Notes under the pieces: generated by a model | The model's input: only the letters and a program-made list of their open reading frames with translations | Database searches by the model: none | Told to the model about the DNA's origin: nothing | Part shown: piece by piece, positions 1-64,000 of the stretch | How the letters are laid out: each line of letters opens with the position of its first letter | How positions within the stretch are numbered: the stretch's first letter is position 1 | Assembly (NCBI GenBank): GCA_017999985.1 | Contig: JAGNKU010000001.1 | Coordinates: 237,276-301,275 of the forward strand | Length of the DNA stretch: 64,000 nt | Direction: 5' to 3' | From: Phycisphaerae bacterium | Lineage (GTDB): Bacteria; Planctomycetota; Phycisphaerae; UBA1845; Fen-1342 | Program-made: the position numbers and the translations under genes

Positions 1-2401
1 GCGGCTCACTGCTGTCCGCGAACGCGCGCTGAATGCGCACGTCAACGCTGGGCGTGTCCGCGCCGCCCTTGCCGTCCAGCACGAAGTAGTAATTGCCGCT
101 CAGGTGCCCGACGATCAGCTTCGTGTCGCTCGTGAACAGCACCCGCCCGGACTCGTACCAGGCGAACAGCTTCTCCTGCGTGTCGAGGATCATCACGCTG
201 AAGCCGTAGTCCAGCCCGGCGGGGTTGGTACCGCTCAGCGGGTTCAAGCCCTCCGCGGCGTACGTGCGGCGGTATCCCGGCACACTCATGAGGGTCAGGT
301 AGATGCGGTCCCCGACGTCGAGCTCGCCCAGATCGAAGATCTGCCGGTCCGAGCCCGCCGGCACAACCACGCTGGCCACCTCCTGCGTCACGCCCGTCGT
401 CGCATCCGTGACGCTGCGCAGCGGGATTACCGGCGTAGTCGGCCCGATCGTGCTCGTGTACTCCGGGATCACGTGGACCCGCGTGCGGGAATAGGTGCGG
501 ACGGGGGTCGTGCGGTCGGTGGCGATCTCGACCCACAGGTAATACAGCCGCCCTTCCGCCCCGGTCGGCACACGCCGCAGATCCAGCCCGGTCGGCAGTG
601 TCAGATTGAGATCGTTCCCGGTGCGCGGGTTGGTATCAAGCGGAAAATCGTTCTTCGCGGCCACGCCCAGCAGCAGCGTGCTGCCGTCCGGGGCGTAGGC
701 GACAGCGGTGATCGGCGACGCGCAGGGCTTCAAAGCCGGCGCCGCCTCGCCCGTTGCCAGGTCCCAGATCAGGGCCGTGCGATCGTCGCTGCCGCTGAGC
801 AACGCCTTGCCGTCGGGCGCGAACGCCACCGCCCGGACCGCGTCCGTGTGGCCGCTGAGCGTGGCGGTCTCGCTGCCCAGCGCCACGTCCCACAGCTTCA
901 CCTTCTTGTCGGCACTACCCGTCGCGATCACCGTGCCCGCAGGCGCGAACGCCACGGAAGTGACGGCGTCACTGTGCCCGGAGATCAGCACCCCGTTGCT
1001 GAACACCGGGGCGAATTCCTGCAGCTGATTGCCATTCACCGTGCTCCACAGCCGCGCCGTCGCGTCCGCGCTGCCGGTGAGCACCCGCTGCGGGTCCACC
1101 GGCGAGAACGCGACCGACGTCACCGGCGATCCGGCGTGGTCCAGTTGCAGCGCCTGCGTGGCATCGGCCGCGTTCCAGAGGATCGCGCTGCCGCTGTCGT
1201 CGCCGGCGAGCATCTGCGTGCCGTCCGCCGAGAACGCCACCGCGTTCACCGCCCCCACATGCCCGACAAATGGGCGGATCACGTCGTTCGAGTTCGTCTC
1301 GCGGAGCACCAGCGTCCCATCGCTGTACCCCACCGCGAACGTGGCCGCGTCGGGCGCGAAAGCCAGCGAACGCACACCCGCGCCGGTCCCGCCATAGCGC
1401 CGCAACAGCACGCCGCTGATCGTGTCATACAGCCGCACCACGCCGTCATCGCCGCCCACCAGCGCGCGGGTGCTGCCGGCGACGGGTGCGTAGACCGCGG
1501 CCCGCACGGCGCCCTGCTCCGCCTCCGGGTCCGTGGTCGGGTCGACGAGGCTCGCCAGCTCAGCCCGCGAATCGGCGGTGTACAGCACAACCTGCGCGGA
1601 GCAGGCGTCCCGGTCGCCATCCAGCCCGGCGCGCAGCGTGTACGGCACGCCCGGGGTGACCGAGTAGGCTGCATGCACCCAGAGCAGCGCGCTCGGCGAA
1701 CACACGAGGTTGGCGATGTCCGCCGGCGGCGCGCGGAAGCTGATCGTCGGGCGCGGGATGCCGACTTCGATGATTTTGTCGGCGCTGCCGGTCACGCCCA
1801 CGGCGTCCGTCACGGTCAATCGCACACGATAGGTGCCCGCGGTCGCGAAGGTGTGCGACACCGAGGCCAGCAGTTCCCGCGAGCCGTCGCCGAAGTCCCA
1901 ACGATAGAGCAGCGTCTCCCCCTCGGCCGCATCGGGGTCGAACGAGGCCGAACCGTCGAACTCAAACGTCGCCGGGGCCGTCTCGGCCGTCGTCCGGTCC
2001 ACCGCGATGATGGCGATCGGCCGTTCGGTCACGCTGATCACGATCGTCGTGGATGATGTCGCCCCGCGATCATCCGTGAGCGTCAACCGCACCGTGAAGA
2101 TCCCGTTGCTCTGGAAGGTGTAGGTCGGGGAGATCTCCTGGCTGGTGCCGACGCCGTCGCCGAAGTCCCACTCCCGGCGGACGATGACGCCGTCGTCGGA
2201 ACTGCCCGACGAGCTAAAGTAGACCTTCAGGGGCGCCACGCCCCGTTGCACGTCGCTCGTCAACACCGCCGTCGGCGGCAGGTTGAAAAGCGGAGATCCA
2301 CCGCCACCCGTCCCATCGCTCAAGCACCCGGACGGGGTTGTCTGCATCAGGAGCAAGGGAGCTGCCAGCCCGAATAGAGTAATTGAGCGCGGCCGTCGCA
2401 T
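1..2401 (-). CDS. Large secreted protein with a PKD domain and WD40 beta-propeller repeats. The start is in the window at 2401; the distal end is cut by the window edge
   Basis: I translated the minus strand by hand because the ORF track omits it (no stop inside the window). It starts MRRPRSITLFGLAAPLLLMQTT (signal peptide) and has a GAGGAG RBS 6 nt upstream of ATG at 2401..2399. A PKD-like segment reads VYFSSSGSSDDGVIVRREWDFGDGVGTSQEISPTYTF and WDFGDGSRELLASVSHTFATAGTYRVRLTVTD. WD40-type repeats include GHVGAVNAVAFSADGTQMLAGDDSGSAILWN, GHSDAVTSVAFAPAGTVIATGSADKKVKLWD and GHTDAVRAVAFAPDGKALLSGSDDRTALIWD. The plus-strand ORF 104..2056 is its antisense. Confidence 0.8.
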   Translation of the reverse strand, partial: MRRPRSITLFGLAAPLLLMQTTPSGCLSDGTGGGGSPLFNLPPTAVLTSDVQRGVAPLKVYFSSSGSSDDGVIVRREWDFGDGVGTSQEISPTYTFQSNGIFTVRLTLTDDRGATSSTTIVISVTERPIAIIAVDRTTAETAPATFEFDGSASFDPDAAEGETLLYRWDFGDGSRELLASVSHTFATAGTYRVRLTVTDAVGVTGSADKIIEVGIPRPTISFRAPPADIANLVCSPSALLWVHAAYSVTPGVPYTLRAGLDGDRDACSAQVVLYTADSRAELASLVDPTTDPEAEQGAVRAAVYAPVAGSTRALVGGDDGVVRLYDTISGVLLRRYGGTGAGVRSLAFAPDAATFAVGYSDGTLVLRETNSNDVIRPFVGHVGAVNAVAFSADGTQMLAGDDSGSAILWNAADATQALQLDHAGSPVTSVAFSPVDPQRVLTGSADATARLWSTVNGNQLQEFAPVFSNGVLISGHSDAVTSVAFAPAGTVIATGSADKKVKLWDVALGSETATLSGHTDAVRAVAFAPDGKALLSGSDDRTALIWDLATGEAAPALKPCASPITAVAYAPDGSTLLLGVAAKNDFPLDTNPRTGNDLNLTLPTGLDLRRVPTGAEGRLYYLWVEIATDRTTPVRTYSRTRVHVIPEYTSTIGPTTPVIPLRSVTDATTGVTQEVASVVVPAGSDRQIFDLGELDVGDRIYLTLMSVPGYRRTYAAEGLNPLSGTNPAGLDYGFSVMILDTQEKLFAWYESGRVLFTSDTKLIVGHLSGNYYFVLDGKGGADTPSVDVRIQRAFADSSEP

Positions 2402-2468
2402 GCGGAACTCCTCTGCAAATCACAATTCACTGCCTGTTCGTTCGTAGTATGGGGCCCTCAAGGAGTCG

Positions 2469-2497
2469 TATCAAGAGCCCGCCCGGGCGGGTATAAT
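2469..2497 (+). promoter_or_regulatory. Candidate sigma70-type promoter with a perfect TATAAT -10 upstream of the CAP-domain gene
   Basis: TATAAT at 2492..2497 and a weak -35 (tatcaa) 17 nt upstream. A perfect -10 is conspicuous in this high-GC context, and the GGAG RBS and start codon follow within ~45 nt. Confidence 0.3.
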
Positions 2498-2541
2498 GGA
2501 GATGACCGCCCGTTTCAGGTCGGCCGGAGTGGAGATTGCCC

Positions 2542-3270
2542 GTGCGTTACCGTTTGTGCCTGTGCCTGCTCGGCGTCGCGAGCTGGGCGCTGCTGATGGG
2601 CGGCTGCCCGCGGCAGCCAGAGGAAGAGTCCGATACGGAGCCCACGCGTCCGGGCCGGGGCTCCACTACCGGCACCGGGCTGACACCCACCGGGACCGGG
2701 GGCTCCGGCGACGCCGGGACCGGGTCGTCCACCGTGGTTGTCGGGGGTGACACCGGCTCCGCAACGAGCACGCCGGATGCCCTGTCGGTCGAGTTTCCCG
2801 GCTGCACGGAGCCCGCCGAGGGCGCGTTCTGGCGATCGGAGGTCCTGCGGCTGGTCAATCAGGAGCGCGTTCGGCAGGGCCTGAATGCCGTCACCCTCAG
2901 CAGCACGCTCGAGGCCCAAGCCACGCAGTATGCGTGCGAAATGATCCACTACGACTTCTTCGGCCACGAGAACGACACGACCGGGTCGACACTCACCGAT
3001 CGGGCCGCCGAGTTCGGGTACGATTACTGGATCATCGGGGAGAATCTCGCCGCCGGGCAGCCCTCGCCCGCCCAGGCCGTTGCCGACTGGTTGGCCAGCC
3101 CGTGTCATCGAGAGAACATTCTCAATCCGGCGTTCACCGAGCTCGGGGTGGGCGTGCGGGCCGGCGGCGACTACGGCATCTACTGGGTGCAGGAATTCGG
3201 TCGCCCGTTCACCGCGGATCCCTACGCCGGCGAGCCCTACCACGATCCTGAGTGCGATCACGACGACTAG
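2542..3270 (+). CDS. CAP (SCP / PR-1-like) domain lipoprotein
   Basis: Signal peptide with lipobox (VRYRLCLCLLGVASWALLMGGC), a Thr/Gly-rich linker, then a CAP-domain core (GHENDTTGSTLTDRAAEFGYDYWIIGENLAAG...WLASPCHRENILNPAFTELGVGV). The start could be TTG 2536 or GTG 2542; an RBS (tggag) precedes 2542. Confidence 0.85.
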   Translation: MRYRLCLCLLGVASWALLMGGCPRQPEEESDTEPTRPGRGSTTGTGLTPTGTGGSGDAGTGSSTVVVGGDTGSATSTPDALSVEFPGCTEPAEGAFWRSEVLRLVNQERVRQGLNAVTLSSTLEAQATQYACEMIHYDFFGHENDTTGSTLTDRAAEFGYDYWIIGENLAAGQPSPAQAVADWLASPCHRENILNPAFTELGVGVRAGGDYGIYWVQEFGRPFTADPYAGEPYHDPECDHDD

Positions 3271-3555
3271 CGATTATCGGACACCTCGTGTCATCATGCA
3301 CCCGGGTGGCATAATCCCGCGTGTTCCACCCCTTCGCCGCGACTCGGCGCGGAACCAGTTGATCGCTCGCCGCCGCCCCCCCTATGAATGAGTGCGGACC
3401 CCACGCTCCCGCGTGTCGCCCGCAGCCCGAGGAGGCGGAAGAGATGTTCTTCATTTGGACACCCCAGAGAATCCGCATCGCGGTCTACTTCGTGGCCGCG
3501 TATCTTGCTCTGTGCTAGCCGGGCGTCGCCCGCGCTATCGCACGGAGACCTGCCG

Positions 3556-3975
3556 GTGCGGTCGCTGCAACATGCCGATCTGACGCCGTGGCTGGAGGTG
3601 CGCTTCGACCCCGCGCGCGGCCCCGGGGGCCAGCACGTGAACAAGGTCAGCACGCGCGCCACGCTGTGTTTTGATTTTCGCGCTTGCCCACTGCTCTCGC
3701 AGGCGCAGCGGGCGCGCATCGCGCAGCGCTGTGCCGCGCGCCTGACCCGCGATGGCCGCCTGCGGGTCGTCGCTCAACAGCAGCGCACCCAGTCCGCCAA
3801 TCGCGCGCTGGCCGAGACACGCTTGCGGGAGCTGCTTGCCCAGGCCCTGCATGTGGCGCCGCCGCGCGTCCCGACCCGCCCCAGCCGCGGCGCCCAGCAG
3901 CGCCGCGTCACCACCAAGAAACGCCGCGGCGAAACCAAGCGGCAGCGCCGCGCGCCCGGCCCCGGCGACGATTAG
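3556..3975 (+). CDS. arfB: Alternative ribosome-rescue factor ArfB (peptidyl-tRNA hydrolase, class I release-factor GGQ domain)
   Basis: GGQ motif in RGPGGQHVNKVSTRA, a basic C-terminal tail (TTKKRRGETKRQRR) and ~139 aa from GTG 3556 fit ArfB/YaeJ. The open frame extends upstream to 3388 with an Arg-rich stretch that looks non-native, so the start is uncertain. Confidence 0.7.
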   Translation: MRSLQHADLTPWLEVRFDPARGPGGQHVNKVSTRATLCFDFRACPLLSQAQRARIAQRCAARLTRDGRLRVVAQQQRTQSANRALAETRLRELLAQALHVAPPRVPTRPSRGAQQRRVTTKKRRGETKRQRRAPGPGDD

Positions 3976-5069
3976 CGCGCGGGCGTGTGTCGGAGGACGC
4001 CCTGATAGACCTTGAGCACGGCCTGCACCGTGGCCTGCGGATCGAGGTGCGCGCGGGCCCAGTCGGCCGCACTCTGCCCCAGCGCGCGCCGCGCCGGCTC
4101 ATCCGCCCGCAGCTTCAGCAGGGCCGCCACGTAATCCTGCGCCGCGCTGCCCCGCACGAGCACGATGTGCCCATGCGCACCCGCGAGTTCCCGCAGCGCC
4201 GGGATGTCGCTGGCCACCACCGGCACGCCACAGGCCAGCGCTTCGAGCACGGCGTTGGGCATGCCCTCCGTGCGCGAGGGGCACAGGAAGGCGTCGGCCG
4301 CCGACAGGACCGCCCCGATGTCCGCCTGCCAGCCGAGCAAATGTACGACGCGCGCCGCGCTGCTCAAGCGCAGCGACCGCTCCAGGTTTGCGCGCTCCGG
4401 GCCCTCCCCCGCCAGCAGGAACCGCACGGGCACGGTCGTCATGATCTCGGCACAGGAGACGATCAGACCCAAGCGCTTCACCGGGTCGAGCCGGCCCACC
4501 CACGCGACCACGAACTCGTGCGCCGGGATGCCCAGTGCCGCGCGCGCCGCGGCCCGCTCCACGCGCCGCGGCCATGGGTCCAGCGACGGCGGCACAATGT
4601 GCACGCGTCGCCGCGGCACGCCGAACACGCGGATCACATGTTCCGCGACGGCGTGACTGTTGACGATGTGCGCGCGGTCGAGGCCGGCGGTGGCGCGTTC
4701 CAGCGCCCGGTGCCAGGGGCGCTCGACCTCGATCGTCGCGGTGGCGCCGACGACCGGGATGTGCTGCACGCCGCCGACGATGCGCGCCGCGACGTTGGCG
4801 TGCAGCAGCGTCGCGTGAATCAGGTCGGGTTGCACGCGGCGCATGTGCTGCGACAGACGCTTGAGCGCCAGGAAGTCACGCGCATCTTCCGCGTCGCAGG
4901 CAAACGTCGCCAGCCCGGCCGCTGTCAGCTCGCTGCTGAGCGGCCCGCGCGGGGCAAGGCAACCGGCGTGCACCTCGACCCCCGCGGCCGACAACCCGCG
5001 CGCCAGCCGCACCAGGCGCAGCGGCGTGCCGCCGCGCTCGAGGTCGGTCACCAGCAACGCCACGCGCAT
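3972..5069 (-). CDS. Glycosyltransferase family 4 (GT-B, RfaG-like)
   Basis: Start MRVALLVTDLERGGTP; the C-terminal half has the GT4 hallmark (PSRTEGMPNAVLEALACGVPVVASDIPALRE). The ORF continues upstream to 5174, but ATG 5069 gives the typical GT4 N-terminus. Confidence 0.85.
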   Translation of the reverse strand: MRVALLVTDLERGGTPLRLVRLARGLSAAGVEVHAGCLAPRGPLSSELTAAGLATFACDAEDARDFLALKRLSQHMRRVQPDLIHATLLHANVAARIVGGVQHIPVVGATATIEVERPWHRALERATAGLDRAHIVNSHAVAEHVIRVFGVPRRRVHIVPPSLDPWPRRVERAAARAALGIPAHEFVVAWVGRLDPVKRLGLIVSCAEIMTTVPVRFLLAGEGPERANLERSLRLSSAARVVHLLGWQADIGAVLSAADAFLCPSRTEGMPNAVLEALACGVPVVASDIPALRELAGAHGHIVLVRGSAAQDYVAALLKLRADEPARRALGQSAADWARAHLDPQATVQAVLKVYQGVLRHTPAR

Positions 5070-5342
5070 CAGGCCGGCCCCCTGTGGCGCGCGCCGCCGC
5101 CGGCCTCTTGGCAGGCTTGACGCCGCGAATACCATTTCCAGGAGAGAACGGTGCGGCGCGTGGCGCTGGGCCACGCGAGGAGGTGGTGCATGCTCGATCT
5201 GAACGGCAGTTTCAGCGACTTCATGTCATCCCTGTTCGGGTTTCTGAGCGAGTTGCTGACCGGAATTTTCAGCTTCCTGTCCGACTTCTTCAGCGGTCTG
5301 CACGTCAACATCACGTAAGCGCGATCGACGGCCGAGACCGGC

Positions 5343-6263
5343 TCAGCGGAACCCAATCTGCGGGCGGCACGCGTCGGCCAGTGCCGCCGGCAGAGCGTCA
5401 GCAACCTCGCGCGCCAGGTAACCCACCGGCGCGATGTCCCGCGCGCAGCGGTCCGCCGCCAGCCCGTGGCAATACACGCCCAGCCGGGCCGCGGCGAACG
5501 CATCCAGCCCTTGGGCGAGCAGGGCGGCGAGCAGGCCGGTGAGCACGTCGCCCATGCCACCGCTGGCCATCCCGGGATTGCCCGTTGCATTCACGTACGT
5601 GGCGTCGGGCGTGCTGACCACCGTCCGGTGACCCTTCAGGACAACGGTGACCCCCGCCCGCACCGCGCACTCGTGCGCCGCCGCCAGACGCGTGTTGTCA
5701 TCCGCGCCACGACATTGCGGCAGCCCCAGCCCGACCCGCAGCCGCGCCATCTCTCCCGGGTGCGGCGTGATGACGGTGGCACGCGCGGCACGCGGCTGCC
5801 AGACGGCAGCCCCCCGCGCCGCAATGTTGTTCAGCCCGTCGGCATCCACCACCACGGGTCCGGCGAACGATACGAGCAGCGCCGCGACCAGTGCAGCCAC
5901 CGCGTCGCTCTGCCCCAGTCCCGGACCGATTGCCAGCACGTGCGCCCAGTCGAGATTCAGTTCGACCTTGGCCGGATCGAGCGCGATCCGGCCGTCCGCA
6001 TCTTCGGGCAGCGGGACCGTCATGAGGCACGGCTCGGCCACCGCCACAATGGGCTGCACCGACGCCGCGCAGTATACGCGGACCAGCCCAGCCCCGCCGC
6101 GCAGCGCTCCCAGCCCGCTGAGGACAGCGGCGCCGCTGAGTCCGCGGCTGCCGGCGAAAATGGCTACGTGCCCGGCTTGCCCCTTGTGCAGGTCCGGCGG
6201 GCGCGGTGCGCGCCGTGGCAGCGCGGTGGTGGGCGCGGGGACTTCAGGCTTCGGCGTCGTCAT
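5343..6263 (-). CDS. nnrD: ADP-dependent (S)-NAD(P)H-hydrate dehydratase (YjeF C-terminal domain family)
   Basis: HKGQAGHVAIFAGSRGLSGAAVL, GPGLGQSDAV and VLKGHRTVVSTPDATYVNATGNPGMASGGMGDVLTG are carbohydrate-kinase-like YjeF_C signatures. Confidence 0.85.
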   Translation of the reverse strand: MTTPKPEVPAPTTALPRRAPRPPDLHKGQAGHVAIFAGSRGLSGAAVLSGLGALRGGAGLVRVYCAASVQPIVAVAEPCLMTVPLPEDADGRIALDPAKVELNLDWAHVLAIGPGLGQSDAVAALVAALLVSFAGPVVVDADGLNNIAARGAAVWQPRAARATVITPHPGEMARLRVGLGLPQCRGADDNTRLAAAHECAVRAGVTVVLKGHRTVVSTPDATYVNATGNPGMASGGMGDVLTGLLAALLAQGLDAFAAARLGVYCHGLAADRCARDIAPVGYLAREVADALPAALADACRPQIGFR

Positions 6264-7122
6264 GCGCGGTTGGGGCCTCCGGAGGGCGTGGCGCGGCCGC
6301 CAGGCGATTGATCAGCGCGGCCTGGTAGCCGGCGCCAAATCCGTTGTCGATGTTCACGACGGACACGCCCGCCGCGCAGCTGTTCAGCATCGTCAGCAGG
6401 GCCGCGAGCCCGTGAAAGCTGGCGCCATAGCCGACGCTGGTCGGCACGGCGATGACGGGCGCCTGGACGAGGCCACCGACCACGCTCGGCAGCGCGCCCT
6501 CCATGCCGGCGACGACCACGACGACCGTCGCCGCGCGCAGTTCCGCCGAGCGCGCCAGCAGACGATGCAGACCGGCCACCCCCACGTCGTACAGCGTCTG
6601 CGTCGGCTGGTCCATCATCTCGGCGGTGATGCGGGCCTCCTCCGCGACGGGCAGATCGCTGCTGCCGGCGCAGACGATGGCGATGCGGCCCGGTCCGGGC
6701 GCGCCGTGTTGCTGGCGCAGCGCGAGCGTGCGGGACAACGTGTTGTAGACCGCGGCGGAGAACCGCTCGCAAACGGGCTGGGCAGCTTGCGGACTGACGC
6801 GCGTCGCCAGCACGTTGCCGCCCATCGCCGCCAGCTTCGCGAAGATGGTCTCCACCTGCTCGGGCGTCTTGCCCTGACCGAAGATGACTTCGGGGAAGCC
6901 GCAGCGCAGCGCGCGGTGGTGGTCGACGCAGGCAAAGCCCAGCGATTCGAACGGCAGGGTCTCCAGCCGGCGCAGCACCGCGGCCGCCGTCGTGCGCCCG
7001 GCGGCCAAATCCTCGAGCAGCTCTCGCAACACCTGTGGGCTCAGGGGCGGGCCTCCAGCCCGGCTGGTCGGATCCAGCCATCCGTCATGCGCCGCCGCAA
7101 CTCGCTTCGGACCGGCGGGCAC
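6244..7122 (-). CDS. larB: LarB, nickel-pincer cofactor biosynthesis carboxylase/hydrolase (PurE-like)
   Basis: LETLPFESLGFACVDHHRALRCGFPEVIFGQGKTPEQ, RIAIVCAGSSDLPVAEEARITAEMMDQPTQTLYDVGVAGLHRL, VVVAGMEGALPSVVGGLVQAPVIAVPTSVGYGASFHGLAALLTMLNSCAAGVSVVNIDNGFGAG match LarB. The ORF runs to 7584, but its N-terminal part is antisense of groES. A GTG at 7122 is my best guess for the start. Confidence 0.75.
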   Translation of the reverse strand: MPAGPKRVAAAHDGWLDPTSRAGGPPLSPQVLRELLEDLAAGRTTAAAVLRRLETLPFESLGFACVDHHRALRCGFPEVIFGQGKTPEQVETIFAKLAAMGGNVLATRVSPQAAQPVCERFSAAVYNTLSRTLALRQQHGAPGPGRIAIVCAGSSDLPVAEEARITAEMMDQPTQTLYDVGVAGLHRLLARSAELRAATVVVVVAGMEGALPSVVGGLVQAPVIAVPTSVGYGASFHGLAALLTMLNSCAAGVSVVNIDNGFGAGYQAALINRLAAAPRPPEAPTAHDDAEA

Positions 7123-7164
7123 CGTAGTATACGTTTGCTGGCGATCGACGACGAGAGGAGCAGT

Positions 7165-7485
7165 ATGAACCAGGCCGCCAACAGCAAGCCGCAGATCGAA
7201 ACGGTCGAGCCACTCGGCAAGCGGGTCTTGATCCGCAAGGACGAGGACAAGAAGACGACCAAGGGCGGCATTCAGCTCCCGGGCAACATCGAGATCCCGA
7301 CCATCACCGGTCGCGTTGTAGCGGTATCGGCCCAAATCGGGCGCGACGAGGATTACCCGCTGGCGCAATACGACAAGGTGCTGTTCAACCCCAAGAACGC
7401 GATCCCGGTGGATTTCGAAGGCGACAATCGGCTGTTCGTGGTGCCGGTCGAGGACATCGTGGCGGTTTTTCGCCGCGGAAAGTGA
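7165..7485 (+). CDS. groES: Co-chaperonin GroES (10 kDa chaperonin)
   Basis: MNQAANSKPQIETVEPLGKRVLIRKDEDKKTTKGGIQLPGN...GRVVAVSAQ...DKVLFNPKNAIPVDFEGDNRLFVVPVEDIVAV; a GAGAGGAG RBS precedes the ATG. It is the final 107 aa of the long track ORF 5647..7485. Confidence 0.9.
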   Translation: MNQAANSKPQIETVEPLGKRVLIRKDEDKKTTKGGIQLPGNIEIPTITGRVVAVSAQIGRDEDYPLAQYDKVLFNPKNAIPVDFEGDNRLFVVPVEDIVAVFRRGK

Positions 7486-7668
7486 GCGCCTGGCACGCGT
7501 TCCGGGTCGCGGAGTTTTTTCCCGTCCCCCCGGGCGGGGTGACCACCCCACGGCTAGAATACCCGGTTGCGAATGGGGAGGCATATGCGCCGTGTGCGGC
7601 GCGTGTTATGATCTGGCAACAACTGGCCGCTATGGCGCCAGGTCATCTGGTTGTTGAGGGCACGCCGC

Positions 7669-8787
7669 GTGCTGACGGAGAAATCGAACGTCTTCGTGAC
7701 CGGCGCTACCGGGCTGATCGGTGGCGAGCTGGTGCGGACCTTGGTCACGGAGCCGATCGGCAAAGTCTGGGCCCTGGTGCGCGTGCGCCAGGATGCCTCG
7801 CCTGAGCATCGGCTGGCCCACCGGCTGCGGCGTTCGAGTGGCCCGCCGCCCGGCGTGGCTGTGCGCATGCGCGCGGTGGCCGGCGACGTCAGCGTCCCGC
7901 GGCTCGGGCTCAGCGACGCGGACTATGACGAAGTGCGCCGCGAGGCCGACATCATTATCCACAGCGCGGCCGAGACGTCGTTCATCCGCGCCGCGGACTG
8001 CCAGCGCACCAACATCGCCGGCGCGCAAAACCTGATTGAATTCACGCGCTCCTGCCAGCGCCACCCGTTGCTGGTCTGCCTGAGCACGGCGTACGTGAGC
8101 GGCGTCATCGCCAACGCGTGCATCTCGGAAGAAGACAGTTGCCGGCCGGACAGCGCGCACCACAACGAGTACACGCGCTCGAAGGCGGTGGCTGAGGAGC
8201 TGGTGCGCACCAGCGGCCTGCCCGTGCTGCTCACCCGGCCGTCGATCGTGCTCAGCGCCGGCGTGCCCGATGCGGCCTTCGCGAAAGCCATCCTGGGTTT
8301 CGTCCCCGCGCTGAACGAACTGGACGCGGTGCCGGTCAACCCCGCCGCCCGAGCCGACACGGTGCCGGTGCAGTTCGTGGTGGACAGTATCATCCGCCTG
8401 CTGCAACGGCCGCGGCTGCGGTACGACTGCTACCATATCTCGGCCGGCAACGCGAACGCGGACAACTACGGCCAGTTGGCGCGGGTCCTCGACACCTATT
8501 ATGAGCGGAGCACGCCGCTGCGGCTGATCGCTCCGTCACAGTGGACGCGCGAGGTGCACCGCCAGTACATCCACCTGCCCGAGCAGCGCCGGATCTTTGC
8601 CGCGCTGCGAAACTACCTGCCGTTCCTGAACATGAACGTGCTGTACGACAATTCGCGGCTGCGCGACGAGCTGGGTGCCGATTTTCCCCCGCTGCCGCCG
8701 CTGACGGCCTACCTCGGCGAGCTACTGCACCTGATGGCCGCGCATCATCATGGCCCGCGCCGCGCAGTGCGCGCGGCCCGCGGCTGA
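7669..8787 (+). CDS. NAD-dependent epimerase/dehydratase-family protein resembling fatty-acyl reductase / thioester-reductase (extended SDR)
   Basis: VFVTGATGLIGGELVRTL is a Rossmann GxxGxxG, YTRSK is the catalytic YxxxK, and the overall layout matches the male-sterility/thioester-reductase family. GTG 7669 is my chosen start; the track begins at TTG 7651. Confidence 0.75.
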   Translation: MLTEKSNVFVTGATGLIGGELVRTLVTEPIGKVWALVRVRQDASPEHRLAHRLRRSSGPPPGVAVRMRAVAGDVSVPRLGLSDADYDEVRREADIIIHSAAETSFIRAADCQRTNIAGAQNLIEFTRSCQRHPLLVCLSTAYVSGVIANACISEEDSCRPDSAHHNEYTRSKAVAEELVRTSGLPVLLTRPSIVLSAGVPDAAFAKAILGFVPALNELDAVPVNPAARADTVPVQFVVDSIIRLLQRPRLRYDCYHISAGNANADNYGQLARVLDTYYERSTPLRLIAPSQWTREVHRQYIHLPEQRRIFAALRNYLPFLNMNVLYDNSRLRDELGADFPPLPPLTAYLGELLHLMAAHHHGPRRAVRAARG

Positions 8788-8815
8788 CGCGCGTCTCCCG
8801 GCCGCCGTAACCAAC

Positions 8816-9499
8816 TCAAGGCTCCACGCGTCGCAGAAAATACCACGTTCCCAGCGCGAAGCACGCAATCCCCAGGACCGGGGCCAGGCGGTTGAACCAC
8901 CAGGCCGCGTCAAACGGCGCCGGCTCGCGGCTCCAGCTGATGCAGAACAGGACCGCGCCCAGGAGCATCGGCGCGAGCAGGCCGATCGCGGTCGCGAAGG
9001 CCGAGCTGTCGAGCAGCGCCGACCCCAGCCACGCCGCCCCAAACAGCAATACCGCAATCGCCGCAATGATGGGCAGCTCTGACACTTTCCCAGCGCGAAA
9101 CGCCCAGGGCACGCTCGGCAGCCAGGGCGCCACGACGTAGATCAAAGCCAAGTTGATCAACCAGACCGCGGCGCAGGCACCGAACGCGACGCTGAACTTG
9201 CTCGCCAGAATCTGGCGGCGCGTCGGCGGCAGGTACGCCAGGAACTCGGCCGAGCGATCAACGCGCTCGCTGGCGATGGCGTTGCCGGCCAGGGCCACGA
9301 CGGTCAGCAGGGATGCGACCAGGCTGAAGAAGGCGAGTTCCTGGCAAACGACGCCGGGGAGTGGCAGCAGCTCGCCGATGCGCAGCCAGCGGTGCAGATC
9401 GTACCCGCCCGCGACCGCGAACGGCATTACCAGCAGCACAGCGCCGATGAGCAGCAACAGGCGATTCGCCCGCAAATCTTTCCAGAGTAGCGCTTTCAT
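8816..9499 (-). CDS. ABC-2 family transporter permease
   Basis: Six predicted TM segments. Its ATG overlaps the stop of the upstream ATPase gene (ATGA), indicating translational coupling. Confidence 0.7.
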   Translation of the reverse strand: MKALLWKDLRANRLLLLIGAVLLVMPFAVAGGYDLHRWLRIGELLPLPGVVCQELAFFSLVASLLTVVALAGNAIASERVDRSAEFLAYLPPTRRQILASKFSVAFGACAAVWLINLALIYVVAPWLPSVPWAFRAGKVSELPIIAAIAVLLFGAAWLGSALLDSSAFATAIGLLAPMLLGAVLFCISWSREPAPFDAAWWFNRLAPVLGIACFALGTWYFLRRVEP

Positions 9500-10410
9500 G
9501 CCGGCACCTTCTGACCGCGCACCATGTCCTTGAACACGTCCTCGAGCCCCACGTCGACGACCTCGACACTCGCCACGGCGGCGTCGGCGCGGAGCGCGTC
9601 AACCAACGCCGGCGTGAAGCCGCGCACCGTCAGCAGCCACTCGCGGTTCGCCACGCGCTGCCAGATCGTCCCGGCCGGCGGCGCGCCCGGACGACAGCCA
9701 TCGCGCAGCACCGCCCGGATACGCTTCGTGCCCGTGAGTAATTCGTCCGTCGGGCAATGCGCGAGCAGTCGCCCGTTACAGATGATCCCCACCTCGTCCG
9801 CCAGCCGCTGCACGTCACTCAATGTGTGACTGGAGAACAACACCGTTCTCTGGCGTGCACAGATCGTCCGCAGCACGCCGTCGAGAAATTCCTCGCGCAT
9901 GAGGGGGTCCAGTCCGGACGTGGGCTCATCGAGGATCAAGAGCTCGGGCTCGTGCGCGACCGCGAGCAGCAGCGCCAGTTTCGCCACCATCCCCTTCGAG
10001 AGCTGCTTGATCCGTCGGCGCGGGTCCAGCTCGAAGATGTCCAGCAGTTCGCCGCAGAACTGGTCGTTCCACGTCGGGTAGAACGTCCGGCAGAAGGCGA
10101 TCACCTCGGACACGCGCATCCAGCGATACATGAAGTGCAGCTCGGGCACGTAACCCACACGGTGCTTGAGCCCCTCGGCCCGCGGGCCCACGTCCTGGCC
10201 GAGCAGCCGCGCCCGGCCGGCGGTCGGCGACAGAACCCCGATGAGCATGCGGATGGTCGTGCTCTTGCCCGCCCCGTTCGGGCCGATGAATCCGAACACG
10301 CTGCCCGCCCGAACCGTGAGATTCAAATTGTCCACGGCGAGCGTGCGGCCAAAACGCCGCGTGAGACCCATCGTTTCAATGGCGGCCACTGCGGCCGGTT
10401 CTGCGTTCAT
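9496..10410 (-). CDS. ABC transporter ATP-binding protein
   Basis: Walker A GPNGAGKST, signature LSKGMVAKLALL, Walker B LLILDEPTSGLD and H-loop FSSHTL. Confidence 0.9.
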   Translation of the reverse strand: MNAEPAAVAAIETMGLTRRFGRTLAVDNLNLTVRAGSVFGFIGPNGAGKSTTIRMLIGVLSPTAGRARLLGQDVGPRAEGLKHRVGYVPELHFMYRWMRVSEVIAFCRTFYPTWNDQFCGELLDIFELDPRRRIKQLSKGMVAKLALLLAVAHEPELLILDEPTSGLDPLMREEFLDGVLRTICARQRTVLFSSHTLSDVQRLADEVGIICNGRLLAHCPTDELLTGTKRIRAVLRDGCRPGAPPAGTIWQRVANREWLLTVRGFTPALVDALRADAAVASVEVVDVGLEDVFKDMVRGQKVPA

Positions 10411-10796
10411 GGGTCATTCCTCACTTCCGACACCTGGCCCCAGGCGCGCTCGAACAGCGCGCGCACCTGCTCTGGCGGGAGCTTGGCGCTCCGCGCGGCC
10501 CGGAGCGTCTGGACGAAGCCCGCCAGCACCGCGGCCTGCGACTGGCTCTGGGCTGAAGCCAGCCCGTCCTGCGCGACGAACATGCCCAGCCCCTTCCGCG
10601 CCTCGATCAACCCCTCGCGCTCCAGTTCGTCGTACGCCCGTTGGACGGTGTTGGGATTCACGATCAATTCCTGCGCAAGCACGCGGAGCGAGGGAATCGC
10701 CTCGCCCGGCCGAAACACGCCAGCCGCGACCGCCCGCCGGATGTACCCTGCGATCTGCTGGTAAATCGGAACGGGACTGTGGGGATCGACGCTCAA
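10407..10796 (-). CDS. GntR-family transcriptional regulator (YtrA subfamily), first gene of the GntR-ABC operon
   Basis: HTH region SPVPIYQQIAGYIRRAVAAGVFRPGEAIPSLRVLAQELIVNPNTVQRAYDELEREGLI. The track start is GTG 10823. TTG 10796 has a GGAG RBS 7 nt upstream, and its product (MSVDPHSPVPIYQQI) matches the usual YtrA N-terminus. Confidence 0.8.
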   Translation of the reverse strand: MSVDPHSPVPIYQQIAGYIRRAVAAGVFRPGEAIPSLRVLAQELIVNPNTVQRAYDELEREGLIEARKGLGMFVAQDGLASAQSQSQAAVLAGFVQTLRAARSAKLPPEQVRALFERAWGQVSEVRNDP

Positions 10797-10814
10797 GGTC
10801 AGGCTCCATGTGAA

Positions 10815-10826
10815 GTAGTGCACTAC
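10815..10826. promoter_or_regulatory. Perfect 12-bp palindrome GTAGTGCACTAC, candidate operator of the YtrA-like GntR regulator
   Basis: The inverted repeat lies about 20 bp upstream of the favoured TTG start of the GntR gene, in the gntR/queC divergent region. Confidence 0.35.
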
Positions 10827-10935
10827 CTCACTAATGCAGTATACGCACGACTTCCCGCCCGGACAAGCCCTCCACCACGATAAACACGACCGCGAACCGG
10901 TGGATTGAACCTAACATCTTGTATAGATTGAACGT

Positions 10936-11634
10936 ATGAACACGCACCCGACCGCGATCGTGCTTCTTTCCGGCGGACTCGATAGCGCCACGACCCTGGC
11001 CATCGCGGCTGCCGACGGTTTTCGGTGTGTCGCGCTCAGCTTTCGGTATGGGCAACGGCATGCGGTGGAGCTGGACGCCGCCCGCCGGGTGGCGGAGGCC
11101 GCACGCGTCGCCGAGCACCTGATCGTCGACCTGGATCTCCGCGTGTACGGCGGCTCCGCGCTGACCGCCGACATTCCCGTGCCGAAGGATCGCGACCTGC
11201 ATGCGGCCGAGATTCCGATCACGTACGTCCCGGCCCGCAACACGATCTTCCTGGCCCACGCACTGGCGCTGGCCGAAGTGCGCGCCGCCCGGGACATCTA
11301 CATCGGGGTCAACGCCGTGGATTACAGCGGCTATCCGGACTGCCGGCCCACGTACATCGCCGCCTTCGAGCAGATGGCCGCACTCGCCACCCGTGCCGGC
11401 GTTGCGGGCGAGTCCGTGCGCCTGCATGCGCCGCTGCTGCGCCTGTCCAAGGCGCAGATCATCGCGCGCGGTCGTGAGCTGGGCGTCGACTACGGCCTGA
11501 CGCGCAGTTGCTATGATCCCGACGATACCGGACGCGCCTGCGGGCACTGCGACAGTTGCCGCCTGCGGCTGGAAGCGTTCCGGCAACTCGGACTCACGGA
11601 CCCCGCACCCTACAGTGCCACGGGAACCGACTGA
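10936..11634 (+). CDS. queC: 7-cyano-7-deazaguanine synthase QueC
   Basis: [16 protein letters not shown] (PP-loop) and a C-terminal zinc motif [10 protein letters not shown]. Confidence 0.9.
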
Positions 11635-11708
11635 CCACGATTAGCGGACACCCGCACCGTACCTTCCATTTACTGCAACTGCACGCCGCGCCGCCCGATG
11701 CATGAGAC

Positions 11709-12224
11709 GTGGCCGCGTCTCAAGTCATCACGGCACCCGCGCCGCGACGTGCGGCGGCGCCGACCGGCACGCGCGACGTGCCCTGCCGCGCCGCGCTGAG
11801 CGCGCCGGGCAGCCCCGCTGCGGCGCCACCTGCGGTCGCGCCACAGGCCGTGCCCGCCCGACCGCGCTTCGGGGCCTGGTTCAATCGCCCGCGACGGATT
11901 CTGCTGCTGCTGGCCGCGGTCTGGGTCGTGGCGGTGTTTGATCTCGGGTACACGCTCGCCGAGTCGGGGACGGCCGACTTCGTCGAGATGAACCCGCTGG
12001 CGGCCAAACTGCTGGGGGGCCCGCAGCACTTCCTCATGGCCTACAAGTTCGGCCTGCTGAGCATCGGGACGGGAATTCTGCTCGCGCTCCGCCGCCACGC
12101 CGCCGCCGAGGTCGGGTGCTGGCTTCTGTTCGGGTTCAAGCTGTATCTCGGCATCCGCTGGTACCTGTACTTCGACTGCCTGCTCAGCGACGGCGACGAC
12201 GCGCTCAGCACGTTCGTGAAGTGA
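11709..12224 (+). CDS. Hypothetical membrane protein
   Basis: Ala/Pro-rich N-terminus, then two or three hydrophobic helices (ILLLLAAVWVVAVF, FGLLSIGTGILLAL, CWLLFGFKLYLGIRWYLYF). The start is uncertain (GTG 11709). Confidence 0.45.
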   Translation: MAASQVITAPAPRRAAAPTGTRDVPCRAALSAPGSPAAAPPAVAPQAVPARPRFGAWFNRPRRILLLLAAVWVVAVFDLGYTLAESGTADFVEMNPLAAKLLGGPQHFLMAYKFGLLSIGTGILLALRRHAAAEVGCWLLFGFKLYLGIRWYLYFDCLLSDGDDALSTFVK

Positions 12225-12319
12225 GCCGCGCCCATGTCGCGCCTGCACCGCTTGCCGTATACTGCTGTGCCCCGCGCAACGCCGTGACGCGCTGCGCAGC
12301 GTTGCAGCAGGTGCACAAC

Positions 12320-13660
12320 ATGGAATCCCCCGCGTCCTCGGCCGTCTTGCCACTTGAATTCCGTCAACCCCGGCAGTTGATCCGCTGGCTGGGCGTGATC
12401 GTGGCGTTCGCGGGCTGGGCCGCCTCGCTGGATCTGTTCCTGGTCTCGACGCGGGTCATGGCCAAGAGCGCGCTCTTCGACGCGGTCTGCGGCGGCGGTC
12501 CGGACAACGACTGCACCTCCGTACTGACCGCACCGCAGGCGTACGTGCCGTTCCGGACCAGGACCGGCACGATTCAGGTTCCGGTGTCGGCGTTCGGGAT
12601 GGCGTATTTCGCGTGTGTCGCGCTGTGGTACCTGTTCGTCGGGCCGCCGACGCACACCGGCCGCTGGTGGCACCTAGTCATCGCGCTGTTCGTGGTGCTC
12701 GGCGTGTGGCAGTCGCTCGAGTACATCCGCATCATGCATTCTGTGCTGCACCGCTGGTGCGGCGGATGCCTCGTTGCGCACGCCCTGAATGGCGGGTTGC
12801 TGCTGCTCACCGCGCTGGCGTATCCGTGGCACCCGCCGACGCGTCCGAATGCACGCCATCCAGCCGCGCGGCTCGTGCTGGCCACGCTGACCGCCGGCGC
12901 GCTGGCCTTCGTCCTGCACCTTCTGGTCGTGGGGCTGGCGATCGCCAACTCGCTGCAGAAAGAGCACCGGGCAAGATACGAGGCGGTGCTGAACGATCCG
13001 GAGTATGTGCGGTGGGACTTCAACCGACAGCCGGTCGTGACGATCCCGCTGGACGAGGACGAGTTGTTCGCGGGCGACCCCGCCGCGCCCGACACGATCG
13101 TCGTATTCGGCGATTTTCAGTGCCATGCCTGTCGCGAGCTGCATCTGGCACTGCAGCGCGTGGTCGCGAAATACCCGCAGCGGCTGCGCGTCGCCTTCCG
13201 GTACTTCCCGCAGGATCCGGAATGCAATCCGAAACCACGGTGGAGCGCGGGCGGGAATGTTTCGGCCTGCCGCGCGGCGCGGGCCGCCGAGGCGGCGCGG
13301 ATGATCGGCGGACGCGACGCGTACCTGGCCATGCGCGCGTTGCTCTGGGAGCGCCAGGACCAACTCCCGACACGCCCCGTCGCGCAGCAGGACGCACGCG
13401 AGCAGAAGCTGTTCGAAGACTGGGCCGCGGAGCTTGGCCTGGACCGGGCGGCCTTCACGGCCGCGTTCGACGGCCCCGCAGTCGCCGCCCGCGTGCAGCG
13501 CGATATCGCGCTCGGCGCGCGGCTGGACTTGTCCGCGATGCCGGTCGTGTACTTGAACGGCAAGCGCCTCCGCAACTGGAGCAAGCTCGAGGTGTGGGAT
13601 CTCCTGCTCGGCGGCCCGGCACCCGTCACCACGCAACCGGCTTCCGCCCCGGCACCGTAG
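12320..13660 (+). CDS. Vitamin K epoxide reductase (VKOR) domain fused to a thioredoxin-like DsbA domain
   Basis: The N-terminal half is a polytopic membrane domain with CGGG...C and CGGC (VKOR CxxC active site). The C-terminal half is thioredoxin-fold with FQCHACRELH (CxxC). ATG 12320 is in frame inside the longer track ORF 12116..13660. Confidence 0.8.
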   Translation: MESPASSAVLPLEFRQPRQLIRWLGVIVAFAGWAASLDLFLVSTRVMAKSALFDAVCGGGPDNDCTSVLTAPQAYVPFRTRTGTIQVPVSAFGMAYFACVALWYLFVGPPTHTGRWWHLVIALFVVLGVWQSLEYIRIMHSVLHRWCGGCLVAHALNGGLLLLTALAYPWHPPTRPNARHPAARLVLATLTAGALAFVLHLLVVGLAIANSLQKEHRARYEAVLNDPEYVRWDFNRQPVVTIPLDEDELFAGDPAAPDTIVVFGDFQCHACRELHLALQRVVAKYPQRLRVAFRYFPQDPECNPKPRWSAGGNVSACRAARAAEAARMIGGRDAYLAMRALLWERQDQLPTRPVAQQDAREQKLFEDWAAELGLDRAAFTAAFDGPAVAARVQRDIALGARLDLSAMPVVYLNGKRLRNWSKLEVWDLLLGGPAPVTTQPASAPAP

Positions 13661-13686
13661 TGGCTACGCGGAGGCTGCGCCCAGCC

Positions 13687-14370
13687 ATGCAACTCGACGG
13701 CCTGTTCATCGACATGTACGGCACGCTCACGACCGGCGATCGCGCCGCCGTCGAGTCGGCGTGTGCCGAGATCATCGCCGACACGAAGCTGCCACTGTCC
13801 GCGCGCGAGCTGAGCGTCATCTGGGGCGAGCGGTTCTTCGAGGCGATGAACTCCGCCAACGGGCCTGCCTTCGCGACCCTGTTCGAAATCGAGGCGCGCA
13901 CGCTGGTGGAGACGATGACCGCGTTCGGCATCGACGTGGTGCCGGACCGGTACGTCAAGGGGCTGGTGGACTATTGGCGCGACCCCCCGCTGCAGCCGGA
14001 AGTGCGCGAGTTCCTCGCGCGGTGCCCGACGCCGGTCTGCATCGTGTCCAACGCGGACCGCGCGGATATCGAGACGGCCGTGGCGCGGCTGGGGCTGCGC
14101 GTCGCCGGGCTGCTGACGTCCGAGGACGCGCGCTCGTACAAGCCCGACCGCGGCATCTTCGAGGCGGCACTGCGGCAGACCGGCTGGCGAGGCGGCGCGG
14201 TCCTGCACGTCGGCGACTCGCTGCACAGCGACGTCGGGGGCGCGCTGGCGGCGGGCATACGCAGCGTCTGGATCAACCGGGCGCACCGGATCCACGACAT
14301 CGGCAACCATGAGCCCGACTTCGAGTTCGCGGACCTCAAGGGGCTGCTCGCACTCGTCGAAGGGAATTGA
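13687..14370 (+). CDS. HAD-superfamily hydrolase (haloacid dehalogenase-like, subfamily IA)
   Basis: Motif I in LFIDMYGTLTTGD (DxYGT), motif II in IVSNAD (S/T), and motif III/IV (SYKPD...VGDSLHSDVGGALAAG). Confidence 0.8.
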   Translation: MQLDGLFIDMYGTLTTGDRAAVESACAEIIADTKLPLSARELSVIWGERFFEAMNSANGPAFATLFEIEARTLVETMTAFGIDVVPDRYVKGLVDYWRDPPLQPEVREFLARCPTPVCIVSNADRADIETAVARLGLRVAGLLTSEDARSYKPDRGIFEAALRQTGWRGGAVLHVGDSLHSDVGGALAAGIRSVWINRAHRIHDIGNHEPDFEFADLKGLLALVEGN

Positions 14371-14543
14371 TGAACTGGGAGCGCGCCCGCGCCACGTTGG
14401 CAGCGCCGTGCGTTATCGGGCCTGGAACTCTCGCGTTGCTTTCCGCGTTCGAAGAGGGTACCGTGAGGTCTGCTGGTGATGGAAACTCCGTGTACGTTTG
14501 CCATCCCGACGCCATGCTTACTTGCTCACACCGAGGCTTGCCA

Positions 14544-17177
14544 ATGAACTTCCGTCGTCTGTCCGCGATCTTGACCACTGTGGCCTTGTGCACACTGACC
14601 GCCGGCACCGCCCGCGCCGAAACCGACCTGCACTGGGCCGCACGCCTCGGCGACAGCACCGTGGCGGCCGCGCTGCTCGCCGCCGGCCACGACGCTAACG
14701 CGACCGAGAATGACGGCACGACCGCGCTGCACATGGCCGCCGTGCGCGGCGACGTCACACTGGTCCAGATGCTGCTCAAGGCTGGCGCGAACCCCAGCCA
14801 GCGTGACGCGCTGGGGCGCACGCCGCTGCACCACGCGGCCCTGGGCGGCAATGGCGCGCTCGTCGAGTTGCTTGTCGCCGCCGGGGCCGAGGTGAATGTT
14901 GCCGACTTGCAGGGCGACACCCCGCTGCACCTGGCCGCGCGGCTGGTGCGCTCGGACGGCGTGCGGGCTCTGCTCGCCGCCGGCGCGGACGTGGGCGCGC
15001 GGAACGCCAACGGGCAGACGGCACTGCACGTGCTGGGGGCGGACCGGCGCGACGCCGACGAAGCGCGTGCGTTGATTGACGAACTGGCCGAGGTGCTGAT
15101 CGCCGGCGGCGCCGATCCCGGCGTGCAGGATCAGGACGGCCGGCGGGCCTGGCCGCGTGACGAGCAGCCGCCCAGCACCGGCCGACCGCCGTCGGGCTAT
15201 CCGTCTTACGACACCATCGTGTCGACGCTCCAGAACCGGGCGACCACGTATCCGGACCTCTGCCAGATCTTCGACCTGGGCGCATCAGCGGGCAGCGCCG
15301 GCCGTCACATCTGGGCCCTGAAGATCACCGACAACGTGGCCGTGGAGGAGGACGAGCCGGAATTCAAGTGGATTGCCAACATCCATGGCGACGAGGTCAC
15401 CGGCCTGGTCATGTGCCTGAACATGATCGACTACCTATTGCAGAACTATGGCACGCTGCCGCGCGTCACCGACCTCGTGAACGAAGTCGAAATCTGGATC
15501 GTGCCGACGATGAATCCCGACGGCTACATGAACAACACCCGTTACAACGTCAACGGCATCGACCTGAACCGTAATTTCCCCGAAGGCTCGGGCCCCAACC
15601 CCGACCCGAACACCACGACCGGCCGGGCCGCGGAAGTGGGCGTCATCATGAACTGGAGCTTCGCGCACTCGTTTACCCTGGCGGCGAACTTCCACGGCGG
15701 GGCCCTGGTCGCGAACTACCCCTTCGACAACGACAACATGGGCTCCGTGCCGTCGCCGACGCCGTACGAAGACCTGTTCGTCTGGATCAGCGAGCAGTAT
15801 TCGCAATACAACCTGCCGATGTGGAACAGCACGACGTTCTACCACGGCATCACGAACGGGGCGGCGTGGTACGCGATCGACGGCGGCATGCAGGACTGGG
15901 ACTACCGCTACATGGGCGGCAACGAGGTCACGCTGGAGATCGGCACGACCAAGAGCCCGGCCTATTCGCAGATGCCGACCTACTGGAGCCAGAACCGTGA
16001 CTCGATGCTCGCGTACATGGAGACCTGCCTCACCGGCGTGCGCGGCATTGTCACCGACGCTTACTCCGGCGCACCGCTGGCCGCCACCGTCAGCATCGTC
16101 GGCCGCAACCACAACATCTACACTGATCCCGACGTTGGCGACTATCACCGCATGGCGCGCCCTGGCTCGTATCAACTCCGCGTGGAAGCGGCCGGCTATG
16201 ACCCCGTGATCTATCCGGTCACCGTGGTCGAGGGCCCGGCGACGCGGCTCGATATCGCGCTGGCCGGCCCACCGCACCTGGTGGCGCCGAATGGCGGCGA
16301 GACGCTGACGGCGGGCGTGCCGACGACCGTGACCTGGACCGGCGCCCCGACGGCCCAGTTCCAGGTGCAGTACTCGGCGAACTACGGCGCGACCGGGCAG
16401 ACCACCGACGGCTTTGAAAGCGGCGCGCTGGACTCGACGTACACAACGGGCGGCAACGCCCCCTGGTTCGTGACGACCGGGACCGTCCACGGCGGCACGT
16501 ACGCGGCCCGCGCCGGCACGATCACGCACAGCCAGTCCACGTGGCTGACGCGCACGGCCGAGCCCGGCACGATGAGCTTCTGGTACAAGGTCAGCTCGGA
16601 GAGCGGCTACGACTACTTCAATTTCTACATCGACGGCGTGCAGAAGCTCCACCGCTCCGGCAACGTCAACTGGGTCCAGTACACGACCAGCCTCGCGGCC
16701 GGTAGCACGCACATTCTGAAATGGGAATACGTCAAGGACTCGGGCGTGAGCGGCGGCAGCGACACGGTCTGGATCGACGACTTGTCGCTCACCGGCGACG
16801 CCACGACCTGGACCGACATCATCGCCCTGACCGAGGTGGGCGCGACCGCCGCGAGCTGGACGCCCCCGGCCGAGGGCACGGACTACAAGGCGCGCGTACG
16901 GGCGGTGCTCGGCGGCGGCGGCTACAGCGCCTGGGACGAGAGCGATGGCAAGTTCACCGTCGTGGCCGGCCCGGAGTATCCGCTGGGCGACATGAACTGC
17001 GACCAGAGCGTGACGTTCGCGGACATCAACCCGTTCGTGCTGGCCCTGACCAACCCCGAGACGTACGCAGCGCAGTATCCGACCTGCCCGATCCTGAACG
17101 GCGACATCAACCAGGACGGAGCGCTCGGGTTCAGTGACATCAACCCGTTCGTGATGCTGCTGGCCACGGCGAAGTAG
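14544..17177 (+). CDS. Secreted multidomain protein: ankyrin repeats + M14 zinc carboxypeptidase + beta-sandwich region + C-terminal dockerin-like double repeat
   Basis: Signal peptide MNFRRLSAILTTVALCTLTAGTARA. Ankyrin repeats (GTTALHMAAVRGDVTLVQMLLKAGANP, GRTPLHHAALGGNGALVELLVAAGAEVN, GDTPLHLAA). M14 core (HIWALKITD, NIHGDEVTG zinc HxxE, GIDLNRNF, FHGGALVANYPFD). C-terminal double DINPFV repeat. Confidence 0.85.
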   Translation: MNFRRLSAILTTVALCTLTAGTARAETDLHWAARLGDSTVAAALLAAGHDANATENDGTTALHMAAVRGDVTLVQMLLKAGANPSQRDALGRTPLHHAALGGNGALVELLVAAGAEVNVADLQGDTPLHLAARLVRSDGVRALLAAGADVGARNANGQTALHVLGADRRDADEARALIDELAEVLIAGGADPGVQDQDGRRAWPRDEQPPSTGRPPSGYPSYDTIVSTLQNRATTYPDLCQIFDLGASAGSAGRHIWALKITDNVAVEEDEPEFKWIANIHGDEVTGLVMCLNMIDYLLQNYGTLPRVTDLVNEVEIWIVPTMNPDGYMNNTRYNVNGIDLNRNFPEGSGPNPDPNTTTGRAAEVGVIMNWSFAHSFTLAANFHGGALVANYPFDNDNMGSVPSPTPYEDLFVWISEQYSQYNLPMWNSTTFYHGITNGAAWYAIDGGMQDWDYRYMGGNEVTLEIGTTKSPAYSQMPTYWSQNRDSMLAYMETCLTGVRGIVTDAYSGAPLAATVSIVGRNHNIYTDPDVGDYHRMARPGSYQLRVEAAGYDPVIYPVTVVEGPATRLDIALAGPPHLVAPNGGETLTAGVPTTVTWTGAPTAQFQVQYSANYGATGQTTDGFESGALDSTYTTGGNAPWFVTTGTVHGGTYAARAGTITHSQSTWLTRTAEPGTMSFWYKVSSESGYDYFNFYIDGVQKLHRSGNVNWVQYTTSLAAGSTHILKWEYVKDSGVSGGSDTVWIDDLSLTGDATTWTDIIALTEVGATAASWTPPAEGTDYKARVRAVLGGGGYSAWDESDGKFTVVAGPEYPLGDMNCDQSVTFADINPFVLALTNPETYAAQYPTCPILNGDINQDGALGFSDINPFVMLLATAK
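16986..17174 (+). other. Dockerin-like C-terminal double-repeat module (copy 1 of 4 in the window)
   Basis: GDMNCDQSVTFADINPFVLALTNPETYAAQYPTCPILNGDINQDGALGFSDINPFVMLLATAK. Two D-x-N/D-x-DG-x-hydrophobic-x-F-x-DINPFV-x-LL segments resemble the duplicated Ca-binding loop-helix of dockerins. Confidence 0.6.
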
Positions 17178-17214
17178 CCGGGCGCGGGTCCGCGCCACCG
17201 CCGGAGCGCCAATG

Positions 17215-17257
17215 AAACAGGGCCGCCCGCGGTGTCATCCGCGGACGGCCCTGTTCC
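17215..17257. terminator. Bidirectional hairpin terminator between the convergent M14 and ctp genes
   Basis: aaacagggccgcccgcgg-tgtcat-ccgcggacggccctgtt gives a ~15-bp GC stem with one mismatch, flanked by A/T on both sides. It sits in the 116-bp convergent gap. Confidence 0.5.
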
Positions 17258-17293
17258 ACAAAGCCGCAGCGTCACTGACCGGCCGCGCGTACC

Positions 17294-19486
17294 CTACGGT
17301 TGTTTGGCCGCCGCGACGAACTCGCGCGGCCACGGCAGGTTCGCCGCCAGCTTCACGCGCACCAGCAGCAGCGCCGTCTCGAGCTGCGGATCGACCTTCG
17401 GCGCTTCGTTCGGATCCGCTTCGAGCTGCTTGATGTCATCCTCGCTCAGCAGCGGCGGGTCCTCGTTTTGCGATTTCTCATCGGCCTTCAGCGCGTCGAG
17501 CACGCGCGCCCGTTCGTCCTCGCTGAGCGCCTTGTTCTCGCCGGAACTCTGTTCGTTATGAATGATGTAGGTCTCGCGCTCGCGCTCGATGACCCGCCGC
17601 AGCTCCTTGGGCGTCAGCTTCAGCTCCCAGTCGGGCTCGACGCCCCACTGCTCGGCCTTCGGCGCCTTGTGCGGACTGCGCCCGCTGGGCAGATAGTACA
17701 GGGCCGTCGTCAGCTTCAGCTTCGCATCGTCGTTCAGCGGCCGCACGTGCTGCACGCTGCCTTTGCCGAACGTCCGCTCACCCAGGATGAGCGCGCGGTG
17801 ATGGTCCTGCAGCGCACCAGCCAGAATCTCGGAGGCGCTCGCGCTGCTGTCGTTCGCCAGCACAACCAGCGGCAGATCCTTGTACGCCGCGGCCCCGCCG
17901 ACGCGCTCGCGCTGATCCGACTCCACCCGCCCGCGCGTCGAGACGACTTCGCCTTCCGGCAGGAACGTGCTCACGATGTCGATCGCGACATCCAGCAGCC
18001 CGCCCGGGTTGTAGCGCACGTCCAGCACCAGGCCCTTCATGCCCTGGGCCCTGGCCGCGTCCAGCGCCTCGCGCAGCTCATCGGCCGAATCCGGGTGAAA
18101 ACCGGTCAGCCGGATGTAGGCCACGCCGGCGTCCTTGTCCAACATGTAGTTCCACGCCTTCGCGTCGCCGGGCACGCGTTCCAGGCCCCGCACCGTCGGC
18201 AGGACAATCCGGCGGCGCGACAGCTTGAAGGGAATCGTCTCGCCTGTGCTGGGCCGCTGAATCGTCAGCACGACCTCGGTGCCGGCCGGCCCCATGATGT
18301 TACGGACGGCGTCGTCGGTGTCCCAGCCGGACGTGCTCTGGTCATCGACGGCGATGATCAGGTCGTCGGGGTGCACACCCGCCTCGAGCGCCGGCGAGTT
18401 TTCCAGAGGCGTGACCACCTTGAGGCGGTTCGTGCGCTCATCCATGCCGAGCTGGATGCCGACGCCCTCGAAGCCGCCCATCATCATCTTCTCGAAATCG
18501 ACCGCGTCGGCCGGCCAGATCATGCCGGTGTAGTCGTCCAGTTTTCCGATCGCGCCCTCCAGGAACTCGACCACCAGCAGGCTCTCGGGGATCTCGATGC
18601 TCTCGCGATTCAGATCGTTCACCTGGTTGAACAGCCGCAGCAGGTCCTTCTGGCCGTAGCTCTTCTCCGCCTGGACCTCCTTGCGCAGCTCACCCAGCCG
18701 CTTGACGAAATGCTCGCGCAGCGTCGGGTTGCCGAGGCCGTCCATGTACTCGCGCAGCTTGGTCACGCTGGCGAGCGTCACCAGGTTGTCCAAGGCCCCG
18801 GTCGCGAGTTCCCTGAAGTCCGGCTCGCGGTAGTACAGGTGATCGATCAGCTTGACGGCCGAGCGCAGCAGACCCTTGTCGACGCGCCGGATCCGCTCCT
18901 GCAGGGACTTCTGGTCCTTGTAGGCCAGCTCGATCCGCGCATGCCGCACGGCGTTCTCGCTCGCCGCGCGCAACTCCTCGTCCTTGGGGTGAATGCGGGT
19001 CAGCAGCAGGTAGTAATTCAGGGCGTCCTTCCAGTGATCTTCCTGCTCGAGCTGCCGGGCCGTCTCGGTGGCGCTCTTGGTCAGCTCGACGACCCACGGC
19101 AGGCTCGTCAGATTGTCGCCCTCGGGGGCGTAGGGCACCGCCTGCGCGACAAAGTTCAGCGCCACAAACGGCTTCGCGTCCGCCAGCGCCTTCTGCGCCT
19201 GCTCGATGTTCCACTCGAACGTCTTGGCCTTCAGCTCCTTGCGGGAGGCGACGACCTTGTGGTAGTCCTCCAGCCAGTTCTGCACACGTCCGGCAGCCGC
19301 ATCGTGCTCGGTGGTCGCCAGCCGCTCGATCGTCGCCCGGCCGGCGTCGTAGTCGCCGCGGAGGATGGCGGCGTAGGCCGTCGCGAGCGTTTCGTCCCCG
19401 GCCACGGCCCAAACCGGCGCCAGCAGGAGCCCGACGAGCAAGGCCAGACGCGCGTAACGTGCTGCCATGTACACACTTCCTTTCAA
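17294..19486 (-). CDS. C-terminal processing peptidase (S41 family, tail-specific protease) with PDZ domain
   Basis: Signal peptide, PDZ region (GVGIQLGMDERTNRLKVVTPLENSPALEAGVHPDDLIIAVD), and S41 catalytic region (GLVLDVRYNPGGLL ... SASASEILAGALQDHHRALILGERTFGKGSVQ). Confidence 0.9.
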   Translation of the reverse strand: MKGSVYMAARYARLALLVGLLLAPVWAVAGDETLATAYAAILRGDYDAGRATIERLATTEHDAAAGRVQNWLEDYHKVVASRKELKAKTFEWNIEQAQKALADAKPFVALNFVAQAVPYAPEGDNLTSLPWVVELTKSATETARQLEQEDHWKDALNYYLLLTRIHPKDEELRAASENAVRHARIELAYKDQKSLQERIRRVDKGLLRSAVKLIDHLYYREPDFRELATGALDNLVTLASVTKLREYMDGLGNPTLREHFVKRLGELRKEVQAEKSYGQKDLLRLFNQVNDLNRESIEIPESLLVVEFLEGAIGKLDDYTGMIWPADAVDFEKMMMGGFEGVGIQLGMDERTNRLKVVTPLENSPALEAGVHPDDLIIAVDDQSTSGWDTDDAVRNIMGPAGTEVVLTIQRPSTGETIPFKLSRRRIVLPTVRGLERVPGDAKAWNYMLDKDAGVAYIRLTGFHPDSADELREALDAARAQGMKGLVLDVRYNPGGLLDVAIDIVSTFLPEGEVVSTRGRVESDQRERVGGAAAYKDLPLVVLANDSSASASEILAGALQDHHRALILGERTFGKGSVQHVRPLNDDAKLKLTTALYYLPSGRSPHKAPKAEQWGVEPDWELKLTPKELRRVIERERETYIIHNEQSSGENKALSEDERARVLDALKADEKSQNEDPPLLSEDDIKQLEADPNEAPKVDPQLETALLLVRVKLAANLPWPREFVAAAKQP

Positions 19487-19790
19487 AACGACGCGGCCCG
19501 CAGGCCGCCCGTGTGCCGCTCAGCATGGGTAAAGCGCTGCTCCACCCACCTTGTACGTATTATACGACCGTGCGGATTCGCCGCCCACGTCGCAACTTTC
19601 TCATCGGCCGGCCGCAGACAAGTTCCCACAAAAAGCACGGCCGCGGTATTGTCTGCCCTCCAGCCCGCCTCCGCCCCGGAAAAACGCCCGGACCGCGACG
19701 GGCCCCGGCCTGAGAAGGCGGTTCGAGTCGCTGCCACCCGCGCGGGCCGCGCGCGGAAAATCGCGCAGGTCCCCTTTTGCGGGACCGAAA

Positions 19791-20366
19791 ATGCGGCATG
19801 ATGCCGGCATGGCAACGGCACGTCCGAACCCGTCCGGCGACGCAGAGCTCGTGCTCGGGATCGACCCCGGGCTGCAGCGCACCGGCTATGCGGTGCTTGC
19901 GCCCGCACCGACGCCGCGCGAGGGACACCTCGTCGAGGCCGGCGTCATCCGGCTGCGGCGCGAGCACGCACTCACCGCGCGATTGATCGAACTGGAAGAC
20001 GCACTGACCACGCTGCTGTCGCGCCATCATCCGCAGGCGCTGGCGTGCGAGGAGCTCTACGCGCACTACAAACACCCGCGGACGGCGATCCTGATGGCCC
20101 ATGCGCGCGGCGTCATCCTGGCCTGCGCCGCCCGCCACGGATTGCAGATCATCTCCATCGCCGCCACGAACGTGAAAAAGCTGCTGACGGGCAACGGCCA
20201 CGCGGGCAAACGCCAGGTGCAGCTCGCTGTCGCGGCGACGCTGCACCTGCCCGCGATTCCCGAGCCGAGCGACGTGGCCGACGCCATCGCGATCGCGCTG
20301 GCCGGCGCGCGGCTGCGCTGTGCCGCGTCCGTCGTGGCCAAAGCGACGAGGAGGGCCCGCGCGTGA
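19791..20366 (+). CDS. ruvC: Crossover junction endodeoxyribonuclease RuvC
   Basis: LVLGIDPGLQRTGYAVL (catalytic Asp), ALACEELYAHYKHPRTAILMAHARGVI and SDVADAIAIAL. The start is ATG at M81 of track ORF 19551..20366; the alternative ATG at 19809 is also possible. Confidence 0.9.
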   Translation: MRHDAGMATARPNPSGDAELVLGIDPGLQRTGYAVLAPAPTPREGHLVEAGVIRLRREHALTARLIELEDALTTLLSRHHPQALACEELYAHYKHPRTAILMAHARGVILACAARHGLQIISIAATNVKKLLTGNGHAGKRQVQLAVAATLHLPAIPEPSDVADAIAIALAGARLRCAASVVAKATRRARA

Positions 20367-20983
20367 TCTGCCGGCTGACCGGACGACTGGTGAGCGTGTC
20401 GGAAGAGACTGCTGTCATCGACCTCGGCGGCGTCGGCTACGAAGTCATGGTGCCCGCGGCGACAATCGGCGAACTCCACACCCACATCGGGCAGGACATC
20501 ACGCTCTTCACGGTGCAGTACTTCGAGGGCAATCCGGCGGGGGCGCACCTGATCCCGCGGCTGGTCGGGTTCGTCACCGAGGCGGACCGCGATTTCTTCC
20601 GCCTGTTCACGAAGGTAAAGGGCATCAGCAGTCGGCGGGCGCTGCGGGCGATGAGCGTGCCGGCGCATCAACTCGCCGCCGCGATCGAGCACGGCGATAC
20701 GCGCCTGCTGACGACATTGCCGGAGATCGGCAAGAAGATGGCCAGCCAGATTCTGGCCGAAATGCAGGGTCATTGTCAGGCATTCCTGATACCCGAGGCC
20801 GTGCCGCCGCCGATCGCCGAGCTGACCGACGCGCAGCGGATCGCGCTCGACATTCTCGTGCAATGGGGCGATCGCCGGGCGGATGCGCAGCGCTGGATCG
20901 CGGCGGCGGTGGAAGCCGACCCGAGCCTGAAGGTGCCCGAGGACATCGTCCGGGCGGCGTATCGCGCGAAGCAGGCGCTGTAG
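20363..20983 (+). CDS. ruvA: Holliday junction branch-migration protein RuvA
   Basis: VICRLTGRLVSVSEETAVIDLGGVGYEVMVP, the helix-hairpin-helix region LPEIGKKMASQILAEM, and a C-terminal RuvB-binding domain. A GTG start overlaps the ruvC stop (GTGA). Confidence 0.9.
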   Translation: MICRLTGRLVSVSEETAVIDLGGVGYEVMVPAATIGELHTHIGQDITLFTVQYFEGNPAGAHLIPRLVGFVTEADRDFFRLFTKVKGISSRRALRAMSVPAHQLAAAIEHGDTRLLTTLPEIGKKMASQILAEMQGHCQAFLIPEAVPPPIAELTDAQRIALDILVQWGDRRADAQRWIAAAVEADPSLKVPEDIVRAAYRAKQAL

Positions 20984-21012
20984 ACGCGGCCTTTGACGCG
21001 GGATGGGAAGCA

Positions 21013-21627
21013 ATGATGGCAAACGGGGTGTGCCCGATCTGTCGGACGGAGATGGCCGCCGGCACGGCGGTGTGCGTGGCGTGCGGCTTCAATGCGATCG
21101 AAGACGCACCGTTGCCGGGCTGGGTGCGAGAGGGCGTGGACCTGCGCACCGTGGCCCGTCGGCAGCGCCTGCTTCTGTGGTTGGTACTGGGGCTGCTCGC
21201 ACTGCAGGTGTTCTTGCGCACGCAGTCGTTTAGTAATCCGCTCATGTTCACCCTTCTCGTGGTAATCCTGTTCGCTACGATGATCGGCGTCGCCGTCACG
21301 GTCGTCACCCTCATGGTCGCGCTCCGGCGACATGTGATTGTCTGCGTGCTGTACACAATCCTGATGTTCGCGCCCTGCGTGAACCTGATTGTTCTGCTGA
21401 TCATCAACCAACAGGCCACCACGGCACTCCGCAAGGCCGGGCTCCGCGTCGGGCTCATGGGCGTAAAAGACGAGCAGGTCGTCCGCCTCTTGGGGCTCTA
21501 CTGCTGCCGCAAGTGCAGCTACAGCCTGATCGGTAACGTCTCCGGCGTCTGCCCGGAATGCGGCACGCCGGTCGGCACGGGCCTACACGGCCCCGGCCCG
21601 ACAGTGCCGGCGCGGCCGGCCCCTTAA
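21013..21627 (+). CDS. Membrane protein with N- and C-terminal zinc ribbons, inserted between ruvA and ruvB
   Basis: MMANGVCPICRTEMAAGTAVCVACGF (CxxC...CxxC), three or four TM helices, and a C-terminus CRKCSYSLIGNVSGVCPECGTPV. The C-terminal motif is shared with the paralog at 22756..23226. Confidence 0.6.
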   Translation: MMANGVCPICRTEMAAGTAVCVACGFNAIEDAPLPGWVREGVDLRTVARRQRLLLWLVLGLLALQVFLRTQSFSNPLMFTLLVVILFATMIGVAVTVVTLMVALRRHVIVCVLYTILMFAPCVNLIVLLIINQQATTALRKAGLRVGLMGVKDEQVVRLLGLYCCRKCSYSLIGNVSGVCPECGTPVGTGLHGPGPTVPARPAP

Positions 21628-21658
21628 CTCGCGGCGAACAACCGGCTACCCTTTGCGC

Positions 21659-22690
21659 ATGGCGATCGAACGCGTCTTCACGCAACCCGGCCCCGACGAA
21701 GAGCGGTTCCTGACCTCCCTCCGCCCGCAGCGCCTCGACGAGTGCGTCGGCCAGGAAGTCGTCCGCGAGCAGCTCCGCATCGCGCTCGACGCCGCCCGCA
21801 AGCGTGGCGAGCCGCTCGATCATGTGCTGCTCGACGGCCCGCCCGGGCTCGGCAAGACCACGCTCGCCCACGTCATCGCCACCGAGATGGGCGCCGCCGT
21901 CCGCGTCACCAGCGGGCCGGCGATCGCCCGCCAGGGCGACCTGATGATGATGCTCACGCAGCTCGACACCGGCGACGTGCTCTTCATCGACGAGGTGCAC
22001 CGGCTCGCGAAGGTCGTCGAGGAATTCCTGTACCCCGCGCTCGAGGACTTCCGCGTCGACTACACGACCGAGAGCGGCATAGGCGGCCGGACGGTGAATT
22101 TCGCGCTGAAGCGCTTCACAATGGTCGGCGCGACGACGCGGGCCGGCATGCTGTCGGCGGCGCTGCGCGACCGGTTCGGCCTGCTGTTCCACCTCCAGTA
22201 CTACACCGAACCAGAGCTGGTCCGCATCGTCGAGCGCAACGCCGCGCTGCTGAAGATCCAGGCCGACCCCGCCGCCCTGGCGCGCCTGGCGTCGCGCTCG
22301 CGCGGCACGCCGCGGATCGTGAATCGCCTGCTGCGGCGAGTGCGGGATTACGCCGATGTCCGCGGCGACGGCACGCTGACGCCGGCGGTCGTGGACATGG
22401 CGCTCGACATTCTGCAGATCGACCGGCTGGGGCTCGACAATCTCGACCGCGCGTACCTGCAATCGCTGATCAAGCACTACGACGGCGGCCCGGCGGGGAT
22501 CGAGGCGATCGCGGCGACGATGGGCCACGAACGCGACACGCTCGAAGACGTGGTCGAGCCGTACCTGCTGCAGATCGGCTTCGTCATCCGCACTCCGCGC
22601 GGCCGAGTCGCCCGCCCGGCGGCGTACGAGCACCTGGGCCTCGCAACGCCGAAGCGGGCCAATAACGAGCCAGGCCTGTTCGACGCGTAA
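21659..22690 (+). CDS. ruvB: Holliday junction DNA helicase RuvB
   Basis: Walker A GPPGLGKTTLA, Walker B LFIDEVHRL, sensor TTRAGMLSAALRDRFG, and a winged-helix C-terminus. Confidence 0.95.
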   Translation: MAIERVFTQPGPDEERFLTSLRPQRLDECVGQEVVREQLRIALDAARKRGEPLDHVLLDGPPGLGKTTLAHVIATEMGAAVRVTSGPAIARQGDLMMMLTQLDTGDVLFIDEVHRLAKVVEEFLYPALEDFRVDYTTESGIGGRTVNFALKRFTMVGATTRAGMLSAALRDRFGLLFHLQYYTEPELVRIVERNAALLKIQADPAALARLASRSRGTPRIVNRLLRRVRDYADVRGDGTLTPAVVDMALDILQIDRLGLDNLDRAYLQSLIKHYDGGPAGIEAIAATMGHERDTLEDVVEPYLLQIGFVIRTPRGRVARPAAYEHLGLATPKRANNEPGLFDA

Positions 22691-22755
22691 GGCATAGGCG
22701 CCGGCTTCACCACGACGGGTGAATCCACGTGAGTCAGCCGTAGTACAATGACACG

Positions 22756-23226
22756 ATGAGAATCTCACGGCGTGGATTCCGCATAGGCGCTTGGGCAACG
22801 AGCCTGCTCGCCGTGCTGCTCTTGGCCGTGTACCCGTTCAGCTATCGCCTTTGGGTCGGCCCGTGGAGCGAGAAAGCAGGCATCGGCTGCATGATTTGCT
22901 GGCGTCAGGCGTGTTGTTACTGGTGGACCACTGGGCACGGCGAAGCGGGCCTCACTTGGTGCTACTTGCAGGCGGTGGAAGGACGACCTTGGCCATCGAT
23001 ATCGATCTGGGCAGAACCACGGGTGGGCTGCGTCTGCGTTCCCCTGTGGATCCCGCCGGTGCTGTCTGCGGGGCTCTCGTGCATCTGCTGGTACCGTAGC
23101 CGCGGTCGCAAGCCCGGCACCTGCCACAATTGCGGGTACGATCTCACCGGCAACATCAGCGGCGTGTGTCCGGAGTGCGGCGGTACGGTCACCAGAGACT
23201 TGACGGCCACGGATAAGCACGGATGA
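22756..23226 (+). CDS. Membrane protein with C-terminal zinc ribbon, paralog of 21013..21627
   Basis: TM helix (WATSLLAVLLLAVYPF), a Cys/Trp-rich middle (CMICWRQACCYWW), and C-terminal CHNCGYDLTGNISGVCPECGGTV, which is nearly identical in pattern to the upstream paralog (CxxCxYxLxGNxSGVCPECG). Confidence 0.6.
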   Translation: MRISRRGFRIGAWATSLLAVLLLAVYPFSYRLWVGPWSEKAGIGCMICWRQACCYWWTTGHGEAGLTWCYLQAVEGRPWPSISIWAEPRVGCVCVPLWIPPVLSAGLSCICWYRSRGRKPGTCHNCGYDLTGNISGVCPECGGTVTRDLTATDKHG

Positions 23227-23597
23227 ACACGGATTCTGAGCCGCCGGATCGGACTACGCGCCGGTTATCGTGGCGCTCGCCCCAGTATCCGGACGTAGAG
23301 CGCGCGAGGGCAGCCTCCGGTCCGAGCTGCGCATGTGGCCACCAGCGCTGTTCGATTCGGGAATCCCCCACCCCTAAAAGCCCGGCCGCAATCGTCAACC
23401 CGCAGCCGCGCGAATACGGGACGCCGTAAGCTGCTACCGCAACTTCTGCATCGCCGGGTCGCGAAAACTTGACCGGGAGCGGGAACGAATTGGATACTCC
23501 CCCTCGGGCCCCTACCCGGGCCCTTGGGTTACGGGACACGATCACTTCCAGGGACGCGCAACTTCCGTTTCGGCGTTTCGCCGATCGGAGCGTTGTC

Positions 23598-23879
23598 ATG
23601 TTCGGCCAGGATTTCTCAGTGGGAGCGGCGGCGGCGGCTGGTGCGGCGCTGACACCCGTGAGCCGTCCGCAGCCGGAGCAGCGGGTCGTGGAGAGCACAG
23701 CGCACGCCCAACTGCGTCAGCGGGACGCGGGCTCCAATTTCGCCCGCGCGCCCTCGGCGCTTGAGCAACTGAGCTCTTCGGCACGGCAGTTCGCCGACGT
23801 CCTCGACGCCACCGGTAGCATCCAGGTGGCGTCCAGCGTCAGCGGCTTCCAAGCCGGCCACCTCGACATGTACGTGTAG
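23598..23879 (+). CDS. Small hypothetical protein (~93 aa)
   Basis: A GGAG RBS 8 nt before the ATG (ggagcgttgtcATG). The product is MFGQDFSVGAAAAAGAALTP...SSVSGFQAGHLDMYV. A TTGACC-N18-GATACT promoter-like element sits at ~23468..23500. I found no recognisable family. Confidence 0.3.
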   Translation: MFGQDFSVGAAAAAGAALTPVSRPQPEQRVVESTAHAQLRQRDAGSNFARAPSALEQLSSSARQFADVLDATGSIQVASSVSGFQAGHLDMYV

Positions 23880-24166
23880 CTCCGGCATGCGCGACGCACG
23901 TCGCCGGCCGAGCGGGGAAGCGCGCGGCGGGCCGCGAGCGGCGGCCCGGTCCGGCGCGCCGTCGCGCGGCGATACGCGCCCGCGACGTGCGGCGGGGGGC
24001 GGACGCCGCGCACCAGCCACGGTGCGCGCCGTCTGAGACCCGGGGGAAATCAAGCGACCGCAACGGCTCAGCAGGACCTTCGCGCGCCCGAAGAGAACCA
24101 CCAAATTACCAAGATAGGTGCGCACTCCCCCGCCGTACCCGCGCGCTCACGTTCCCACGCCGCCAG

Positions 24167-25933
24167 CTATGCGACGCTCAGAATGCGCCGCCGCGCACAG
24201 GCCCGCCGAATCGCCGGAAACACGAAACGCTCCGCGACCACGTCCCACCCCATCTCCTTCGCCAGGCCATGCCCCGCCTGCACCAGTTTGGCCTCATCCT
24301 CCGGCGACTGCGGCAGGCGCTTGAAGACCTGGTCGGCGAGCTGCTCGGCGAGCTTGACCTCGACTTCCCGCCGTTCGTCCGCCTCGATCGCCAGCGAGTC
24401 CTTCACCGTCCGCGGCCGGCGCACCTGGTCGATGTAGTTCGCGAGGATGACGTTCGGCACGCGCTTCGTGCCCATGACTTTCTTCAGGAAACCCGTGCAG
24501 CCGCAGGTCGTGCTCACCAGGCACAACCCGCCGTACGTGAGCGTCTCCAGCGGCGAGATCCCGAACGGCTCGTACAGGCTCAGGCCGAACTCGACGTCGC
24601 TGGCCCGGCGGATGTCGAGGAACTCGAGGTCTTCCGGCACGCGGCGGCCGCCGCGCTCGCGGCCGAAGCCAAACTGGTTGATGTAGATGATCCGGGTGTT
24701 GCGGGCCCGCGCGTTGAAGGCCTGCACCCACTGGTAGTAACGCGCCTCGCCGGGCGAGAGATCGGGCGGCCCTTCGCGATGCGTGAGCGGCCAGTCCCAC
24801 GTCTGCTCCATGTGCAGGACATCCGCCGCCGAGCGCCGCGGCTGGTCGGTGGACAGCACCAGCATCACGGCCCGCTGGCCATGCGCGACGAATTTCTCGT
24901 CGAGCGCCATGAGCACGTCGACGTCGCGCCACATGGCCTTGCTCTGCGCCATGCGCGTCACGTGCGTGAACACGCGGTCGGGCCGCCAGCCGAGCAGGTT
25001 CTCGCAGTACGCCCCGACCCGCGCACGGCTGGCCTGCCGGTCTTCGAGCTTGATCGGCCGCGACGGCACGCCGTTGTACGCCAGCATGATGTCAGCGTCG
25101 TCGAAGTCGCGATTGACGAAGCGCAGTTCATCGACGACGCGGTGCCCGACCGCGAGCAGCCCGTCGCAGTGCCGGGCCGCCTCGACTACCGCGTACTTGT
25201 GGTAGTCGTGCTGCGGGCCGAAGACGTGCTCCAGGTACAGATCGCCGTCCGCCGCCGCCCGCAGCGCGTTGTAGAACATCACGTCGTGCCCGGGGTGGCG
25301 CTCGACGATTCGGCGAACGGGCGCGACCTCGTGGGCATAGAACAGCGTGCGATAGCGCTGCGGGTGCTGGGCCTGCAGCGCCAGCGCCGTGGGCACGCCC
25401 ACGAACTCGTGCGCAAACACCACCGCCGGCGCGTCCTTCGTCCCCAGCCGCAGGGCCTCCGCCGCCGCCACCACCGGCGGGGCCAGCCGCACGTATTGCT
25501 CGTATTCCCAGATGTGCTCGTACGAGTCCGAGCGCAGGCCGAAGTGCTCCCACAACCGCCCCTTCAGCTCGTTCACGCGCGGCATAAGGATGCCGCGCAG
25601 ATCGACGAGGAGCACTTCGCAGACGGTGCGGCGGGCCGACGGCTCATCCTCAAGCGGCCGGCGCCCGTAGACCAGCCGCACGCCGTAGTCGCGCTCGATC
25701 TGGCGAAAGGCCTGCGCGTAGGGCCCGTCCTGGCGCTGATCCAGCGAGGAGTACTCGATGACGCCGCCGGGGCCGAGGCGCTCGGGATTGTCCGGGTAGT
25801 AAAGCGGGCAGACCAGCACGGTGCGGCCCACGCCGTCGCGATAGGGCCGACTGTTGATCAGGCCTTCGAGGACGGTGCCGATGCCCCCGACCTTATGCAC
25901 CGCTTCATGCGAGACGTGGATGGCGTTAAACAC
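24167..25933 (-). CDS. Glycosyltransferase resembling glycogen(starch) synthase of the eukaryote/archaeal type (GT3/GT4 superfamily)
   Basis: The N-terminus FNAIHVSHEAVHKVGGIGTVLEGL parallels the GT3 glycogen-synthase motif (E-x-A-x-K-VGGI-x-TV); a GT-B C-terminal half follows (EPFGISPLE). The long plus-strand ORF 23987..26167 is its antisense. Confidence 0.55.
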   Translation of the reverse strand: MFNAIHVSHEAVHKVGGIGTVLEGLINSRPYRDGVGRTVLVCPLYYPDNPERLGPGGVIEYSSLDQRQDGPYAQAFRQIERDYGVRLVYGRRPLEDEPSARRTVCEVLLVDLRGILMPRVNELKGRLWEHFGLRSDSYEHIWEYEQYVRLAPPVVAAAEALRLGTKDAPAVVFAHEFVGVPTALALQAQHPQRYRTLFYAHEVAPVRRIVERHPGHDVMFYNALRAAADGDLYLEHVFGPQHDYHKYAVVEAARHCDGLLAVGHRVVDELRFVNRDFDDADIMLAYNGVPSRPIKLEDRQASRARVGAYCENLLGWRPDRVFTHVTRMAQSKAMWRDVDVLMALDEKFVAHGQRAVMLVLSTDQPRRSAADVLHMEQTWDWPLTHREGPPDLSPGEARYYQWVQAFNARARNTRIIYINQFGFGRERGGRRVPEDLEFLDIRRASDVEFGLSLYEPFGISPLETLTYGGLCLVSTTCGCTGFLKKVMGTKRVPNVILANYIDQVRRPRTVKDSLAIEADERREVEVKLAEQLADQVFKRLPQSPEDEAKLVQAGHGLAKEMGWDVVAERFVFPAIRRACARRRILSVA

Positions 25934-26076
25934 AGTCCGATACTGCCTGCGGGTACGAGTTCATCCTACCCATCGACGGTTCCGGAAGCGCACTTGATCG
26001 GGCGCGAACAGCACCGGCCGCGCGCGGCCCAGTCGGCACCGCACGCTGGCAGGACCCCGCGCGCCCCGCCGCTGGC

Positions 26077-26355
26077 TCAATTCGCCGATTTCTGCTTCAG
26101 CGCGTTGACGCGCCGAGCCAGCCGGCTCTTGCGGCGGGCGGCGGCATTGCGGTGGAGCGTGCGTTGATTGGCGGCCCGATCGAGGGCCTGCGCGGTCGTG
26201 CGCAGGGCCGCGTCCGCGTCGCCGGGCGTGCCGCGCAGCAGCGTCTCGTTGCACTTGCGCAGCTTGCCGCGCAGGGCGCTGCGCCGCGCGCGGTTCCGCG
26301 CCCGACGGGTGGCGTTCTGTCGAATGCGTTTCTTCGATGAGAGCGAATGAGCCAC
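26077..26355 (-). CDS. rpsT: 30S ribosomal protein S20 (bS20)
   Basis: MAHSLSSKKRIRQNATRRARNRARRSALRGKLRK...LHRNAAARRKSRLARRVNAL. Confidence 0.9.
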   Translation of the reverse strand: MAHSLSSKKRIRQNATRRARNRARRSALRGKLRKCNETLLRGTPGDADAALRTTAQALDRAANQRTLHRNAAARRKSRLARRVNALKQKSAN

Positions 26356-26376
26356 AAGACCTCCTTCAAGCGTCCA

Positions 26377-27837
26377 TCACTGCAGACTTTCGAGTCGTTT
26401 CCGGGCGTCGCCGTCCATGAAATTGTAGTCCTGGCGGAGCAGGCGCCCAAACGCGTCCTTGGCCGCGGCTGCGTTGCCGGCCGCCTCCTGGGCGCGCCCC
26501 AGCCAGTACAAGAGATCCTTGCTGAAATCGTCCGCCAGTTCGGCGTGGGCCAGCGCCTCGTTCAGCACCGCCGCGGCCTGCACGGGGTCGCCCTTTTCGA
26601 AAAAGGCGCGGCCCATCATCAGCTCGCAGCGATCCCGGCTGCGCGGGTCACCCTGCGCAGCCTGCAGCATCGGGATCGCCTCGTCGTACTCGCCGGCCTC
26701 GAACAGGATCGAGCCCAGCTTGAACTTGAGGCGCAGGTCGGTGGGGTACTTCGCGACCCGCTCGCGGAACACGCCGAGCGCGGTCTGGCGCTGCTCCAGC
26801 GCGGCCAGCCGCGCCTGCTGCCGGTCGTCCGCGGAGCCCGTCTCGCGCGCCTTCGCCGCCAGGGCCCGGGCCTCACGCGCCAACTGCCGCAGCAAAATGT
26901 CGTCGGCTTTGAGTTTCAGGCTGTAGTTGCGGGTCTTGTCGTACGCGGCCCGCAACAGCGCGATCGCCTCATCCTCCTGCGGCTTACGCTCGGCCCGCAG
27001 CAGCAGGTCCACGTACGCGTTCAGCTTGCTCTGCGAATCGGGGCTGGCTTCCCACTCGCGCTTCGCCGCACTGACCAGCGCCTCCAGGGTGTCCTCGCCC
27101 TGTTGCACCCGCTCCGCGTCGTGCAGCAGCTTCTGCTTGTCCGCGTCACGCAACGACTCGCGGAAATCGCCCGCGTCCTGGTATTTCCCGCGTGAAATCG
27201 TCAGCTTGCCGGCCAAGTCCCGCTGCTCGTTCCGCAAATCATCGTCCGCCGGCAAACGCACGATGGCGTACTCCAGCGAGCTGACCGCCTGATCCAGGAA
27301 CCAGGTCTCCAGGGCCGATTCCCCGCGCGCGTCCGCCAGCTCCGCCGCCTCCACCAGCGAATCGCGAAACGTTCGAAACCGCCCCTTGTTCGGTTTCTTG
27401 TCTTTGCGGAGCGCGTCGAACACCAGCGGCGCCACCCACTTCGCCGTCTCCAGGTAGCCCGCCTTGATCGCGTTCTTCAGCAGGCCCTCCGCGTAGCTCC
27501 CGTTCGGCGGGTCCATGCTCAGGAGGTGCTCCGCGTTGAACATATTCTGCTTGGGATCCTTGCCGCTGATCGAACGCTTGATCCCGTCCATCAGCCCGGG
27601 CTTCTTGCCCCCGGCTTGCTGCCGCTGCACCGCCAGCGACCGCAAGGGCATGTGCCCCTCTTCAACCGCTTCCGGCCAGTAGTTCAGCCCGGTGATGTAG
27701 CACTCGATCGCGTAGTCGTACTCGCGGCGTTCCCGACAATCCATCGCCTTCTTGAACCACTGGCGGGCGCGCGCCTTGTCCGCATCCGAGAACTCGGGCT
27801 TCTGCGGCGGCTCGGTTGTCTTCTCTGCCTTGGCCAT
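26377..27837 (-). CDS. Tetratricopeptide (TPR) repeat protein
   Basis: Repeated helical TPR units (YDYAIECYITGLNYWP, AIPMLQAAQGDPRSRDRCELMMGRAFFEKGDPVQAAAVLNEAL); no enzymatic motifs. Confidence 0.8.
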   Translation of the reverse strand: MAKAEKTTEPPQKPEFSDADKARARQWFKKAMDCRERREYDYAIECYITGLNYWPEAVEEGHMPLRSLAVQRQQAGGKKPGLMDGIKRSISGKDPKQNMFNAEHLLSMDPPNGSYAEGLLKNAIKAGYLETAKWVAPLVFDALRKDKKPNKGRFRTFRDSLVEAAELADARGESALETWFLDQAVSSLEYAIVRLPADDDLRNEQRDLAGKLTISRGKYQDAGDFRESLRDADKQKLLHDAERVQQGEDTLEALVSAAKREWEASPDSQSKLNAYVDLLLRAERKPQEDEAIALLRAAYDKTRNYSLKLKADDILLRQLAREARALAAKARETGSADDRQQARLAALEQRQTALGVFRERVAKYPTDLRLKFKLGSILFEAGEYDEAIPMLQAAQGDPRSRDRCELMMGRAFFEKGDPVQAAAVLNEALAHAELADDFSKDLLYWLGRAQEAAGNAAAAKDAFGRLLRQDYNFMDGDARKRLESLQ

Positions 27838-27977
27838 CCCGGTTCTTTGCGTTCGCGTCGACGGCGCAGGGCCGCCCTTCTACCACGGCCCCGGACCGCG
27901 CCACAACTCCAGAGTGGGCCGAGTATAACCGAAAGCGCCGCCGAGTAGAAGCACCCCCGGACCCGCCAGCCGGATCC

Positions 27978-28484
27978 TCACGGCCGCAGCGGCAAGCCGC
28001 CGTCCAGCAGGCCCGCCACCACCTTGAAGGCCCAGCTCCCCAGCAGCAGGATCAACAGCGCCAGAAACGCCCGGTACGGCGTAATAAACCAGACGTTCAC
28101 ACGCGGCCAGCGCCCCGCCATCACCATCCACGCCGCGACCAGCCCCGTTGCGCCCGTCGCCAGCGCCAGGATGAACCCGCCTGGCTGCGCCCACAAGGCC
28201 CGCAGCCACTGACCACGCACCGTGTAAGCGAACGCGGTGGTCATCCCACAGGTGGGGCACGGATAGCCCGTCATGATCAGCATGCCGCACGGGCCGGTGC
28301 CGAGCTGGCTGTGCGTCCCGTAGCCGCGCGGGTCCGGCTGCAGGTACGCGGCGAGGCCGAGCAAACCGGCGCAGCCCAGCAACACCACGCCGGCCCACAG
28401 CCGCACGTGGGCCGTGCGAGACGCGGGGCGCGGCGGACTCCACGTCGTCGGGGGGACCGGCTTTTCCTCCAGCGCGTCGGTCAA
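27978..28484 (-). CDS. DUF2752-family membrane protein
   Basis: GPCGMLIMTGYPCPTCGMTTA (the CPxCG-T motif of DUF2752) followed by three TM helices. Confidence 0.7.
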   Translation of the reverse strand: MTDALEEKPVPPTTWSPPRPASRTAHVRLWAGVVLLGCAGLLGLAAYLQPDPRGYGTHSQLGTGPCGMLIMTGYPCPTCGMTTAFAYTVRGQWLRALWAQPGGFILALATGATGLVAAWMVMAGRWPRVNVWFITPYRAFLALLILLLGSWAFKVVAGLLDGGLPLRP

Positions 28485-28487
28485 GGA

Positions 28488-28961
28488 CTACATCCGTCGG
28501 GGACGTGACGGCGTCCGCGCCGTCTCGGCCAGCTTGCGCCGGGGTTTCCGCTCGTCCAGCACCTGCGCAGCTTTCTTGAAGTCGGAGACGCGGAAGACAC
28601 CGAGCGTCTGGCCGCCCGCCGCCCCGGTCGTGCAATAGGCGTAGTTGACTCCGATGTGGTTGCTGGCCAGGCGCGCGACAACATCGGCCATGGCACCCGG
28701 CCGATTGGGGAGCGTCGTGAGCAGGACGGTGGTTTCCGCCGTCGGAACGTTGAGCGCGGTGAGACACTGGCGGGCGCGGTCGGGGTTCTCCACCACCAGC
28801 CGCAACACGCCGTGCTCGGTGGCATCCATCATGCTCAAGGCCAGGATGTTCACGCGGTCGTCCGCGAGGCGCTGACAGACCTGGGCGAGGACGTTGGGCT
28901 TGTTAGCCAGGAACACGGAGAACTGGGTGTCCGTTCTCGTCGCGCCGTTGTACGCCTTCAT
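28488..28961 (-). CDS. ACT domain-containing protein
   Basis: Two beta-alpha-beta-beta-alpha-beta ACT-like halves (FSVFLANKPNVLAQVCQRLADDRVNILALSM; LLTTLPNRPGAMADVVARLASNHIGVNYAYC). Confidence 0.65.
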   Translation of the reverse strand: MKAYNGATRTDTQFSVFLANKPNVLAQVCQRLADDRVNILALSMMDATEHGVLRLVVENPDRARQCLTALNVPTAETTVLLTTLPNRPGAMADVVARLASNHIGVNYAYCTTGAAGGQTLGVFRVSDFKKAAQVLDERKPRRKLAETARTPSRPRRM

Positions 28962-29284
28962 CGCTGTCGCTCCTTAGGTTCGAGGCGCGTTACCGCGGGT
29001 CAGACTGGCCCGCGGCCGCATGGCAACCACGCACGCTGGCGGCACGCCGGCTCCGGACGTGAATGCAGGATGTGTGTATCACTTCGGTCGCGGGATCGCA
29101 AGCTGCCCGAGGGTCTCGCATCCCACCACGCCTCCGCGCTGGCACGTGCCGCGCTGGTCGGTCTGGGGCGCATACGCGGGCTTGCCATACCACCGAGGGA
29201 TTATATCACTTGGGCACGCGCGGCCGCGCGGCCGCCGGACGCAACTGCTGCCACCCGCCCGGCGGCGTTCGCCGGCATCGCGCA

Positions 29285-29330
29285 AAAAAAGAGGGCACCA
29301 GGGGCCCGAAGGCGACCCGGTGCTCTCCGG
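29285..29330 (-). terminator. Rho-independent terminator-like hairpin plus T7 run on the minus strand inside a 670-bp gene-free gap
   Basis: The minus strand reads ggagagcaccgggtcgcc-ttcg-ggcccctggtgccctc-tttttttgcg (an imperfect ~14-bp stem then UUUUUUU). It lies ~340 nt downstream of the mnmE stop with no ORF between. Confidence 0.35.
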
Positions 29331-29631
29331 AGGGGAAAGAAGCCAGATACGACTGACCCTACTCCACAGGGTCCGGTATCTACTCCTCCTGAAGTATAGC
29401 GCTGTGCAACCGCGCTCGTCAAAATCCTGCCCGCTGCAGGGCTTACGCAAAAGCGCGCCGCGGGCCGCAACCGTTAGATCGGTTGGGTCGCCGAAAAAGT
29501 TGAGGAAATCCAACGTGGTATTGGAGGGGCGCCCGTAATCGCGCACGGACCGCGCTCAGGCCCAAGTACGGCCGGCATCCCCGCCGGCCGGTCAGGCTAC
29601 ATCGCCGCGCCATGTCCAAGTCTCCACAGCC

Positions 29632-30990
29632 CTACTTTCCGACACAAAACTCCGCGTAGATGCGGTCGAGCAAGCGCTCGTCAAGCGGCGCAAATGTCTC
29701 AGAGAAAAAGACTTGGAACGCTGTCCGCAACTCGACGCAGATCAGCTCCGGCAAAGACAAGACCCCGCCCGACGTCGCGGCCAATTCCTTCGCCCGCCGC
29801 AACGCCGCGCACGCCACCCGCAACTCGCCAACCGCCGGTCCGCCGCTTCGCGCCGCCGTGCATTCGCCCAACTCGCGCGAAACAACCGCGCGCAATTCCT
29901 GCAGGCCTGTGCCGCGCGGCGCGCTCACCCGCACCTCCGCGACGAATCTCTGCTCCGGCGTGGGCTCCGTCACAACCGACGCCAGATCCGCCTTGCTGAC
30001 CACGAGAATCAGCTTCGCCGGACCGATCCGCTCGAGGGCGGTGGTTTCGCGCGTGTCCCACCGCGTGTCCGCCGCATGCACCCACAGCACGAGGTCCGCC
30101 TGTTGGGCGGCGCGTTCGCTCGCCAGGTGGCTGGCGAGCTCGAGGTCATCGGCGCTGGACCCCAGCCCGGCACAGTCCTGCAGCACGGCGGCGAGGCCGC
30201 CGAATTCCACCTCGGCCGAGAGCACATCGCGCGTCGTGCCCAGCACCGGCGACACCAGCGCACGCTCGTACCCCACGAGGGCGTTGAAGAGCGTGCTCTT
30301 GCCCGCATTGGGCAAACCCCCCAGCGCGACGTGCGGGCGCCCGAGGTGCGGATCGTGGCCGGACCGCGCCTCGACGGCGTCGAGGTCCGCCAGCAGCCCG
30401 TCAAGCGTCGCGACCACCTCGGCCGGCGCGATAAACCGCACGTCGTCTTCATCCGCGAAATCGATCCCCGCCTCGATCAGCGCCAGCAGGCGCGTCACGC
30501 GTTCGCGGAGGTCCGCGATCCGTCGACGAGCGTCCCCGCGCGCCAGCCGCGCCGCCTCGCGCACGTCGGCGGCGTGCTGCGCCTGCATGAGGTTGAGCAC
30601 GCCCGCGACCTGCCGCGCTGCGAGGCGCCCGTTCAGGAAAGCGCGGGCGGTGAACTCGCCGGGCAGCGCCCGTCGGGCGCCGCATTCCAGCAGCCGGGCG
30701 GACAGGGCCCGCAGCAGCGGCAGGCAGCCGACGACATGCAGCTCCACCAGGTCCTGCCCGGTGTAGCTGCGCGGCGCGCGAAACCAGTAGGCCGTGGCCG
30801 GCAGAGTGTGGACGTCGTCCAGGCGCACCCGCGCGTCCGTCCAGGCCGGGGCCGTCGCCGGCGGCACGGGCCCCAGCTCCCCGACCAGCGCGAACGCGTC
30901 CGGGCCACTCAGGCGGACAATGCCGAGCGCGGCCGGCTGCCAGCCGGTGGAGACGGCCACGATCGTGTCGCTGAGCGCCGGGACCTGCAT
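29632..30990 (-). CDS. mnmE: tRNA modification GTPase MnmE (TrmE)
   Basis: G-domain GLPNAGKSTLFNAL, TRD, DCAGL, and the characteristic C-terminal CVGK. The start is ATG 30990 (MQVPALSDTIVAVSTG), inside track ORF 29632..31014. Confidence 0.9.
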   Translation of the reverse strand: MQVPALSDTIVAVSTGWQPAALGIVRLSGPDAFALVGELGPVPPATAPAWTDARVRLDDVHTLPATAYWFRAPRSYTGQDLVELHVVGCLPLLRALSARLLECGARRALPGEFTARAFLNGRLAARQVAGVLNLMQAQHAADVREAARLARGDARRRIADLRERVTRLLALIEAGIDFADEDDVRFIAPAEVVATLDGLLADLDAVEARSGHDPHLGRPHVALGGLPNAGKSTLFNALVGYERALVSPVLGTTRDVLSAEVEFGGLAAVLQDCAGLGSSADDLELASHLASERAAQQADLVLWVHAADTRWDTRETTALERIGPAKLILVVSKADLASVVTEPTPEQRFVAEVRVSAPRGTGLQELRAVVSRELGECTAARSGGPAVGELRVACAALRRAKELAATSGGVLSLPELICVELRTAFQVFFSETFAPLDERLLDRIYAEFCVGK

Positions 30991-31057
30991 AGCACGAACT
31001 CCGGAGCGGGACATGCGCTGGGCCGGTCACCCCGCGGTAGACCGGCCCGGACCGCAA

Positions 31058-32944
31058 CTACGCCTCGTCTTGCGCGGGCGGATTGCGCCGCGCGCCCGGT
31101 TCAGCCGGGTCATTCTTGCCGGTCGCCATGTCGACGACCTTCTTGGCGACGGCGCCGATGGTGGCGCCGACGGCGGCGGCCCCGGCAACCGCAGCCTTCT
31201 TCGCATCCGGCGGCAATGAGCGGTCGAGACCCTCGACAAACATGCCGGCCGATTGGCCCTGGAAGAACGCGGCGGTCATTCGCTGCACCGTGGTCGGGTC
31301 GCCCCAGACCGTCATGTGGGCGTTGGCCAGCGCCTGTCCGAACGCTTGTGCCGCGGCGATGCGCGCGTCCTTGTCGGCCGCGATCTTGGCCAGCTCGACC
31401 TGCAGTTCGCGGGCGATCTTCTCGAAGCGCGCCTGGCCTTCGAGGTCGCGGATCTTCACCGACACCTGCGCGTCCTGCACCTTCACCTGCTCCTGCGCCA
31501 CGTTGACCGGCACCATCTGCACGGCCCGCTCGGCCTCGGCCTCCAGTGACTTGGCCTGCTTGGTCGCCTCGGCCAGCGTGATCCGCGCCGAGGCCTGCTT
31601 GTCCGCGGCGAGCTGCTCGCCTTCGGCGTGCTTCACCGCGGCGTACGCGGCCACGTCGGCGTGCATCTGCTGCTCGATCCGCTGCTGCTCGACCTCGGCC
31701 TGCTTGGTGATCACGGCCTTTTCCTTCTCGCGCTCGGCCGTGGCACGGACCTGCACGGTCACGACCGCTTGCTCGGCGGCCTTGCGCTCCTGCTCGGCCT
31801 CGAGCTGCGCGGCCTCGGCGGAAGCCCGGCGCTTCTCCGCCTCGGCGACGGTGATCTGCTGCTCGCGCCGCGCGAGCTCGACCGCCTTCTCCTTCTCCAC
31901 GCCGGCGACGAGGGCCGCCTTCTCGCGCTCCTGGTCCGCCACCTGGATGTCGCGGGTCTGCTGGACGGTGGCGAGCTTCACCTCGCGCTCGGCCTGGACG
32001 CGAGCGACGCCAGCCAGCTTGTTCTGCTGCGCCGCGAACGTGGCGGCCTTCTGCTGGTTCTCGGCGGCGGCGATGTTCTTGGCGGCCTCAGCTTCGACCT
32101 TCGCGCGGGCCTCGATCACTTCCTGCTGCGCGACGTACTGCGAGGTCTTGACGTTCTGCTCCTTCACGCGCTGATCGGCCTCGCGCTCGATCGAGTTGCG
32201 CGCCACGCGCTGGGCCTGGACCTGCTCGGCGATCGTCCGCACGCCCTGCGCGTCGAACACGTTCTCTTCCGGGCGCATCGCCTGCACCGGGGCCTGGTCG
32301 AGGCTCGAAATCGTGACCGACTCGAGTGTCAGGCCGTTCGACTTCAGGTCCTGCTCGACAATCCGCTGCACCGCCTCGGCAAACTCGGCCCTTTTCGCGT
32401 TGAGGTCGTACAGCTTTTGCGTCGCCGCCACCGTGCGCAGTGCCGAGACCAGCTTCTCGAAGATGAGCTGCTGCACGGCCTGCGGGTTGCCCGAGCTCAT
32501 GCCCAGCGACGTCGCCGCCTGGACGATGTCCTGCGGCTCCTTCTGGACGCGCACGTAGAACACCGCCTTGACGTCGGCGCGCAAGAAATCGGCCGTAATC
32601 AGGGCCTCGCCGCCGGTCCGGTCCACGTCCAGCTTGAACGTCTTGAGCGAGACCGGAATGACCTCGTGCACCACCGGAATCACGATGGCACCGCCGTCGA
32701 TGATGCACTTGCGTCCGCCCACGCCGGTGCGCACGAACGCCTCATCGGCCGCGGTCTTGCGGTACAGCCGCGTGATCACGATCAGGACCGTGAATACCAG
32801 CAGCAGCGCCACGCCGAACCCCAGCAGCACGATGCGCGAGGCATCCGGCAGCGCCGGCACGAAGAACGGCCCGACGATCAGGGCCAGACCCGCCACGATC
32901 CCCAGAAAGAGCACAAACGCCATCGACCCGCTGTTGCGACTCAT
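31058..32944 (-). CDS. Flotillin-family SPFH (band 7) domain protein (YqiK/FloA-like)
   Basis: N-terminal TM, an SPFH domain, a long Ala/Glu/Gln-rich coiled-coil (EA repeats), and a C-terminal region. Its ATG overlaps the nfeD stop (ATGA). Confidence 0.85.
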   Translation of the reverse strand: MSRNSGSMAFVLFLGIVAGLALIVGPFFVPALPDASRIVLLGFGVALLLVFTVLIVITRLYRKTAADEAFVRTGVGGRKCIIDGGAIVIPVVHEVIPVSLKTFKLDVDRTGGEALITADFLRADVKAVFYVRVQKEPQDIVQAATSLGMSSGNPQAVQQLIFEKLVSALRTVAATQKLYDLNAKRAEFAEAVQRIVEQDLKSNGLTLESVTISSLDQAPVQAMRPEENVFDAQGVRTIAEQVQAQRVARNSIEREADQRVKEQNVKTSQYVAQQEVIEARAKVEAEAAKNIAAAENQQKAATFAAQQNKLAGVARVQAEREVKLATVQQTRDIQVADQEREKAALVAGVEKEKAVELARREQQITVAEAEKRRASAEAAQLEAEQERKAAEQAVVTVQVRATAEREKEKAVITKQAEVEQQRIEQQMHADVAAYAAVKHAEGEQLAADKQASARITLAEATKQAKSLEAEAERAVQMVPVNVAQEQVKVQDAQVSVKIRDLEGQARFEKIARELQVELAKIAADKDARIAAAQAFGQALANAHMTVWGDPTTVQRMTAAFFQGQSAGMFVEGLDRSLPPDAKKAAVAGAAAVGATIGAVAKKVVDMATGKNDPAEPGARRNPPAQDEA

Positions 32945-33609
32945 CGGTTTCCCCTTGCGAATGCGGACTCCTCAGCCTCCACGTAGAAGCAGTTCGCCGC
33001 CGCGTCGTAGCGCTTGAGCACCACCAGCGACCCGGCTGGCAGCGGCAGATCACCCGTCACGATCCGGCTCGAAACATCGTGCAGCACATTCTCCGGGTCG
33101 CAGACCCGCACCACGCCGGACCGGTCCGTCACCTCATACAGCACTTCACCATGCAGCCCGAGCAGCGCCCGCGCCGGCGTCGCGTACGTCTCGACCGCCG
33201 GCACCAGCCGCGCGATGCCGGCGGCCAGATGCCGCGTCACGAACACCGCTGCCCCGAGGGCGATCGCCATGGCCGTCCAGACCGCCGCGGGGCCCAGCCA
33301 CGTGATGCTCGCCAGACCCGCCGCGCCCCAGACGAAGCAGTAGCTCATCGCCAGGATGGCGAGCGGCACCTTGCCCAGACCGAGGAAGCCGGCGATCCCG
33401 GCCAGCACGCCGGGGTGCGCGTCGACGCCCGGATGAACATCCGTGCTGTGATCCAGGTCCGCGTCATGGTCCAGGGCGGGACCGTGCGCCAGGTCGCCGC
33501 CGGCCCCGTGCTCGCCCCACGACAGGCCCAGGGCCATCAGGATCAGGTACAGCGCGCCGGCCACGATCGGCAGCAGGAAGATCAGACTCTGCCACTCCAG
33601 GAGTTGCAT
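32941..33609 (-). CDS. NfeD-family membrane protein (YqiJ-like), flotillin partner
   Basis: Multi-TM N-terminus with a His/Asp-rich loop, and a C-terminal OB-fold-like segment (GEVLYEVTDRSGVVRV...GSLVVLKRYDAAANCFYVE). ATG 33609 has a GGGAG RBS; the alternative ATG is 33624. Confidence 0.75.
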   Translation of the reverse strand: MQLLEWQSLIFLLPIVAGALYLILMALGLSWGEHGAGGDLAHGPALDHDADLDHSTDVHPGVDAHPGVLAGIAGFLGLGKVPLAILAMSYCFVWGAAGLASITWLGPAAVWTAMAIALGAAVFVTRHLAAGIARLVPAVETYATPARALLGLHGEVLYEVTDRSGVVRVCDPENVLHDVSSRIVTGDLPLPAGSLVVLKRYDAAANCFYVEAEESAFARGNR

Positions 33610-33755
33610 GTGAGTCGCTCCCATCGGCGTCGGCGGTGCGCGCCACCGCGAGCTGTGCTGGCCCCACCGCCGGTGCTCTATTCAAATACTAACCGCGCAG
33701 CGCCGGCCCGAAATTACAAACCGGCACGATTCGTGGAACGCACCCCCGCGTCACG

Positions 33756-34379
33756 CTAGCGGTCGCCACTCGGCTCGCGGGCCGGTTGCGTGGCGGGCGC
33801 TGTTGCTACCGGCGCCGTGCTGGACCGTTCCGCCGGCGCGAACTCGACCGCCCCGACGTGCCAGCGCTCATCCGCGCTGCGCAGGCATTGAATGCGGAGC
33901 ACGGCGCGATCGTCGCGCACGCGGGCCGGCACGTCCACGACGGCCTTGCGCCCCTCGGCGCCCGCCGCCGCCAGGCGCAGCTGATCGAGCGCCAGGCCGT
34001 CGGCGTAATAGGCGATCGTCGCCCCCCAGCTTTTCACTAGCGTGTCGAGCACCTGCGCGTCATCTTGGGCGACATGCCCCGGCAGCGCCTTGTAGCGCGC
34101 CAGGATGTCCGTGCGCGCCAGCACCTGCTCCGCCAGGCGCTGGCGTTGCTGCGCGGCGGCCGCGTGATCCCGCCGCGCGACGGCCGCCAGCTCGGCCCGC
34201 AAGCCTTCGAGCAGGCTGCGCGCCGCGGCCTCCGGGGAGGTCAACACAATCTCGGGGCCGGCGACGGGCTGACTCGACGGCGCGGCCGCGCGCCGGCAGC
34301 CGCCCCACGCCGCCAGCACAAGCAGCAGCCCGCAGCCGATGCGGCGGAAGCCGCGCGCGTGTTCGATGCACGTACACAT
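33756..34379 (-). CDS. Hypothetical lipoprotein
   Basis: A likely start at MCTCIEHARGFRRIGCGLLLVLAAWGGC (lipobox) inside the longer ORF 33756..34643; the product is Ala/Arg-rich and helical; no family recognised. Confidence 0.4.
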   Translation of the reverse strand: MCTCIEHARGFRRIGCGLLLVLAAWGGCRRAAAPSSQPVAGPEIVLTSPEAAARSLLEGLRAELAAVARRDHAAAAQQRQRLAEQVLARTDILARYKALPGHVAQDDAQVLDTLVKSWGATIAYYADGLALDQLRLAAAGAEGRKAVVDVPARVRDDRAVLRIQCLRSADERWHVGAVEFAPAERSSTAPVATAPATQPAREPSGDR

Positions 34380-34383
34380 GACG

Positions 34384-36069
34384 CTACCCCAGGGCCCCCG
34401 GCTCCAGCTTGGCAAACAGGATCGTCGGCTCACCGAGCGGCGTGCCGCACTTCGGCGGGCGCGGCGCCGCCCACTGGATCGTCTCAGCGGGCCGTCCGAG
34501 CATCCGCTGCAGCTTGCGGGCAGCGCCCGGCATGAACGGCCAGCACATGATCGCCAGGTACTCGATGGCGTGAATGCACGTGGCAATCGTCGCGGCACAG
34601 TCGGCGAGATCGTCCTTGCGCGACGACCACGGCGCCCGCACACTGAAGTACTCGTTGCAGACGCGGGCGTAGGCCATCAGCTCTTCCAGGCCGTTGCGGA
34701 AACGGTGTTCGGCCAGGCACGCGCCGACTTTCCGCAGGGCCTCGTCCGCCTGCGCTAGATGGGCCCGGTCGGCGTCGGTCTGTGCCGCCGGGTCCGGCAC
34801 CCGGCCCTCGAAGTAGCGGGCCGCGAAGGTCAGCGCGCGGTTGACGAAATTGCCGAGGGCCGCGACCAGCTCGGAATTGTTCCGCGTCACGAAGTCCTCG
34901 GGATCGAACGCGGTGCGTGCCGCCTCGGGCGCCTGGGCCGTCAGGTAGTAGCGCAGCGCGTCGGGGTCGAGCCCTCGCTTCAGGTATTCCTCGACCCACA
35001 CGGGCGCATCGGCGGCGGTCGTGCTCTTGCTGATCTTCTGGAGCTCGCCCGCGACCTTGTGGTTCATGAAGTTGTTCGCGACCACCGCGGTGGGCAGTTG
35101 CGGGCGGCCGTGCGCCATCAGCATCGCCGGCCACGTCAGGGCATGGAAGACGGTGTTGTCCTCGCCGATGAAATGGATGATGGCGCAATCCGGAGCGCAC
35201 CACCATTTCTGGTAATCCTGCCAGTCGCCGGCGTGCCGGGCACACCAGGCCGCGGTAAACGACATGTAGCCGATCGGAGCGTCGAACCAGACGTACAGCA
35301 CCTTGCCGCGCGCGTCCGGGTCATCGAGCGGCACGGGCACGCCCCAGGCGATGTCGCGGGTCATGGAGCGCTCGGGCAAGCCCTGCTTGATCTGCCCCAG
35401 CGCGAAGTTCAGCACGTTCGCCCGCCACTGCCCCTGCTTCGACTCCAGCCACTGGCGCAGCGGCTTTTCAAAGTCGCTCAGCCGCAGGTACCAGTGCGTG
35501 GTCTCGCGCACCTCGGCCGGCTGCCCCGTGATCACGCTCAGCGGGTTCTTCAGCAGCAGCGGCTCGATCATCTGGCCGCAGGCTTCGCACTGGTCGCCGG
35601 TGGCCCGCTCGAACCCGCAGTGGTGGCAGATCCCGCGCACGAAGCGATCCGGCAGGAAGCGCCCGGCCTGCGCGTCGTAGAGCTGCTGGGTGCGGCGCTT
35701 CGTGAAGTAGCCGCCGGCGTGGATCCGCGTGAAGAAGTCCTGGCTGAAGTGCTCGTGCAGGGCAACATAGTCCGGATGGTGCGTGCCGCCATAGACGTCG
35801 AACTCGATTTCCAGACCGGCAAAGTCCTGCGCCTGCCGCTCGTGATAGTGGCTGGCAATCTGCTCAGGCGTGCTCTGCTCCTGGAGCGCCGAGATCTCGA
35901 TCGCGACCCCGTTGTCGTCGCTACCGCAGATGAAGCGGACTTCGTGGCCCGCCGCCCGCAGGTAGCGCACGTACGTGTCGGCCGGCAGATAGGCGCCGGC
36001 GATGTGCCCGACATGCAGCCGGTTATTGGAGTAAGGCAGGGCAGCGGTGACCAGATAGCGGCTCGGCAT
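34384..36069 (-). CDS. metG: Methionine--tRNA ligase MetG (short form without the C-terminal tRNA-binding domain)
   Basis: HVGHIAGAYLPADTYVRYLR (HIGH), a zinc knuckle CHHCG...CEACG, and KISKS (KMSKS). Confidence 0.95.
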   Translation of the reverse strand: MPSRYLVTAALPYSNNRLHVGHIAGAYLPADTYVRYLRAAGHEVRFICGSDDNGVAIEISALQEQSTPEQIASHYHERQAQDFAGLEIEFDVYGGTHHPDYVALHEHFSQDFFTRIHAGGYFTKRRTQQLYDAQAGRFLPDRFVRGICHHCGFERATGDQCEACGQMIEPLLLKNPLSVITGQPAEVRETTHWYLRLSDFEKPLRQWLESKQGQWRANVLNFALGQIKQGLPERSMTRDIAWGVPVPLDDPDARGKVLYVWFDAPIGYMSFTAAWCARHAGDWQDYQKWWCAPDCAIIHFIGEDNTVFHALTWPAMLMAHGRPQLPTAVVANNFMNHKVAGELQKISKSTTAADAPVWVEEYLKRGLDPDALRYYLTAQAPEAARTAFDPEDFVTRNNSELVAALGNFVNRALTFAARYFEGRVPDPAAQTDADRAHLAQADEALRKVGACLAEHRFRNGLEELMAYARVCNEYFSVRAPWSSRKDDLADCAATIATCIHAIEYLAIMCWPFMPGAARKLQRMLGRPAETIQWAAPRPPKCGTPLGEPTILFAKLEPGALG

Positions 36070-36139
36070 GCTTCAGGACTCCGAACTCGATGGAAGCGCC
36101 GGATGGTACGGCGCACGCCGCGGACCCGCAACGCCGCGC

Positions 36140-36194
36140 GGCGCAAAGCAAAACGCGTCGATTCACTGCCGATGGGCAAGCGATCGACGCGTTT
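36140..36194 (-). terminator. Rho-independent terminator on the minus strand downstream of the 33-aa ORF
   Basis: A perfect 12-bp stem aaacgcgtcgat / atcgacgcgttt (36151..36162 and 36183..36194) with a 20-nt loop; the minus strand then continues ttttgctttg. Confidence 0.5.
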
Positions 36195-36240
36195 CAGATC
36201 CGGTCTGTCCAGTGGACGACCGATCTCGCGGTGGGCGCGA

Positions 36241-36339
36241 TTAGGCCGCCTGCTGCGTGGTCAGAATCGTGTACAGAATGATCGCGATGCCGCCCCAGAT
36301 CAGCCACGTCCACCAACCGCCACCAAACCAATTCCACAT
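36241..36339 (-). CDS. Small Trp-rich hydrophobic peptide (33 aa), MWNWFGGGWWTWLIWGGIAIILYTILTTQQAA
   Basis: ATG 36339..36337 preceded by a GGAG RBS 7 nt upstream (cacGGAGcctggacATG). It has a single TM helix and its own downstream hairpin plus T-run terminator at 36140..36194. The ORF track does not list it (below 60 aa). Confidence 0.45.
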   Translation of the reverse strand: MWNWFGGGWWTWLIWGGIAIILYTILTTQQAA

Positions 36340-36525
36340 GTCCAGGCTCCGTGTACGGACCCACTCGCCGCGGCCCCCGCCGCGCCGGCAGGGAAACAGC
36401 CGCTTCGATGATCAGACGCGTATTCTGAAACGGGCGCGGCGGTGTGTCAATGCGGCCCCGCCGCCAAAATCCGGCGGGCCCGCGCAATACCCCGGGCCCG
36501 CGACGACGCGGTATCATGGCGGACC

Positions 36526-37500
36526 ATGGCCCCTGGCGGCGACAATCCGGCGGTCACCCTTTCACTCGTCGTGCCCGTCCTCGATGAGCGCGAAAACATC
36601 GTGCCGCTGGTGGAACGCATCCGCGCCGTGCTGGCCGAGCTCGCGCTGAGCTACGAGATCATCTTCGTCGGCAACGGCAGCCTGGACGACACGGCCGGAC
36701 ACGTGCAGCGCCTCGCCCGTGACGACCCGCGCGTGCGGCTGGTGCACCTGTCGCGCAACTTCGGTCATCAGCCTGCGCTCGTGGCCGGCCTGGAACACGC
36801 GCGCGGCGCCGCGGTCATCACCATGGACGGCGACCTGCAGCATCCGCCCGAGGTTATTCCGGCGCTGGTCCAGCAGTGGCGCGCGGGTTACGAAGTCGTG
36901 CAAACGATCCGGCGTGCGCCCGCCGATGCGAGCGTTTTGAAGCGCGCCGGCTCGCGGTGGTTCTATCGGTTGCTGTCCGCGCTGACGCATCTGCGCGTCA
37001 CGCCCGGCGCGGCTGATTTCCGACTGATGAGTCGCCCGGCGGTTGATGCGTTCCTGTCATGCCGCGAACGCTGCCGCTGCAACCGCGCGCTCGTGCAGTG
37101 GATCGGTTTCGCCTACACCGAAGTCCCGTACGACGCCGCGCCCCGCCTGGCCGGCGAAACCAAGTACTCCACCCGCGCCTTGTTCCGGCTGGCCGCCGAT
37201 GCGATCTTCTCGTTTTCCAGTTGGCCACTGCGCGTGGCAGGACTGGCAGGCGGCCTCGTGTCGCTGGCCGCCCTCGGGTACCTGATCTTCATCCTGTGGG
37301 CCCGGCTGTTCACGGACAACATTCCACCGGGCTGGAGTTCCACGCTCGCCGCCGTGCTGATTCTGGGCGGCGTGAACCTGATGGTGCTGTGGATTCTGGG
37401 CGAGTATGTCGGGCGCCTGTATGAAGAAGTCAAGCAGCGGCCGATCTACATCGTACGCCCGGCACCGGCGCCCGGCTCAACCGATGCGAAAAAGGACTGA
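36526..37500 (+). CDS. Glycosyltransferase family 2 (polyprenyl-phosphate sugar transferase, DPM1/ArnC/GtrB-like)
   Basis: LSLVVPVLDERENI, DDTAGHV and VITMDGDLQHPPE (the DxD region), plus two C-terminal TM helices typical of GtrB-like enzymes. Confidence 0.85.
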   Translation: MAPGGDNPAVTLSLVVPVLDERENIVPLVERIRAVLAELALSYEIIFVGNGSLDDTAGHVQRLARDDPRVRLVHLSRNFGHQPALVAGLEHARGAAVITMDGDLQHPPEVIPALVQQWRAGYEVVQTIRRAPADASVLKRAGSRWFYRLLSALTHLRVTPGAADFRLMSRPAVDAFLSCRERCRCNRALVQWIGFAYTEVPYDAAPRLAGETKYSTRALFRLAADAIFSFSSWPLRVAGLAGGLVSLAALGYLIFILWARLFTDNIPPGWSSTLAAVLILGGVNLMVLWILGEYVGRLYEEVKQRPIYIVRPAPAPGSTDAKKD

Positions 37501-38496
37501 TTTCGCGTAGTCCGGGTCGCCGCAGAAGTCGTCCGGCAGGGCCGGGCGGGCGGCGACCGCGCAGGTGCGCCCCACGGAGCATGCCGCTTCCGCGACCACC
37601 CGTTCCAACCGCTCCAGGCTCGTGCCCCGGTGATTCACCGACAGATGCAACAGTCCGTCCGGATCGAGCAAGGTCAGCGCGCCCGCCACGAGCCGCGCCA
37701 GATCGTCGGTCAATGAGAACACGCCGCGCGCTGTGCGTTGCCGTGCGAAGGTCGGTGGATCCAGAATGATGAAGTCAAAACGCTGCCCCTGCCGCGTCGC
37801 CCGACGGTAGTAGGCGAACGCGTCGTCGCAGATGAAGCGGTGGGTATCCAGCGCTATGCCGTTGGCCGCCAGATTGCGCTGGCCCCATTCAAGTGATTTC
37901 TTCGAGATGTCCACGCTGACCGTAGCCGGTGCCCCGCCCAGCGCCGCGGCCACGGTAAACCCGCACGTGTACGCGAACACGTTCAGCACGCGCCGCCCGG
38001 CGGCGAGCTCACGCACGCGTTGCCGCGCGTGGCGATGGTCCAGGAACAGCCCGGTCGCGTAGCCGTCGTAGGGCCGCACCAGGAACTGCAGCCCGGCTTC
38101 GTACACCGCGAACTCCGGCGATGCGGGCTGCCCCCACCACGGCGTGGCGTCCCGGTGCTGCTGGTCCAGCGCGGCGCGCGGCGCACTGCGATCCCTGGGA
38201 TAGACCTTGCGGTAAACCGCCGTCGCGCCGACGCGCTCGGCGGCCAGTGCGCACAGGTCGCGCGCCTGCTCCGCGTCCACCGCCAGCCGTCCGGCGTGCA
38301 ACTGCGCGATCAACACCGCGCCCAGCCGCTCGATCACCAGGCCGTCCACGCCCTCGGCCGCGCCGTGGAACAGCCGGCAGACGTTGGTCTGCGGCTCGGC
38401 CAGGATGGCCGCGCGGCGCGCCAGCGCGGCGGTGAGGGCCGGCACGGGATCTGGAGAGAAGCGCGGCGGGTTCGGCGACGGCGGGCGCGGCGGCAT
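37477..38496 (-). CDS. Class I SAM-dependent rRNA methyltransferase (RlmI/RlmK-like)
   Basis: RVLNVFAYTCGFTVAAALGGA (SAM motif I), FDFIILDPPTFARQ (motif IV DPP), and an N-terminal PUA-like region. Its start overlaps the tyrS stop. The upstream part of track ORF 37477..39225 is antisense of tyrS. Confidence 0.75.
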   Translation of the reverse strand: MPPRPPSPNPPRFSPDPVPALTAALARRAAILAEPQTNVCRLFHGAAEGVDGLVIERLGAVLIAQLHAGRLAVDAEQARDLCALAAERVGATAVYRKVYPRDRSAPRAALDQQHRDATPWWGQPASPEFAVYEAGLQFLVRPYDGYATGLFLDHRHARQRVRELAAGRRVLNVFAYTCGFTVAAALGGAPATVSVDISKKSLEWGQRNLAANGIALDTHRFICDDAFAYYRRATRQGQRFDFIILDPPTFARQRTARGVFSLTDDLARLVAGALTLLDPDGLLHLSVNHRGTSLERLERVVAEAACSVGRTCAVAARPALPDDFCGDPDYAKSVLFRIG

Positions 38497-39785
38497 TATT
38501 CTGTGGCCACGCGTAGCACGTGGAAGTGCTTCTTGCCCTTCCGCAGAATGACGTAGCCACCTGGCAGCAGGTCGGAGGCAGACAAAGTGTAGCCCGCATC
38601 GCGCACCGGCACGTTGTTGACCGACAGACCGCCGGCGGCCACCTCCTGCCGCGCGCGGCCGCGCGACGGATAGAGGCCGGCGTCGGTTGCCGCCGCGAGC
38701 AGACCGGCGGCGGGCGTGCCCAGCGCGGCGGCGGCAAGTGGCGTGCTCGGCGCGCCGTGGAAAGCCTCCCGCAGCTCCTGCGCGGAGAGCTGGCGATAGT
38801 CCGCGTCTTTGCTGAACAGTACGTCCGTGGCGCGCTGCGCGCGGGCCAGGGCCTCGGGGCCATGCAGCATGCGCGTCACTTCGGACGCCAGCACCCGCTG
38901 CGCTGCGCGCTTCTCGGGCGCCGCGGTCACGGTCGCGCCCAGCGCGCGAATCTCCTCCACGGGCAGCAGGGTGAACGTGTTCAGGTACTGCACGACGTCC
39001 TTGTCGTCCGCGTTCAGCCAGAACTGGTAGAACTGGTACGGGCTGGTGCGTTCCGCGTCGAGCCAGACGTTCCCCTCTTCCGACTTGCCGAATTTCTTGC
39101 CATCGGCGCGGGTCAGCAGCGGTGTGGTCAGCCCGAAGGCCTCGACGCCGCGCAGGCGGCGAATCAGGTCCGCGCCCGAGAGAATGTTGCCCCACTGGTC
39201 GCTGCCGCCCATCTGCAGCAAGCACCCGTACCGATCGTGCAGCGCCAGGAAGTCATAGGACTGCAGCAGCATGTACGAGAACTCGGTGTACGACAGCCCG
39301 TGCTCGCGCGTCTCCAGCCGCATGCGCACCGAGTCGCGGACGATCATCTGGTTGACCGAGAAGTGCTTGCCGATGTCGCGCAGGAAGTCCACCAGGTTCA
39401 ATTCGCAGAGCCATTCCGCGTTGTTGACGACCAGGGCCTCGTCCGGGCCGAGCTCGAGGAAGCGCTCGATCTGGCGCCGGATGCCCGCCACGTTGTGCTC
39501 GACCTGCGCGCGGGTCAGCAGGGTCCGCTCCGCCTCCTTGCCGCTCGGGTCGCCGATCAGCCCAGTCCCACCGCCGAGCAGGCCGATCGGCCGATGCCCG
39601 GCGCGCTGAAAGCGCATCAGCGTGATCAGCGGCATCAGGCTGCCGACGTGCAGGCTGTCGGCTGTCGGATCAAAACCCGCGTACGCCACCACGCGGCGCG
39701 TGCGGAGCAGCTCCGCCAGCTCGGGCGCGGAGACCTGGTGGATGAGATGGCGCTGCTCGAGGTCGGATAGAAAGTCAGTCATCAT
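38496..39785 (-). CDS. tyrS: Tyrosine--tRNA ligase
   Basis: GFDPTADSLHVGSLMPL (HIGH), KFGKSE (KMSKS) and a C-terminal S4-like domain. The start is ATG 39785 (MMTDFLSDLEQRHL). Confidence 0.9.
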   Translation of the reverse strand: MMTDFLSDLEQRHLIHQVSAPELAELLRTRRVVAYAGFDPTADSLHVGSLMPLITLMRFQRAGHRPIGLLGGGTGLIGDPSGKEAERTLLTRAQVEHNVAGIRRQIERFLELGPDEALVVNNAEWLCELNLVDFLRDIGKHFSVNQMIVRDSVRMRLETREHGLSYTEFSYMLLQSYDFLALHDRYGCLLQMGGSDQWGNILSGADLIRRLRGVEAFGLTTPLLTRADGKKFGKSEEGNVWLDAERTSPYQFYQFWLNADDKDVVQYLNTFTLLPVEEIRALGATVTAAPEKRAAQRVLASEVTRMLHGPEALARAQRATDVLFSKDADYRQLSAQELREAFHGAPSTPLAAAALGTPAAGLLAAATDAGLYPSRGRARQEVAAGGLSVNNVPVRDAGYTLSASDLLPGGYVILRKGKKHFHVLRVATE

Positions 39786-39956
39786 AGGGTGGATTGTAGC
39801 GGCAGGAACGTGTCGTCGGAAACGGCCCAGCGGCAGCGCGCGCCGCACACCCGCCGGGCAAGACCAGAGTGTCACCGGGGCGGCAGCATCCGTGGCCACG
39901 CCACGCCCGCGCGCCCCGGCGACACCCACCCGGTGCGCCGTGCGATGACGGCCGCT

Positions 39957-40415
39957 CTATTTCAGGCGGAAACGGCCGCGCCCGATCTTGGCGACGTTCT
40001 TCATCTCGGCCAGGGCAATGCCCACGCTCTTGGCCAGCGTCTTGTTCCTGGTCTTGTACCCGGCCTTCAGCACGCCGGCCGTGATGTCCTTGACGGCCAT
40101 GATGCCCTTGCCGGTGAGGACGGTCGTGATCACGGACTTCAGCGAGCCGGGGCGCGGGCCACGGCCACCGGGCCGCCCGCGGCGTGGGCCCGCGGCGACG
40201 GGGCCGCGCGGCAGGGCCGCGCCCATGGCCGCGAGCGCACTGTCCACCGCTTGGATGCGGGCGTCCAGCAGGTCACGCTGGCTGATGAGCTGGCCGCGCG
40301 CGTGCTGCAGGCTGCTGATGGCGCCGCGCATGTCCACCGGTCCGTACGAGCGGCCCCGCTTGCGCGGACGGCGTGTCTGGCTGGCAACCCTGGGGCGGCG
40401 CTTGGCTCTAGGCAT
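39957..40415 (-). CDS. Hypothetical basic protein (Arg/Lys-rich N-terminus, Gly/Pro/Arg linker, Lys-rich C-terminal domain)
   Basis: GGAGAA RBS 5 nt upstream of the ATG. The product is MPRAKRRPRVASQTRRPRKRGR...SLKSVITTVLTGKGIMAVKDITAGVLKAGYKTRNKTLAKSVGIALAEMKNVAKIGRGRFRLK. It sits directly downstream of cheY on the same strand. Confidence 0.45.
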   Translation of the reverse strand: MPRAKRRPRVASQTRRPRKRGRSYGPVDMRGAISSLQHARGQLISQRDLLDARIQAVDSALAAMGAALPRGPVAAGPRRGRPGGRGPRPGSLKSVITTVLTGKGIMAVKDITAGVLKAGYKTRNKTLAKSVGIALAEMKNVAKIGRGRFRLK

Positions 40416-40585
40416 GGGCTGTTCTCCAATCTCAAATGGAAAAGGTAACAGATCGCCGGCTAGCGTGTGACTCTACCGGCAAGACTACCTTTACGCGTCA
40501 CGGCGGGCGGTGTCAAGGGCGGAAGGGTATGGCCTGCAACGAATTCCCCCGTGACCATGCGGCACAGCGCGCTGGCTGCGCGCTG

Positions 40586-41011
40586 TCAGAACGCCTGGTC
40601 GTCGTCGCTGGCCTGGTTGGCGGGTTGCGCTGGGCGCCCGATGATGGGCATGAGCACGTCGCGGAGCTGCTCGGGACGGAATGGCTTGCGTACAAAGCCG
40701 CGCGCCCCGGCGGCCATGAGTTCCTGGATGCGGGTTTCGCTGCCCTCGGTGGAGGCGATGATCACGGGGATATCACGCATGCGCTGGTCGACGTGCATCC
40801 GCTGCAGGAGCTTGATGCCATTCATCACCGGCATGTTGATGTCCAGCAGAATCACGCTGATCGGGTGTTCATACATCTGCGCCAGCGCCTCGATGCCGTT
40901 GCCCGCCTCGTAGACCTCGCCAATGTCGAGCGCACACATCGTCAGCGTGCGCTTGATCATGCCGCGCATCGTTCCGGAGTCGTCTACAACCAGTATGTTC
41001 GCAGGCATGGC
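40586..41011 (-). CDS. cheY: Chemotaxis response regulator CheY (single REC domain)
   Basis: MPANILVVDDSGTMR, ILLDINMPVMNGIKLL (phospho-acceptor Asp) and IIASTEGSE ... GARGFVRKPF. Confidence 0.85.
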   Translation of the reverse strand, partial: AMPANILVVDDSGTMRGMIKRTLTMCALDIGEVYEAGNGIEALAQMYEHPISVILLDINMPVMNGIKLLQRMHVDQRMRDIPVIIASTEGSETRIQELMAAGARGFVRKPFRPEQLRDVLMPIIGRPAQPANQASDDDQAF

Positions 41012-41018
41012 AATGTTC

Positions 41019-41873
41019 CTACTTCTTGGCAAACAGCGCCTGGACGGCGCGCAATTCGCCAATGGCCTCGGCCCCGATGCCTTCGAGGTCCGATTCGGTC
41101 AGGTGCGCGCGCCCCAGCACGGCCGGGTCGGCCCGGTAGGCCAGCCCGTCGTCCCCGGTGCCCACACCAAACAGCAGGCAAACCGCATCCGCCAGATAGA
41201 CGGCGTCCACCAGCGCGTCCGGTGTCGGCAGTGCGCCGGGGTCGTGGTGATAGCGGATGCAGCGCACGATCGAAGCCGGCAGGCTCCAGGTTTCGGCCAG
41301 GCGCGCCCCGACTTCCGCATGCGTGTAGCCGAGCAGCTCCTGCTCGACCTCGGGGAACGACGTCCGGTCCTCGCTGACCCGCCGCACGATTTCGGCGTAT
41401 TCCTCGCGCACAAACTCGTTCAGCACCAGCTTGCCCGTGTCGTGCAGCAGGCCGGCCGTGAAGAGCATCCCGTACTGCGTCAGCCGCATCCGCCGCGCCA
41501 GGATCTGCGCCGTCACCGCGACCCCAATCGCGTGCGACCAGAGCGCGCCCGCCGGCAGGCCGTAGCCCTCCTGGGGCGGACTCATCAGCGTGCGGGCATG
41601 CGTGGCCATGACGAGCTGGAACACGCGGACTGTGCCCAGCAGGCACACCGCGTCGTCGAGCGACTCGACGCTGCGTTCCAGGCCGTAGTACGCCGAGTTA
41701 CACAGCCGCAGGACCTCGGCCGTCAGCGCCGGGTCGTAGCGGATCACGTCCACGATCTGCGGCAGCGTGCTGCGCGGGTCGCTGACCACGGCGGCCAAGC
41801 GCAGCACCGTGGCCGGCAGGTGCGGCAGCGCGTTCACGCGCTCGACAATCCGATCGACCACCACGGGACTCAC
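41019..41873 (-). CDS. HDOD domain signalling protein
   Basis: LPHLPATVLRLAAVVSDPRSTLPQIVDVIRYDPALTAEVLRLCNSAYYGLERSVESLDDAVCLLG and AGLLHDTGKLVL are typical HDOD. A GTG start overlaps the cheD stop (GTGA). Confidence 0.8.
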   Translation of the reverse strand: MSPVVVDRIVERVNALPHLPATVLRLAAVVSDPRSTLPQIVDVIRYDPALTAEVLRLCNSAYYGLERSVESLDDAVCLLGTVRVFQLVMATHARTLMSPPQEGYGLPAGALWSHAIGVAVTAQILARRMRLTQYGMLFTAGLLHDTGKLVLNEFVREEYAEIVRRVSEDRTSFPEVEQELLGYTHAEVGARLAETWSLPASIVRCIRYHHDPGALPTPDALVDAVYLADAVCLLFGVGTGDDGLAYRADPAVLGRAHLTESDLEGIGAEAIGELRAVQALFAKK

Positions 41874-42349
41874 AGCGGCACCTCCTGATTGCGCGACTTG
41901 ACCGTGACGACTCCGGTGTCCACGTCGAGCTTCAACGTGCGACTCACGGAGCCGCCGACGTTCTCCGCGCTGATCATGACGCCGTTCTTCCAGAAGATCT
42001 TCCGCAGCGCGAGGTAGTTCCGCTTGCCGATGTTGAACGTCCCGTTGTCGTCGAGCAACTGCGAGCCGCCGGCGACCTTGATCACCAGCCGGCTCTTCAC
42101 CGCGCCCAGCTCGTACGCCGCCTTGAACAGCCGCGGGACGCCCGTGTCGCAGAACATCGCCGGGCTGCTGCGGGCCTTCTCGGGCGACAGTTGCGACTCC
42201 GGCAGCATGTAGTGCAGCATGCCGCCGACGTGCGCCACCGGATCCCAGATCGCCAGGCCGATGCAACTGCCCAGCGAATAGGTGATCAGGCTGCTGCCCG
42301 GCTCGGCGGCCACGGCCAGATCGGCAATGTCAACGACCACGAGGGCCAT
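41870..42349 (-). CDS. cheD: Chemoreceptor glutamine deamidase CheD
   Basis: YSLGSCIGLAIWDPVAHVGGMLHYMLP (catalytic Cys) and AENVGGSVSRTLKLDVDTGVV. Confidence 0.85.
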   Translation of the reverse strand: MALVVVDIADLAVAAEPGSSLITYSLGSCIGLAIWDPVAHVGGMLHYMLPESQLSPEKARSSPAMFCDTGVPRLFKAAYELGAVKSRLVIKVAGGSQLLDDNGTFNIGKRNYLALRKIFWKNGVMISAENVGGSVSRTLKLDVDTGVVTVKSRNQEVPL

Positions 42350-42430
42350 ACGGACTCTGCGGGGCGCGCCCGTTCGCCCGCGCCACGCGGCACAGCGCGG
42401 CGCGGATGAAACGGGTCGGCGGTGACGGGC

Positions 42431-42946
42431 CTACGACTCGCTCGCGGCGCCGGCAGCTTCCTCGAGCGCGGCCACCAGCTCCTCGGACCCGAGGACCTTG
42501 TCGATGTCGAGCAGGATCTTCACGTCGTCCTTGACCTTGCCCATGCCCATGATGAAGGTCGTATCGACCGACGCGCCCAACGGCGGCGGCGGATCGATCT
42601 GCGTCCCATCGATGTCCAGGACTTCCTGCACCGTGTCCACGATCACCCCCACCAGCGAGCCGACATCGACGACCACGATGCAGGTCTGCTCCGTGTACTC
42701 CGCCGACTCGAGCCCGAACTTCGTCCGCAGGTCGATGACCGGAATCACCTTGCCGCGCAAGTTGATCACGCCCTTGACGTACGGGGGCATCTGCGGCATC
42801 GCCGTGATGTCCATGATCCCGATGATCTCGCGGACCTTCAGGATCTCCAGCCCGTACTCTTCCGCGGCCAGGCTGAACGTGAGGTACTTGCCGCCCTGGG
42901 CGGTGTTGCGGCTCCGACTGCTCTTCTCGATCTGCGCTGCTTGCAT
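42431..42946 (-). CDS. cheW: Chemotaxis coupling protein CheW
   Basis: YLTFSLAAEEYGLEILKVREI...PYVKGVINLRGKVIPVIDLRTKFGL. Confidence 0.9.
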   Translation of the reverse strand: MQAAQIEKSSRSRNTAQGGKYLTFSLAAEEYGLEILKVREIIGIMDITAMPQMPPYVKGVINLRGKVIPVIDLRTKFGLESAEYTEQTCIVVVDVGSLVGVIVDTVQEVLDIDGTQIDPPPPLGASVDTTFIMGMGKVKDDVKILLDIDKVLGSEELVAALEEAAGAASES

Positions 42947-42958
42947 GGGTTCACACTC

Positions 42959-45451
42959 CTAGGCCGGCGCGGTGACCGGCTCGGCCGGGCACGCGACACC
43001 GCTGCTGGGCAACGCCGCACCAACGGCGTCGCAACCGTACTCGTCTGGCTCCGTGTCGAGCGGGGACGGCGGCCGCTCCGCCGACCCGGGGGAAACGGTG
43101 GGGGCCTGGTACGCCGCGCTGCCCCGCTGCTTGTGCAGCGCCAGCAGCCCGGTCGGCTCCAGAATCACACCGACGCGCCCGTCGCCGAGGATGGCGGCGC
43201 CGGACACGCCCTGCACGCTCTTGAAACGCTCGCCGAGCGTCTTGATCACGACCTGCTGCTGGCCGATCAGCTCGTCCAGCACGAGGGCGATCTTCTGCCC
43301 CTCGCACTGCACAATCACCACCAGGTTCTCGCAGGGGTCGATCGGCGCGCCATAGCCGAACAGCGCCCCGAGCTGGATCAGCGGGCACAGCTCGCCGCGC
43401 ACCTGCAGCATCGCGCCCCGCCGCTGCACGCTCGTGATCTGCCGCGGCTCCGGCCGCAGCGACTGTTCGATCAGGATCGTCGGGATGATCATGCGCTCGC
43501 TGCCGACGCGCACCAGCATGCCGTCGATGATCGCCAGCGTGAGCGGCAGGCGGATGAAGAAGACGCTGCCGCGCCCCTTCTCCGACTGGATCTCGATCTT
43601 GCCGCGGAGCTGTTCCACGTTCCGCCGCACGACGTCCATCCCCACCCCGCGTCCCGAAATGTCGGTCACGACTTCCGCGGTGGAGAAGCCGGGCTGCAGG
43701 ATCAGCGCGAAGGCCTGCTGGTCGGAGAGCTGGTCGTCGGCCGTGATCAGCCCGCGCTCGATACCCTTGGCAATCAGCTTCTGCGGATCGAGCCCGCGCC
43801 CGTCGTCGCGAATCTCGATCACGATGCTGTCGCCCTGGTGATACGCGTTCAGCAGCACCTGCCCGACTTCCGGCTTGCCGGCCGCCAGGCGGTCCGCCAC
43901 CGGCTCGATGCCGTGGTCCACCGCGTTGCGGACCATGTGCACGAGCGGGTCGGACATCTGCTGGATGACGTTCTTGTCCAGCTCGGTCTCCTCGCCGTTA
44001 ATCACCAGCTCGACCTGCTTGTTGGCCTTGCGGGCCACGTCGCGCACCAGCCGGCGCATCTTCTGGAAGGTCTGTCCGATCGGCACCATCCGCATCGCCA
44101 TCGCCGTTTCCTGGACGTCGCGGACAATCTTGGTCACCTGCGACACGTTGCGGTGCAGCTTCTCGTCGCCCGTCACCGCCTCGGTCAGGCACACCATCGA
44201 CTGCGCGATCACCAGCTCGCCGACCGCGTCCACCAGCATGTCCAGCTTGTGCGTGTCCACCCGGATCGAGTGATCCATCACCGGCTTGCCCGCCGACTGC
44301 TGCGACAGCGCCCGCTCCACGTCGCCGACACTGGCCGCGCCTTCGTCGACCAGCACCTCGCCCAGCTTGCGCTGCGGCGGCGTATCCCGTTCCTGCGTCC
44401 GCAGCGCCGCGTGCACCTGGGACGCCGTCGCGGCCCCTTCGGCCACCAGCAGCTCGCCGAGCATCGGGCGGGCTGGCGCGGTCGCCGCCGGAGCCGCGGC
44501 GCCCGGCTGGGCCGCCCGCCGGAGCTGTCTCATGACGGCGCTGATCTCCGGCTGCGGGCACGGCCCACCGGTCGGGGCCGCCATGTAGCGCCGGATGGCG
44601 TCGAGCTGCGCCTTCAGCACGTCCACGCTGGCGAAGATCAGGTCCACGGTGCCCGCCGTGATGCGCAGCTCGTTCTTGCGGCCCTGGTCCAGGATCGTCT
44701 CGATTTCGTGCGTCAGCCGGTTGATGTCGCGCAGGTTCAGGAAACCGGCGATGCCCTTGATCGTGTGGAACGGTCGGAAGAGCTCGTCGATCTTGGTCGT
44801 GTCCGTCGGGTCTGTCTCGAGCGCGAGCAACCCGGCCTCGATCGCGTCCATGTGCTCGGTGGACTCGTCGAGGAAGCCGACCAGGTGCTCGCGCTCGCTC
44901 AGATCGAGCACCAGCGGCTCGCTGACATATGTCTCGTCCGGCGCCGCGGGCGCTGCGGCCCCAGGGGCGGACGCCGCGCGCTCGGGCACCGCAGGCGCCG
45001 ACGGCGGCGCCGGGGCCGGCGTCACCGCGTTCACCGGCGCACTGGGCGGCGGCGCGGGCGACGGGGCGACGGCCGGCGGCGCCGGAGGCGCGCCGGCCCC
45101 CGCCGCCGGGCCGTTGACGGCTTCGCGGATGCGCGTCACCAGCGAGTCCGCGGCAACCGTCTGGCCTTGATGGGCCTGTTCAATCAGGCACGCGGCTTCG
45201 GAGACGAGCGCAATCCCGAGTTCCGGGTTGGCGGCCTCGTCGAGAATCAGGCGTTCCAGCAGCAGCACGAGGCTCTCCGCCATCTGCCCGATGGGCGGGC
45301 TCACGACCGCGCCACCGCCCGGGGAGGCCGCCTCGACCAGGCTCTGGCCCCAGGAGTGCATGCGCGCCAGGCGCCCCAGGTCGTTCCTCTCCGGGGGCGT
45401 CGAGATTGCCTCGTGCAGGCCCGCGATTGCCGCTTCAACTGCTTGTTTCAT
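42959..45451 (-). CDS. cheA: Chemotaxis histidine kinase CheA (HPt, Pro/Ala-rich linker, dimerisation, HATPase, CheW-like domains, ~70-aa C-terminal extension)
   Basis: HPt (ELFRPFHTIKGIAGFLNL), HATPase (DHGIEP...GDSIVIEIRDDGRGLD...GRGVGMDVV), and a CheW-like C-terminal domain. The start is ATG 45451 (MKQAVEAAIAGL) inside track ORF 42959..45664. Confidence 0.9.
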   Translation of the reverse strand: MKQAVEAAIAGLHEAISTPPERNDLGRLARMHSWGQSLVEAASPGGGAVVSPPIGQMAESLVLLLERLILDEAANPELGIALVSEAACLIEQAHQGQTVAADSLVTRIREAVNGPAAGAGAPPAPPAVAPSPAPPPSAPVNAVTPAPAPPSAPAVPERAASAPGAAAPAAPDETYVSEPLVLDLSEREHLVGFLDESTEHMDAIEAGLLALETDPTDTTKIDELFRPFHTIKGIAGFLNLRDINRLTHEIETILDQGRKNELRITAGTVDLIFASVDVLKAQLDAIRRYMAAPTGGPCPQPEISAVMRQLRRAAQPGAAAPAATAPARPMLGELLVAEGAATASQVHAALRTQERDTPPQRKLGEVLVDEGAASVGDVERALSQQSAGKPVMDHSIRVDTHKLDMLVDAVGELVIAQSMVCLTEAVTGDEKLHRNVSQVTKIVRDVQETAMAMRMVPIGQTFQKMRRLVRDVARKANKQVELVINGEETELDKNVIQQMSDPLVHMVRNAVDHGIEPVADRLAAGKPEVGQVLLNAYHQGDSIVIEIRDDGRGLDPQKLIAKGIERGLITADDQLSDQQAFALILQPGFSTAEVVTDISGRGVGMDVVRRNVEQLRGKIEIQSEKGRGSVFFIRLPLTLAIIDGMLVRVGSERMIIPTILIEQSLRPEPRQITSVQRRGAMLQVRGELCPLIQLGALFGYGAPIDPCENLVVIVQCEGQKIALVLDELIGQQQVVIKTLGERFKSVQGVSGAAILGDGRVGVILEPTGLLALHKQRGSAAYQAPTVSPGSAERPPSPLDTEPDEYGCDAVGAALPSSGVACPAEPVTAPA

Positions 45452-45969
45452 GACTGCCCCATGCGCATGTGGGTCCGTGTTTCTGTCCGTACAGCGCACC
45501 GCAACCGGGCTGGCGCGCCGCAGCGTGGTTAGTCCTGTCTGTCGCGCGACCTCGCGCGCCGGCCGTGCAGCCCGGATCAGACGGCCGTGGCCGTGTCGCG
45601 GCCAACGGTCGCTCGTGAAGAGCGCAGCGCGCCGGCCGTGGCCGGTCAGCCGCGCTTCCAACAACCATCAGCGTTATCGATCGGCGGGCGGCGACAATTG
45701 AATAGGTCCCCGCCGTTGCGGAATCGCACTCGCCACCCGCCCGGTCCCACCGCCGCCGGCTGCCACCGCCCTGTGCAAACGGCGCCGCTGCGCCAACCTG
45801 GCTGTCCGATAATGCGTCCGGGGACGGACGACTCGCGCGGAGCGCGGCCGACGAGGGTCCCACCTTCGTCGGCCAGCGCCGCATGCACGTCCTGTAACCC
45901 CGAACGCCGCCGCGGCCACGCACGAGGCCACTCAGTCGGCGTCCACAACACGCCCCGCGCGGTGGGGCT

Positions 45970-46722
45970 TCACGACCCCTGAGTAAGCAGCAGCACGAAT
46001 GGATTAACGTCGGCGAAGGTCACATAACCGTCGCGATTCACGTCGGCACCGCAGCGGGCTGCCACGCTCGCCGCCGCCGGATCGACGAGCACGCTGACGA
46101 ACGGATTGATGTCGGCGAAGGTTGCTTCACCGTTGCCGTCCACGTCGCCCGTTTCGCACTCCACGACGGAGAGGCGGAGCGTGAACGGCTCCGAATCCGC
46201 GTAGCCGGTGCTGCCCCGGTCTTCCAGGCTGAACGTCCCGTACCACAATGTACGCAGCGGGTCGTAGAGCGGGTCCGCGCAGTCCACGACGAAGATCACG
46301 TGGCGGTGCAAGGTCGCAGAGCCCAGCGGCAGCGACTCACCCGCCTCGTGGACGGTCGTCGTGCCATACTTGACGCGAAACGCCGGCTGCAAGTCTTCGT
46401 AGGCGACGAGGTAGATCGCCGCCCCGTAGTCAAGCAGGAAGTAGTCCTGCGCCGGATCGGATGCGAAGTTCGCATCGAAGCCGGGACTCGTCGCCCGCCA
46501 GCTCGTCGGCGCCGTCGGGTCCGGGATCGGCGTCAACAGGCCGATCCCGACCGCCGGCTCAAAGCACGGATTCTGCGCGTCGGACAGGCGACACTTGAGC
46601 TGCCCTGCCGCCGAGTGCCCGACGCCGATATCACCCGAGTGTTGCGCAAGCGCGGCGACCGTGGCAAACGACAGCCATAGGAGTCCCACCACCGTCCTAC
46701 GTATACTGCTGAAACTGCACAT
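45970..46722 (-). CDS. Small secreted protein with C-terminal dockerin-like double repeat
   Basis: Signal peptide MCSFSSIRRTVVGLLWLSFATVAALA with a GGAGG RBS. The C-terminus is GDVDGNGEATFADINPFVSVL...GADVNRDGYVTFADVNPFVLLLTQGS. The start is ATG 46722 inside track ORF 45970..47052. Confidence 0.6.
   Translation of the reverse strand: MCSFSSIRRTVVGLLWLSFATVAALAQHSGDIGVGHSAAGQLKCRLSDAQNPCFEPAVGIGLLTPIPDPTAPTSWRATSPGFDANFASDPAQDYFLLDYGAAIYLVAYEDLQPAFRVKYGTTTVHEAGESLPLGSATLHRHVIFVVDCADPLYDPLRTLWYGTFSLEDRGSTGYADSEPFTLRLSVVECETGDVDGNGEATFADINPFVSVLVDPAAASVAARCGADVNRDGYVTFADVNPFVLLLTQGS
45973..46155 (-). other. Dockerin-like C-terminal double-repeat module (copy 2 of 4)
   Basis: ETGDVDGNGEATFADINPFVSVLVDPAAASVAARCGADVNRDGYVTFADVNPFVLLLTQGS. 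Confidence 0.55.
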
Positions 46723-46754
46723 GGGAATGCCTCCGAAATCACACCGCTCGCAAG

Positions 46755-47375
46755 CTAGACGCTTTGCCGCCGACGCGCGACTGCCAGCACGCCCGCCGCC
46801 AGCAACAACGCCGCGCTCGGCTCGGGCGCAAACGTCACCGTCACCGGATCGCTGGCCAGATGCGCAGCGCCGGTCCGCAGATCCACAAACCGAAATGTCA
46901 CGTCCCACGCCGTCACGGTCGGGTCGTAGTGGGGGTCCGTCGTGTCGATGTGCCACCAGACGTGCTCGTGAAAATCCCCCAGGCCCGGGAAGTTGTACGT
47001 CTGCCCCGCCAGAATCTGGAAGCCCGTCTCGCCCGGCCCCAGCGGATTCCACACCTTGAACGCCGTGCCGCTCACCGCCAGCAACTCGAATCCGATGTCC
47101 GCCGCGGCGTCCACCGGCACGAAATCCGGGTCGTCCGGATCCGGCCCATCCAGTCCGATCAGGCCCGGATCGTCGAGCGCCCAGCCAACCAGCAATAGGT
47201 GTTCTGAGCGCGGCAACGCAAAAGGATAGAGGTCCGGGTCATACTCGACCTCGAGCTGGTTGGTCGGCGCATTCACGCCAATGAGAAAGTCCTCGCCGTG
47301 GGCATGCGCCCAAGTAATCGCCGGCGTAAGCGCCGCAACAGTAAGGACCGTCAATGCGAAAGCAAATCGTGTCAT
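46755..47375 (-). CDS. PEP-CTERM sorting-domain protein
   Basis: Signal peptide MTRFAFALTVLTVAALTPAITWA with a GGAGG RBS. The C-terminal PEPSAALLLAAGVLAVARRRQSV is the canonical PEP motif plus TM helix plus basic tail. Confidence 0.7.
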   Translation of the reverse strand: MTRFAFALTVLTVAALTPAITWAHAHGEDFLIGVNAPTNQLEVEYDPDLYPFALPRSEHLLLVGWALDDPGLIGLDGPDPDDPDFVPVDAAADIGFELLAVSGTAFKVWNPLGPGETGFQILAGQTYNFPGLGDFHEHVWWHIDTTDPHYDPTVTAWDVTFRFVDLRTGAAHLASDPVTVTFAPEPSAALLLAAGVLAVARRRQSV

Positions 47376-47422
47376 GGGTTTCAAACCTCCGAAGTGAAAG
47401 TGACGCGCAATGCGCCGTGCGC

Positions 47423-48196
47423 TCAACGCGCCACCGTCGGGTCATACTTGTTGAACAGCCAGGTGACCGTGCCTCCGGGGTCGGTCGGCTGCTGATCGAT
47501 CAGAAACGTCTCTTCGAATGAATGCCGCGCGGCGTGCCCGTCGATGAATCCATAGTTTCCCCGCCCGAGATGGCGCTCCAGGACTACCTGGGTCGCCGCC
47601 TCGCGCTTCTCCGCCGGGTGCATCTCGCCCCAGAGCTCCGGGTGCACGTGGTCCGCTAGCGCGTAGGGCCCGGTCTCAGCCAGCTCGACAAAAAGAACCG
47701 TCGCCACCGGTCGGCGAATCCAATCCAAGCGGTTGTACGCGTGCCCGTCGCGCTCCCAGAGCGGACTGTCGATCCCGCCCGCCGCGACATAGAAGTTCGT
47801 CGCGAAACTCGTCCGGCGCAGGGGGCCGCTTTGCGGCGTCAACGGCTGCGTCCAGTGCGGACTCGCATCGGCCGGACAGCGCAGAACGTTCCGATTGTCG
47901 CCGTACTCGCGGGTCATCTCGAGGATCCACGAGTGCGCGGCATGCGCTTCCCCGCCGCCGTGCATGTAGCCAAACTCCGGCAGCCAGCCGTTGTGGCTCT
48001 CAGCGTACATGAACGCCGCGAGGCTCAGGCTGCGCAGGTTGCTCGCGCAGACCACCGCGCGCGCCTGCTGACGCGCGCGCCCCAACGCCGGCAGCAGCAC
48101 TGACACGAGCAGGGCGATGATCGCCACAACGACTAGCAACTCAATCAACGTGAACCCGCGCAGCGCGGGGCGCTGCCGGCCGGTCACCATGGCCAT
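47423..48196 (-). CDS. DUF1559 domain protein with prepilin-type N-terminal cleavage/methylation signal (H-X9-DG family)
   Basis: [25 protein letters not shown] (the type IV pilin-like N-methylation motif) followed by the DUF1559 body, a family greatly expanded in Planctomycetota. Confidence 0.8.
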
Positions 48197-48815
48197 GTCG
48201 CTCCTCCGGGAACTGCGGCCCAGCGCGGAAGCTCGGTAATTGTGAGTGCAGAACTACACTGCGGGGAGGAGAGATGACGGCGGGGCGCGCGCGCACGCCA
48301 CGGGAGCGCTGCGCGTGTGAGTGATGATCGTTGGTGCATCACCGGCTGCCAGCGCCGGCCGCGGATCCGCCAGCTCCAGGCCGACGGGCAGCTCGGCGAC
48401 AATGGCCGGCGCGAGCGCGCACAACGAACAATCGTGGGGGCTGCCGGGATCGCCGCCGCGCTCGTCATCAGCCGGTGTCGCGGCATGATGGTGCCAGCCC
48501 TGGATCGGAGCGACCAGCGTCGGCGTACATGCGCCGAGCACGACGAGCACAACCCAGTGACGCGACGGAAGCATCAACCCGAAACCCGAGGCACGTAGCA
48601 ACACCCAGTGGTATTACGAAGTATTAAGGATCATAACCTCGCGTGCGGGCCTGTCAACGGGTCGCGGTGGACGCACACATCAATTCATGGAGCTTGAATT
48701 CCGATGACCGACGGTCCTAAAACCGAATGAGCCGCGGGTTCGAGCGGGGCTCCGCGCGTTGCCGGCAGCACGGCAGCCCGCGATGGACACGAACGTGGTT
48801 CCCAAGGAGTGGAAG

Positions 48816-49397
48816 ATGTCCACGAAACTGGAAATTACCGCACGTATTTTGCTTGCTGTCGGCATGTTAGCCATCGTGACCGCCGCCAGCGCGAACACCG
48901 TGGCGACGTTCGCCGATCCGGCCCCGGATGGCGCGACTCCGCTCTTCACGCTCGCTGGCGCTTCCTTCACCGGCGGCTGGAGCGGCACTGGCCTGACGCT
49001 GGAAGTACCGTTCACGGGTCAGAGTTGGAACGACGCCACGTTTACACTTACCCCCTTGACGCTTATCGGTCCTGGACAGCTTTCCGCCGGCACGCTCGAG
49101 TTTTTCAAGAGTGTGACCGACGGGGGCGGCCAGATCCTAAAGATCGACTTTGATTTCGCGGGGCTGGCGTTGTTCGGATTCGGTGCATCCGACGTATTTG
49201 GGCAGGCGGTAACGATCTCGGGACCGGGCCTGCCGGTTGGACTGACGGACGAGACGTTCGCGTTCAGTTTCGCGAACCCCGTGCCCACGTCCAACGGGTA
49301 TACGTTCACGGCCGCGTTCACTTCGTCCGCCATTCCGGAGCCGACCAGCCTGGCCCTGCTGGGTCTGGGCGTCTGCGGTCTGCTCCGCCGAAGATAG
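48816..49397 (+). CDS. PEP-CTERM sorting-domain protein
   Basis: Signal peptide MSTKLEITARILLAVGMLAIVTAASA with an AAGGAG RBS. The C-terminus is IPEPTSLALLGLGVCGLLRRR. Confidence 0.7.
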   Translation: MSTKLEITARILLAVGMLAIVTAASANTVATFADPAPDGATPLFTLAGASFTGGWSGTGLTLEVPFTGQSWNDATFTLTPLTLIGPGQLSAGTLEFFKSVTDGGGQILKIDFDFAGLALFGFGASDVFGQAVTISGPGLPVGLTDETFAFSFANPVPTSNGYTFTAAFTSSAIPEPTSLALLGLGVCGLLRRR

Positions 49398-49594
49398 CAG
49401 CGCGACCACCACTCCAGGTCGCATGAATCGGCCCACGGCGACGCGTCGTGGGCCGTTTTCATTGGGGCGCCGGGTTTACGGCGGCCGGGCGCGGGGGTAG
49501 GGTTCACCGTTACGTTCGATTCCGAGCGCGGCGCCGGAACGTGGGTTCGTGCCCAAGCCATCGCGAAGCATTCATCACGTGGAGGTGTTGTACC

Positions 49595-51589
49595 ATGCGC
49601 AACCTGGCGATCATCACCGGTTTGATCCTCGTGGCGGTCCTCGCCGCGGGCAGCGCCCCGGCGGACCCTGTAACGACCCGCAGTTTATTGGCTCAGATGG
49701 CGGACCTGGGAGCGCTGGCCGAGTTTCCCGAGCCGCCCTACACCTGCCGCCAGTTCTCCAGCTACGATCGCGCCTCGACGTCACCGGCCGACCAGGAGAA
49801 GTGGTTCGCCAACGCGGATGCGAATCAGTACCTGCGCATCGAGGAGCACGACGGCCAGAAGGAGTATGTGATGATGGACGCGGACGGCCCCGGTGCCATC
49901 GTCCGCATCTGGTCGGCCAACCCGAAGGGCACCCTGCGCATCTACCTCGACAAGAGCGCCCAGCCAACACTGGAAGTGCCGATGGCCGATCTGCTCGGCG
50001 GGAAGTTCGCCGGCATCCCGACGCCCATCGCACACGAGGCGAGCCGAGGCTGGAACAGCTATTTCCCCATCCCCTACGCCACGCACTGCCGCATCACGAA
50101 CACCGAAGGCGGCTTCTACTACCACGTCAACTATCGCACGTATCCCGCCGGCACCGCCGTCACGACCTTCACACCGGACGATCTGAAGGCCCTCGCGGCG
50201 GACGTGACCGCGGTCGCGAAAGCGCTCGCCGCCCCGTCGGCAGCGTCCGGCGAGCGCGCGGTGCCGCGCGATGAGAAGGCAGCCATCGTCCAGCCCGGGA
50301 AGGAGCTGGAAGTGTGGAAGTCGGCCAGTGCGCCGGCCGCGATCCGCGGGCTCGCGTTCGAGGTGCAGGCCGCGGAGCGCGAGCGTGCCCTGCGCGAGCT
50401 GCTGCTCGTGCTGGAGTTCGACGACCAGTCCCCGGTCGTCTGCCCGCTGGGCGACTTCTTCGGCGCGGGTCCGGGCGCGCGGCCCTACGAGTCGCTGCCG
50501 CTAGGTGTTACTGCGGAGGGCGTGCTGTGGTCGCACTGGGTCATGCCCTTCCGCAGCACGGCGCGCGTCGTGGTCCGCAACGCGGGCGCGCAGGCGATCA
50601 CGCTCAATCAACGCCACGTGGAGGCGGCGCCGTATACCTGGACAGACCGCACCATGTACTTTCGCGCGGGCTGGCGTGTGTCGCGTGACGTCCCGACGCG
50701 TCCCTTCCAGGACTGGAACTACGTCAGCGTGAAGGGCCAGGGTATCTTCGTCGGGGCGGCGTTCACACTCGCCAACCCGTCCAAGGCCTGGTGGGGCGAG
50801 GGCGACGAGAAGATCTACGTCGACGGCGAGGAGTTCCCCAGCCACTTCGGCACGGGCACCGAGGACTACTACGGCTATGCCTGGGGCTCGCCCGCGCTCT
50901 ACACCAACGCCTACCACGCGCAGCCACGCTGTGACGGACCGGGCAATTACGGCATCACGGCCGTAAACCGCTGGCACATTCTCGACCGCATCCCGTTCCA
51001 GCGCGACTTTCGCTTCGACATGGAGCTCTGGCACTGGTGGGAAGGCATCGTGCCGGAGATGTCCGTCATGACCTACTGGTACGCGCGCCCGGGCGCTACC
51101 AGCAACCGCACGGCCCCGCAACCGGCGGACCTCCAACTCGTCACGCTGCCACCCTACGTGCCGCCGAAGGTCGCGGGTGCGCTGGAGGGCGAGGAGCTCC
51201 GCATCCTGGCGCAGACCGGCCAGGTCGGCCCGCAGGACATCGACAAGTGCAGCGGCGAGCGCCACCTCTGGTGGCGCGAGGGCAAGCCCGCCGACAAACT
51301 CGTGCTCGCGTTTCCCGCGCCGGCAGCCGGCCAGTACCGCGTGTTTGGTCGCTTCGTGAAGGCCGGCGACTACGGGATCGTGAAGCTGTCGGTCAATGAC
51401 CAGGCTGCCGCCGAGCCGTTCGATTTCTACAACGATGGCGTGACGGTTTCGGACGAAATGTTGATCGGCGTATTCAACCTGTTGCCCGAGGACAACAAAC
51501 TGGCCGTTGAGATCATTGGTCGCAACGAGAAGGCCATCCCGGGTCACATGTTCGGTCTCGACTACCTGCGACTGGAACCTGTCAAATAG
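49595..51589 (+). CDS. Secreted DUF2961 / glycoside hydrolase family 172-like protein
   Basis: Signal peptide MRNLAIITGLILVAVLAAGSAPA with a GGAGG RBS. WWGEGDEKIYVDGEEFPSHFGTGTEDYYGYAWG is the signature motif of DUF2961 (GH172); a C-terminal beta-sandwich follows. Confidence 0.8.
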   Translation: MRNLAIITGLILVAVLAAGSAPADPVTTRSLLAQMADLGALAEFPEPPYTCRQFSSYDRASTSPADQEKWFANADANQYLRIEEHDGQKEYVMMDADGPGAIVRIWSANPKGTLRIYLDKSAQPTLEVPMADLLGGKFAGIPTPIAHEASRGWNSYFPIPYATHCRITNTEGGFYYHVNYRTYPAGTAVTTFTPDDLKALAADVTAVAKALAAPSAASGERAVPRDEKAAIVQPGKELEVWKSASAPAAIRGLAFEVQAAERERALRELLLVLEFDDQSPVVCPLGDFFGAGPGARPYESLPLGVTAEGVLWSHWVMPFRSTARVVVRNAGAQAITLNQRHVEAAPYTWTDRTMYFRAGWRVSRDVPTRPFQDWNYVSVKGQGIFVGAAFTLANPSKAWWGEGDEKIYVDGEEFPSHFGTGTEDYYGYAWGSPALYTNAYHAQPRCDGPGNYGITAVNRWHILDRIPFQRDFRFDMELWHWWEGIVPEMSVMTYWYARPGATSNRTAPQPADLQLVTLPPYVPPKVAGALEGEELRILAQTGQVGPQDIDKCSGERHLWWREGKPADKLVLAFPAPAAGQYRVFGRFVKAGDYGIVKLSVNDQAAAEPFDFYNDGVTVSDEMLIGVFNLLPEDNKLAVEIIGRNEKAIPGHMFGLDYLRLEPVK

Positions 51590-51654
51590 CAGAAATCTCG
51601 ACGAAAATAGCGATTTTTCACTGGTAAGTTTCTGAAAGCGTTATATACTTAAAT

Positions 51655-51730
51655 GTGTCCGAGCGGAGCGCGGCACGTACAGGTTTCCCCCCCGGCCTGT
51701 CGGCCCCCCGCTCGGACATTTTGTTTTCCC
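51655..51730 (+). terminator. Hairpin plus T-run downstream of the GH172 gene, preceded by an AT-rich patch
   Basis: gtccgagcgg ... ccgctcggac (a 10-bp stem with a large, internally GC-rich loop) followed by attttgttttc. Confidence 0.35.
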
Positions 51731-51916
51731 GCCGCTTCTGATTCCCGCGAACAGCGTCCCCGCCCGGCAGGAGCGCGCCGATGCGCGCGGGTCACACCGC
51801 CGAGGGTCTCGGATATACTCCGAACCATCAAGGTCGTTCGACGCGCCGCCCCAGCGTCGCTGGTGCCCGCCGCGCGATCCGCCGGGACACATCCAACCAC
51901 CGCGTGAGGTCTGAGC

Positions 51917-53479
51917 ATGCAAGTCAACCTGGATGGGAACTCGCTTTCGATCGAGCAGATCGTCGCCGTCGCGCGCGACTGGGCCACCGTCGCCATTGCC
52001 CGCGCGGCGCGCGACAAGGTCCAGCGCTCGCGCGATTTCCTCGAAAAGTGCGTCAAGGACGGCATCGCCATCTACGGCGTCACCACCGGCATCGGCGAGC
52101 TGGCGCGCGTCCGCATCTCGCCGGAGCAGAGCGCCGAGCTCAGCCGCCGGATCGTCTACAGCCACTCCGCCGGCACGGGTGCGCCGTTTCCGGAGGACGC
52201 AGTCCGCGCCGCCATGCTGTTGCGCGCCAATGTGCTCGCCAAGGGCTACTCCGGCGTGCGGCTCAGCCTGCTTGACACCGTCGTCGAGATGCTCAACAAG
52301 GGCGTCATCCCCTACATCAATGAGAAAGGCTCGCTCGGCGTCAGTGGCGACCTCTCGCCGATGTCGCAGTTCGCCGAGGTCGCGATCGGTGAGGGCCGCG
52401 CGTACTACAAGGGCGAACTCATGTCCGGCGCCGATGCGATGCGCAAGGCCGGTGTGCAGCCCACCGATCTCACGTTCAAGGAGGGCCTGGGTCTGATCAA
52501 CGGCTCGCAGATGATGACCGGCGGCGCGGCGTTATTGTGCTATGACGCCGAGCGCGTGCTGAAGAACGCCGTCATCGCGGGTGCCATGACGCTCGATGCG
52601 CTGCGGGCCGTCGAGCGGGCGTTCGATCCGGCGATCCACCGCGCCCGGCCGTATCCCGGGCAGAACGCCATCGCGGCGAATCTCGTGCGCCTCTTCGCCG
52701 GCAGTCAGATCATGGCGGACAAGACCGGCAAGGTGCAGGACGGCTACAGCATGCGTTGCACGCCGCAGGCGCTCGGCCCCTCGTTCGATACGCTGGAACA
52801 TGTCCGCAAGATGGTCCACATCGAAGCGAACTCCGCCGCGGACAACCCGCTCTTCTTCCCCGACGAGCAGCAATACTTCGCGGCCGGCAACTTCCACGGC
52901 CAGCCGATCGGCATGGCGGTCGACTTCCTGTGCATCGCGCTGGCCGAGGCCGCCGACCTGTCCGAGCGGCACACGAATCGCCTGCTCAACCCGGTGCTCT
53001 CCGGCCTGCCCGACTTCCTCGTCCAGGGCAACGGCCTCAACTCCGGGCTGATGGTCGCGCAGTACACGGCCGCCGCGCTGGTTTCCGAGAACAAGGTGCT
53101 GTCGCATCCAGCGTCGGTGGACTCGATCAGCGTGTCGGCGGACCAGGAGGACCACGTCAGCATGGGGCCGATCGCGGTCCGCAAGTGCGGGGAGATCCTG
53201 CGGAACGTGCGGGCGGTGCTGGCGGTCGAGATGATGTGTGCCGCGCAGGCGTTCGACTTCTACCCGGGCAAGCGGCCGGGCAAGGGCACGAAGGTTGCGT
53301 ACGACCTGATCCGGTCGAAGGTGCCGATGCTGAAGGACGATCGCGTGCTGTACCCGGACATCGAGGCGATCCGGCAGCTCATCGAATCAAACGCGATTCT
53401 CGAAGCGGTGGAGGCGGAAGTCGGCCCGCTGCTGCTGTCGCGCGACATGGACCTGCCCGAGCCGAATGTGGGGAAGTGA
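51917..53479 (+). CDS. Aromatic amino-acid ammonia-lyase family enzyme, closest to histidine ammonia-lyase
   Basis: IYGVTTGIGELA, IVYSHSAGTG (HAL-like S-H selectivity pair), GSLGVSGDLSPM (MIO-forming triad, here V-S-G instead of the usual A-S-G), and NPL...NFHGQ. GAGG RBS upstream. Confidence 0.85.
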   Translation: MQVNLDGNSLSIEQIVAVARDWATVAIARAARDKVQRSRDFLEKCVKDGIAIYGVTTGIGELARVRISPEQSAELSRRIVYSHSAGTGAPFPEDAVRAAMLLRANVLAKGYSGVRLSLLDTVVEMLNKGVIPYINEKGSLGVSGDLSPMSQFAEVAIGEGRAYYKGELMSGADAMRKAGVQPTDLTFKEGLGLINGSQMMTGGAALLCYDAERVLKNAVIAGAMTLDALRAVERAFDPAIHRARPYPGQNAIAANLVRLFAGSQIMADKTGKVQDGYSMRCTPQALGPSFDTLEHVRKMVHIEANSAADNPLFFPDEQQYFAAGNFHGQPIGMAVDFLCIALAEAADLSERHTNRLLNPVLSGLPDFLVQGNGLNSGLMVAQYTAAALVSENKVLSHPASVDSISVSADQEDHVSMGPIAVRKCGEILRNVRAVLAVEMMCAAQAFDFYPGKRPGKGTKVAYDLIRSKVPMLKDDRVLYPDIEAIRQLIESNAILEAVEAEVGPLLLSRDMDLPEPNVGK

Positions 53480-53570
53480 AGCGACGCAGGGAACGGTGGG
53501 GAGGCTGCACGCGGCCACGCCCATCCCAGTGTGGCTCCGGCCAGTGGCCCGTGCTCAGGTATTCCCGGCC

Positions 53571-54944
53571 TCACTTACCGCCGGTCAGCGCCGCCACAAA
53601 CGGATTGATGTCGCCAAACCCGACTTCGCCGTCGGCATCCATATCACCGTGCAGCGGCGGGCAGTCGGGGTACATCTGCGCATACGCCGGCGGATTGCTC
53701 AGGGCCAGGACGAAGGGATTGATGTCGCCGAAGCCGATCGTCCCGCTGCAGTCGAGATCGCCAAACGGGATTTCGTAGGCGCCCATGTCGACGACGAACC
53801 GCGCGATGCGCGGGTGGCCATCGAGGTCGAGCGACCCCGCGGGCACCACGCCATTATCGCCCGCGTCGAGACACGGCGAAGCGAACGTGAGGCGGTAATC
53901 GTTATCCGCGATCGTACTCGGATCGTTGTCCGGCCCGTCGGGGTCGCGGAAGAGCGGATCGGCGTCGATGTTACCGTCGCCGCTCCAGCCGCCCTGTACG
54001 TCGCAGTGGGTCACGACCGGACTGCCCAAATAACCGTCGAATTGCTGCGGCGTGTTGGCCCAGAGAATGCAGTTCGTAACGACCGGGCTTGAGGATTGGC
54101 AGTAGAGGCCGCCCCCAGCGGTGCCGGCGATATTGCCCACGATCGTGCAGTTCCGCAACGCTGTGCCGGCGGCGGCGCAGTAAATACCGCCACCGTTATT
54201 CGTTCCTGTGTTGCGCGTGATGATGCAGCCGGTGAAGATCACACCGGAATTCGCGGAGTACACGCCGCCGCCGTTGCCGGCCGTGTTGTTGGCGATCCAG
54301 CAGTGGGTGAATGTCGGGCTGGAATCGACGCTGGAGATGCCGCCGCCAAGGTTATTGATGCTCGTGTTGCCCACGATGAGGCAGTTCGTCAGGCTCGCGT
54401 TGGAGGAGGCTTCGCAGCTCACGCCACCGCCGCCGGTACCCGCATTGCCGCTGATCGTGCAGTCGAGCAACGTGGGGCTGGCGTGCTCGCAGTGCAGCCC
54501 GCCCGCGAAGAACTGGGCTGTATTGCCCGTTATCACGCAGTTGCTCAGCGTCGGGTGGGCGGAGATGCAGTACACACCGCCTCCGCCAGGGTAGACCACA
54601 TTCCCATTGCGGATGGTGAGGCCCTGTACGAGCGCCGCCGCGGATTCGCCGCTGTGGAAGTAGAAGCCCCGGCCGCTGTTGCCGGAATCGATGATGCAGG
54701 TGGCCGGAGCGCCGCTCGCCGAGCGCACCGTGATCGCCAGACCGTGAAAATCGAGGTTCTTGTTGCCGGTGCCGGTGTAGGTGCCATCGGCGATGATGAC
54801 CGTGTCGCCGGCGACACAGGCATTGATGGCCGCCTGAATCGTGGCGTATGTGCCGGGCACATGCCGGTCGGTTGCCAGGGCGGTCGCGCCGCACAACAGT
54901 GCGAACGCGCACGAAAGGGCGATGAACTGGTTAACCCCGGCCAT
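53571..54944 (-). CDS. Secreted right-handed parallel beta-helix repeat protein (pectate-lyase fold) with C-terminal dockerin-like double repeat
   Basis: Signal peptide MAGVNQFIALSCAFALLCGATALA with a GGAGGAGG RBS. There are about 12 beta-helix coils (NCxIxGNTA..GGG pattern). The C-terminus is GDLDCSGTIGFGDINPFVLALSNPPAYAQMYPDCPPLHGDMDADGEVGFGDINPFVAALTGGK. Confidence 0.8.
   Translation of the reverse strand: MAGVNQFIALSCAFALLCGATALATDRHVPGTYATIQAAINACVAGDTVIIADGTYTGTGNKNLDFHGLAITVRSASGAPATCIIDSGNSGRGFYFHSGESAAALVQGLTIRNGNVVYPGGGGVYCISAHPTLSNCVITGNTAQFFAGGLHCEHASPTLLDCTISGNAGTGGGGVSCEASSNASLTNCLIVGNTSINNLGGGISSVDSSPTFTHCWIANNTAGNGGGVYSANSGVIFTGCIITRNTGTNNGGGIYCAAAGTALRNCTIVGNIAGTAGGGLYCQSSSPVVTNCILWANTPQQFDGYLGSPVVTHCDVQGGWSGDGNIDADPLFRDPDGPDNDPSTIADNDYRLTFASPCLDAGDNGVVPAGSLDLDGHPRIARFVVDMGAYEIPFGDLDCSGTIGFGDINPFVLALSNPPAYAQMYPDCPPLHGDMDADGEVGFGDINPFVAALTGGK
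53574..53762 (-). other. Dockerin-like C-terminal double-repeat module (copy 3 of 4)
   Basis: GDLDCSGTIGFGDINPFVLALSNPPAYAQMYPDCPPLHGDMDADGEVGFGDINPFVAALTGGK. Confidence 0.6.
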
Positions 54945-55015
54945 GTTCTTCCTCCTCCAGGTTGCGCCGCAGGGCGGACGAAATGCGGTGCCGCAGCACC
55001 ACGACGCCCTCCTGC

Positions 55016-55043
55016 AATATACCGACAGAGATGCGGGTCTCAA
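55016..55043 (-). promoter_or_regulatory. Candidate sigma70 promoter (TTGAGA-N16-TATATT) for the beta-helix/dockerin gene, overlapping a 14-bp perfect palindrome
   Basis: The minus strand reads ttgagacccgcatctctgtcggtatatt about 70 nt upstream of the start codon. It lies in a locally AT-rich patch, and the -35 region sits inside the palindrome CAAAATATATTTTG (55041..55054). Confidence 0.3.
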
Positions 55044-55224
55044 AATATATTTTGCGTCCGATAGTTGCGCGCCCCTGAATCGCCCGCGCAGCGGGTGTTT
55101 GTCGCGCCGGCCCAACTCCCTGTGAAGAAGATGCCGGGCCGACGAATGGGTCGACCCGGCATCCACGCAATACCCACAGCGCACCGCACCCCGGCCTCGG
55201 ACCGGGCCGCGGATGCGCCTCGTC

Positions 55225-56520
55225 TTACCGCCGGCGCAGGGCGATCACGCCCAGCAGCGCCAAGAGCGTCAGCGCGCCCGGCTCGGGCACCGCCAGCCGC
55301 AGAATCGCCTCGATTTCGCCCGTGCTGCCGATCGGAACGAGGCCGACCTCCACATATACGAACCCATCCTCGGCCAGGCACAGCCCCGGCCCGATAGTCG
55401 TGCTCGCCTTGAAGTCGGTGACAAGGTAGTCGGAAACCCCATCGCCGTTCGTGTCGATCTCGTCATTCGTCTGCAGCAACTGAACCGAATTGGCAAGATC
55501 ATCGCCCAGGCCGTAGAACAGATGCTCGTCGGCGCTGAGGCCCCACATGTGCACGACGCCGCCGAAATTGTTGATGCTCGCGGCTCGCAGAGCATAGCCC
55601 GACAGGAGCGTATGGCCGTCCAGCGTGTTGCCCTCGCGCACCGCGATCACGCCGTTGTATGCCAGGAACTCGTCGGTCGCCACCGCACCGTTGGTGTCGC
55701 CGGTGAAGATGTAGTTGCCGGCATTGTTGACACCCACGATGTCGAAGCTCTCCCACAGTTCGCCGCCGCCGGCCGAGTGGCCTTCCTGCGCGACGAACGC
55801 GCCGTCCAGGTAGACGTGCTCGTTGTTGGTCGTGGAACCCGTGTCCATGTCGAGCACGTGGATGTGGTGCAGCCCGTTGTCCGAGATCCAGTAGTCAAAA
55901 TTGCTCGCGGTCGTCTTGATCGGTATCCCGTTGATCAGGTCGCCGCCACCAAGCACGCGCGTAATCGACGCCGGGTTGCTTGGGTCCGTCGCCTTGAACA
56001 GGTGCCGGTTCGTCGAAGTGCTGCTGCCCTGGGTCGGCGTCGAGCCGCCCACCCAGTACGCCGTCCCGTCCGGCAACATCGTCGGCCGGCTGTTGAAGGA
56101 GCTGAACAGCCCCGGCAGCGGCGGAATCGGGTCGCCCTTCTGGAGCAACGTGCCCGCGTGCGTATGGACCGCGTCGTTGCCGTTCACCGATGGGCTGTAA
56201 ATGAACCCGCCCGTGTCGCTCACGCCCATCGTGCTTTCGCCGCCGGTCAGCACATCCGGCAGGGCGTCATTGGAGAAGAACACCGGTCCCGTGTTCCACC
56301 AGATGAAGCGCTGGCTGTCCGCCAGGCTCCCGACGAAGCCGACCCGGCCGTTGCCATCCGTAAACGGCGAGTTCAGCGTGCTGACGGTCGACACGCCCAG
56401 CGTGTCGCCCTGTCGCACGACCACGTAGGCCGGAATCGGGGGAAGCGCCAACGCCGTGCCCACGACACAGCCCACTGCCACAATCAAACTCACATGCATC
56501 CACTCTTTCCGATTCACCAT
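55225..56520 (-). CDS. PEP-CTERM sorting-domain protein
   Basis: GAGGAGG RBS, an N-terminal signal (MHVSLIVAVGCVVGTALA), a large Gly/Thr/Asn-rich beta-rich body, and a C-terminal VPEPGALTLLALLGVIALRRR. Confidence 0.7.
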   Translation of the reverse strand: MVNRKEWMHVSLIVAVGCVVGTALALPPIPAYVVVRQGDTLGVSTVSTLNSPFTDGNGRVGFVGSLADSQRFIWWNTGPVFFSNDALPDVLTGGESTMGVSDTGGFIYSPSVNGNDAVHTHAGTLLQKGDPIPPLPGLFSSFNSRPTMLPDGTAYWVGGSTPTQGSSTSTNRHLFKATDPSNPASITRVLGGGDLINGIPIKTTASNFDYWISDNGLHHIHVLDMDTGSTTNNEHVYLDGAFVAQEGHSAGGGELWESFDIVGVNNAGNYIFTGDTNGAVATDEFLAYNGVIAVREGNTLDGHTLLSGYALRAASINNFGGVVHMWGLSADEHLFYGLGDDLANSVQLLQTNDEIDTNGDGVSDYLVTDFKASTTIGPGLCLAEDGFVYVEVGLVPIGSTGEIEAILRLAVPEPGALTLLALLGVIALRRR

Positions 56521-56741
56521 TCTGATCCTCCTCTACGCGCGAACGCGTCGCCGCGTGCATTCAGACATGAGCGCCCGACCGGGCGCGCGCAGCGCGCTCC
56601 ACGCAAACGGGACCCTGATGACCGTACGGTGCACCCTGCCGTGCTTCTGCCGTCCCGACGCGGCCCAGCGTACCCGGGCACACCCTCCTCAAGCCACTAT
56701 CCTACGGGCCCGGACTGCCGAATGCAACCCCAACTTCACGC

Positions 56742-58991
56742 TCACGGCCCGCTAAGCAAGAGTACAAAAGCATTTATATCGCCGAAGCCGACGCTGCCGT
56801 CCCCGTTGCAGTCCGCGTGGTTCACGTCACAGTGCGGGAACGCCGCCGCGTACGCCACCGGGTTGGTCAACGCCAGCACGAACGGGTTGATGTCGCGGAA
56901 ATCCAGCCGGCCGTCGCAGTTCACGTCGCCGGGCAGCTCCGCACAACCCGTCGCATAGACCTGCACGTCATCCACGTTCCAGCCGCAGTACGCCCAGCCC
57001 GCGTCGGTCGGCCCCATCGTCCAGCGCAGGTAAACCGTCGGCTGATTGTCCGCCTCGGCGGAGATGTCGAAGTCCTGCAGCGTCCAAACGTTGTCCGCCA
57101 CTTCCGTCGTGTTCTGCCAGACCGTCACCCAGTTCACGCCGTCGCGGCTGACGCCCACCGCCGCCCGGTCGTAGGGCGCCTGCTCGACGCCCAGCCAGCG
57201 CCAGAACGACAGCCGCAGGCCCCATTGGCCACGACAATCGAACGGCAGGCTGGTCAGGTGCCGCTCGGGCAGGCTGTTCGTGTAGTCGCCGGCGAGGTTG
57301 TAGCCGTACACGTACGGCCCCGTGTGCCCGCTGGTGGGATCCGGTCCGCCGTGGGCCCCGCCGCCGCCCGTCGGCTGCCCCCACGCCCACTGTGCCTCCG
57401 TTGACCACCCGGGGTTGGCGGCCAGGTCATCCTCGAACACGGTGGTGCCGCTGACCATCCCCGCCGCATAGAGGTCCCCCGGCGCGCCGGCCGGGGCCAG
57501 CGTCACGCCGGCGTCGCCTACGACGCTGAAGTAGTACTCGGGGGTTGCGCCGCAATGGGTCCGCGGCAGCGCGCCGAGGAATGAGGCGCCGCCCAGATGC
57601 GTGAGCGGCACGACCGTGAAGGCCTCGTCCGCGTGATACCGGTAGTGCAAGAGGGCCGTGCCCACGTCCAGCACCTCGTCGGCCGAGGTGATCGTGACGG
57701 CGATCGGCGTGTCCGCGCCCACGACCAGTTGCGCGGGCAACCCATCCGGGAAGCGGAACTGCGTCGCGCGGACCATCGCCGAGTTCGTCAGGTGCAGCAG
57801 CGCCGGCAGCACCTCCTCGTTGTTCGGGATGATCTGGCTGGCCGGGAGGATGAAACCATACGTGCCCGTGTCGCGCAGCTCGAACGAAAACGAGAAGATG
57901 TCGCGCACCCCATACGTCCAGTCCGCGGAGCCGCCGCTCACCGGGTAAATCGTGCTATAGATCGGTCCGGCGGTGTAGGTGAGACCGTGCACGCTCTGAA
58001 TGAGCTGCTGCATGGCGAGCCCGACGGCCTGGTACGCTGGCTGGTCCGGCGGCAACTCCGGCTTGTAGCCCCAAGGCCAGAGAATGAGCTGCGAGTAGCT
58101 GTGAATGTCGTTCATGGCGCGGACCTGCGGATGCGCGATGAAAAAGTCGCGCAGCGCCTGGGTTTCGGGCTCGGAGAACGGGGCTGGGCCACGATACGTT
58201 TGCGAGCTGGGCAAGCCACTGGAGCCGTTCAGCCCCCAGCCCATGCCGAAGTTGCGGTTGATGTCGACGCCGAAAACCCCGCCGCCGTTGTCGCGCCGGT
58301 TCTTCCGCCAGAGCCGGTCGTTTGTCCACGTGTAGACGTAGCCATCCGGGTTGCCCACCGGGATCAGGAACCACTCGACGTGGTCGACGACGTCGGTGAT
58401 CGCCGGATCGAGGCCGTAATTCGCCAGCAGGTGCGTGGCCACGTACTGTGGCACAGTCGGCCCGATCCATTCGCGGGCGTGCAGGCCGGCGAAGTAGACG
58501 ACGGCTGGGCTGGTCGGCGGCAGCGCTGGTCCCGCGATCCGCAGTCCCCAGATGGTCCGGCCCTCGAGGGACGTACCGACGTTGATCACCGCGGCGAGGT
58601 CTGGGTAGCTCGCCGCAAGCTGGTTCAGATACGTCACGATGTCGTCGTAGGCGTGGTAGGCGTCGAACCAGCCGCGTGGGGCCGCCGCCTGCTCGGTATC
58701 GATCAAGTGCTGCACGTCCTCGATCCAGACGTGGTACGGGACCCCAAGCCCCTCCAACTCCGCCAGCATCCCCGGCGGCAGCAGCACGTCGACGGGCCCG
58801 CGGCCCACGTGCTCGGTCCAGAGATCCGCCCCCCGCGCGAGCAGCGGCGCCAACGCCTGCTCATCCGTCCCCCAGACGCGCGCCACCTGGCAGCCGTCGT
58901 AGCGGCGCGGCGTCTCAGCGGCCGCGGCCAGGCCCCATGGCCACAACCAGATCGTCCCCACCATGAGTACAACTCGACTCGGGCTGCGCAT
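56742..58991 (-). CDS. Secreted M14 zinc carboxypeptidase with C-terminal beta-sandwich and dockerin-like double repeat
   Basis: Signal peptide MRSPSRVVLMVGTIWLWPWGLAAAA with a GGAGG RBS. M14 core (AGLHAREWIG zinc HxxE, VDINRNF, NDIHSYSQLILWPWGY, SGGSADW). The C-terminus is GDVNCDGRLDFRDINPFVLALTNPVAYAAAFPHCDVNHADCNGDGSVGFGDINAFVLLLSGP. Confidence 0.85.
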   Translation of the reverse strand: MRSPSRVVLMVGTIWLWPWGLAAAAETPRRYDGCQVARVWGTDEQALAPLLARGADLWTEHVGRGPVDVLLPPGMLAELEGLGVPYHVWIEDVQHLIDTEQAAAPRGWFDAYHAYDDIVTYLNQLAASYPDLAAVINVGTSLEGRTIWGLRIAGPALPPTSPAVVYFAGLHAREWIGPTVPQYVATHLLANYGLDPAITDVVDHVEWFLIPVGNPDGYVYTWTNDRLWRKNRRDNGGGVFGVDINRNFGMGWGLNGSSGLPSSQTYRGPAPFSEPETQALRDFFIAHPQVRAMNDIHSYSQLILWPWGYKPELPPDQPAYQAVGLAMQQLIQSVHGLTYTAGPIYSTIYPVSGGSADWTYGVRDIFSFSFELRDTGTYGFILPASQIIPNNEEVLPALLHLTNSAMVRATQFRFPDGLPAQLVVGADTPIAVTITSADEVLDVGTALLHYRYHADEAFTVVPLTHLGGASFLGALPRTHCGATPEYYFSVVGDAGVTLAPAGAPGDLYAAGMVSGTTVFEDDLAANPGWSTEAQWAWGQPTGGGGAHGGPDPTSGHTGPYVYGYNLAGDYTNSLPERHLTSLPFDCRGQWGLRLSFWRWLGVEQAPYDRAAVGVSRDGVNWVTVWQNTTEVADNVWTLQDFDISAEADNQPTVYLRWTMGPTDAGWAYCGWNVDDVQVYATGCAELPGDVNCDGRLDFRDINPFVLALTNPVAYAAAFPHCDVNHADCNGDGSVGFGDINAFVLLLSGP
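56745..56930 (-). other. Dockerin-like C-terminal double-repeat module (copy 4 of 4)
   Basis: GDVNCDGRLDFRDINPFVLALTNPVAYAAAFPHCDVNHADCNGDGSVGFGDINAFVLLLSGP. Confidence 0.6.
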
Positions 58992-59100
58992 GCTCTCGAC
59001 CTCCAGAGGTGCAGGGGTCAGTCCGAGCCCCATTATAGCAGCCGGCCGCGCCGTCCCGGCGGCCTTCTGGCGGCAAAATCCCCGCGTCCCCCGCGTTCCG

Positions 59101-61320
<2,220 letters not shown>

Positions 61321-61705
61321 CTCGAAAACGTGCAAGATGCGCGTCTGCCGCCCCAGGGATCTGCGCGTCTGTTTCACGTGTGGCACCTTCGTGGACTCCT
61401 CGCCCGACCGCGCGCCGTTCGGTCGCCCGATAACGGCATCGGGCGCGCGCCGTCCGGCCCGCGCATATCGTCGGCTGGATCGGCGGCGGGCAACGCTACC
61501 GCTGCGGTCGGCCGCGACTCGTCCGCTAAACCGGGTCGCTCGTCCCGCGGAAGTCGCCCCCACGCCCCGCCGCGTCGTCCGGCGCTGGATGCGCTCGCCC
61601 GAATACCCGATAGACACTGGCGGACGGACACCGGATACCGGGCCGGGCCGCGCCGCGCGGCTGCCATGGCCCAGGGCGCCGCCCCCACGGGACCCGCCAG
61701 ATACG

Positions 61706-62875
61706 ATGCGCAAGCTCAGACTCAACGACGCCGCGCTGCGAAAGCTGCTCGGAGAGCTGGATGCGCAGGACGCGCGGCCGGACGCTGGCCGCGACGCCGC
61801 CGGGGAGTTCCACTCGTACCGCATCCCGGGCCTGCGTGTCGACGTCGACCTGTCCCGCGACGAGTCCGACGCCCTTATCGTGCCCTCGCGCAAGCTCGGC
61901 TCCGCCGGCATCTACTTCCTGGCCAGCAACCTCCTGCACACCGACTGCGTCTGCCGCGTCCACCTCGTCACCGTCCGCAACAACTGGCAGACCGTCAGCG
62001 GCCGGGTGGCCGGCTGCCGGTACATCGCCGGCACCACGGGCGTGCACGAAATCTTCGTGCGGTTCGACCATCCGATTGACCCGGCGTCGTTCGCGCCCAC
62101 GGCCACCCGCTCGCGGATTCTCGCGGTCGACGACAGCCGCGTCTCGCTCAAGCTCTACGAGCATCTCCTCCAGACCATGAACGTCGAGTTGACCTGCGCA
62201 TGCAACGGCATCGAGGCGATCGAGAATGCACTGGCGAACACGTACGACCTGATCCTGATGGACCTGGAAATGCCCGAAATGGATGGCCTGTCCGCGGTCC
62301 AGACGCTGCGGAGCAGGGGCTACGTTCGCTCGATCGTCGCCGTATCCGCGATGTGCGAGCCGGAGGACCGGGCCCGGTGTCTCGCCGCCGGGTGCGACGA
62401 CTTCCTGGCCAAACCGCTGACCCGCGAGACGCTATCCGCGGTGGTGGACCGCAATCGCGCTGAGCCGCTGGTCAGCGCCTTTCTCGATGATCCCGGCATG
62501 ACCGACCTCATTGACGGCTTCGTGGCCGGGCTGGGCGAGACTGTCAACCGGCTGGAGGCCGCGTACGGCACGCAGAACTACAGCGAACTCGAACGCGAGG
62601 CCCGCCAGCTCAAGGGCGAGGCGGCCGGGATCGGCTTCGGTGCCATCACGGACGCCGCCATCGCGATCGAGCACGCGCTTAAACGCGGCGATGACGACAC
62701 GGTCATTCGGGGCAAGCTCACCGAGCTGATCCGCCTGTGCATGTCGGCGCGGCCCGCGACAAGCCGCCGGGCGGAATCCCCGGCCGAGCAGCCGGCCGAG
62801 GCGGAGGCCGCGAAGCCCGAGCCACGTCCGACGACACGCGGTTCGAAGCGCGGCAGCCGCAGTAAGTCCACCTGA
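61706..62875 (+). CDS. PilZ-like + REC + HPt three-domain signalling protein
   Basis: The N-terminus has an RxxxR / D-x-S-x-x-G-like PilZ pattern (LRKLLGELD...[26 protein letters not shown]). REC ([14 protein letters not shown]...[13 protein letters not shown]...VAVSA) and HPt ([28 protein letters not shown]) follow. The start is ATG 61706 inside track ORF 61292..62875. Confidence 0.75.
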
Positions 62876-63334
62876 CGGCACCCAGGGAGTCGGCCGTGGG
62901 GGATTTTCCGTCAGAAGCAGGCGCCAGGCGGACAGGACCTGGTGACGGCCCGCCGGTCTCACCTTGGCCAAACTGGAAAGGCCTGCGGGCGTCCGCCGGT
63001 CAGAGCGGGCTCGCCCCGCGCATCGTCCGGCGACTGGCCGGGCCCGGTGGAGCGCGCCGCCAGCCGCGGCCACCTCCGCCGTGGCCCCGGCCGGCTACAT
63101 CGCTTCGTCGTCGCCTGCCCCCGGGGAAAGGCTCCAGGACCCGATTCCGCTCCGACTCCGTCCCGTTGGACCCTTTTTCGTCAGTACAGCGCGCGACTGG
63201 AAATGGCGGCGGATCACGCAATAATCCCTCGCACCGACGCCCGGCGTCGCAGCGCGGACGCAGCGGCGGCGACCAGTACTGGTATGGCGGCACCGGCACC
63301 GCACACCGGCCCGTCCGCTGATGGAGATGATGCG

Positions 63335-63883
63335 ATGCGCAGCACCATGGCCCCCTTGATCCTCTGTGGTCTCGGACTCTGGCTCGGGGGATGTTCACTG
63401 GACTTCGCGGGGTTCTACCCGCCCCTGCCGACCGTGCCCGAGCTGGACCTCGCGCGCTACGCCGGCAAGTGGTACGAGATCGCCCGCTATCCGAACTGGT
63501 TCGAACGCGGCTGCGAGGGCGTGACCGCCGAGTACACGCCGCGCGACGACGGCTCGGTCGGCGTGCTCAACATCTGCCGCAACGCGGACGGCACCGAAGC
63601 CAGCCGGATCGAGGGCCGGGCGACGCGGCCGGACGCAGCGGAGCCGGGCAAGCTGAGCGTGTTCTTCGCCACCTCGCCGTTTGGCGCGCCGTACTGGGTG
63701 CTCGCGCTCGGCGACGACTACGAGTACGCCGTCGTGGGCGAGCCGAGCCGCGGCACGTTCTGGATTCTCAGCCGTACGCCGCAGATGGACCCGGCGGTCT
63801 ACGCCGCACTGGTCGCGCAGATGCCTGACTGGGGGTACGACGCGGACCGGCTGGAGCTGGTCAATCAGCCCGAGGCGCCGTAA
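63335..63883 (+). CDS. blc: Bacterial lipocalin (Blc-like outer-membrane lipoprotein)
   Basis: Lipoprotein signal MRSTMAPLILCGLGLWLGGCS; lipocalin SCR1 in LDLARYAGKWYEIARYPNWFERGC, then TAEYTPRDDGSVGVLN...YWVLALGDDYEYAVVGEPSRGTFWILSRTP. Confidence 0.8.
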   Translation: MRSTMAPLILCGLGLWLGGCSLDFAGFYPPLPTVPELDLARYAGKWYEIARYPNWFERGCEGVTAEYTPRDDGSVGVLNICRNADGTEASRIEGRATRPDAAEPGKLSVFFATSPFGAPYWVLALGDDYEYAVVGEPSRGTFWILSRTPQMDPAVYAALVAQMPDWGYDADRLELVNQPEAP

Positions 63884-64000
63884 GCGCCGCGCGCGGATCG
63901 GCGTGCGGTTGAGCGCAGCTTGTGGCACTGCTCTCGAGCTGTGGCGTAGGCACAGCGGACGCACGTAGCTTTCGCCCGGAGTGCGCGCTGGTTGCCAGGG

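Follow-up and report, generated by a model that had tools for sequence, protein, structure and literature searches.

A divergent dockerin-type module at the C-termini of four putatively secreted Phycisphaerae proteins and its proposed role in cell-surface tethering

Analysis of a 64,000-nucleotide stretch of DNA from a Phycisphaerae bacterium (contig JAGNKU010000001.1, positions 237,276 to 301,275; hereafter, the window) revealed four open reading frames (ORFs) ending in the same bipartite module of 59–63 amino acids, which, judging from its sequence and predicted structure, is a divergent form of the dockerin domain. The module is genuine, a variant of a known domain that curated models do not cover, and represents a large Planctomycetota subfamily, highly expanded in Phycisphaerae-type genomes. 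Its most likely role, as far as can be read from sequence, is to tether enzymes to the cell surface.

The first-pass annotation of this DNA had claimed that four proteins share one C-terminal bipartite module and had proposed building a profile from the four copies. This profile, searched against a six-frame translation of the whole window, recovered exactly these four modules and no others (E from 1e-32 to 1e-39; next-best match E ~1), and the alignment of the copies further supported the claim. Copy 1 (positions 16986..17174, plus strand; 63 aa), GDMNCDQSVTFADINPFVLALTNPETYAAQYPTCPILNGDINQDGALGFSDINPFVMLLATAK, forms the C-terminus of an 877-aa protein (14544..17177) and has two Ca loops of the DxNxDG type with a D-I-N-P-F-V helix after each, one Cys lying in loop 1 and another in the "YPTC" linker. 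Copy 2 (45973..46158, minus strand; 62 aa counted from an upstream Cys) has a shorter linker and carries Cys residues ahead of loop 1 and directly ahead of loop 2, the arrangement of a true GC-type dockerin; copy 3 (53574..53762, minus strand; 63 aa) was delineated by the profile match and the four-copy alignment, and copy 4 (56745..56930, minus strand; 62 aa) has an extra Cys in loop 2. The annotated Cys pattern (a conserved Cys in the first repeat of copies 1, 3, and 4, and one or two more in the spacer) is correct; module 2, without a loop-1 Cys, has one three residues before the first "GD". Modules 2–4 are 44–58% identical to module 1, with 23 invariant columns in the four-copy alignment, and the C-terminal ends of the four carriers read ...LLATAK, ...LLTQGS, ...ALTGGK, and ...LLLSGP. 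At the DNA level, the copies diverge at many synonymous sites throughout, pointing to conservation of the protein and ruling out that the four arose by a recent duplication of the DNA or by gene conversion.

The carrier products (877, 250, 457, and 749 aa) exactly match deposited GenBank proteins, and signal-peptide-like N-termini can be read from all four sequences. Behind its signal peptide, carrier 1 (MBP7744670.1; 14544..17177, plus strand) comprises ankyrin repeats, an M14 carboxypeptidase domain (N/E-like), a CarboxypepD_reg domain, and ~220 unassigned residues before the module. Carrier 2 (MBP7744696.1; 45970..46722, minus strand), annotated as hypothetical, has a ~160-aa domain of unknown function; carrier 3 (MBP7744703.1; 53571..54944, minus strand) has a right-handed beta-helix and a choice-of-anchor Q domain; and carrier 4 (MBP7744705.1; 56742..58991, minus strand) combines an M14 propeptide, an M14 carboxypeptidase domain (A/B-like), and a choice-of-anchor-J-like domain. 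A DUF7453 gene (55225–56520) separates carriers 3 and 4. The identities initially assigned to the carriers hold, based on Peptidase_M14 matches in carriers 1 and 4 (E 1e-55 and 1e-93) and on the GenBank name of carrier 3 (right-handed beta-helix protein). The two carboxypeptidases are 31% identical in their M14 domains and 50% identical in the module, and have nothing else in common.

Each half of the module consists of a 12-residue EF-hand-type loop (D-x-N-x-D-G-x-V-D/N-F-x-D) followed by a helix starting with I-N-P-F-V, so that the module displays the two-loop dockerin design of tandem ~22-residue segments with Asp or Asn at loop positions 1, 3, 5, 9, and 12. Among 465 relatives, positions 1, 3, 5, and 12 are D/N in at least 90% of sequences in both repeats and position 9 in ~70%, and these kept ligand positions suggest that the module binds Ca2+. 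An AF2 model of the region 16968–17174, obtained with a 124-sequence alignment (models from the four sequences alone were unreliable, one with pLDDT 79.8 and four with ~48), reached a pLDDT of 94.7 and is predicted to be all-helical, with no helix before loop 1, as in the dockerin "F-hand". Together with a fold search, this model yields the three-helix dockerin fold, in agreement with the original suggestion of a duplicated Ca loop and short helix resembling the dockerin F-hand. A canonical, calmodulin-like EF-hand pair was rejected on the grounds of sub-threshold loop matches to the Pfam EF-hand models (12–19 bits vs. 25–30), PDB matches confined to the loop segments, and the absence of a helix entering loop 1. 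In most members, a disulfide probably links loop 1 to the linker, as suggested by the co-occurrence of the two Cys residues.

Two curated dockerin models miss the module at their cut-offs, which explains why the carriers were deposited as "hypothetical" or named for their catalytic domain only. With Pfam Dockerin_1 (PF00404), three copies score 11.3–17.2 bits and the fourth has no match (gathering threshold 22.9 bits), and of 124 single-module relatives, 5 attain E<=1e-4, roughly equivalent to this threshold. With NF041540, copy 2 scores 16 bits against a cut-off of 29, copies 1, 3, and 4 have no match, and none of the 124 single-module relatives reach E<=1e-6; only multi-copy relatives sum to the cut-off. 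By these scores, membership in either family was rejected. A direct comparison of the family profile (124 sequences) with the four modules of a GC-type reference, the protein P0178 (47.4 bits on NF041540, above its cut-off), gave an hhalign probability of 98% (E 1.4e-13; 54 aligned columns with 44% identity), by which the module is homologous to the NF041540 GC-type dockerin. Thus, the "GC-type dockerin" mentioned in the first-pass annotation stands as a homologue, while the window modules themselves fall below its cut-off; the phrase was not found in a literature search. The module resembles the GC type in its occurrence in Planctomycetota-type proteins, two-loop design, and Cys pair, and the curators' name ("GC-type dockerin domain-anchored protein") implies the same anchoring role. 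It differs in a linker that is 8–9 residues longer (P-x-x-Y-x-x-x-Y-P-x-C) and in the placement of Cys: copies 1, 3, and 4 carry Cys within loop 1 and within the linker, whereas GC-type dockerins have theirs ahead of loop 1 and directly ahead of loop 2; moreover, Dockerin_1 usually recognises GC-type relatives and rarely relatives of this module. To the type I dockerins known from cellulosomes of clostridia and ruminococci (PF00404; for example, PDB 6KG9, 2CCL_B, 3UL4_B, 4DH2), the identity is 15–27%; in contrast to them, the module has a helix beginning with I-N-P-F-V with a conserved Pro, Phe-Gly/Ala at loop positions 10–11 replacing the Ser-Thr recognition pair that contacts cohesin, a conserved Cys pair, a Gram-negative Planctomycetota host, peptidases and a beta-helix protein rather than cellulases as passengers in the window, and no cohesin partner found.

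The family defined by this module includes 10,896 clusters at 50% identity (E<=1e-3), or 4,983 at E<=1e-10, with at least 25–41 carriers per related MAG and passengers from 89 unrelated Pfam families; the bacteria concerned recur in public assemblies, the index of the collection listing 95 blocks for one carrier, of which 23 contigs were read. Exceptions to the C-terminal position are observed in some relatives, where the module is internal, N-terminal (in RHS giants), or directly followed by a PEP-CTERM tail (P0229), and thus other anchors can accompany it. A search for cohesins in relatives with an internal or N-terminal module found none; what these proteins yielded was RHS repeats, a GEVED domain, a PEP-CTERM tail, and a weak match to Peptidase_M10.

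The slot occupied by the module is equivalent to that of known anchor tails, an equivalence that is one of guilt by position. A gene adjacent to carrier 2 (46755..47375, minus strand; 32-nt gap) is a paralogue of the C-terminal part of the carrier 2 passenger (BLASTP E 3e-7, 36% over 53 aa) and has a PEP-CTERM tail (TIGR02595, 17.5 bits, cut-off 16; PF07589, 21.0 bits, cut-off 20.7) where carrier 2 has the module, the alignment stopping a few residues before each tail. Across 76 loci, one more clear case of a PEP-CTERM paralogue of a module carrier was found (L068), so that such pairs exist and are not common; within the window, three non-carrier genes have true PEP-CTERM tails. Directly before the module of carrier 3 lies its choice-of-anchor Q domain (53769..53897, minus strand; aa 350–392; NF041518, 27 bits, cut-off 25), a family seen in 10/104 family representatives. 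The pre-module domain of carrier 4 (56952..57425, minus strand; aa 523–680) has homologues elsewhere (58–69% identical) that are followed in the same slot by a T9SS Por_Secre_tail (PF18962, in other phyla), MYXO-CTERM, canonical Dockerin_1, or another dockerin variant. The module thus resembles PEP-CTERM/exosortase, MYXO-CTERM, and T9SS tails in its location at the extreme C-terminus, the kinds of passengers, the choice-of-anchor domains in front, and its interchangeability with them in paralogues and orthologues. However, these signals are cleaved, with subsequent covalent attachment or translocation, and are built on a beta-sandwich in T9SS and on a transmembrane helix with a basic tail in PEP-CTERM and MYXO-CTERM, whereas the module is a folded helical domain with predicted Ca binding and without a hydrophobic anchor, so that any attachment would have to be non-covalent.

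Taken together, the fold, intact Ca-ligand positions, co-occurring Cys residues, strict C-terminal position, diverse passengers, and slot equivalence observed here form the basis of an explanation that we regard as fairly probable, namely, that a Ca-loaded divergent dockerin docks secreted carriers non-covalently to a conserved cell-surface receptor, be it a cohesin-like protein or something different. Counting against this explanation are the searches that turned up no receptor, the scores below both dockerin cut-offs, and the relatives in which the module is accompanied by another anchor. According to this scheme, the two halves would pack into the three-helix dockerin fold, the carriers would be exported via their Sec signal peptides, the Cys pair would be oxidised in the periplasm, and, once the carriers have crossed the outer membrane, the Ca2+-loaded C-terminal module would dock to the receptor. 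Such docking may keep hydrolases and adhesin-like proteins of many kinds, dozens per genome, associated with the cell, which would make the module a third option beside PEP-CTERM/exosortase and similar C-terminal anchors.

Some of the same observations would also fit a dockerin fold with a non-cohesin ligand, that is, Ca2+-dependent binding to a repetitive, non-protein constituent of the envelope (peptidoglycan, LPS, or capsular polysaccharide) or to a non-cohesin surface protein, in the manner of SLH, LysM, or choline-binding wall anchors and not of a cellulosome connector. No Cohesin Pfam domain was found in window genes or their neighbours, either in Pfam annotations or in a scan of the remaining ORFs, as had been noted initially for the window, and no cohesin was detected in 1.41 Mb of related DNA (best E 5.4), a weak negative given the narrow HMM, built from three C. 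thermocellum cohesins taken from PDB alignments. The part of the first-pass annotation describing a shared targeting module is consistent with the diversity of carriers and the C-terminal anchor slot, but with no cohesin found, its cohesin-like anchor and multi-enzyme assembly are putative. Published counts of 25–42 dockerins vs. 0–1 cohesins per related Phycisphaerae MAG, the replacement of the Ser-Thr contact pair, and a motif nearly invariant across many MAGs, as expected for one conserved ligand, point in the same direction, as do tandem arrays of 2–5 modules in many relatives, which would suit avidity for a polymer. Nevertheless, the list of best matches in which these arrays appear is biased towards multi-copy proteins, and 149/150 carriers from related MAG loci have a single module; all solved dockerins in the fold-search lists are complexed with cohesins or known from cohesin systems; and many carriers could share one abundant single-cohesin anchor. 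Overall, we consider a non-cohesin ligand of this kind unlikely.

Distinctly less probable is a module without any partner, serving as a Ca2+- and disulfide-stabilised C-terminal cap for folding after export, protection from proteolysis, or recognition during outer-membrane translocation. RTX repeats, well known to fold outside the cell when triggered by Ca, provide a precedent; the searches turned up no receptor, and the module precedes a PEP-CTERM tail in P0229 and is N-terminal in the RHS-repeat giants. These points are opposed by the location of the module in the exact slot that canonical dockerin, PEP-CTERM, MYXO-CTERM, and T9SS tails fill after shared passenger domains, by the choice-of-anchor domains in front of it, by the 89 unrelated families, for which a common folding need is hard to argue, and by the Sec signal peptides of the four carriers, implying that the module is no T1SS signal. 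A cleavable PEP-CTERM or T9SS-type sorting signal for a dedicated sortase-like enzyme, which had been named as the finding that would overturn the binding-module interpretation, is highly improbable and largely refuted on sequence and predicted fold: despite the strict C-terminal position, high copy number per genome, and slot shared with real sorting signals, the four tails lack the PEP-CTERM/MYXO-CTERM layout (short motif, hydrophobic transmembrane helix, Arg/Lys-rich tail), the carriers match no model of these or of the T9SS C-terminal domain (a beta-sandwich of ~80–100 aa; TIGR04183/PF18962), the predicted fold is that of a helical dockerin, and PEP-CTERM tails occur on separate proteins in the same window and in series with the module in one relative.

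Docking of secreted carriers to a surface receptor has a close precedent in the "planctosome" hypothesis, in which M14 peptidases with dockerins had already been put forward for Phycisphaerae (Andrei et al., 2019, ISME J, PMC6461901). The two proposals share the idea that secreted M14 carboxypeptidases and other peptidases with dockerins would dock in a Ca2+-dependent manner at the outer membrane, and both concern MAGs with dozens of dockerins. The planctosome model is purely bioinformatic, derived from one Nemodlikiaceae MAG with dbCAN and InterPro dockerin/cohesin matches, and names a specific cohesin-bearing adaptor and anchor, whereas for the present module no cohesin is seen; the Cys staple and the equivalence with PEP-CTERM/T9SS slots are absent from that work (PMC6461901).

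A bolder version of our proposal, offered tentatively and as somewhat unlikely, is that the DINPFV module constitutes a cohesin-independent, Planctomycetota-specific system of surface display, in which a disulfide-stapled dockerin fold holds tens to hundreds of exoenzymes per cell on a conserved envelope receptor (protein or glycan). The excess of "orphan" dockerins outside cellulosome producers has long been noted, and such a system, if true, would provide a concrete answer to it, as well as a non-covalent, Ca2+-switchable counterpart of PEP-CTERM/exosortase and T9SS anchoring. As a small Ca2+-dependent, disulfide-stabilised docking tag, the module could serve protein display, and as a defined 62-residue bait for a receptor hunt it would bring the question of "dockerins without cohesins" within experimental reach for a Gram-negative phylum. 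In these abundant and mostly uncultured bacteria, much of the degradative proteome outside the cell would become visible once the module is recognised.

The first-pass annotation described one bipartite C-terminal module shared by four otherwise unrelated secreted proteins, and this description holds across the window, where a profile of the four copies, run against the six-frame translation of the 64 kb, returned exactly four matches (E 1e-32 to 1e-39) and a fifth-ranked match at E of about 1. The exact products of all four ORFs are deposited in GenBank from a Phycisphaerae MAG (901,202-bp contig): carrier 1 (14544..17177, plus strand; MBP7744670.1, 'DUF2817 domain-containing'), carrier 2 (45970..46722, minus strand; MBP7744696.1, KA383_01090, 'hypothetical'), carrier 3 (53571..54944, minus; MBP7744703.1, 'right-handed parallel beta-helix repeat-containing') and carrier 4 (56742..58991, minus; MBP7744705.1, KA383_01135, 'hypothetical'). 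Their N-termini all read as signal-peptide-like. In the four-copy alignment, module copies 2-4 are 44-58% identical to copy 1, with 23 invariant columns; synonymous positions in the DNA differ throughout, which argues that the copies are old and maintained by protein-level selection. Carriers 1 and 4 both contain Peptidase M14 domains (only 31% identical), beyond which the module (50% identity) is their sole common part; carrier 1 adds ankyrin repeats and a CarboxypepD_reg domain, and carrier 4 an M14 propeptide. Carriers 1, 3 and 4 have orthologues elsewhere among the MAGs (41-66% identity), all of which retain the module.

Several ankyrin repeats (Ank_2, E 4e-40) make up the N-terminal part of carrier 1 (14544-15200, plus), an unusual feature for a secreted bacterial enzyme, here a Sec-signal-bearing M14 carboxypeptidase; five further MAGs (loci L001, L032, L075, L007 and L008) share this architecture, with 60-66% identity. 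The carriers are dispersed among housekeeping genes, with no dedicated island. Flanking genes comprise a chemotaxis cluster (about 40586-45664, minus) with CheA (42959-45664), CheW, CheD, an HDOD/HD protein and a response regulator, together with genes for a GH172 glycoside hydrolase (49448-51589, plus) and for an aromatic amino-acid ammonia-lyase (51917-53479, plus). The window also encodes a member of the CAP/SCP (cysteine-rich secretory protein) family (2536-3270, plus; PF00188, E 6e-18).

Dockerins as a kind are well characterised, and the double Ca-loop/helix design proposed for the module is borne out by prediction. An AlphaFold model of copy 1 (16968-17174), based on a 124-sequence alignment, is confidently helical (module pLDDT 94.7; five models 93.9-94.7; helices at residues 17-28, 30-36, 42-45 and 55-67). 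Among 465 unique relatives the consensus reads G-D-L-N-C-D-G-x-V-D-F-G-D-I-N-P-F-V-L-A-L-[TS]-[ND]-P-x-x-Y-x-x-x-Y-P-x-C-x-x-x-N-G-D-I-N-G-D-G-x-V-D-F-G-D-I-N-P-F-V-A-L-L, and in each of the two repeats Asp or Asn makes up at least 90% of residues at EF-hand ligand positions 1, 3, 5 and 12. Sequence searches concur weakly with a dockerin identity: three module copies give sub-threshold Dockerin_1 matches, EF-hand loops are matched too, and 21 of 104 full-length relatives match Dockerin_1 at E<=1e-3.

Membership in either curated family is ruled out by the families' own cut-offs. All four copies fall short of the Pfam threshold for Dockerin_1 (17.2 bits at most vs. 22.9), and NF041540, the planctomycete-type 'GC-type dockerin' that NCBI curates and the first-pass annotation had mentioned, is matched by copy 2 only (16 bits vs. 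29); among single-module relatives, 5/124 reach about the former threshold and 0/124 about the latter. Homology is nevertheless clear: a profile-profile comparison with the modules of P0178, a true NF041540 member (47.4 bits) in which the pattern C-L-L-G-D-V-N-x-D-G...Q-C-E-A-D-I-N-x-D-G is repeated as four tandem modules, gave 98% (E 1.4e-13). Compared with this GC-type form, the linker of the DINPFV type is longer by 8-9 residues and the cysteines are placed differently. Missed cut-offs and homology together make the module a sister subfamily within the dockerin superfamily, in keeping with the distinctive variant originally proposed. Copy 2 looks intermediate between the two types because its Cys arrangement is GC-type: it has no Cys in loop 1 but one ahead of that loop. 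Its linker is also shorter.

The loop-1 and linker cysteines are each 93% conserved among the 465 relatives and tend to occur together (both, n=423; neither, n=23; one, n=19; Fisher 4e-24, uncorrected for phylogeny), supporting the earlier guess of a disulfide, which probably joins loop 1 to the linker. Two genes upstream of carrier 1 lies the gene for a VKOR + thioredoxin/DsbA fusion (446 aa; window about 12320-13660, plus; L081 7777-9117), which shows that periplasmic disulfide-forming machinery is present in the organism, and which could be the oxidant of the module Cys pair.

Extended to wider data, the four-sequence profile retrieved 10,896 proteins at E<=1e-3 (4,983 at E<=1e-10) from 1.84 billion cluster representatives, and the pattern FxDINPFVL, scanned against a single genome for each species, gave 469 confirmed sites. 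Nearly all of the best 76 loci come from MAGs of Planctomycetota/Phycisphaerae, a single MAG often contributing many. In 1.24 Mb of related MAG DNA there are 150 module-bearing ORFs (C-terminal in 141/150, single-copy in 149/150). Individual MAGs have at least 37, 41 and 25 carriers; density in the window is 4 per 64 kb. Top-scoring representatives, a list skewed to multi-copy proteins, have the module at the end in 124/142 and 2-5 copies in 48. Passengers are very diverse (89 Pfam families among 104 proteins, e.g., beta-helix, purple acid phosphatase, fn3/Ig, and C25, M12B and S8 peptidases). Modules 65-69% identical to copy 1 on short contigs of a 'Mycobacterium sp.' MAG (L016, JAQTVU010000452.1, 3.3 kb) and a 'Bipolaricaulota' MAG (L017, JALHJZ010000014.1, 2.7 kb) are most likely mis-binned Planctomycetota DNA rather than true occurrences. 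Small proteins consisting almost wholly of 3-5 tandem dockerin-like modules (P0121, P0123, P0140, P0142, P0178 and others), several of which match thrombospondin-type-3 MtsC and Omp28-selenoprotein NCBIfam models below cut-offs, might act as adaptors or belong to a Ca-binding matrix.

Four observations assign the module to a slot normally held by cell-surface anchoring tails. Firstly, a choice-of-anchor Q domain (above cut-off) immediately precedes it in carrier 3, and choice-of-anchor domains (Q, B, J and E) turn up repeatedly among relatives. Secondly, carrier 2 is directly preceded, 32 nt away on the same strand, by a gene (46755-47375, minus) paralogous to at least the C-terminal part of its passenger domain; in both proteins the alignment stops a few residues short of the C-terminal tail, and the upstream product ends in a PEP-CTERM tail passing both curated models (TIGR02595 and PF07589). 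A second adjacent pair of this kind exists at L068. Thirdly, homologues of the 158-aa pre-module domain of carrier 4 (58-69% identical) bear four other tail kinds: T9SS Por_Secre_tail (at least 9 proteins), MYXO-CTERM, canonical Dockerin_1 and another dockerin variant, the last on a protein named 'choice-of-anchor J' in GenBank. Fourthly, the module is helical and has neither a transmembrane segment nor a basic tail, which rules out a sortase-type signal, and any attachment through it must thus be non-covalent.

The carrier 2 gene pair forms an apparent three-gene operon with a prepilin-type N-terminal methylation protein (47423-48196, minus; GspG-like N-terminus, planctomycete DUF1559-like), which overlaps the paralogue by 4 nt. 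A larger region of carrier 4 (aa 406-680; 56952-57776, minus) recurs before the module as a cassette. At least five other carriers from related MAGs (L041, L050, L037, L004, L003; 652-1059 aa) contain it at 49-54% identity behind differing N-terminal parts, which suggests that pre-module domain and module move together. Two further PEP-CTERM-tailed proteins are encoded at 48759-49397 (plus), passing both models, and at 55225-56520 (minus), a DUF7453 protein lying between carriers 4 and 3 on their strand, whose typical VPEPGALTLLALLGVIALRRR tail scores 18.1 bits against the 20.7 cut-off of PF07589; such proteins indicate that the organism uses exosortase-type anchoring alongside the dockerin-like module.

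The anchor-slot evidence fits a Ca2+-dependent docking module. It is not just a terminal anchor, given that P0229 (2067 aa) carries two modules, the second directly before a PEP-CTERM tail, and the RHS-repeat giants P0145 (2142 aa) and P0260 (2363 aa) carry two near the N-terminus; these cases make it a putative binding module of general use.

Nothing found here supports the multi-enzyme assembly, in the cellulosome sense, that had been proposed. The window contains no annotated or detectable Cohesin domain, as the first-pass annotation had noted, and a clostridial cohesin HMM, a narrow model, found none when run on related DNA totalling 1.41 Mb. For the larger Nemodlikiaceae (Phycisphaerae) MAGs, Andrei et al. 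(2019; PMC6461901) list 25-42 dockerins and 0-1 cohesins in a supplementary CAZy table. Such counts would fit a receptor that is one abundant anchor with a single cohesin, and would fit a non-cohesin receptor just as well. We consider it rather unlikely that a cohesin-independent system of Ca-switchable surface display operates across Planctomycetota.

Non-cellulosomal dockerins have been reported in Gram-negative phyla (e.g., Cloacimonadota), and the 'planctosome' of Andrei et al. explicitly draws M14 carboxypeptidases docked by dockerins in Phycisphaerae; our literature search found no experimental work on any of these or on the GC-type dockerin. Beyond these sources, the present analysis delineates and sizes a DINPFV subfamily invisible to curated models, and adds a probable disulfide staple in two topologies and direct evidence that the module is interchangeable with PEP-CTERM, MYXO-CTERM and T9SS tails.

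Follow-up and report, generated by a model that had tools for sequence, protein, structure and literature searches.

The five plus-strand genes ruvC, ruvA, X, ruvB and X' are on balance best read as a normal Holliday-junction operon that carries two unrelated passenger genes, X and X', sharing a ribbon module. An earlier note on this DNA had offered unrelated hitch-hikers as one of its alternatives, and this alternative fits the data best. The gene order that it had reported was confirmed by Pfam domains and translations. The features are listed below in coordinates of the window, the whole 64-kb stretch of DNA analysed.

19558-19596, no strand assigned: AT-rich element TATTATACGAC...CGCAAC (TATAAT when read on the minus strand), in the spacer that separates ruvC from the divergent S41 peptidase gene
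19809-20366, plus: ruvC, Holliday-junction endonuclease, 185 aa (Pfam RuvC, E 1e-36)
20363-20983, plus: ruvA, 206 aa (Pfam RuvA_N 2.1e-12, HHH_5 9e-7)
21013-21627, plus: X, 204 aa, inner-membrane protein, zinc ribbons at both ends (from the translation)
21031-21090, plus: N-terminal zinc ribbon of X, CPICR-x11-CVACG, residues 7-26 (seen in the sequence)
21142-21405, plus: membrane core of X, residues 44-131 (DLRxVARRQRxLLW juxtamembrane motif and three hydrophobic helices)
21415-21483, plus: conserved basic segment of X, ATxALRxAGLRVGLMGVxDEQVV, residues 135-157 (X-family signature)
21505-21564, plus: C-terminal ribbon cassette of X, CRKCSYSLIGNVSGVCPECG (regex match)
21659-22690, plus: ruvB, branch-migration AAA+ motor, 343 aa (Pfam RuvB_N 1.9e-68, AAA_lid_4, RuvB_C)
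22684-23111, no strand assigned: strain-variable slot after ruvB (blastn block boundaries against L095 and L008)
22756-23226, plus: X', 156 aa, two-helix membrane protein (translation; 'PLWIP - TM - Arg-rich - ribbon' family)
23041-23103, plus: PLWIP motif and second transmembrane helix of X', residues 96-116 (invariant columns of alignment A2; AlphaFold2 helix 99-116)
23122-23181, plus: C-terminal ribbon cassette of X', CHNCGYDLTGNISGVCPECG (regex match)

The spacers, all between genes on the same strand, measure 29 nt (ruvA-X), 31 nt (X-ruvB) and 65 nt (ruvB-X'), and the TGA stop of ruvC at 20364-20366 is overlapped by the GTG start of ruvA at 20363 (GTGA, read from the sequence), an arrangement consistent with the co-transcription that had been proposed. 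A search of the spacers of ruvCAB, X and X' revealed no promoter-like or terminator-like site on the plus strand. The AT-rich element may act as the promoter region of either or both divergent units, and the same block of ~40 nt also lies upstream of ruvC in the related loci L011, L093 and L094. The start of ruvB is most likely the ATG at 21659 (MAIERVF, common to all homologs) rather than the TTG at 21653, and X may start at 21016 instead (MANG, compare P0001). Orthologs of ruvC with 59-99% identity occupy the same place in L008, L011, L093, L094, L109 and L112, and ruvB orthologs in related loci are 78-99% identical. The public annotation of a sister genome put the ruvB region on the wrong strand.

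Conservation of X had been set beforehand as a test, and X is indeed conserved: ruvA-X-ruvB is retained in at least five lineages, with ruvC-ruvA-X-ruvB (or the portion present on a short contig) in L008/L090/L095, L009, L011, L093/L109 and L094, where RuvA is 63-95% and X 47-95% identical to the window. X is under purifying selection similar to that on ruvA (dN/dS 0.20 vs 0.17-0.41), and its GC3 of 0.84 is similar to that of ruvA as well. The earlier note had also asked whether relatives have an uninterrupted ruvAB. One does, but it is the more distant relative L112, whose order is S41 peptidase gene, ruvC, ruvA, 128 nt, ruvB (RuvA 68%, RuvB 78% identity) with neither X nor a remnant of X, whereas the closer lineages keep X. 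RuvA clusters at 58-74% identity number more than 120 compared with only ~40 X clusters. In a neighbour-joining tree all ruv-linked X proteins form one clade, while ~20 further independent homologs of X lie away from any ruv gene. Because the X homologs of these many other contexts occupy the deeper branches of the midpoint-rooted X tree, X was not born at the ruv locus.

X is a member of a small conserved Phycisphaerae family with ~40 full-length homologs or clusters and 16 invariant columns in its alignment (A1). The source of the window is a planctomycete, and homologs come from Phycisphaerae and Planctomycetota MAGs. The membrane character that had been proposed for the two proteins is upheld by the long hydrophobic helices that AlphaFold2 predicts, which in X (pLDDT 78) span residues 44-70, 76-103 and 108-141, the third being kinked (108-118/121-141) at the invariant Pro121 of the APCxNL motif. 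By K/R counts, both ends of X would be cytoplasmic only if helix 3 forms a hairpin. The CPICR..CVACG ribbon at the N-terminus is present in the sequence as reported; it gives weak Pfam DZR and DZR_2 matches below the cut-off and is absent from some X-family members. Residues 135-157, which join the membrane core to the C-terminal ribbon and include the invariant G143, G147, G150 and D153, served as the X-specific pattern in collection scans. The C-terminus of X reads CRKCSYSLIGNVSGVCPECGTPV, in which C165, C168, C180 and C183 are invariant in the family.

X' is a fast-evolving member of a giant ribbon-tailed family, and its constraint is relaxed (dN/dS 0.50; GC3 0.75 vs 0.86-0.92 in its neighbours). 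Its profile retrieved 52,313 cluster representatives at E<=1e-3 and 16,128 at E<=1e-10, and X' has orthologs at 99% and 72% identity and 298 more matches besides. AlphaFold2 predicts helices at residues 5-31 and 99-116, the C-terminal end is CHNCGYDLTGNISGVCPECGGTV, and P96, W98, P100 and the ribbon are invariant in the family alignment (A2).

ruvB does not have a conserved partner in X': strains with flanks that are 96-98% identical differ in the genes of the slot. In blastn comparisons of the window with L095 or L008, L095 has 816 bp of other sequence in place of window positions 22684-23111, and L008 has an extra gene, X'' (676 bp), at the left edge of the slot. The slot holds X' in the window, X'' and X' in L008 and L010, and a 180-aa protein with a different 104-aa ribbon protein in L095. 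Homology to L095 restarts at window position 23112, 10 nt upstream of the ribbon cassette of X'.

The C-terminal ribbon motif that the earlier note had seen in both proteins is common to X and X' by regex and translations. A six-frame regex search for CxxC-x-Y-x-L-x-G-N-x-SG-x-CPECG found two sites in the 64 kb, those of X and X', and the bare CPECG is likewise confined to these two genes. The description of the proteins as paralogous, however, applies to the ribbon and no further: BLASTP aligns only these 23 residues, at 65% identity, the rest is without similarity, and the families differ.

The module that the passengers share is this C-terminal Cys4 zinc ribbon, CxxC-[GS]-Y-x-L-[TI]-G-N-x-S-G-x-CPECG, a common tail of small inner-membrane proteins in Phycisphaerae and Planctomycetota. 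Its place behind a transmembrane helix and an Arg-rich stretch puts it on the cytoplasmic face of the membrane, and the K/R counts also place it in the cytoplasm. Since the ribbon loop is near-invariant while the remainder of the proteins is free to vary, the ribbon may serve as a docking knob that binds a single shared partner in the cytoplasm; among the genes beside ribbon arrays, none was found to recur. X would combine this knob with a generic N-terminal ribbon and a conserved three-helix membrane core. It was probably inserted once between ruvA and ruvB, then retained in that clade under purifying selection, and, given the spacing, is presumably read through with ruvCAB. X' sits in the strain-exchanged slot after ruvB, with ribbon-coding DNA as the right-hand junction. 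A permissive insertion site, together with the tendency of ribbon genes to cluster and swap, could then explain the position of both genes, and X and X' are unlikely to be subunits of the RuvAB-RuvC machine. Against the passenger reading counts the fact that X has been kept in an essential repair operon over dS 0.5-1.8, which also fits a shared function.

The adjacency after ruvB exceeds what pure hitch-hiking would give, unless it goes back to a single ancient event that cassette exchange has preserved. Of the five informative lineages, three have a ribbon-tailed membrane gene directly after ruvB (the window group, L093/L109 and L112, which lacks X), and against a ribbon background of ~48 per Mb, or ~5% per kb, this has P ~0.001 if the three cases are independent. 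It is possible, though we doubt it, that X', X'' and the ribbon-tailed genes found in their stead in L095, L093 and L112 belong to a diversifying cassette system of which ruvB borders one site. In such a system a constant cytoplasmic ribbon would be joined to membrane or periplasmic parts that vary and are swapped through recombination at the ribbon, much as in arrays of variable surface, immunity or sensor proteins. Ribbon genes do occur in tandem arrays of up to seven copies (in 34 of 89 loci, 2-7 ribbons share a strand and lie 400-700 bp apart), the X'-type clusters are conserved just in the second transmembrane helix and the ribbon, and a 74-bp nucleotide similarity links the ribbons of unrelated loci (L066). 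The strain-level replacement with its junction 10 nt upstream of the ribbon, and the dN/dS and low GC3 of X', point the same way. However, PADLOC defence models gave no match, phage or plasmid copies were not found, and no conserved partner, toxin or recombinase gene lies beside the arrays; the comparison covered one junction, the left one being simply the end of ruvB, and the cassette reading leaves X, conserved and slowly evolving, unexplained.

Rather unlikely, in our judgement, is a role for X, and perhaps for the ribbon-tailed gene after ruvB, in a DNA-damage or recombination response at the membrane, made with RuvCAB. X could slow envelope growth or division in response to damage, as SidA, DidA and YneA do, or it could anchor repair complexes or DNA to the membrane via two cytoplasmic ribbons. 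In favour of such a role, at least five lineages keep X within ruvCAB, selected as strongly as ruvA, and L112 still has a ribbon-tailed gene after ruvB; small membrane proteins that are induced by DNA damage and inhibit division form an established class (PMC4211646, PMC13396833). With ruvAB itself counted, a repair gene is no more than two genes away from X in 5 of ~22 independent contexts (binomial P 0.03-0.12), the other four being a co-directional fpg-hyp-X with 4-bp overlaps in L012, a co-directional X-uvrB in L002, and recA (L014) and dnaE2/imuB (L001) each two genes away. This enrichment is weak and was noticed post hoc; an equally post-hoc theme, the Mg2+ channels MgtE and CorA adjoining X in two contexts, has P ~0.001-0.004. 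In addition, recA and dnaE2 are convergent with X, not co-transcribed, the neighbours of most X homologs are unrelated, no LexA-box-like palindrome was seen upstream of ruvC in four lineages, X with its 204 aa and several helices differs from the short, single-pass known inhibitors, and L112 lives without X. A link to DNA damage is possible but statistically weak. The idea of the earlier note that the two proteins might tether RuvAB to the membrane draws its support solely from these weak neighbourhood statistics.

Duplication in place, which the earlier note had suggested, would make X and X' true paralogs from one ancestral gene, and we give it very little weight. The same 23-residue ribbon stands at the end of both genes, 1.6 kb apart, but similarity stops there, the cores differ (DLRxVARRQR...APCxNL...AGLRVGLMG in X vs PLWIP in X'), and the families differ in size (~40 vs 52,313 clusters). 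Moreover, X homologs are solitary at many other loci and X'-type genes occur in thousands, and L011 and L094 have X with no ribbon gene after ruvB while L112 shows the reverse, so that this origin is already contradicted. That both are chance open frames is next to impossible and contradicted by conservation: DNA of 68% G+C gives many long spurious ORFs, several of them overlapping the X/X' region, and the sister genome was mis-called here, but homologs with conserved motifs run from dozens (X) to tens of thousands (X'), dN/dS is below 1 for both, and GC3 exceeds GC2 in the proposed frames.

Among known families, neither X nor X' received a Pfam, NCBIfam, PADLOC or PDB assignment past a generic zinc ribbon, and literature searches for the CPECG ribbon motif and for zinc ribbons in Phycisphaerae turned up nothing relevant. 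The Pfam families DZR (PF12773), DZR_2 (PF18912), Zn_Ribbon_1 and DUF7129 resemble the ribbons of X and X' in having two CxxC pairs ~11-12 residues apart, and DZR matches at E<=0.01 in 32 of 35 X-family and 16 of 62 X'-family members. The window proteins, however, reach only 17.6-19 bits against Pfam zinc-ribbon models with a curated cut-off of 27. These models fit any Cys4 ribbon and do not capture the invariant loop GY[DN]LTGNxSG, the preceding transmembrane helix, the PLWIP of X' or the membrane core of X. Similar to X in layout are the RDD-family protein P0042 and the products of two tandem genes in L047, which have an X-like N-terminal ribbon, a polytopic core and the same C-terminal ribbon as X (CxxC-x-YDLTxNTSGxCPECG). 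Their similarity to X is limited to the ribbons (24% identity), and the core of P0042 is of RDD type (Pfam PF06271), whereas X has no RDD match. One ribbon-flanked RDD pair lies near recA.

SidA and DidA of Caulobacter and YneA of Bacillus are SOS-induced small inner-membrane division inhibitors and, like X, have their genes together with or close to those for DNA repair (PMC4211646, PMC13396833). The gene for X shares its orientation and tight spacing with ruvA and ruvB, and in other lineages with fpg or uvrB. However, X shows no sequence similarity to these inhibitors, is larger, and has several membrane helices and zinc ribbons; no LexA-type box was seen upstream of ruvC.

The window matches the canonical ruvCAB of many bacteria in gene set, order, strand and ruvC/ruvA translational coupling, and its ruvC, ruvA and ruvB have the full Pfam domain sets. 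In most bacteria, ruvA adjoins ruvB, and we know of no described case in which a membrane zinc-ribbon gene separates the two. Unlike in the canonical operon, ruvA and ruvB of the window are separated by the gene for a 204-aa membrane protein, and ruvB is followed by a ribbon-tailed membrane gene, whereas L112 carries a plain ruvC-ruvA-ruvB, like the canonical one, in the same S41-peptidase neighbourhood as in the window.

The locus on the window (68% G+C around it) comprises five plus-strand genes, from ruvC to the ribbon-tailed membrane protein gene X', lying between two minus-strand genes:

17294-19486, minus strand: S41/PDZ peptidase gene, divergent, upstream of ruvC
19809-20366, plus strand: ruvC (Pfam RuvC, 1e-36)
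20363-20983, plus strand: ruvA (Pfam RuvA_N, 2.1e-12, with HHH_5), its GTG start overlapping the ruvC TGA stop
21013-21627, plus strand: X, 204-aa membrane protein with a zinc ribbon at both ends
21659-22690, plus strand: ruvB (Pfam RuvB_N, 1.9e-68; AAA_lid_4, 2.2e-26; RuvB_C, 1.6e-23)
22756-23226, plus strand: X', 156 aa
24167-25933, minus strand: 588-aa ORF downstream of X' (GC3 0.91)

RuvC, RuvA and RuvB carry complete resolvasome domain sets, all above the curated Pfam cut-offs. Our translations agree with what the earlier note had described for the termini of X and X', and the GTGA coupling of ruvC to ruvA was likewise confirmed. The spacers ruvA/X, X/ruvB and ruvB/X' are 29, 31 and 65 nt long and hold no plus-strand promoter-like or terminator-like sites; no Rfam family was found across the whole window. 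Because the upstream peptidase gene is divergent and the downstream 588-aa gene lies on the opposite strand, the transcription unit would run from ruvC to X', and spacing and strand are consistent with co-transcription of all five genes.

The spacer between the peptidase gene and ruvC contains two blocks that also occur upstream of ruvC in the loci of three relatives (L011, L093 and L094). The first (19558-19596) is AT-rich, TATTATACGAC...CGCAAC, with TATAAT read on the minus strand, and the second (19786-19812), GAAAAxGCGCATGATG..ATG, immediately precedes the ruvC start. The two blocks probably act as promoter and leader, and neither contains a LexA-type box. A PDZ/S41 C-terminal-processing peptidase gene is divergent to ruvC in all three lineages annotated there (17294-19486 on the minus strand of the window, 753-2951 in L109 and 1960-4185 in L112), whether X is present or absent. 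The 588-aa ORF has no Pfam match at E<=0.001 and is 98% identical at the nucleotide level in L008 and L095, two further loci of relatives.

X begins with CPICR-x11-CVACG and ends with CRKCSYSLIGNVSGVCPECG, the Cys knuckles of its two ribbons being CPIC..CVAC and CRKC..CPEC. About 40 full-length homologs (39-95% identity) were found in Phycisphaerales-type metagenome bins, with phmmer E-values between 1e-29 and 1e-121 for 39 members. An alignment of 35 of these sequences has 16 invariant columns, and its Cys columns are invariant. The family is defined by an N-terminal ribbon (a few members are without it), the motif DLRxVARRQRxLLW, three hydrophobic helices, the third with an invariant Pro (APCxNL), a basic signature, ATRALRxAGLRVGLMGVxDEQVV, and a C-terminal CxxC..CPECG ribbon; X from the window has every one of these motifs. 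An AlphaFold2 model (pLDDT 78) places the helices at residues 44-70, 76-103 and 108-118/121-141. By K/R counts the N-terminal flank, loop 2 and the C-terminal flank are basic and loop 1 is not, so both ribbons would be cytoplasmic only if helix 3 forms a hairpin. X is under purifying selection, with a dN/dS of 0.20 against near and far relatives alike (ruvA 0.17-0.41; ruvB 0.05-0.15), and its GC3 of 0.84 versus 0.86 for ruvA is that of a native gene. The best Pfam scores of X fall below the gathering cut-offs (DZR_2, 19.0 bits against 27; DZR, 17.6 against 27.3), and some family members score better than the window proteins do (best E 1.2e-8). A Foldseek search of the X model against the PDB returned nothing at E<=0.001, tblastn found no match to X in plasmids, and Pfam recognised the RDD core (PF06271) in neither X nor any aligned family member but only in a protein (P0042) that matches X in the ribbon alone.

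X' ends with CHNCGYDLTGNISGVCPECG (Cys knuckles CHNC..CPEC, Cys columns again invariant in the family alignment). Members of its family have a basic N-terminus with TM1, then about 70 variable residues in the middle; PLWIP, which is invariant, precedes TM2, and an Arg-rich stretch leads on to the ribbon CxxCGYDLTGNxSGxCPECG. X' follows this layout with RISRRGFRIGAW and TM1, VPLWIPP and TM2, WYRSRGRKPG and the ribbon. K/R counts suggest that the N-terminus and ribbon of X'-type proteins lie in the cytoplasm. P0128, P0105 and P0054 are among the proteins that match X' over its full length (31-38% identity). Out of 1.84 billion cluster representatives, the family profile matched 52,313 at E<=1e-3; the number falls to 16,128 when the threshold is 1e-10 and to 956 when it is 1e-30. 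X' scores 18.5 bits against Pfam DUF7129 (threshold 30), its middle domain is modelled by AlphaFold2 at low confidence (pLDDT 36-64), and no match to X' was found in phages by tblastn. With a dN/dS of 0.50, X' evolves under relaxed constraint, and its GC3 is lower, at 0.75.

X and X' had been described as paralogous. BLASTP aligned them over the 23-residue ribbon only (65% identity), and they belong to two distinct families; they are not paralogs in the usual sense. In a six-frame scan of the 64 kb, the ribbon, and even bare CPECG, occurs only in X and X'. When patterns derived from X were scanned against one genome per species, at least 600 stretches matched and at least 401 were confirmed; among the matches listed, nearly all share the ribbon only, and all are in Planctomycetota or Phycisphaerae bins. 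We counted 161 strict ribbons in 89 loci, of which 34 carry two to seven, mostly on a single strand at intervals of 400-700 bp. Small ribbon-tailed genes form tandem arrays, with seven copies in L064 and six in L036 and L063. In the arrays of five to seven genes (L064 1765-4517; L036 10001-12831; L063; L051), the genes lie on one strand about 450 bp apart and each ends in CxxCGY[DN]LTGNxSGxCPECG. The ribbon can also be N-terminal, as in X'', an extra gene found after ruvB in some relatives. A third ribbon-using architecture is found in L047 (64-3831), where recA and a small RibD_C-like gene are followed by a tandem pair of genes (258 and 250 aa); in both products an RDD-like membrane core lies between an N-terminal ribbon and the same C-terminal ribbon. 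We rejected these as further X homologs beside recA, as they are RDD-type proteins that resemble X solely through the two ribbons.

Because its loop is near-invariant in proteins that otherwise evolve freely, the ribbon may serve a common docking role. Clustering of the 233 non-ribbon proteins encoded within two genes of ribbons (74 loci) revealed no recurrent partner gene, the exception being a large surface-repeat protein at five loci. Pfam, NCBIfam and PADLOC searches with X, X', X'' and the whole-family alignments gave just generic zinc-ribbon matches under the cut-offs, all matches in a PDB sequence-profile search were trivial (CPECG or zinc fingers), PADLOC defence models gave nothing at E<=0.01 for X, X', X'' and two proteins of L095, and literature searches for 'CPECG' or Phycisphaerae 'zinc ribbon' found nothing relevant. 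The X and X' families are uncharacterised, and curated libraries model only the generic Cys4 ribbon.

We searched all fetched loci with the Ruv proteins of the window by tblastn.

Table. Loci of relatives with X between ruvA and ruvB (protein identity to the window)
L008, L090, L095: ruvC-ruvA-X-ruvB or the contig-limited part of it; X 95%; RuvA 95% (L008, L090); RuvB 97-99% (L008, L095)
L009: ruvA-X-ruvB; X 57%; RuvA 73%; RuvB 89%
L011: ruvC-ruvA-X-ruvB; X 53%; RuvA 63%; RuvB 87%
L093/L109: S41, then ruvC-ruvA-X-ruvB; X 47%; RuvA 71%; RuvB 87%
L094: ruvC-ruvA-X-ruvB; X 48%; RuvA 68%; RuvB 89%

In related genomes ruvA-X-ruvB is conserved within one clade, but the operon is uninterrupted in L112, a relative on a 370-kb contig (RuvA 68%, RuvB 78%), where S41 is followed by ruvC-ruvA-128 nt-ruvB. 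The ruvA-ruvB gap of this one outgroup contains neither X nor a remnant of it; the spacer (5625-5752) holds a short degenerate tandem motif, CTGACCACTGACCACTGAACACTGATAACTGAAAAC. A neighbour-joining tree of 28 X sequences groups every ruv-linked copy into a single clade, within which the unlinked copies of L001 and L102 are nested, and on this ground a single insertion of X at ruvAB, with an occasional later move, seems to be the history of the locus. RuvA clusters at 58-74% identity number more than 120 versus about 40 X clusters, and X homologs without a nearby ruv gene are found in about 20 further contexts, each different from the others. In L008 (GCA_030153585.1, JASEKO010004728.1) the public annotation has a 326-aa minus-strand ORF without Pfam match at 1923-2927, a spurious call over ruvB: the plus strand there encodes RuvB, 97% identical to that of the window. 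The L008 assembly seems to carry local frameshifts; its ruvB frame extends to 3659, X' is split over two frames, and X'' has CPEFG for the expected CPECG.

The slot after ruvB differs in content among strains whose flanks are 96-98% identical by blastn.

Table. Content of the slot after ruvB
Window: 65 nt, then X'
L008: insertion of 676 bp before X', encoding X'' (181 aa, N-terminal ribbon); another of 952 bp after X'
L010: X''-X'
L095: 816 bp in place of window 22684-23111, encoding a 180-aa membrane protein and a different 104-aa ribbon protein
L093/L109: 120-aa ribbon protein (called as 90 aa)
L094: unrelated 308-aa gene
L011: TPR membrane protein
L112: 245-aa membrane protein ending PGHCRICDYNLHGLIEPRCPECG

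Homology of L095 to the window restarts at 23112, 10 nt before the ribbon, and cassettes may be exchanged at this motif. The post-ruvB ribbon proteins of different loci align with one another over TM2 and the ribbon only, and for those of L095, L093 and the window orthology was rejected on that basis. As slot content varies even between near-identical strains and X' is under relaxed constraint, X' is not a conserved partner of ruvB. Some ribbon-tailed gene nevertheless directly follows ruvB in three of five informative lineages. The background density of ribbons, even where genomes are rich in them, is about 48 per Mb (about 5% per kb), which gives a probability of about 0.001 if the three cases are independent. 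Either of two histories would account for this recurrence: exchange at the ribbon has preserved one old arrangement, or a ribbon gene is selected for in that position. The 952-bp insertion of L008 (4144-5095, right after X', against window ~23238-23244) contains a fragment of an endonuclease/exonuclease/phosphatase-family gene (Pfam 2.3e-7), and the blastn blocks flanking it overlap by 7 bp. Two genes past the post-ruvB ribbon gene, L109 encodes an IS110-family transposase (7796-8629, minus strand; Pfam Transposase_20), which fits a plastic zone downstream of ruvB; L093 has a 297-aa ORF (8952-9845, minus strand) at the matching position.

We rate as most likely, with modest confidence, that X and X' are co-transcribed passengers without a direct role in the RuvAB-RuvC machine. 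The earlier note had raised a tether of RuvAB to the membrane as something the two proteins could provide. The main rival, which we hold as a tentative possibility, is that X takes part, at the membrane, in the response to damage or in recombination. Of about 22 independent contexts of X, 5 have a gene for DNA repair or recombination no more than two genes away: the ruvAB clade, fpg-hyp-X (L012), X-uvrB (L002), recA (L014) and dnaE2/imuB (L001), the last two being convergent and two genes from X. In L012 (8656-10618), fpg/mutM, a 147-aa lipoprotein-like ORF and the X homolog are chained by 4-bp start/stop overlaps, the tightest coupling of X to a repair gene outside ruv. This enrichment is post hoc, with a binomial tail of 0.03-0.12 at 8-12% chance per context, and is only suggestive of a repair function. 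We treat the theme with caution because a second one also emerges: genes for Mg2+ channels, mgtE and corA, lie beside X in two contexts (nominal P 0.001-0.004). In L110 (3527-5564) mgtE adjoins the X-family gene upstream, the next gene after X encoding another ribbon protein, and in L102 (37-1660), of an unrelated lineage, corA adjoins it downstream. Other neighbours are unrelated (aminoacyl-tRNA synthetases, argJ, rpe, an ABC transporter, NAPRTase, a Kazal protein, TerB and others). A repair-gene panel gave no matches in 1.04 Mb of ribbon-only loci, a control that we set aside as circular since the panel was drawn from the neighbours of X itself. Upstream of ruvC in four lineages, none of five known types of LexA box was matched, types that may not be those of this phylum.

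A further reading, which we consider improbable, is that the ribbon marks a very large, undescribed membrane-anchored system of Planctomycetota with X as its genome-maintenance link, made together with RuvCAB (elsewhere Fpg or UvrB) and coupling repair or recombination status to the envelope, a function that the post-ruvB ribbon gene would share. A ribbon-tailed gene follows ruvB even where X is absent (L112). As a genome-maintenance protein of bacteria with atypical division machinery, X might be a damage checkpoint or might anchor repair complexes at the membrane. An anti-sigma factor of the zf-HC2 type was rejected, as Pfam found no zf-HC2 domain in the window proteins or in members of either family, no sigma-factor gene is among the examined neighbours of X homologs, and the ribbon arrays have no recurrent neighbour.

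That X is a conserved insertion separating the genes for the two branch-migration motor subunits is a real finding of moderate interest, as is the ribbon-tailed family. A conserved, selected membrane gene in that position is unusual and makes X a candidate for tying recombination repair to the membrane in a phylum that has been little studied. Should X and X' be mere passengers, the locus still clearly illustrates insertion tolerance in a core operon, as well as the exchange of cassettes between strains at a conserved coding motif. As a by-product, this work brought out a ribbon-tailed membrane protein family of over 50,000 clusters for which neither Pfam nor NCBIfam has a model, and the binding partner of the ribbon, once identified, would annotate a sizeable share of the 'dark' proteomes of Phycisphaerae.

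The ruvCAB operon is among the best understood of repair operons; the Ruv genes described here are ordinary, and their arrangement is a new variant of this known operon. For X itself, the nearest functional analogy is with the damage-induced membrane division inhibitors SidA, DidA and YneA (PMC4211646, PMC13396833). Proteins of that type are very small, single-pass and bind late division proteins, whereas X, at 204 aa with three predicted helices and two ribbons, does not fit their structural description.

Follow-up and report, generated by a model that had tools for sequence, protein, structure and literature searches.

A mosaic of native transcription units for exported proteins in a Phycisphaerae chromosome, including a conserved operon with a putative metal-sensing leader

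The DNA analysed here is a 64-kb window in which a 13-kb region (45970-58991) had been described, in an initial annotation, as an accessory-looking island of secreted and surface proteins. We favour, with reasonable rather than strong confidence, another reading: these 13 kb are native Phycisphaerae (Planctomycetota) chromosome, organized as a mosaic of transcription units, at least six in number, one of which is a conserved operon headed by a putative metal-sensing leader. The nine ORFs previously delineated in the region were all recovered at the same coordinates.

A conserved four-gene operon with three anchoring systems

The left part of the region carries a four-gene operon (leader-P3-P2-P1, 45970-48657, minus strand) whose order is conserved across lineages. 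The P3-P2-P1 order recurs, with orthologues at 43-73% identity, in L087, L088, L090, L092, L093, and L095, as well as in L101 (33-43%). P3 (47423..48196, minus strand) combines a prepilin-type N-terminal methylation motif (N_methyl, 30.5 bits for a cutoff of 21.2), a DUF1559 N-terminal region (DUF1559/SBP_bac_10, 24.8 bits for a cutoff of 23.3), and a C-terminal H-X9-DG motif, in agreement with its earlier description as a DUF1559 protein with a prepilin signal. By-eye inspection located the H-X9-DG motif, which we take to be defined as in TIGR04294, in all P3 orthologues. P3 shares these three features with the DUF1559/H-X9-DG proteins of Planctomycetes (PF07596), but its DUF1559 match covers only the N-terminal ~55 of 268 model positions and it is a member of a specific orthologous subgroup locked into the four-gene operon.

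P2 (46755..47375, minus strand) consists of a signal peptide, an uncharacterised beta-sandwich (pLDDT of the structure model, 87.5), and a PEP-CTERM anchor, and would thus be exosortase-dependent. P1 (45970..46722, minus strand) has a signal peptide, a beta-sandwich of the P2 type, and a type I dockerin tail with two Ca-loop repeats. P1 and P2 are paralogous secreted beta-sandwich proteins, the sole difference between them being their mode of attachment. All 17 members of the P2 family end with PEP, a TM segment, and basic residues, while the 32 members of the P1 family all possess the dockerin tail (with a PF00404 match in 26 of them, best E = 3e-9). As P2 is always a PEP-CTERM protein and P1 always a dockerin protein, the side-by-side occurrence of three anchoring systems belongs to the fixed design of a single operon. 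P1 and P2 literally exemplify what NCBIfam calls 'choice-of-anchor', namely one domain with alternative anchors, and a choice-of-anchor Q domain is also present in P7 (see below). The P1/P2 case differs, however, in that the alternative anchor is a dockerin and in that both versions are kept as neighbours within a single operon throughout the class.

In the window, P1 adjoins a CheA-CheW-CheD-HDOD-RR operon (40586..45451, minus strand). This che operon is adjacent to the four-gene operon in 5 of the 6 informative contexts, with synteny in five lineages; in most lineages, the four-gene operon lies directly upstream of it. The two may be functionally linked.

The leader ORF as a candidate metal sensor

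The first gene of the operon, overlooked in the initial annotation, is a 106-aa DUF2946/CruR/CutF-like ORF (48254..48574, minus strand). This conserved gene lies inside 48197-48815, a stretch formerly taken for a long promoter region. A sigma-70-type promoter-like site (48630..48657, minus strand; TTGACA-16-TATGAT, 11/12) is located ~50 nt upstream of the ORF, which has a weak RBS and only a moderate GC3 (0.76), two features that weaken the case for it. From its N-terminus, the leader displays a hydrophobic export segment, WHHH, CSLC, and, after a further 43 residues, RAPP, which lies 7 residues from the stop codon. Orthologues precede P3 in L087, L088, L090, L092, L093, and L101. Every member of the leader family has the hydrophobic N-terminal segment, and the W-H-x-H, CxxC (7/7), and AR[AGS]PP motifs are invariant among the seven aligned members. 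AR[AGS]PP ends 2-7 residues short of the stop codon, and the distance from CxxC to R[AGS]PP is 43 residues in all eight leaders, the intervening sequence being poorly conserved.

This architecture recalls CutF of R. capsulatus and CruR of B. pertussis (Bp2923), DUF2946 proteins that act as copper-sensing upstream ORFs or as sensors exported while nascent (PMC9426467, PMC9973294, bioRxiv 10.1101/2025.02.05.636593). As in these systems, the leader is a small (<150 aa) first operon gene with an export segment, a CxxC motif, and a near-terminal RAPP-type/Pro-rich motif, and a same-strand gene follows beyond a short spacer. It passes the filters defined for CutF-like proteins (<150 aa, PP within the last 15 residues, export signal, same-strand downstream gene; PMC9973294). 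Its motif spacing is also fixed, at 43 residues vs 45 +/- 2 in the CruR/CutF family, which is at the edge of the range published for CruR-family proteins (45 +/- 1-2; PMC9426467).

The leader nevertheless differs from CruR and CutF in several respects. Its match to Pfam DUF2946 (PF11162) reaches 13.2 bits, under the cutoff of 23.7, and it has an extra invariant WHHH. Across the leader family, DUF2946 matches occur in four of the seven members (best E = 3.2e-5), P0053 having a precomputed match, and a phmmer search with the leader retrieved no canonical DUF2946 protein. Its cargo consists of a pseudopilin-like protein and two anchored beta-sandwich proteins, instead of a TonB transporter, a multicopper oxidase, or an efflux system. 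Finally, no conserved stem-loop masking the SD was found in the leader-P3 spacers (those of the window and L093 show pairing, those of L090 and L092 partial pairing, and that of L088 none), their fold z-scores are not significant, and no rut-like C>G skew was found in them.

By analogy with CruR and CutF, we propose that the leader would be exported while nascent and that WHHH/CxxC would sense a periplasmic metal, which may be copper or, in view of the His run, nickel, cobalt, or zinc. Such sensing, with the ribosome standing on R[AGS]PP meanwhile, would tune the expression of P3, P2, and P1. Alternatively, the leader may have no regulatory function. It could then be a small, stable protein of the membrane or periplasm that binds metal and serves a P3-P2-P1 surface complex as a subunit or chaperone, or else a protein of the CzcI/CopL type operating without arrest. 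Some DUF2946/CutF-like proteins indeed lack arrest-type behaviour (PMC9973294), the distance from the leader to P3 ranges between 57 and 272 nt across lineages, and the lack of a conserved SD-masking structure or rut signal is consistent with such a role. We nonetheless regard a non-regulatory leader as unlikely, albeit worth keeping in mind, because the motifs lie strictly 43 residues apart, the sequence between them is little conserved, and AR.PP is invariant near the stop codon. Together, these features form the signature reported for arrest-coupled sensing (PMC9426467), a geometry that is unexpected for a folded subunit. The motifs point to a candidate nascent metal sensor, which may act by ribosome arrest.

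Separately transcribed genes on the right-hand side

Beyond the four-gene operon, on the opposite strand, P4 (48816..49397, plus strand) encodes a small PEP-CTERM protein. It is monocistronic and followed by a terminator-like hairpin and T-run (49429-49455); its only orthologue in an equivalent position is in L090. The next gene (49595..51589, plus strand) encodes a secreted GH172/DUF2961 protein (DUF2961/GH172, 229.8 bits; precomputed GH172_1st, GH172_dom, and GH172_2nd). A hairpin with a T-run (51656-51718) lies 3' of it, within an AT-rich patch. The following gene (51917..53479, plus strand), previously called a HAL-like lyase, is indeed the sole gene without an export signal, but its cytoplasmic product is more than HAL-like, being a bona fide HutH histidine ammonia-lyase (TIGR01225, 609 bits for a cutoff of 539).

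The last three genes are on the minus strand. P7 (53571..54944) has a signal peptide, a beta-helix with 26-aa coils, a choice-of-anchor Q domain (27 bits for a cutoff of 25), and a dockerin tail, the 78-nt coil repeats being consistent with the beta-helix already proposed. P8 (55225..56520) comprises a signal peptide, DUF7453, and a PEP-CTERM tail. P9 (56742..58991) is the expected M14 peptidase (Peptidase_M14, 314 bits, plus Propep_M14), namely a pro-peptide carboxypeptidase that also has a dockerin tail and an additional C-terminal domain; its catalytic motifs, including Zn ligands and the catalytic Glu, are all present (HAREW, NPDG, DINRN, HSYS, and FSFELR). As P7 and P8 are both on the minus strand, 54945-55224 is not the divergent promoter region that it had been thought to be; it contains P7's own promoter-like site (55016-55043). 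Given such separate promoter- and terminator-like sites, the region is not one locus but at least six transcription units, and P4, GH172, HutH, P7, P8, and P9 are native and separately transcribed.

Clustering of export and anchoring signals

Export signals were confirmed in eight of the nine genes of the region, compared with 4-9 of the 33 genes elsewhere in the 64-kb window (Fisher p = 3e-5 to 1.4e-3). The concentration of exported and surface proteins in the region is therefore real and statistically unusual. As noted in the initial annotation, GGAGG-type RBSs precede the eight secreted-protein genes (AAGGAG for P4), while HutH has only GTGAGG.

PF07589/TIGR02595 served to detect PEP-CTERM signals, which are expected at the very C-terminal end of proteins that start with a signal peptide. 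The three expected PEP-CTERM proteins were found: P2 (21.0 bits) and P4 (28.5 bits) score above the cutoff of 20.7, and P8 (18.1 bits) is under it, with a canonical VPEP, TM, and RRR tail. In all three, a Sec signal is combined with an extreme C-terminal PEP, TM helix, and basic cluster, as in PEP-CTERM/exosortase (EpsH) protein sorting (Haft et al. 2006, PMC1569441), but the window lacks the exosortase/EPS genes.

Type I dockerins are Ca-dependent docking modules. Where a single small dockerin protein had been reported, dockerin-type tails are present in P1, P7, and P9, and show the duplicated Ca-binding loop and helix fold of type I dockerins. Against PF00404 (cutoff 22.9), the P1 and P9 tails score 17.2 bits each and the P7 tail has no match. 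In comparison with cellulosomal type I dockerins (Xyn10B/XynY dockerin 2ccl_B; PF00404), the helices of these tails are marked by an 'INPFV' motif and by two conserved, paired Cys residues, the window copies fall under the Pfam threshold, the host is a Gram-negative-type planctomycete, and the window has no cohesin. Domain searches detected neither exosortase nor cohesin within the 64-kb window, and the exosortase and any cohesin would have to be encoded outside it. Following Sec export, an exosortase or a dockerin partner from another locus would attach the secreted right-hand proteins, which would probably be displayed at the cell surface.

As previously noted, three targeting signals (PEP-CTERM, prepilin-type, and dockerin) co-occur with carbohydrate- and peptide-active domains (GH172 and M14). 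The genes of the region may all share a part in surface remodelling or polymer degradation. A heuristic tail scan of other Phycisphaerae DNA (565 kb) detected five dockerin-like tails and two PEP-CTERM tails (~1 per 113 kb and ~1 per 280 kb, respectively). Relative to this set, the three dockerin-like tails of the region have a Poisson p of 2e-4, and the two PEP-CTERM tails that the same heuristic recovers in the region a p of 1e-3. This clustering of rare tails beyond chance hints at a shared logic of some kind.

One such logic would be a native regulon, in which the PEP-CTERM/dockerin run is co-regulated and builds one surface structure. The initial annotation reported no regulator in the window, yet two-component, chemosensory, and GntR (10407-10910) genes are present, and a hybrid HK (59101-61386) and RR-Hpt (61706-62875) pair immediately adjoins P9 and might exert this control. 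Three dockerin-like and three PEP-CTERM tails in 13 kb, uniformly strong SDs, and 'choice-of-anchor' domains in P7 and P9 are also in line with co-regulation. However, the arrangement is not conserved past the species level, promoters and terminators are separate, and HutH is interspersed among the secreted-protein genes. A single regulon thus seems rather improbable to us, and a mosaic of native transcription units preferable.

Composition and synteny of the region

Alternatively, the region may be a horizontally acquired accessory island, encoding one surface-remodelling or polymer-degradation system. Such an origin could account for the density of secreted-protein genes, the presence of a CAZyme and a peptidase among them, a GC content 3% below the rest of the window, and the fact that GH172 to P9 show no synteny with any other genus (except for the GH172-HutH pair in L038). 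The GC deficit, however, is confined to first codon positions (GC1) and reflects amino-acid composition, and secreted proteins outside the region are likewise low. Neither synonymous codon usage (likelihood, p = 0.80) nor GC3 (p = 0.29) distinguishes the genes of the region from the 34 other genes of the window. Nor are there signs of mobility: the Pfam search of the window detected no integrase or transposase, no att-like direct repeats flank the region at its borders, and the tRNA-Arg called by ARAGORN has no Rfam support at E<=1.

Gene order also bears on the question. It is identical in all same-species contigs spanning the region. A core-genome order without compositional deviation had been named as evidence against acquisition, and half of this was found: P3-P2-P1 and the adjacent che operon are syntenic in five other lineages. 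The proposed left boundary (45970) hence cuts across a conserved block, and a synteny breakpoint falls inside the supposed island, between P4 and GH172. In HutH-anchored relatives, the flanks are as non-syntenic as the region itself, synteny being poor across the whole window. A housekeeping-type HutH in mid-region and at least six transcription units fit poorly with one acquired system. Acquisition is thus very unlikely for the region as a whole and, for 45970-49400, is largely refuted. The right-hand genes (GH172, beta-helix, DUF7453, and M14) are native, with an order fixed within the species and variable between genera; as they lack cross-genus synteny, they may have a genus-level accessory status.

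An insignificant, chance juxtaposition in a genome rich in secreted and DUF1559 proteins is equally improbable: DUF1559 is the largest planctomycete paralogue family (68 copies in P. limnophila; PMC10632474) and synteny is poor throughout the window, but the enrichment statistics contradict it and, for the four-gene operon, deep conservation refutes it.

Two minor compositional features were observed. Of all genes in the window, P4 deviates most in codon usage. In addition, the spacers 48197-48815 and 54945-55224 do not contain, as had been stated, the only AT-rich patches: among 100-bp windows, GC<=0.50 is reached only at 51421-51700 and 10871-10970. The former, which covers the GH172 3' end and the GH172/HutH spacer and includes the hairpin and T-run, is the sole strongly AT-rich patch (GC minimum, 0.39).

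Gene Content of the Region

The window has a GC content of ~68%, and proteins identical to those it encodes are carried by assembly GCA_029564015.1 (HutH) and by JGI metagenome contigs, with 3300021603 and 3300010346 as JGI source samples. An identical P2 bears the locus tag KA383_01095 on a contig of 901 kb. Relatives anchored on HutH, together with contigs that match exactly, assign the window to an uncultured lineage of Phycisphaerae (Planctomycetota). All nine ORFs named between 45970 and 58991 in the initial annotation are present as stated, and most of their domain labels are borne out by Pfam and NCBIfam. P3 (47423-48196, minus strand) combines a prepilin N-methylation motif with the DUF1559 N-terminal region, the DUF2961/GH172 label (49595-51589, plus strand) receives 229.8 bits, and the M14 peptidase P9 (56742-58991, minus strand) reaches 314 bits and has a pro-peptide as well as every catalytic motif. 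The beta-helix protein P7 (53571-54944, minus strand) matches a choice-of-anchor Q domain (27 bits) and shows coil repeats of 78 nt. Among the three proteins assigned to PEP-CTERM, P2 (46755-47375, minus strand; 21.0 bits) and P4 (48816-49397, plus strand; 28.5 bits) exceed the cutoff of 20.7 bits, while P8 (55225-56520, minus strand) is sub-threshold at 18.1 bits, with a canonical tail. What had been called a HAL-like lyase (51917-53479, plus strand) is a genuine HutH (TIGR01225, 609 bits vs. a cutoff of 539). Of the nine products, eight carry export signals; for the remaining window genes, the figure is 4-9 of 33 (Fisher's exact test, p = 3e-5 to 1.4e-3). A GGAGG-type SD precedes all eight secreted-protein genes, HutH being the one gene without it. 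Exosortase and cohesin were said to be absent, and indeed none is found among all ORFs of the window.

Although the content had been largely correctly read, several details had not. Instead of a single dockerin protein there are three, as P1 (45970-46722, minus strand), P7, and P9 each have a tail with two copies of DxNxDGxxxFxDINPFV; these tails are of the dockerin type and recognizable already in the DNA as repeat families D1/D3. The spacer at 54945-55224 is not divergent, both flanking genes lying on the minus strand. Neither this spacer nor the one at 48197-48815 holds the only AT-rich patches, as 100-bp windows with GC ≤50% occur only at 51421-51700 and 10871-10970. Finally, the window was described as devoid of regulators, but a hybrid HK and an RR-Hpt protein adjoin P9, CheA/W/D-HDOD-RR adjoin P1, and a GntR is also present.

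Native Stretch Versus Acquired Island

The region had been interpreted as an accessory island. The GC content of its nine genes is indeed lower than that of the 34 other genes of the window (0.655 vs. 0.686, p = 5e-4). This deficit is located in first codon positions (p = 0.006), and low GC1 is also found in secreted proteins outside the region. The predicted compositional deviation is not seen in GC3 (p = 0.29) or in synonymous-codon likelihood (p = 0.80), both indistinguishable from other window genes. We found no mobility genes in the region and no repeats flanking it. A 90-nt tRNA-Arg(gcg) called by ARAGORN at 55181-55270 (minus strand) was rejected as an integration site: it runs into the 3' end of P8, and it is probably a false positive, because no Rfam tRNA match exists at this site at E ≤ 1. 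An Rfam scan of 45000-60000 likewise returned no riboswitch or sRNA in the long spacers. Gene order is the same in all six same-species contigs, over the stretch that each spans. Promoter-like and terminator-like sites delimit at least six units within the region.

We also compared 80 species loci anchored on HutH. In ~40 other Phycisphaerae species, neither island genes nor flanking genes were found near HutH, except for GH172 in one locus (L038). As flanks are as non-syntenic as the putative island, this comparison cannot tell an island apart from general rearrangement of the genome. An accessory island is not supported, and the region is very probably not an acquired one; the best-supported reading is a native, secretome-dense stretch whose left end is a conserved operon. 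Stretches rich in secreted proteins are expected in planctomycetes. Read as a "13-kb accessory island", the region is ordinary, and nothing marks the stretch as foreign.

A Conserved Four-Gene Operon

Homologues of P1 form a family of ~33 clusters, and their contexts always consist of a prepilin/DUF1559 protein, followed by a ~200-aa protein and then by the P1-like protein. Identities to the window copies are 57-73% for P3, 43-65% for P2, and 55-66% for P1. Upstream of P3, a 106-aa leader ORF (48254-48574, minus strand) is kept in every lineage. Leader, pseudopilin, PEP-CTERM paralogue, and dockerin paralogue very probably constitute a conserved unit. Scanning metagenomes with a P1 alignment yielded nine loci, three of which were useful, and we found no description of this operon in the literature searched.

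In five lineages, window included, the trio is followed by CheA-CheW-CheD-HDOD-RR (40586-45451, minus strand, in the window). One of the compared lineages (L090) additionally shares the flanking P4 and TyrRS genes of the window. In a more distant genome (L101), the operon shows 33-43% identity and is followed by an H+-PPase. At the opposite end of the operon, genes differ in every lineage, which places the true synteny breakpoint between P4 and GH172, inside the supposed island. A functional link between the operon and the Che operon is doubtful, though conceivable. Between the stop codon of P1 and the start of CheA lies a GC-rich spacer of 518 nt (45452-45969), vs. 231-407 nt in other lineages. 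As no terminator-like site (and no Rfam match) was found in this spacer, read-through from the four-gene operon into cheA may occur.

Other genes were noticed near the operon in two lineages, namely type VI secretion VipA/VipB in L088 (16440-20870) and a VgrG-like Phage_GPD protein, also of type VI secretion, in L101 (5340-7598). In addition, other assemblies encode a 91-aa protein (P0052), in which residues 1-40 of the leader are joined to P2-like and P1-tail fragments, and a 357-aa protein (P0033), in which P2 (91% identity) is fused to P1. Either natural populations contain deletion or frameshift forms of the operon, or these proteins are artefacts of assembly.

Two Paralogues Under Different Anchors

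P1 and P2 match each other in BLASTP (E = 3e-7), P1 cross-matches the PEP-CTERM protein of L101 (E = 1.6e-13), and profile comparison with hhalign aligns P1 and P2 over 174 columns (probability 98.9%, E = 1.9e-17), from the signal peptide up to the start of the anchors. Judging from these alignments, P1 and P2 are paralogous and differ in their anchors, which have been exchanged. Both anchors are fixed, the dockerin tail being kept in all 32 P1-family members and PEP-CTERM in all 17 P2-family members. A Foldseek search of the PDB with P1 gave no match below E = 1e-3. For P2, a histidine-brace (LPMO/CopC-like) identity was considered and dropped, as its N-terminal His is not invariant.

To evaluate tail frequency, we used 565 kb of unselected Phycisphaerae DNA as a baseline, which contains five dockerin-like tails, each at the extreme C-terminus, and two PEP-CTERM-like tails. 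Three dockerin-like tails in 13 kb (Poisson, p = 2e-4) and the two PEP-CTERM tails recovered by our heuristic in the region (p = 1e-3) exceed this baseline, the counts of which are approximate as the PEP-CTERM heuristic misses P4.

The Leader ORF and Its Possible Role

The 48197-48815 spacer had been taken for a long divergent promoter region, although it contains the leader ORF, which is itself preceded ~50 nt upstream by a promoter-like site (TTGACA-16-TATGAT). Functional leader ORFs can hide in such long "promoter" gaps of high-GC genomes. The invariant features of the leader are a hydrophobic N-terminal segment, W-H-x-H (WHHH in six of seven members), CxxC, and AR[AGS]PP, located 2-7 residues before the stop. 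The distance from CxxC to R.PP is exactly 43 residues in 8/8 cases, the intervening sequence being poorly conserved. At the level of sequence, these features are hallmarks of DUF2946 proteins. The statistical link is modest: the DUF2946 model is matched by four of seven leader-family members (best E = 3e-5), and the window leader scores 13.2 bits. Only four relatives were recovered by phmmer among 1.84 billion representatives, and none of these matches is a canonical DUF2946 protein.

Two such proteins have been studied. In CruR of B. pertussis, CXXC and RAPP are 45 +/- 1-2 apart, close to the 43 residues of the leader, and the protein combines Rho termination with an arrest that copper relieves (PMC9426467). 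In R. capsulatus, CutF, with CxxxC and a Pro-rich stall, is a copper sensor exported co-translationally that unmasks the SD of the next gene (PMC9973294; bioRxiv 10.1101/2025.02.05.636593). Among the clusters of the CutF survey, some are His-only and linked to Ni/Co. By analogy, the leader could be a metal-sensing arrest peptide, for which we would give slightly less than even chances. Under a CutF-type model, an SD-masking stem-loop is expected; the window and L093 do show a segment able to pair with the SD of P3, yet this pairing is not conserved and z-scores are non-significant. Under a CruR-type model, a Rho/rut-type spacer is expected; the spacers show no C>G skew and are not C-rich/G-poor.

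If these elements acted together, the leader would control, at the level of translation, a pseudopilin-like protein and two beta-sandwich paralogues that may bind metal and are deliberately displayed in two ways (membrane/exosortase-anchored vs. dockerin-docked), and this surface module would be coupled genomically to a Che-type signalling pathway. That a CruR/CutF-type nascent-chain metal sensor gates a dual-anchored, Che-coupled surface module of Phycisphaerae, one not described before, is an analogy that we regard as rather unlikely to hold in full. Such a module could be a cell-surface apparatus for metal capture or sensing. To our knowledge, Planctomycetota largely lack classical TonB-dependent uptake and are cohesin-poor. 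If true, arrest-peptide metal sensing would extend to this phylum and to non-detoxification cargo.

The value of the region lies in one domain kept as two copies under two anchors (PEP-CTERM and dockerin), adjoining a member of the enigmatic pilin-like DUF1559 family, behind a CruR/CutF-like leader. Annotations list DUF1559-family members as proteins of unknown function (PMC10632474). Should the leader work like its proteobacterial relatives, it would provide a specific handle on the regulation of a DUF1559-family protein and a candidate role for it that is related to metals, a natural experiment on how bacteria choose between C-terminal anchors, and a defined partner set for non-cellulosomal dockerins.

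Apparently Independent Genes on the Right-Hand Side

P4, GH172, HutH, P7, P8, and P9 appear to be native genes independent of one another: P4 has its own terminator-like site, GH172 its own terminator-like hairpin, and P7 its own promoter-like site. In P7 and P9, enzyme or beta-helix domains are followed by a dockerin, and in P8, DUF7453 is followed by PEP-CTERM, a layout that fits the "choice-of-anchor" pattern of NCBIfam domain names. P4 shows the most atypical codon usage of the 43 genes tested (GC3 of 0.747, lowest synonymous-codon likelihood); its orthologue in L090 is located at the same position (63% identical). The only strongly AT-rich patch of the window (51421-51700, 100-bp GC down to 0.39) takes in the final ~170 nt of GH172 together with the GH172-HutH spacer, with a hairpin (51656-51718) and a T-run just downstream. 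Upstream of P7, an AT-rich palindrome at 55036-55059 (GGTCTCAAAATATATTTTGCGTCC region) overlaps the promoter-like site and could be an operator.

Outside the region, a second secreted M14 carboxypeptidase (14313-17177, plus strand), with ankyrin repeats and a CarboxypepD_reg domain in the same polypeptide, adjoins a PDZ-S41 peptidase gene (17294-19519, minus strand). As for HutH (51917-53479), its MIO-forming triad is Val-Ser-Gly instead of the textbook Ala-Ser-Gly, and the first residue varies across this HutH clade (V, T, S, C, or A in loci L007-L086). This HutH is 50-64% identical to that of many Thermoplasmatota and Asgard (Thor-/Promethearchaeota) MAGs (loci L044-L086), an unusually high identity for a bacteria-archaea comparison, which could stem from transfer of the clade between domains.
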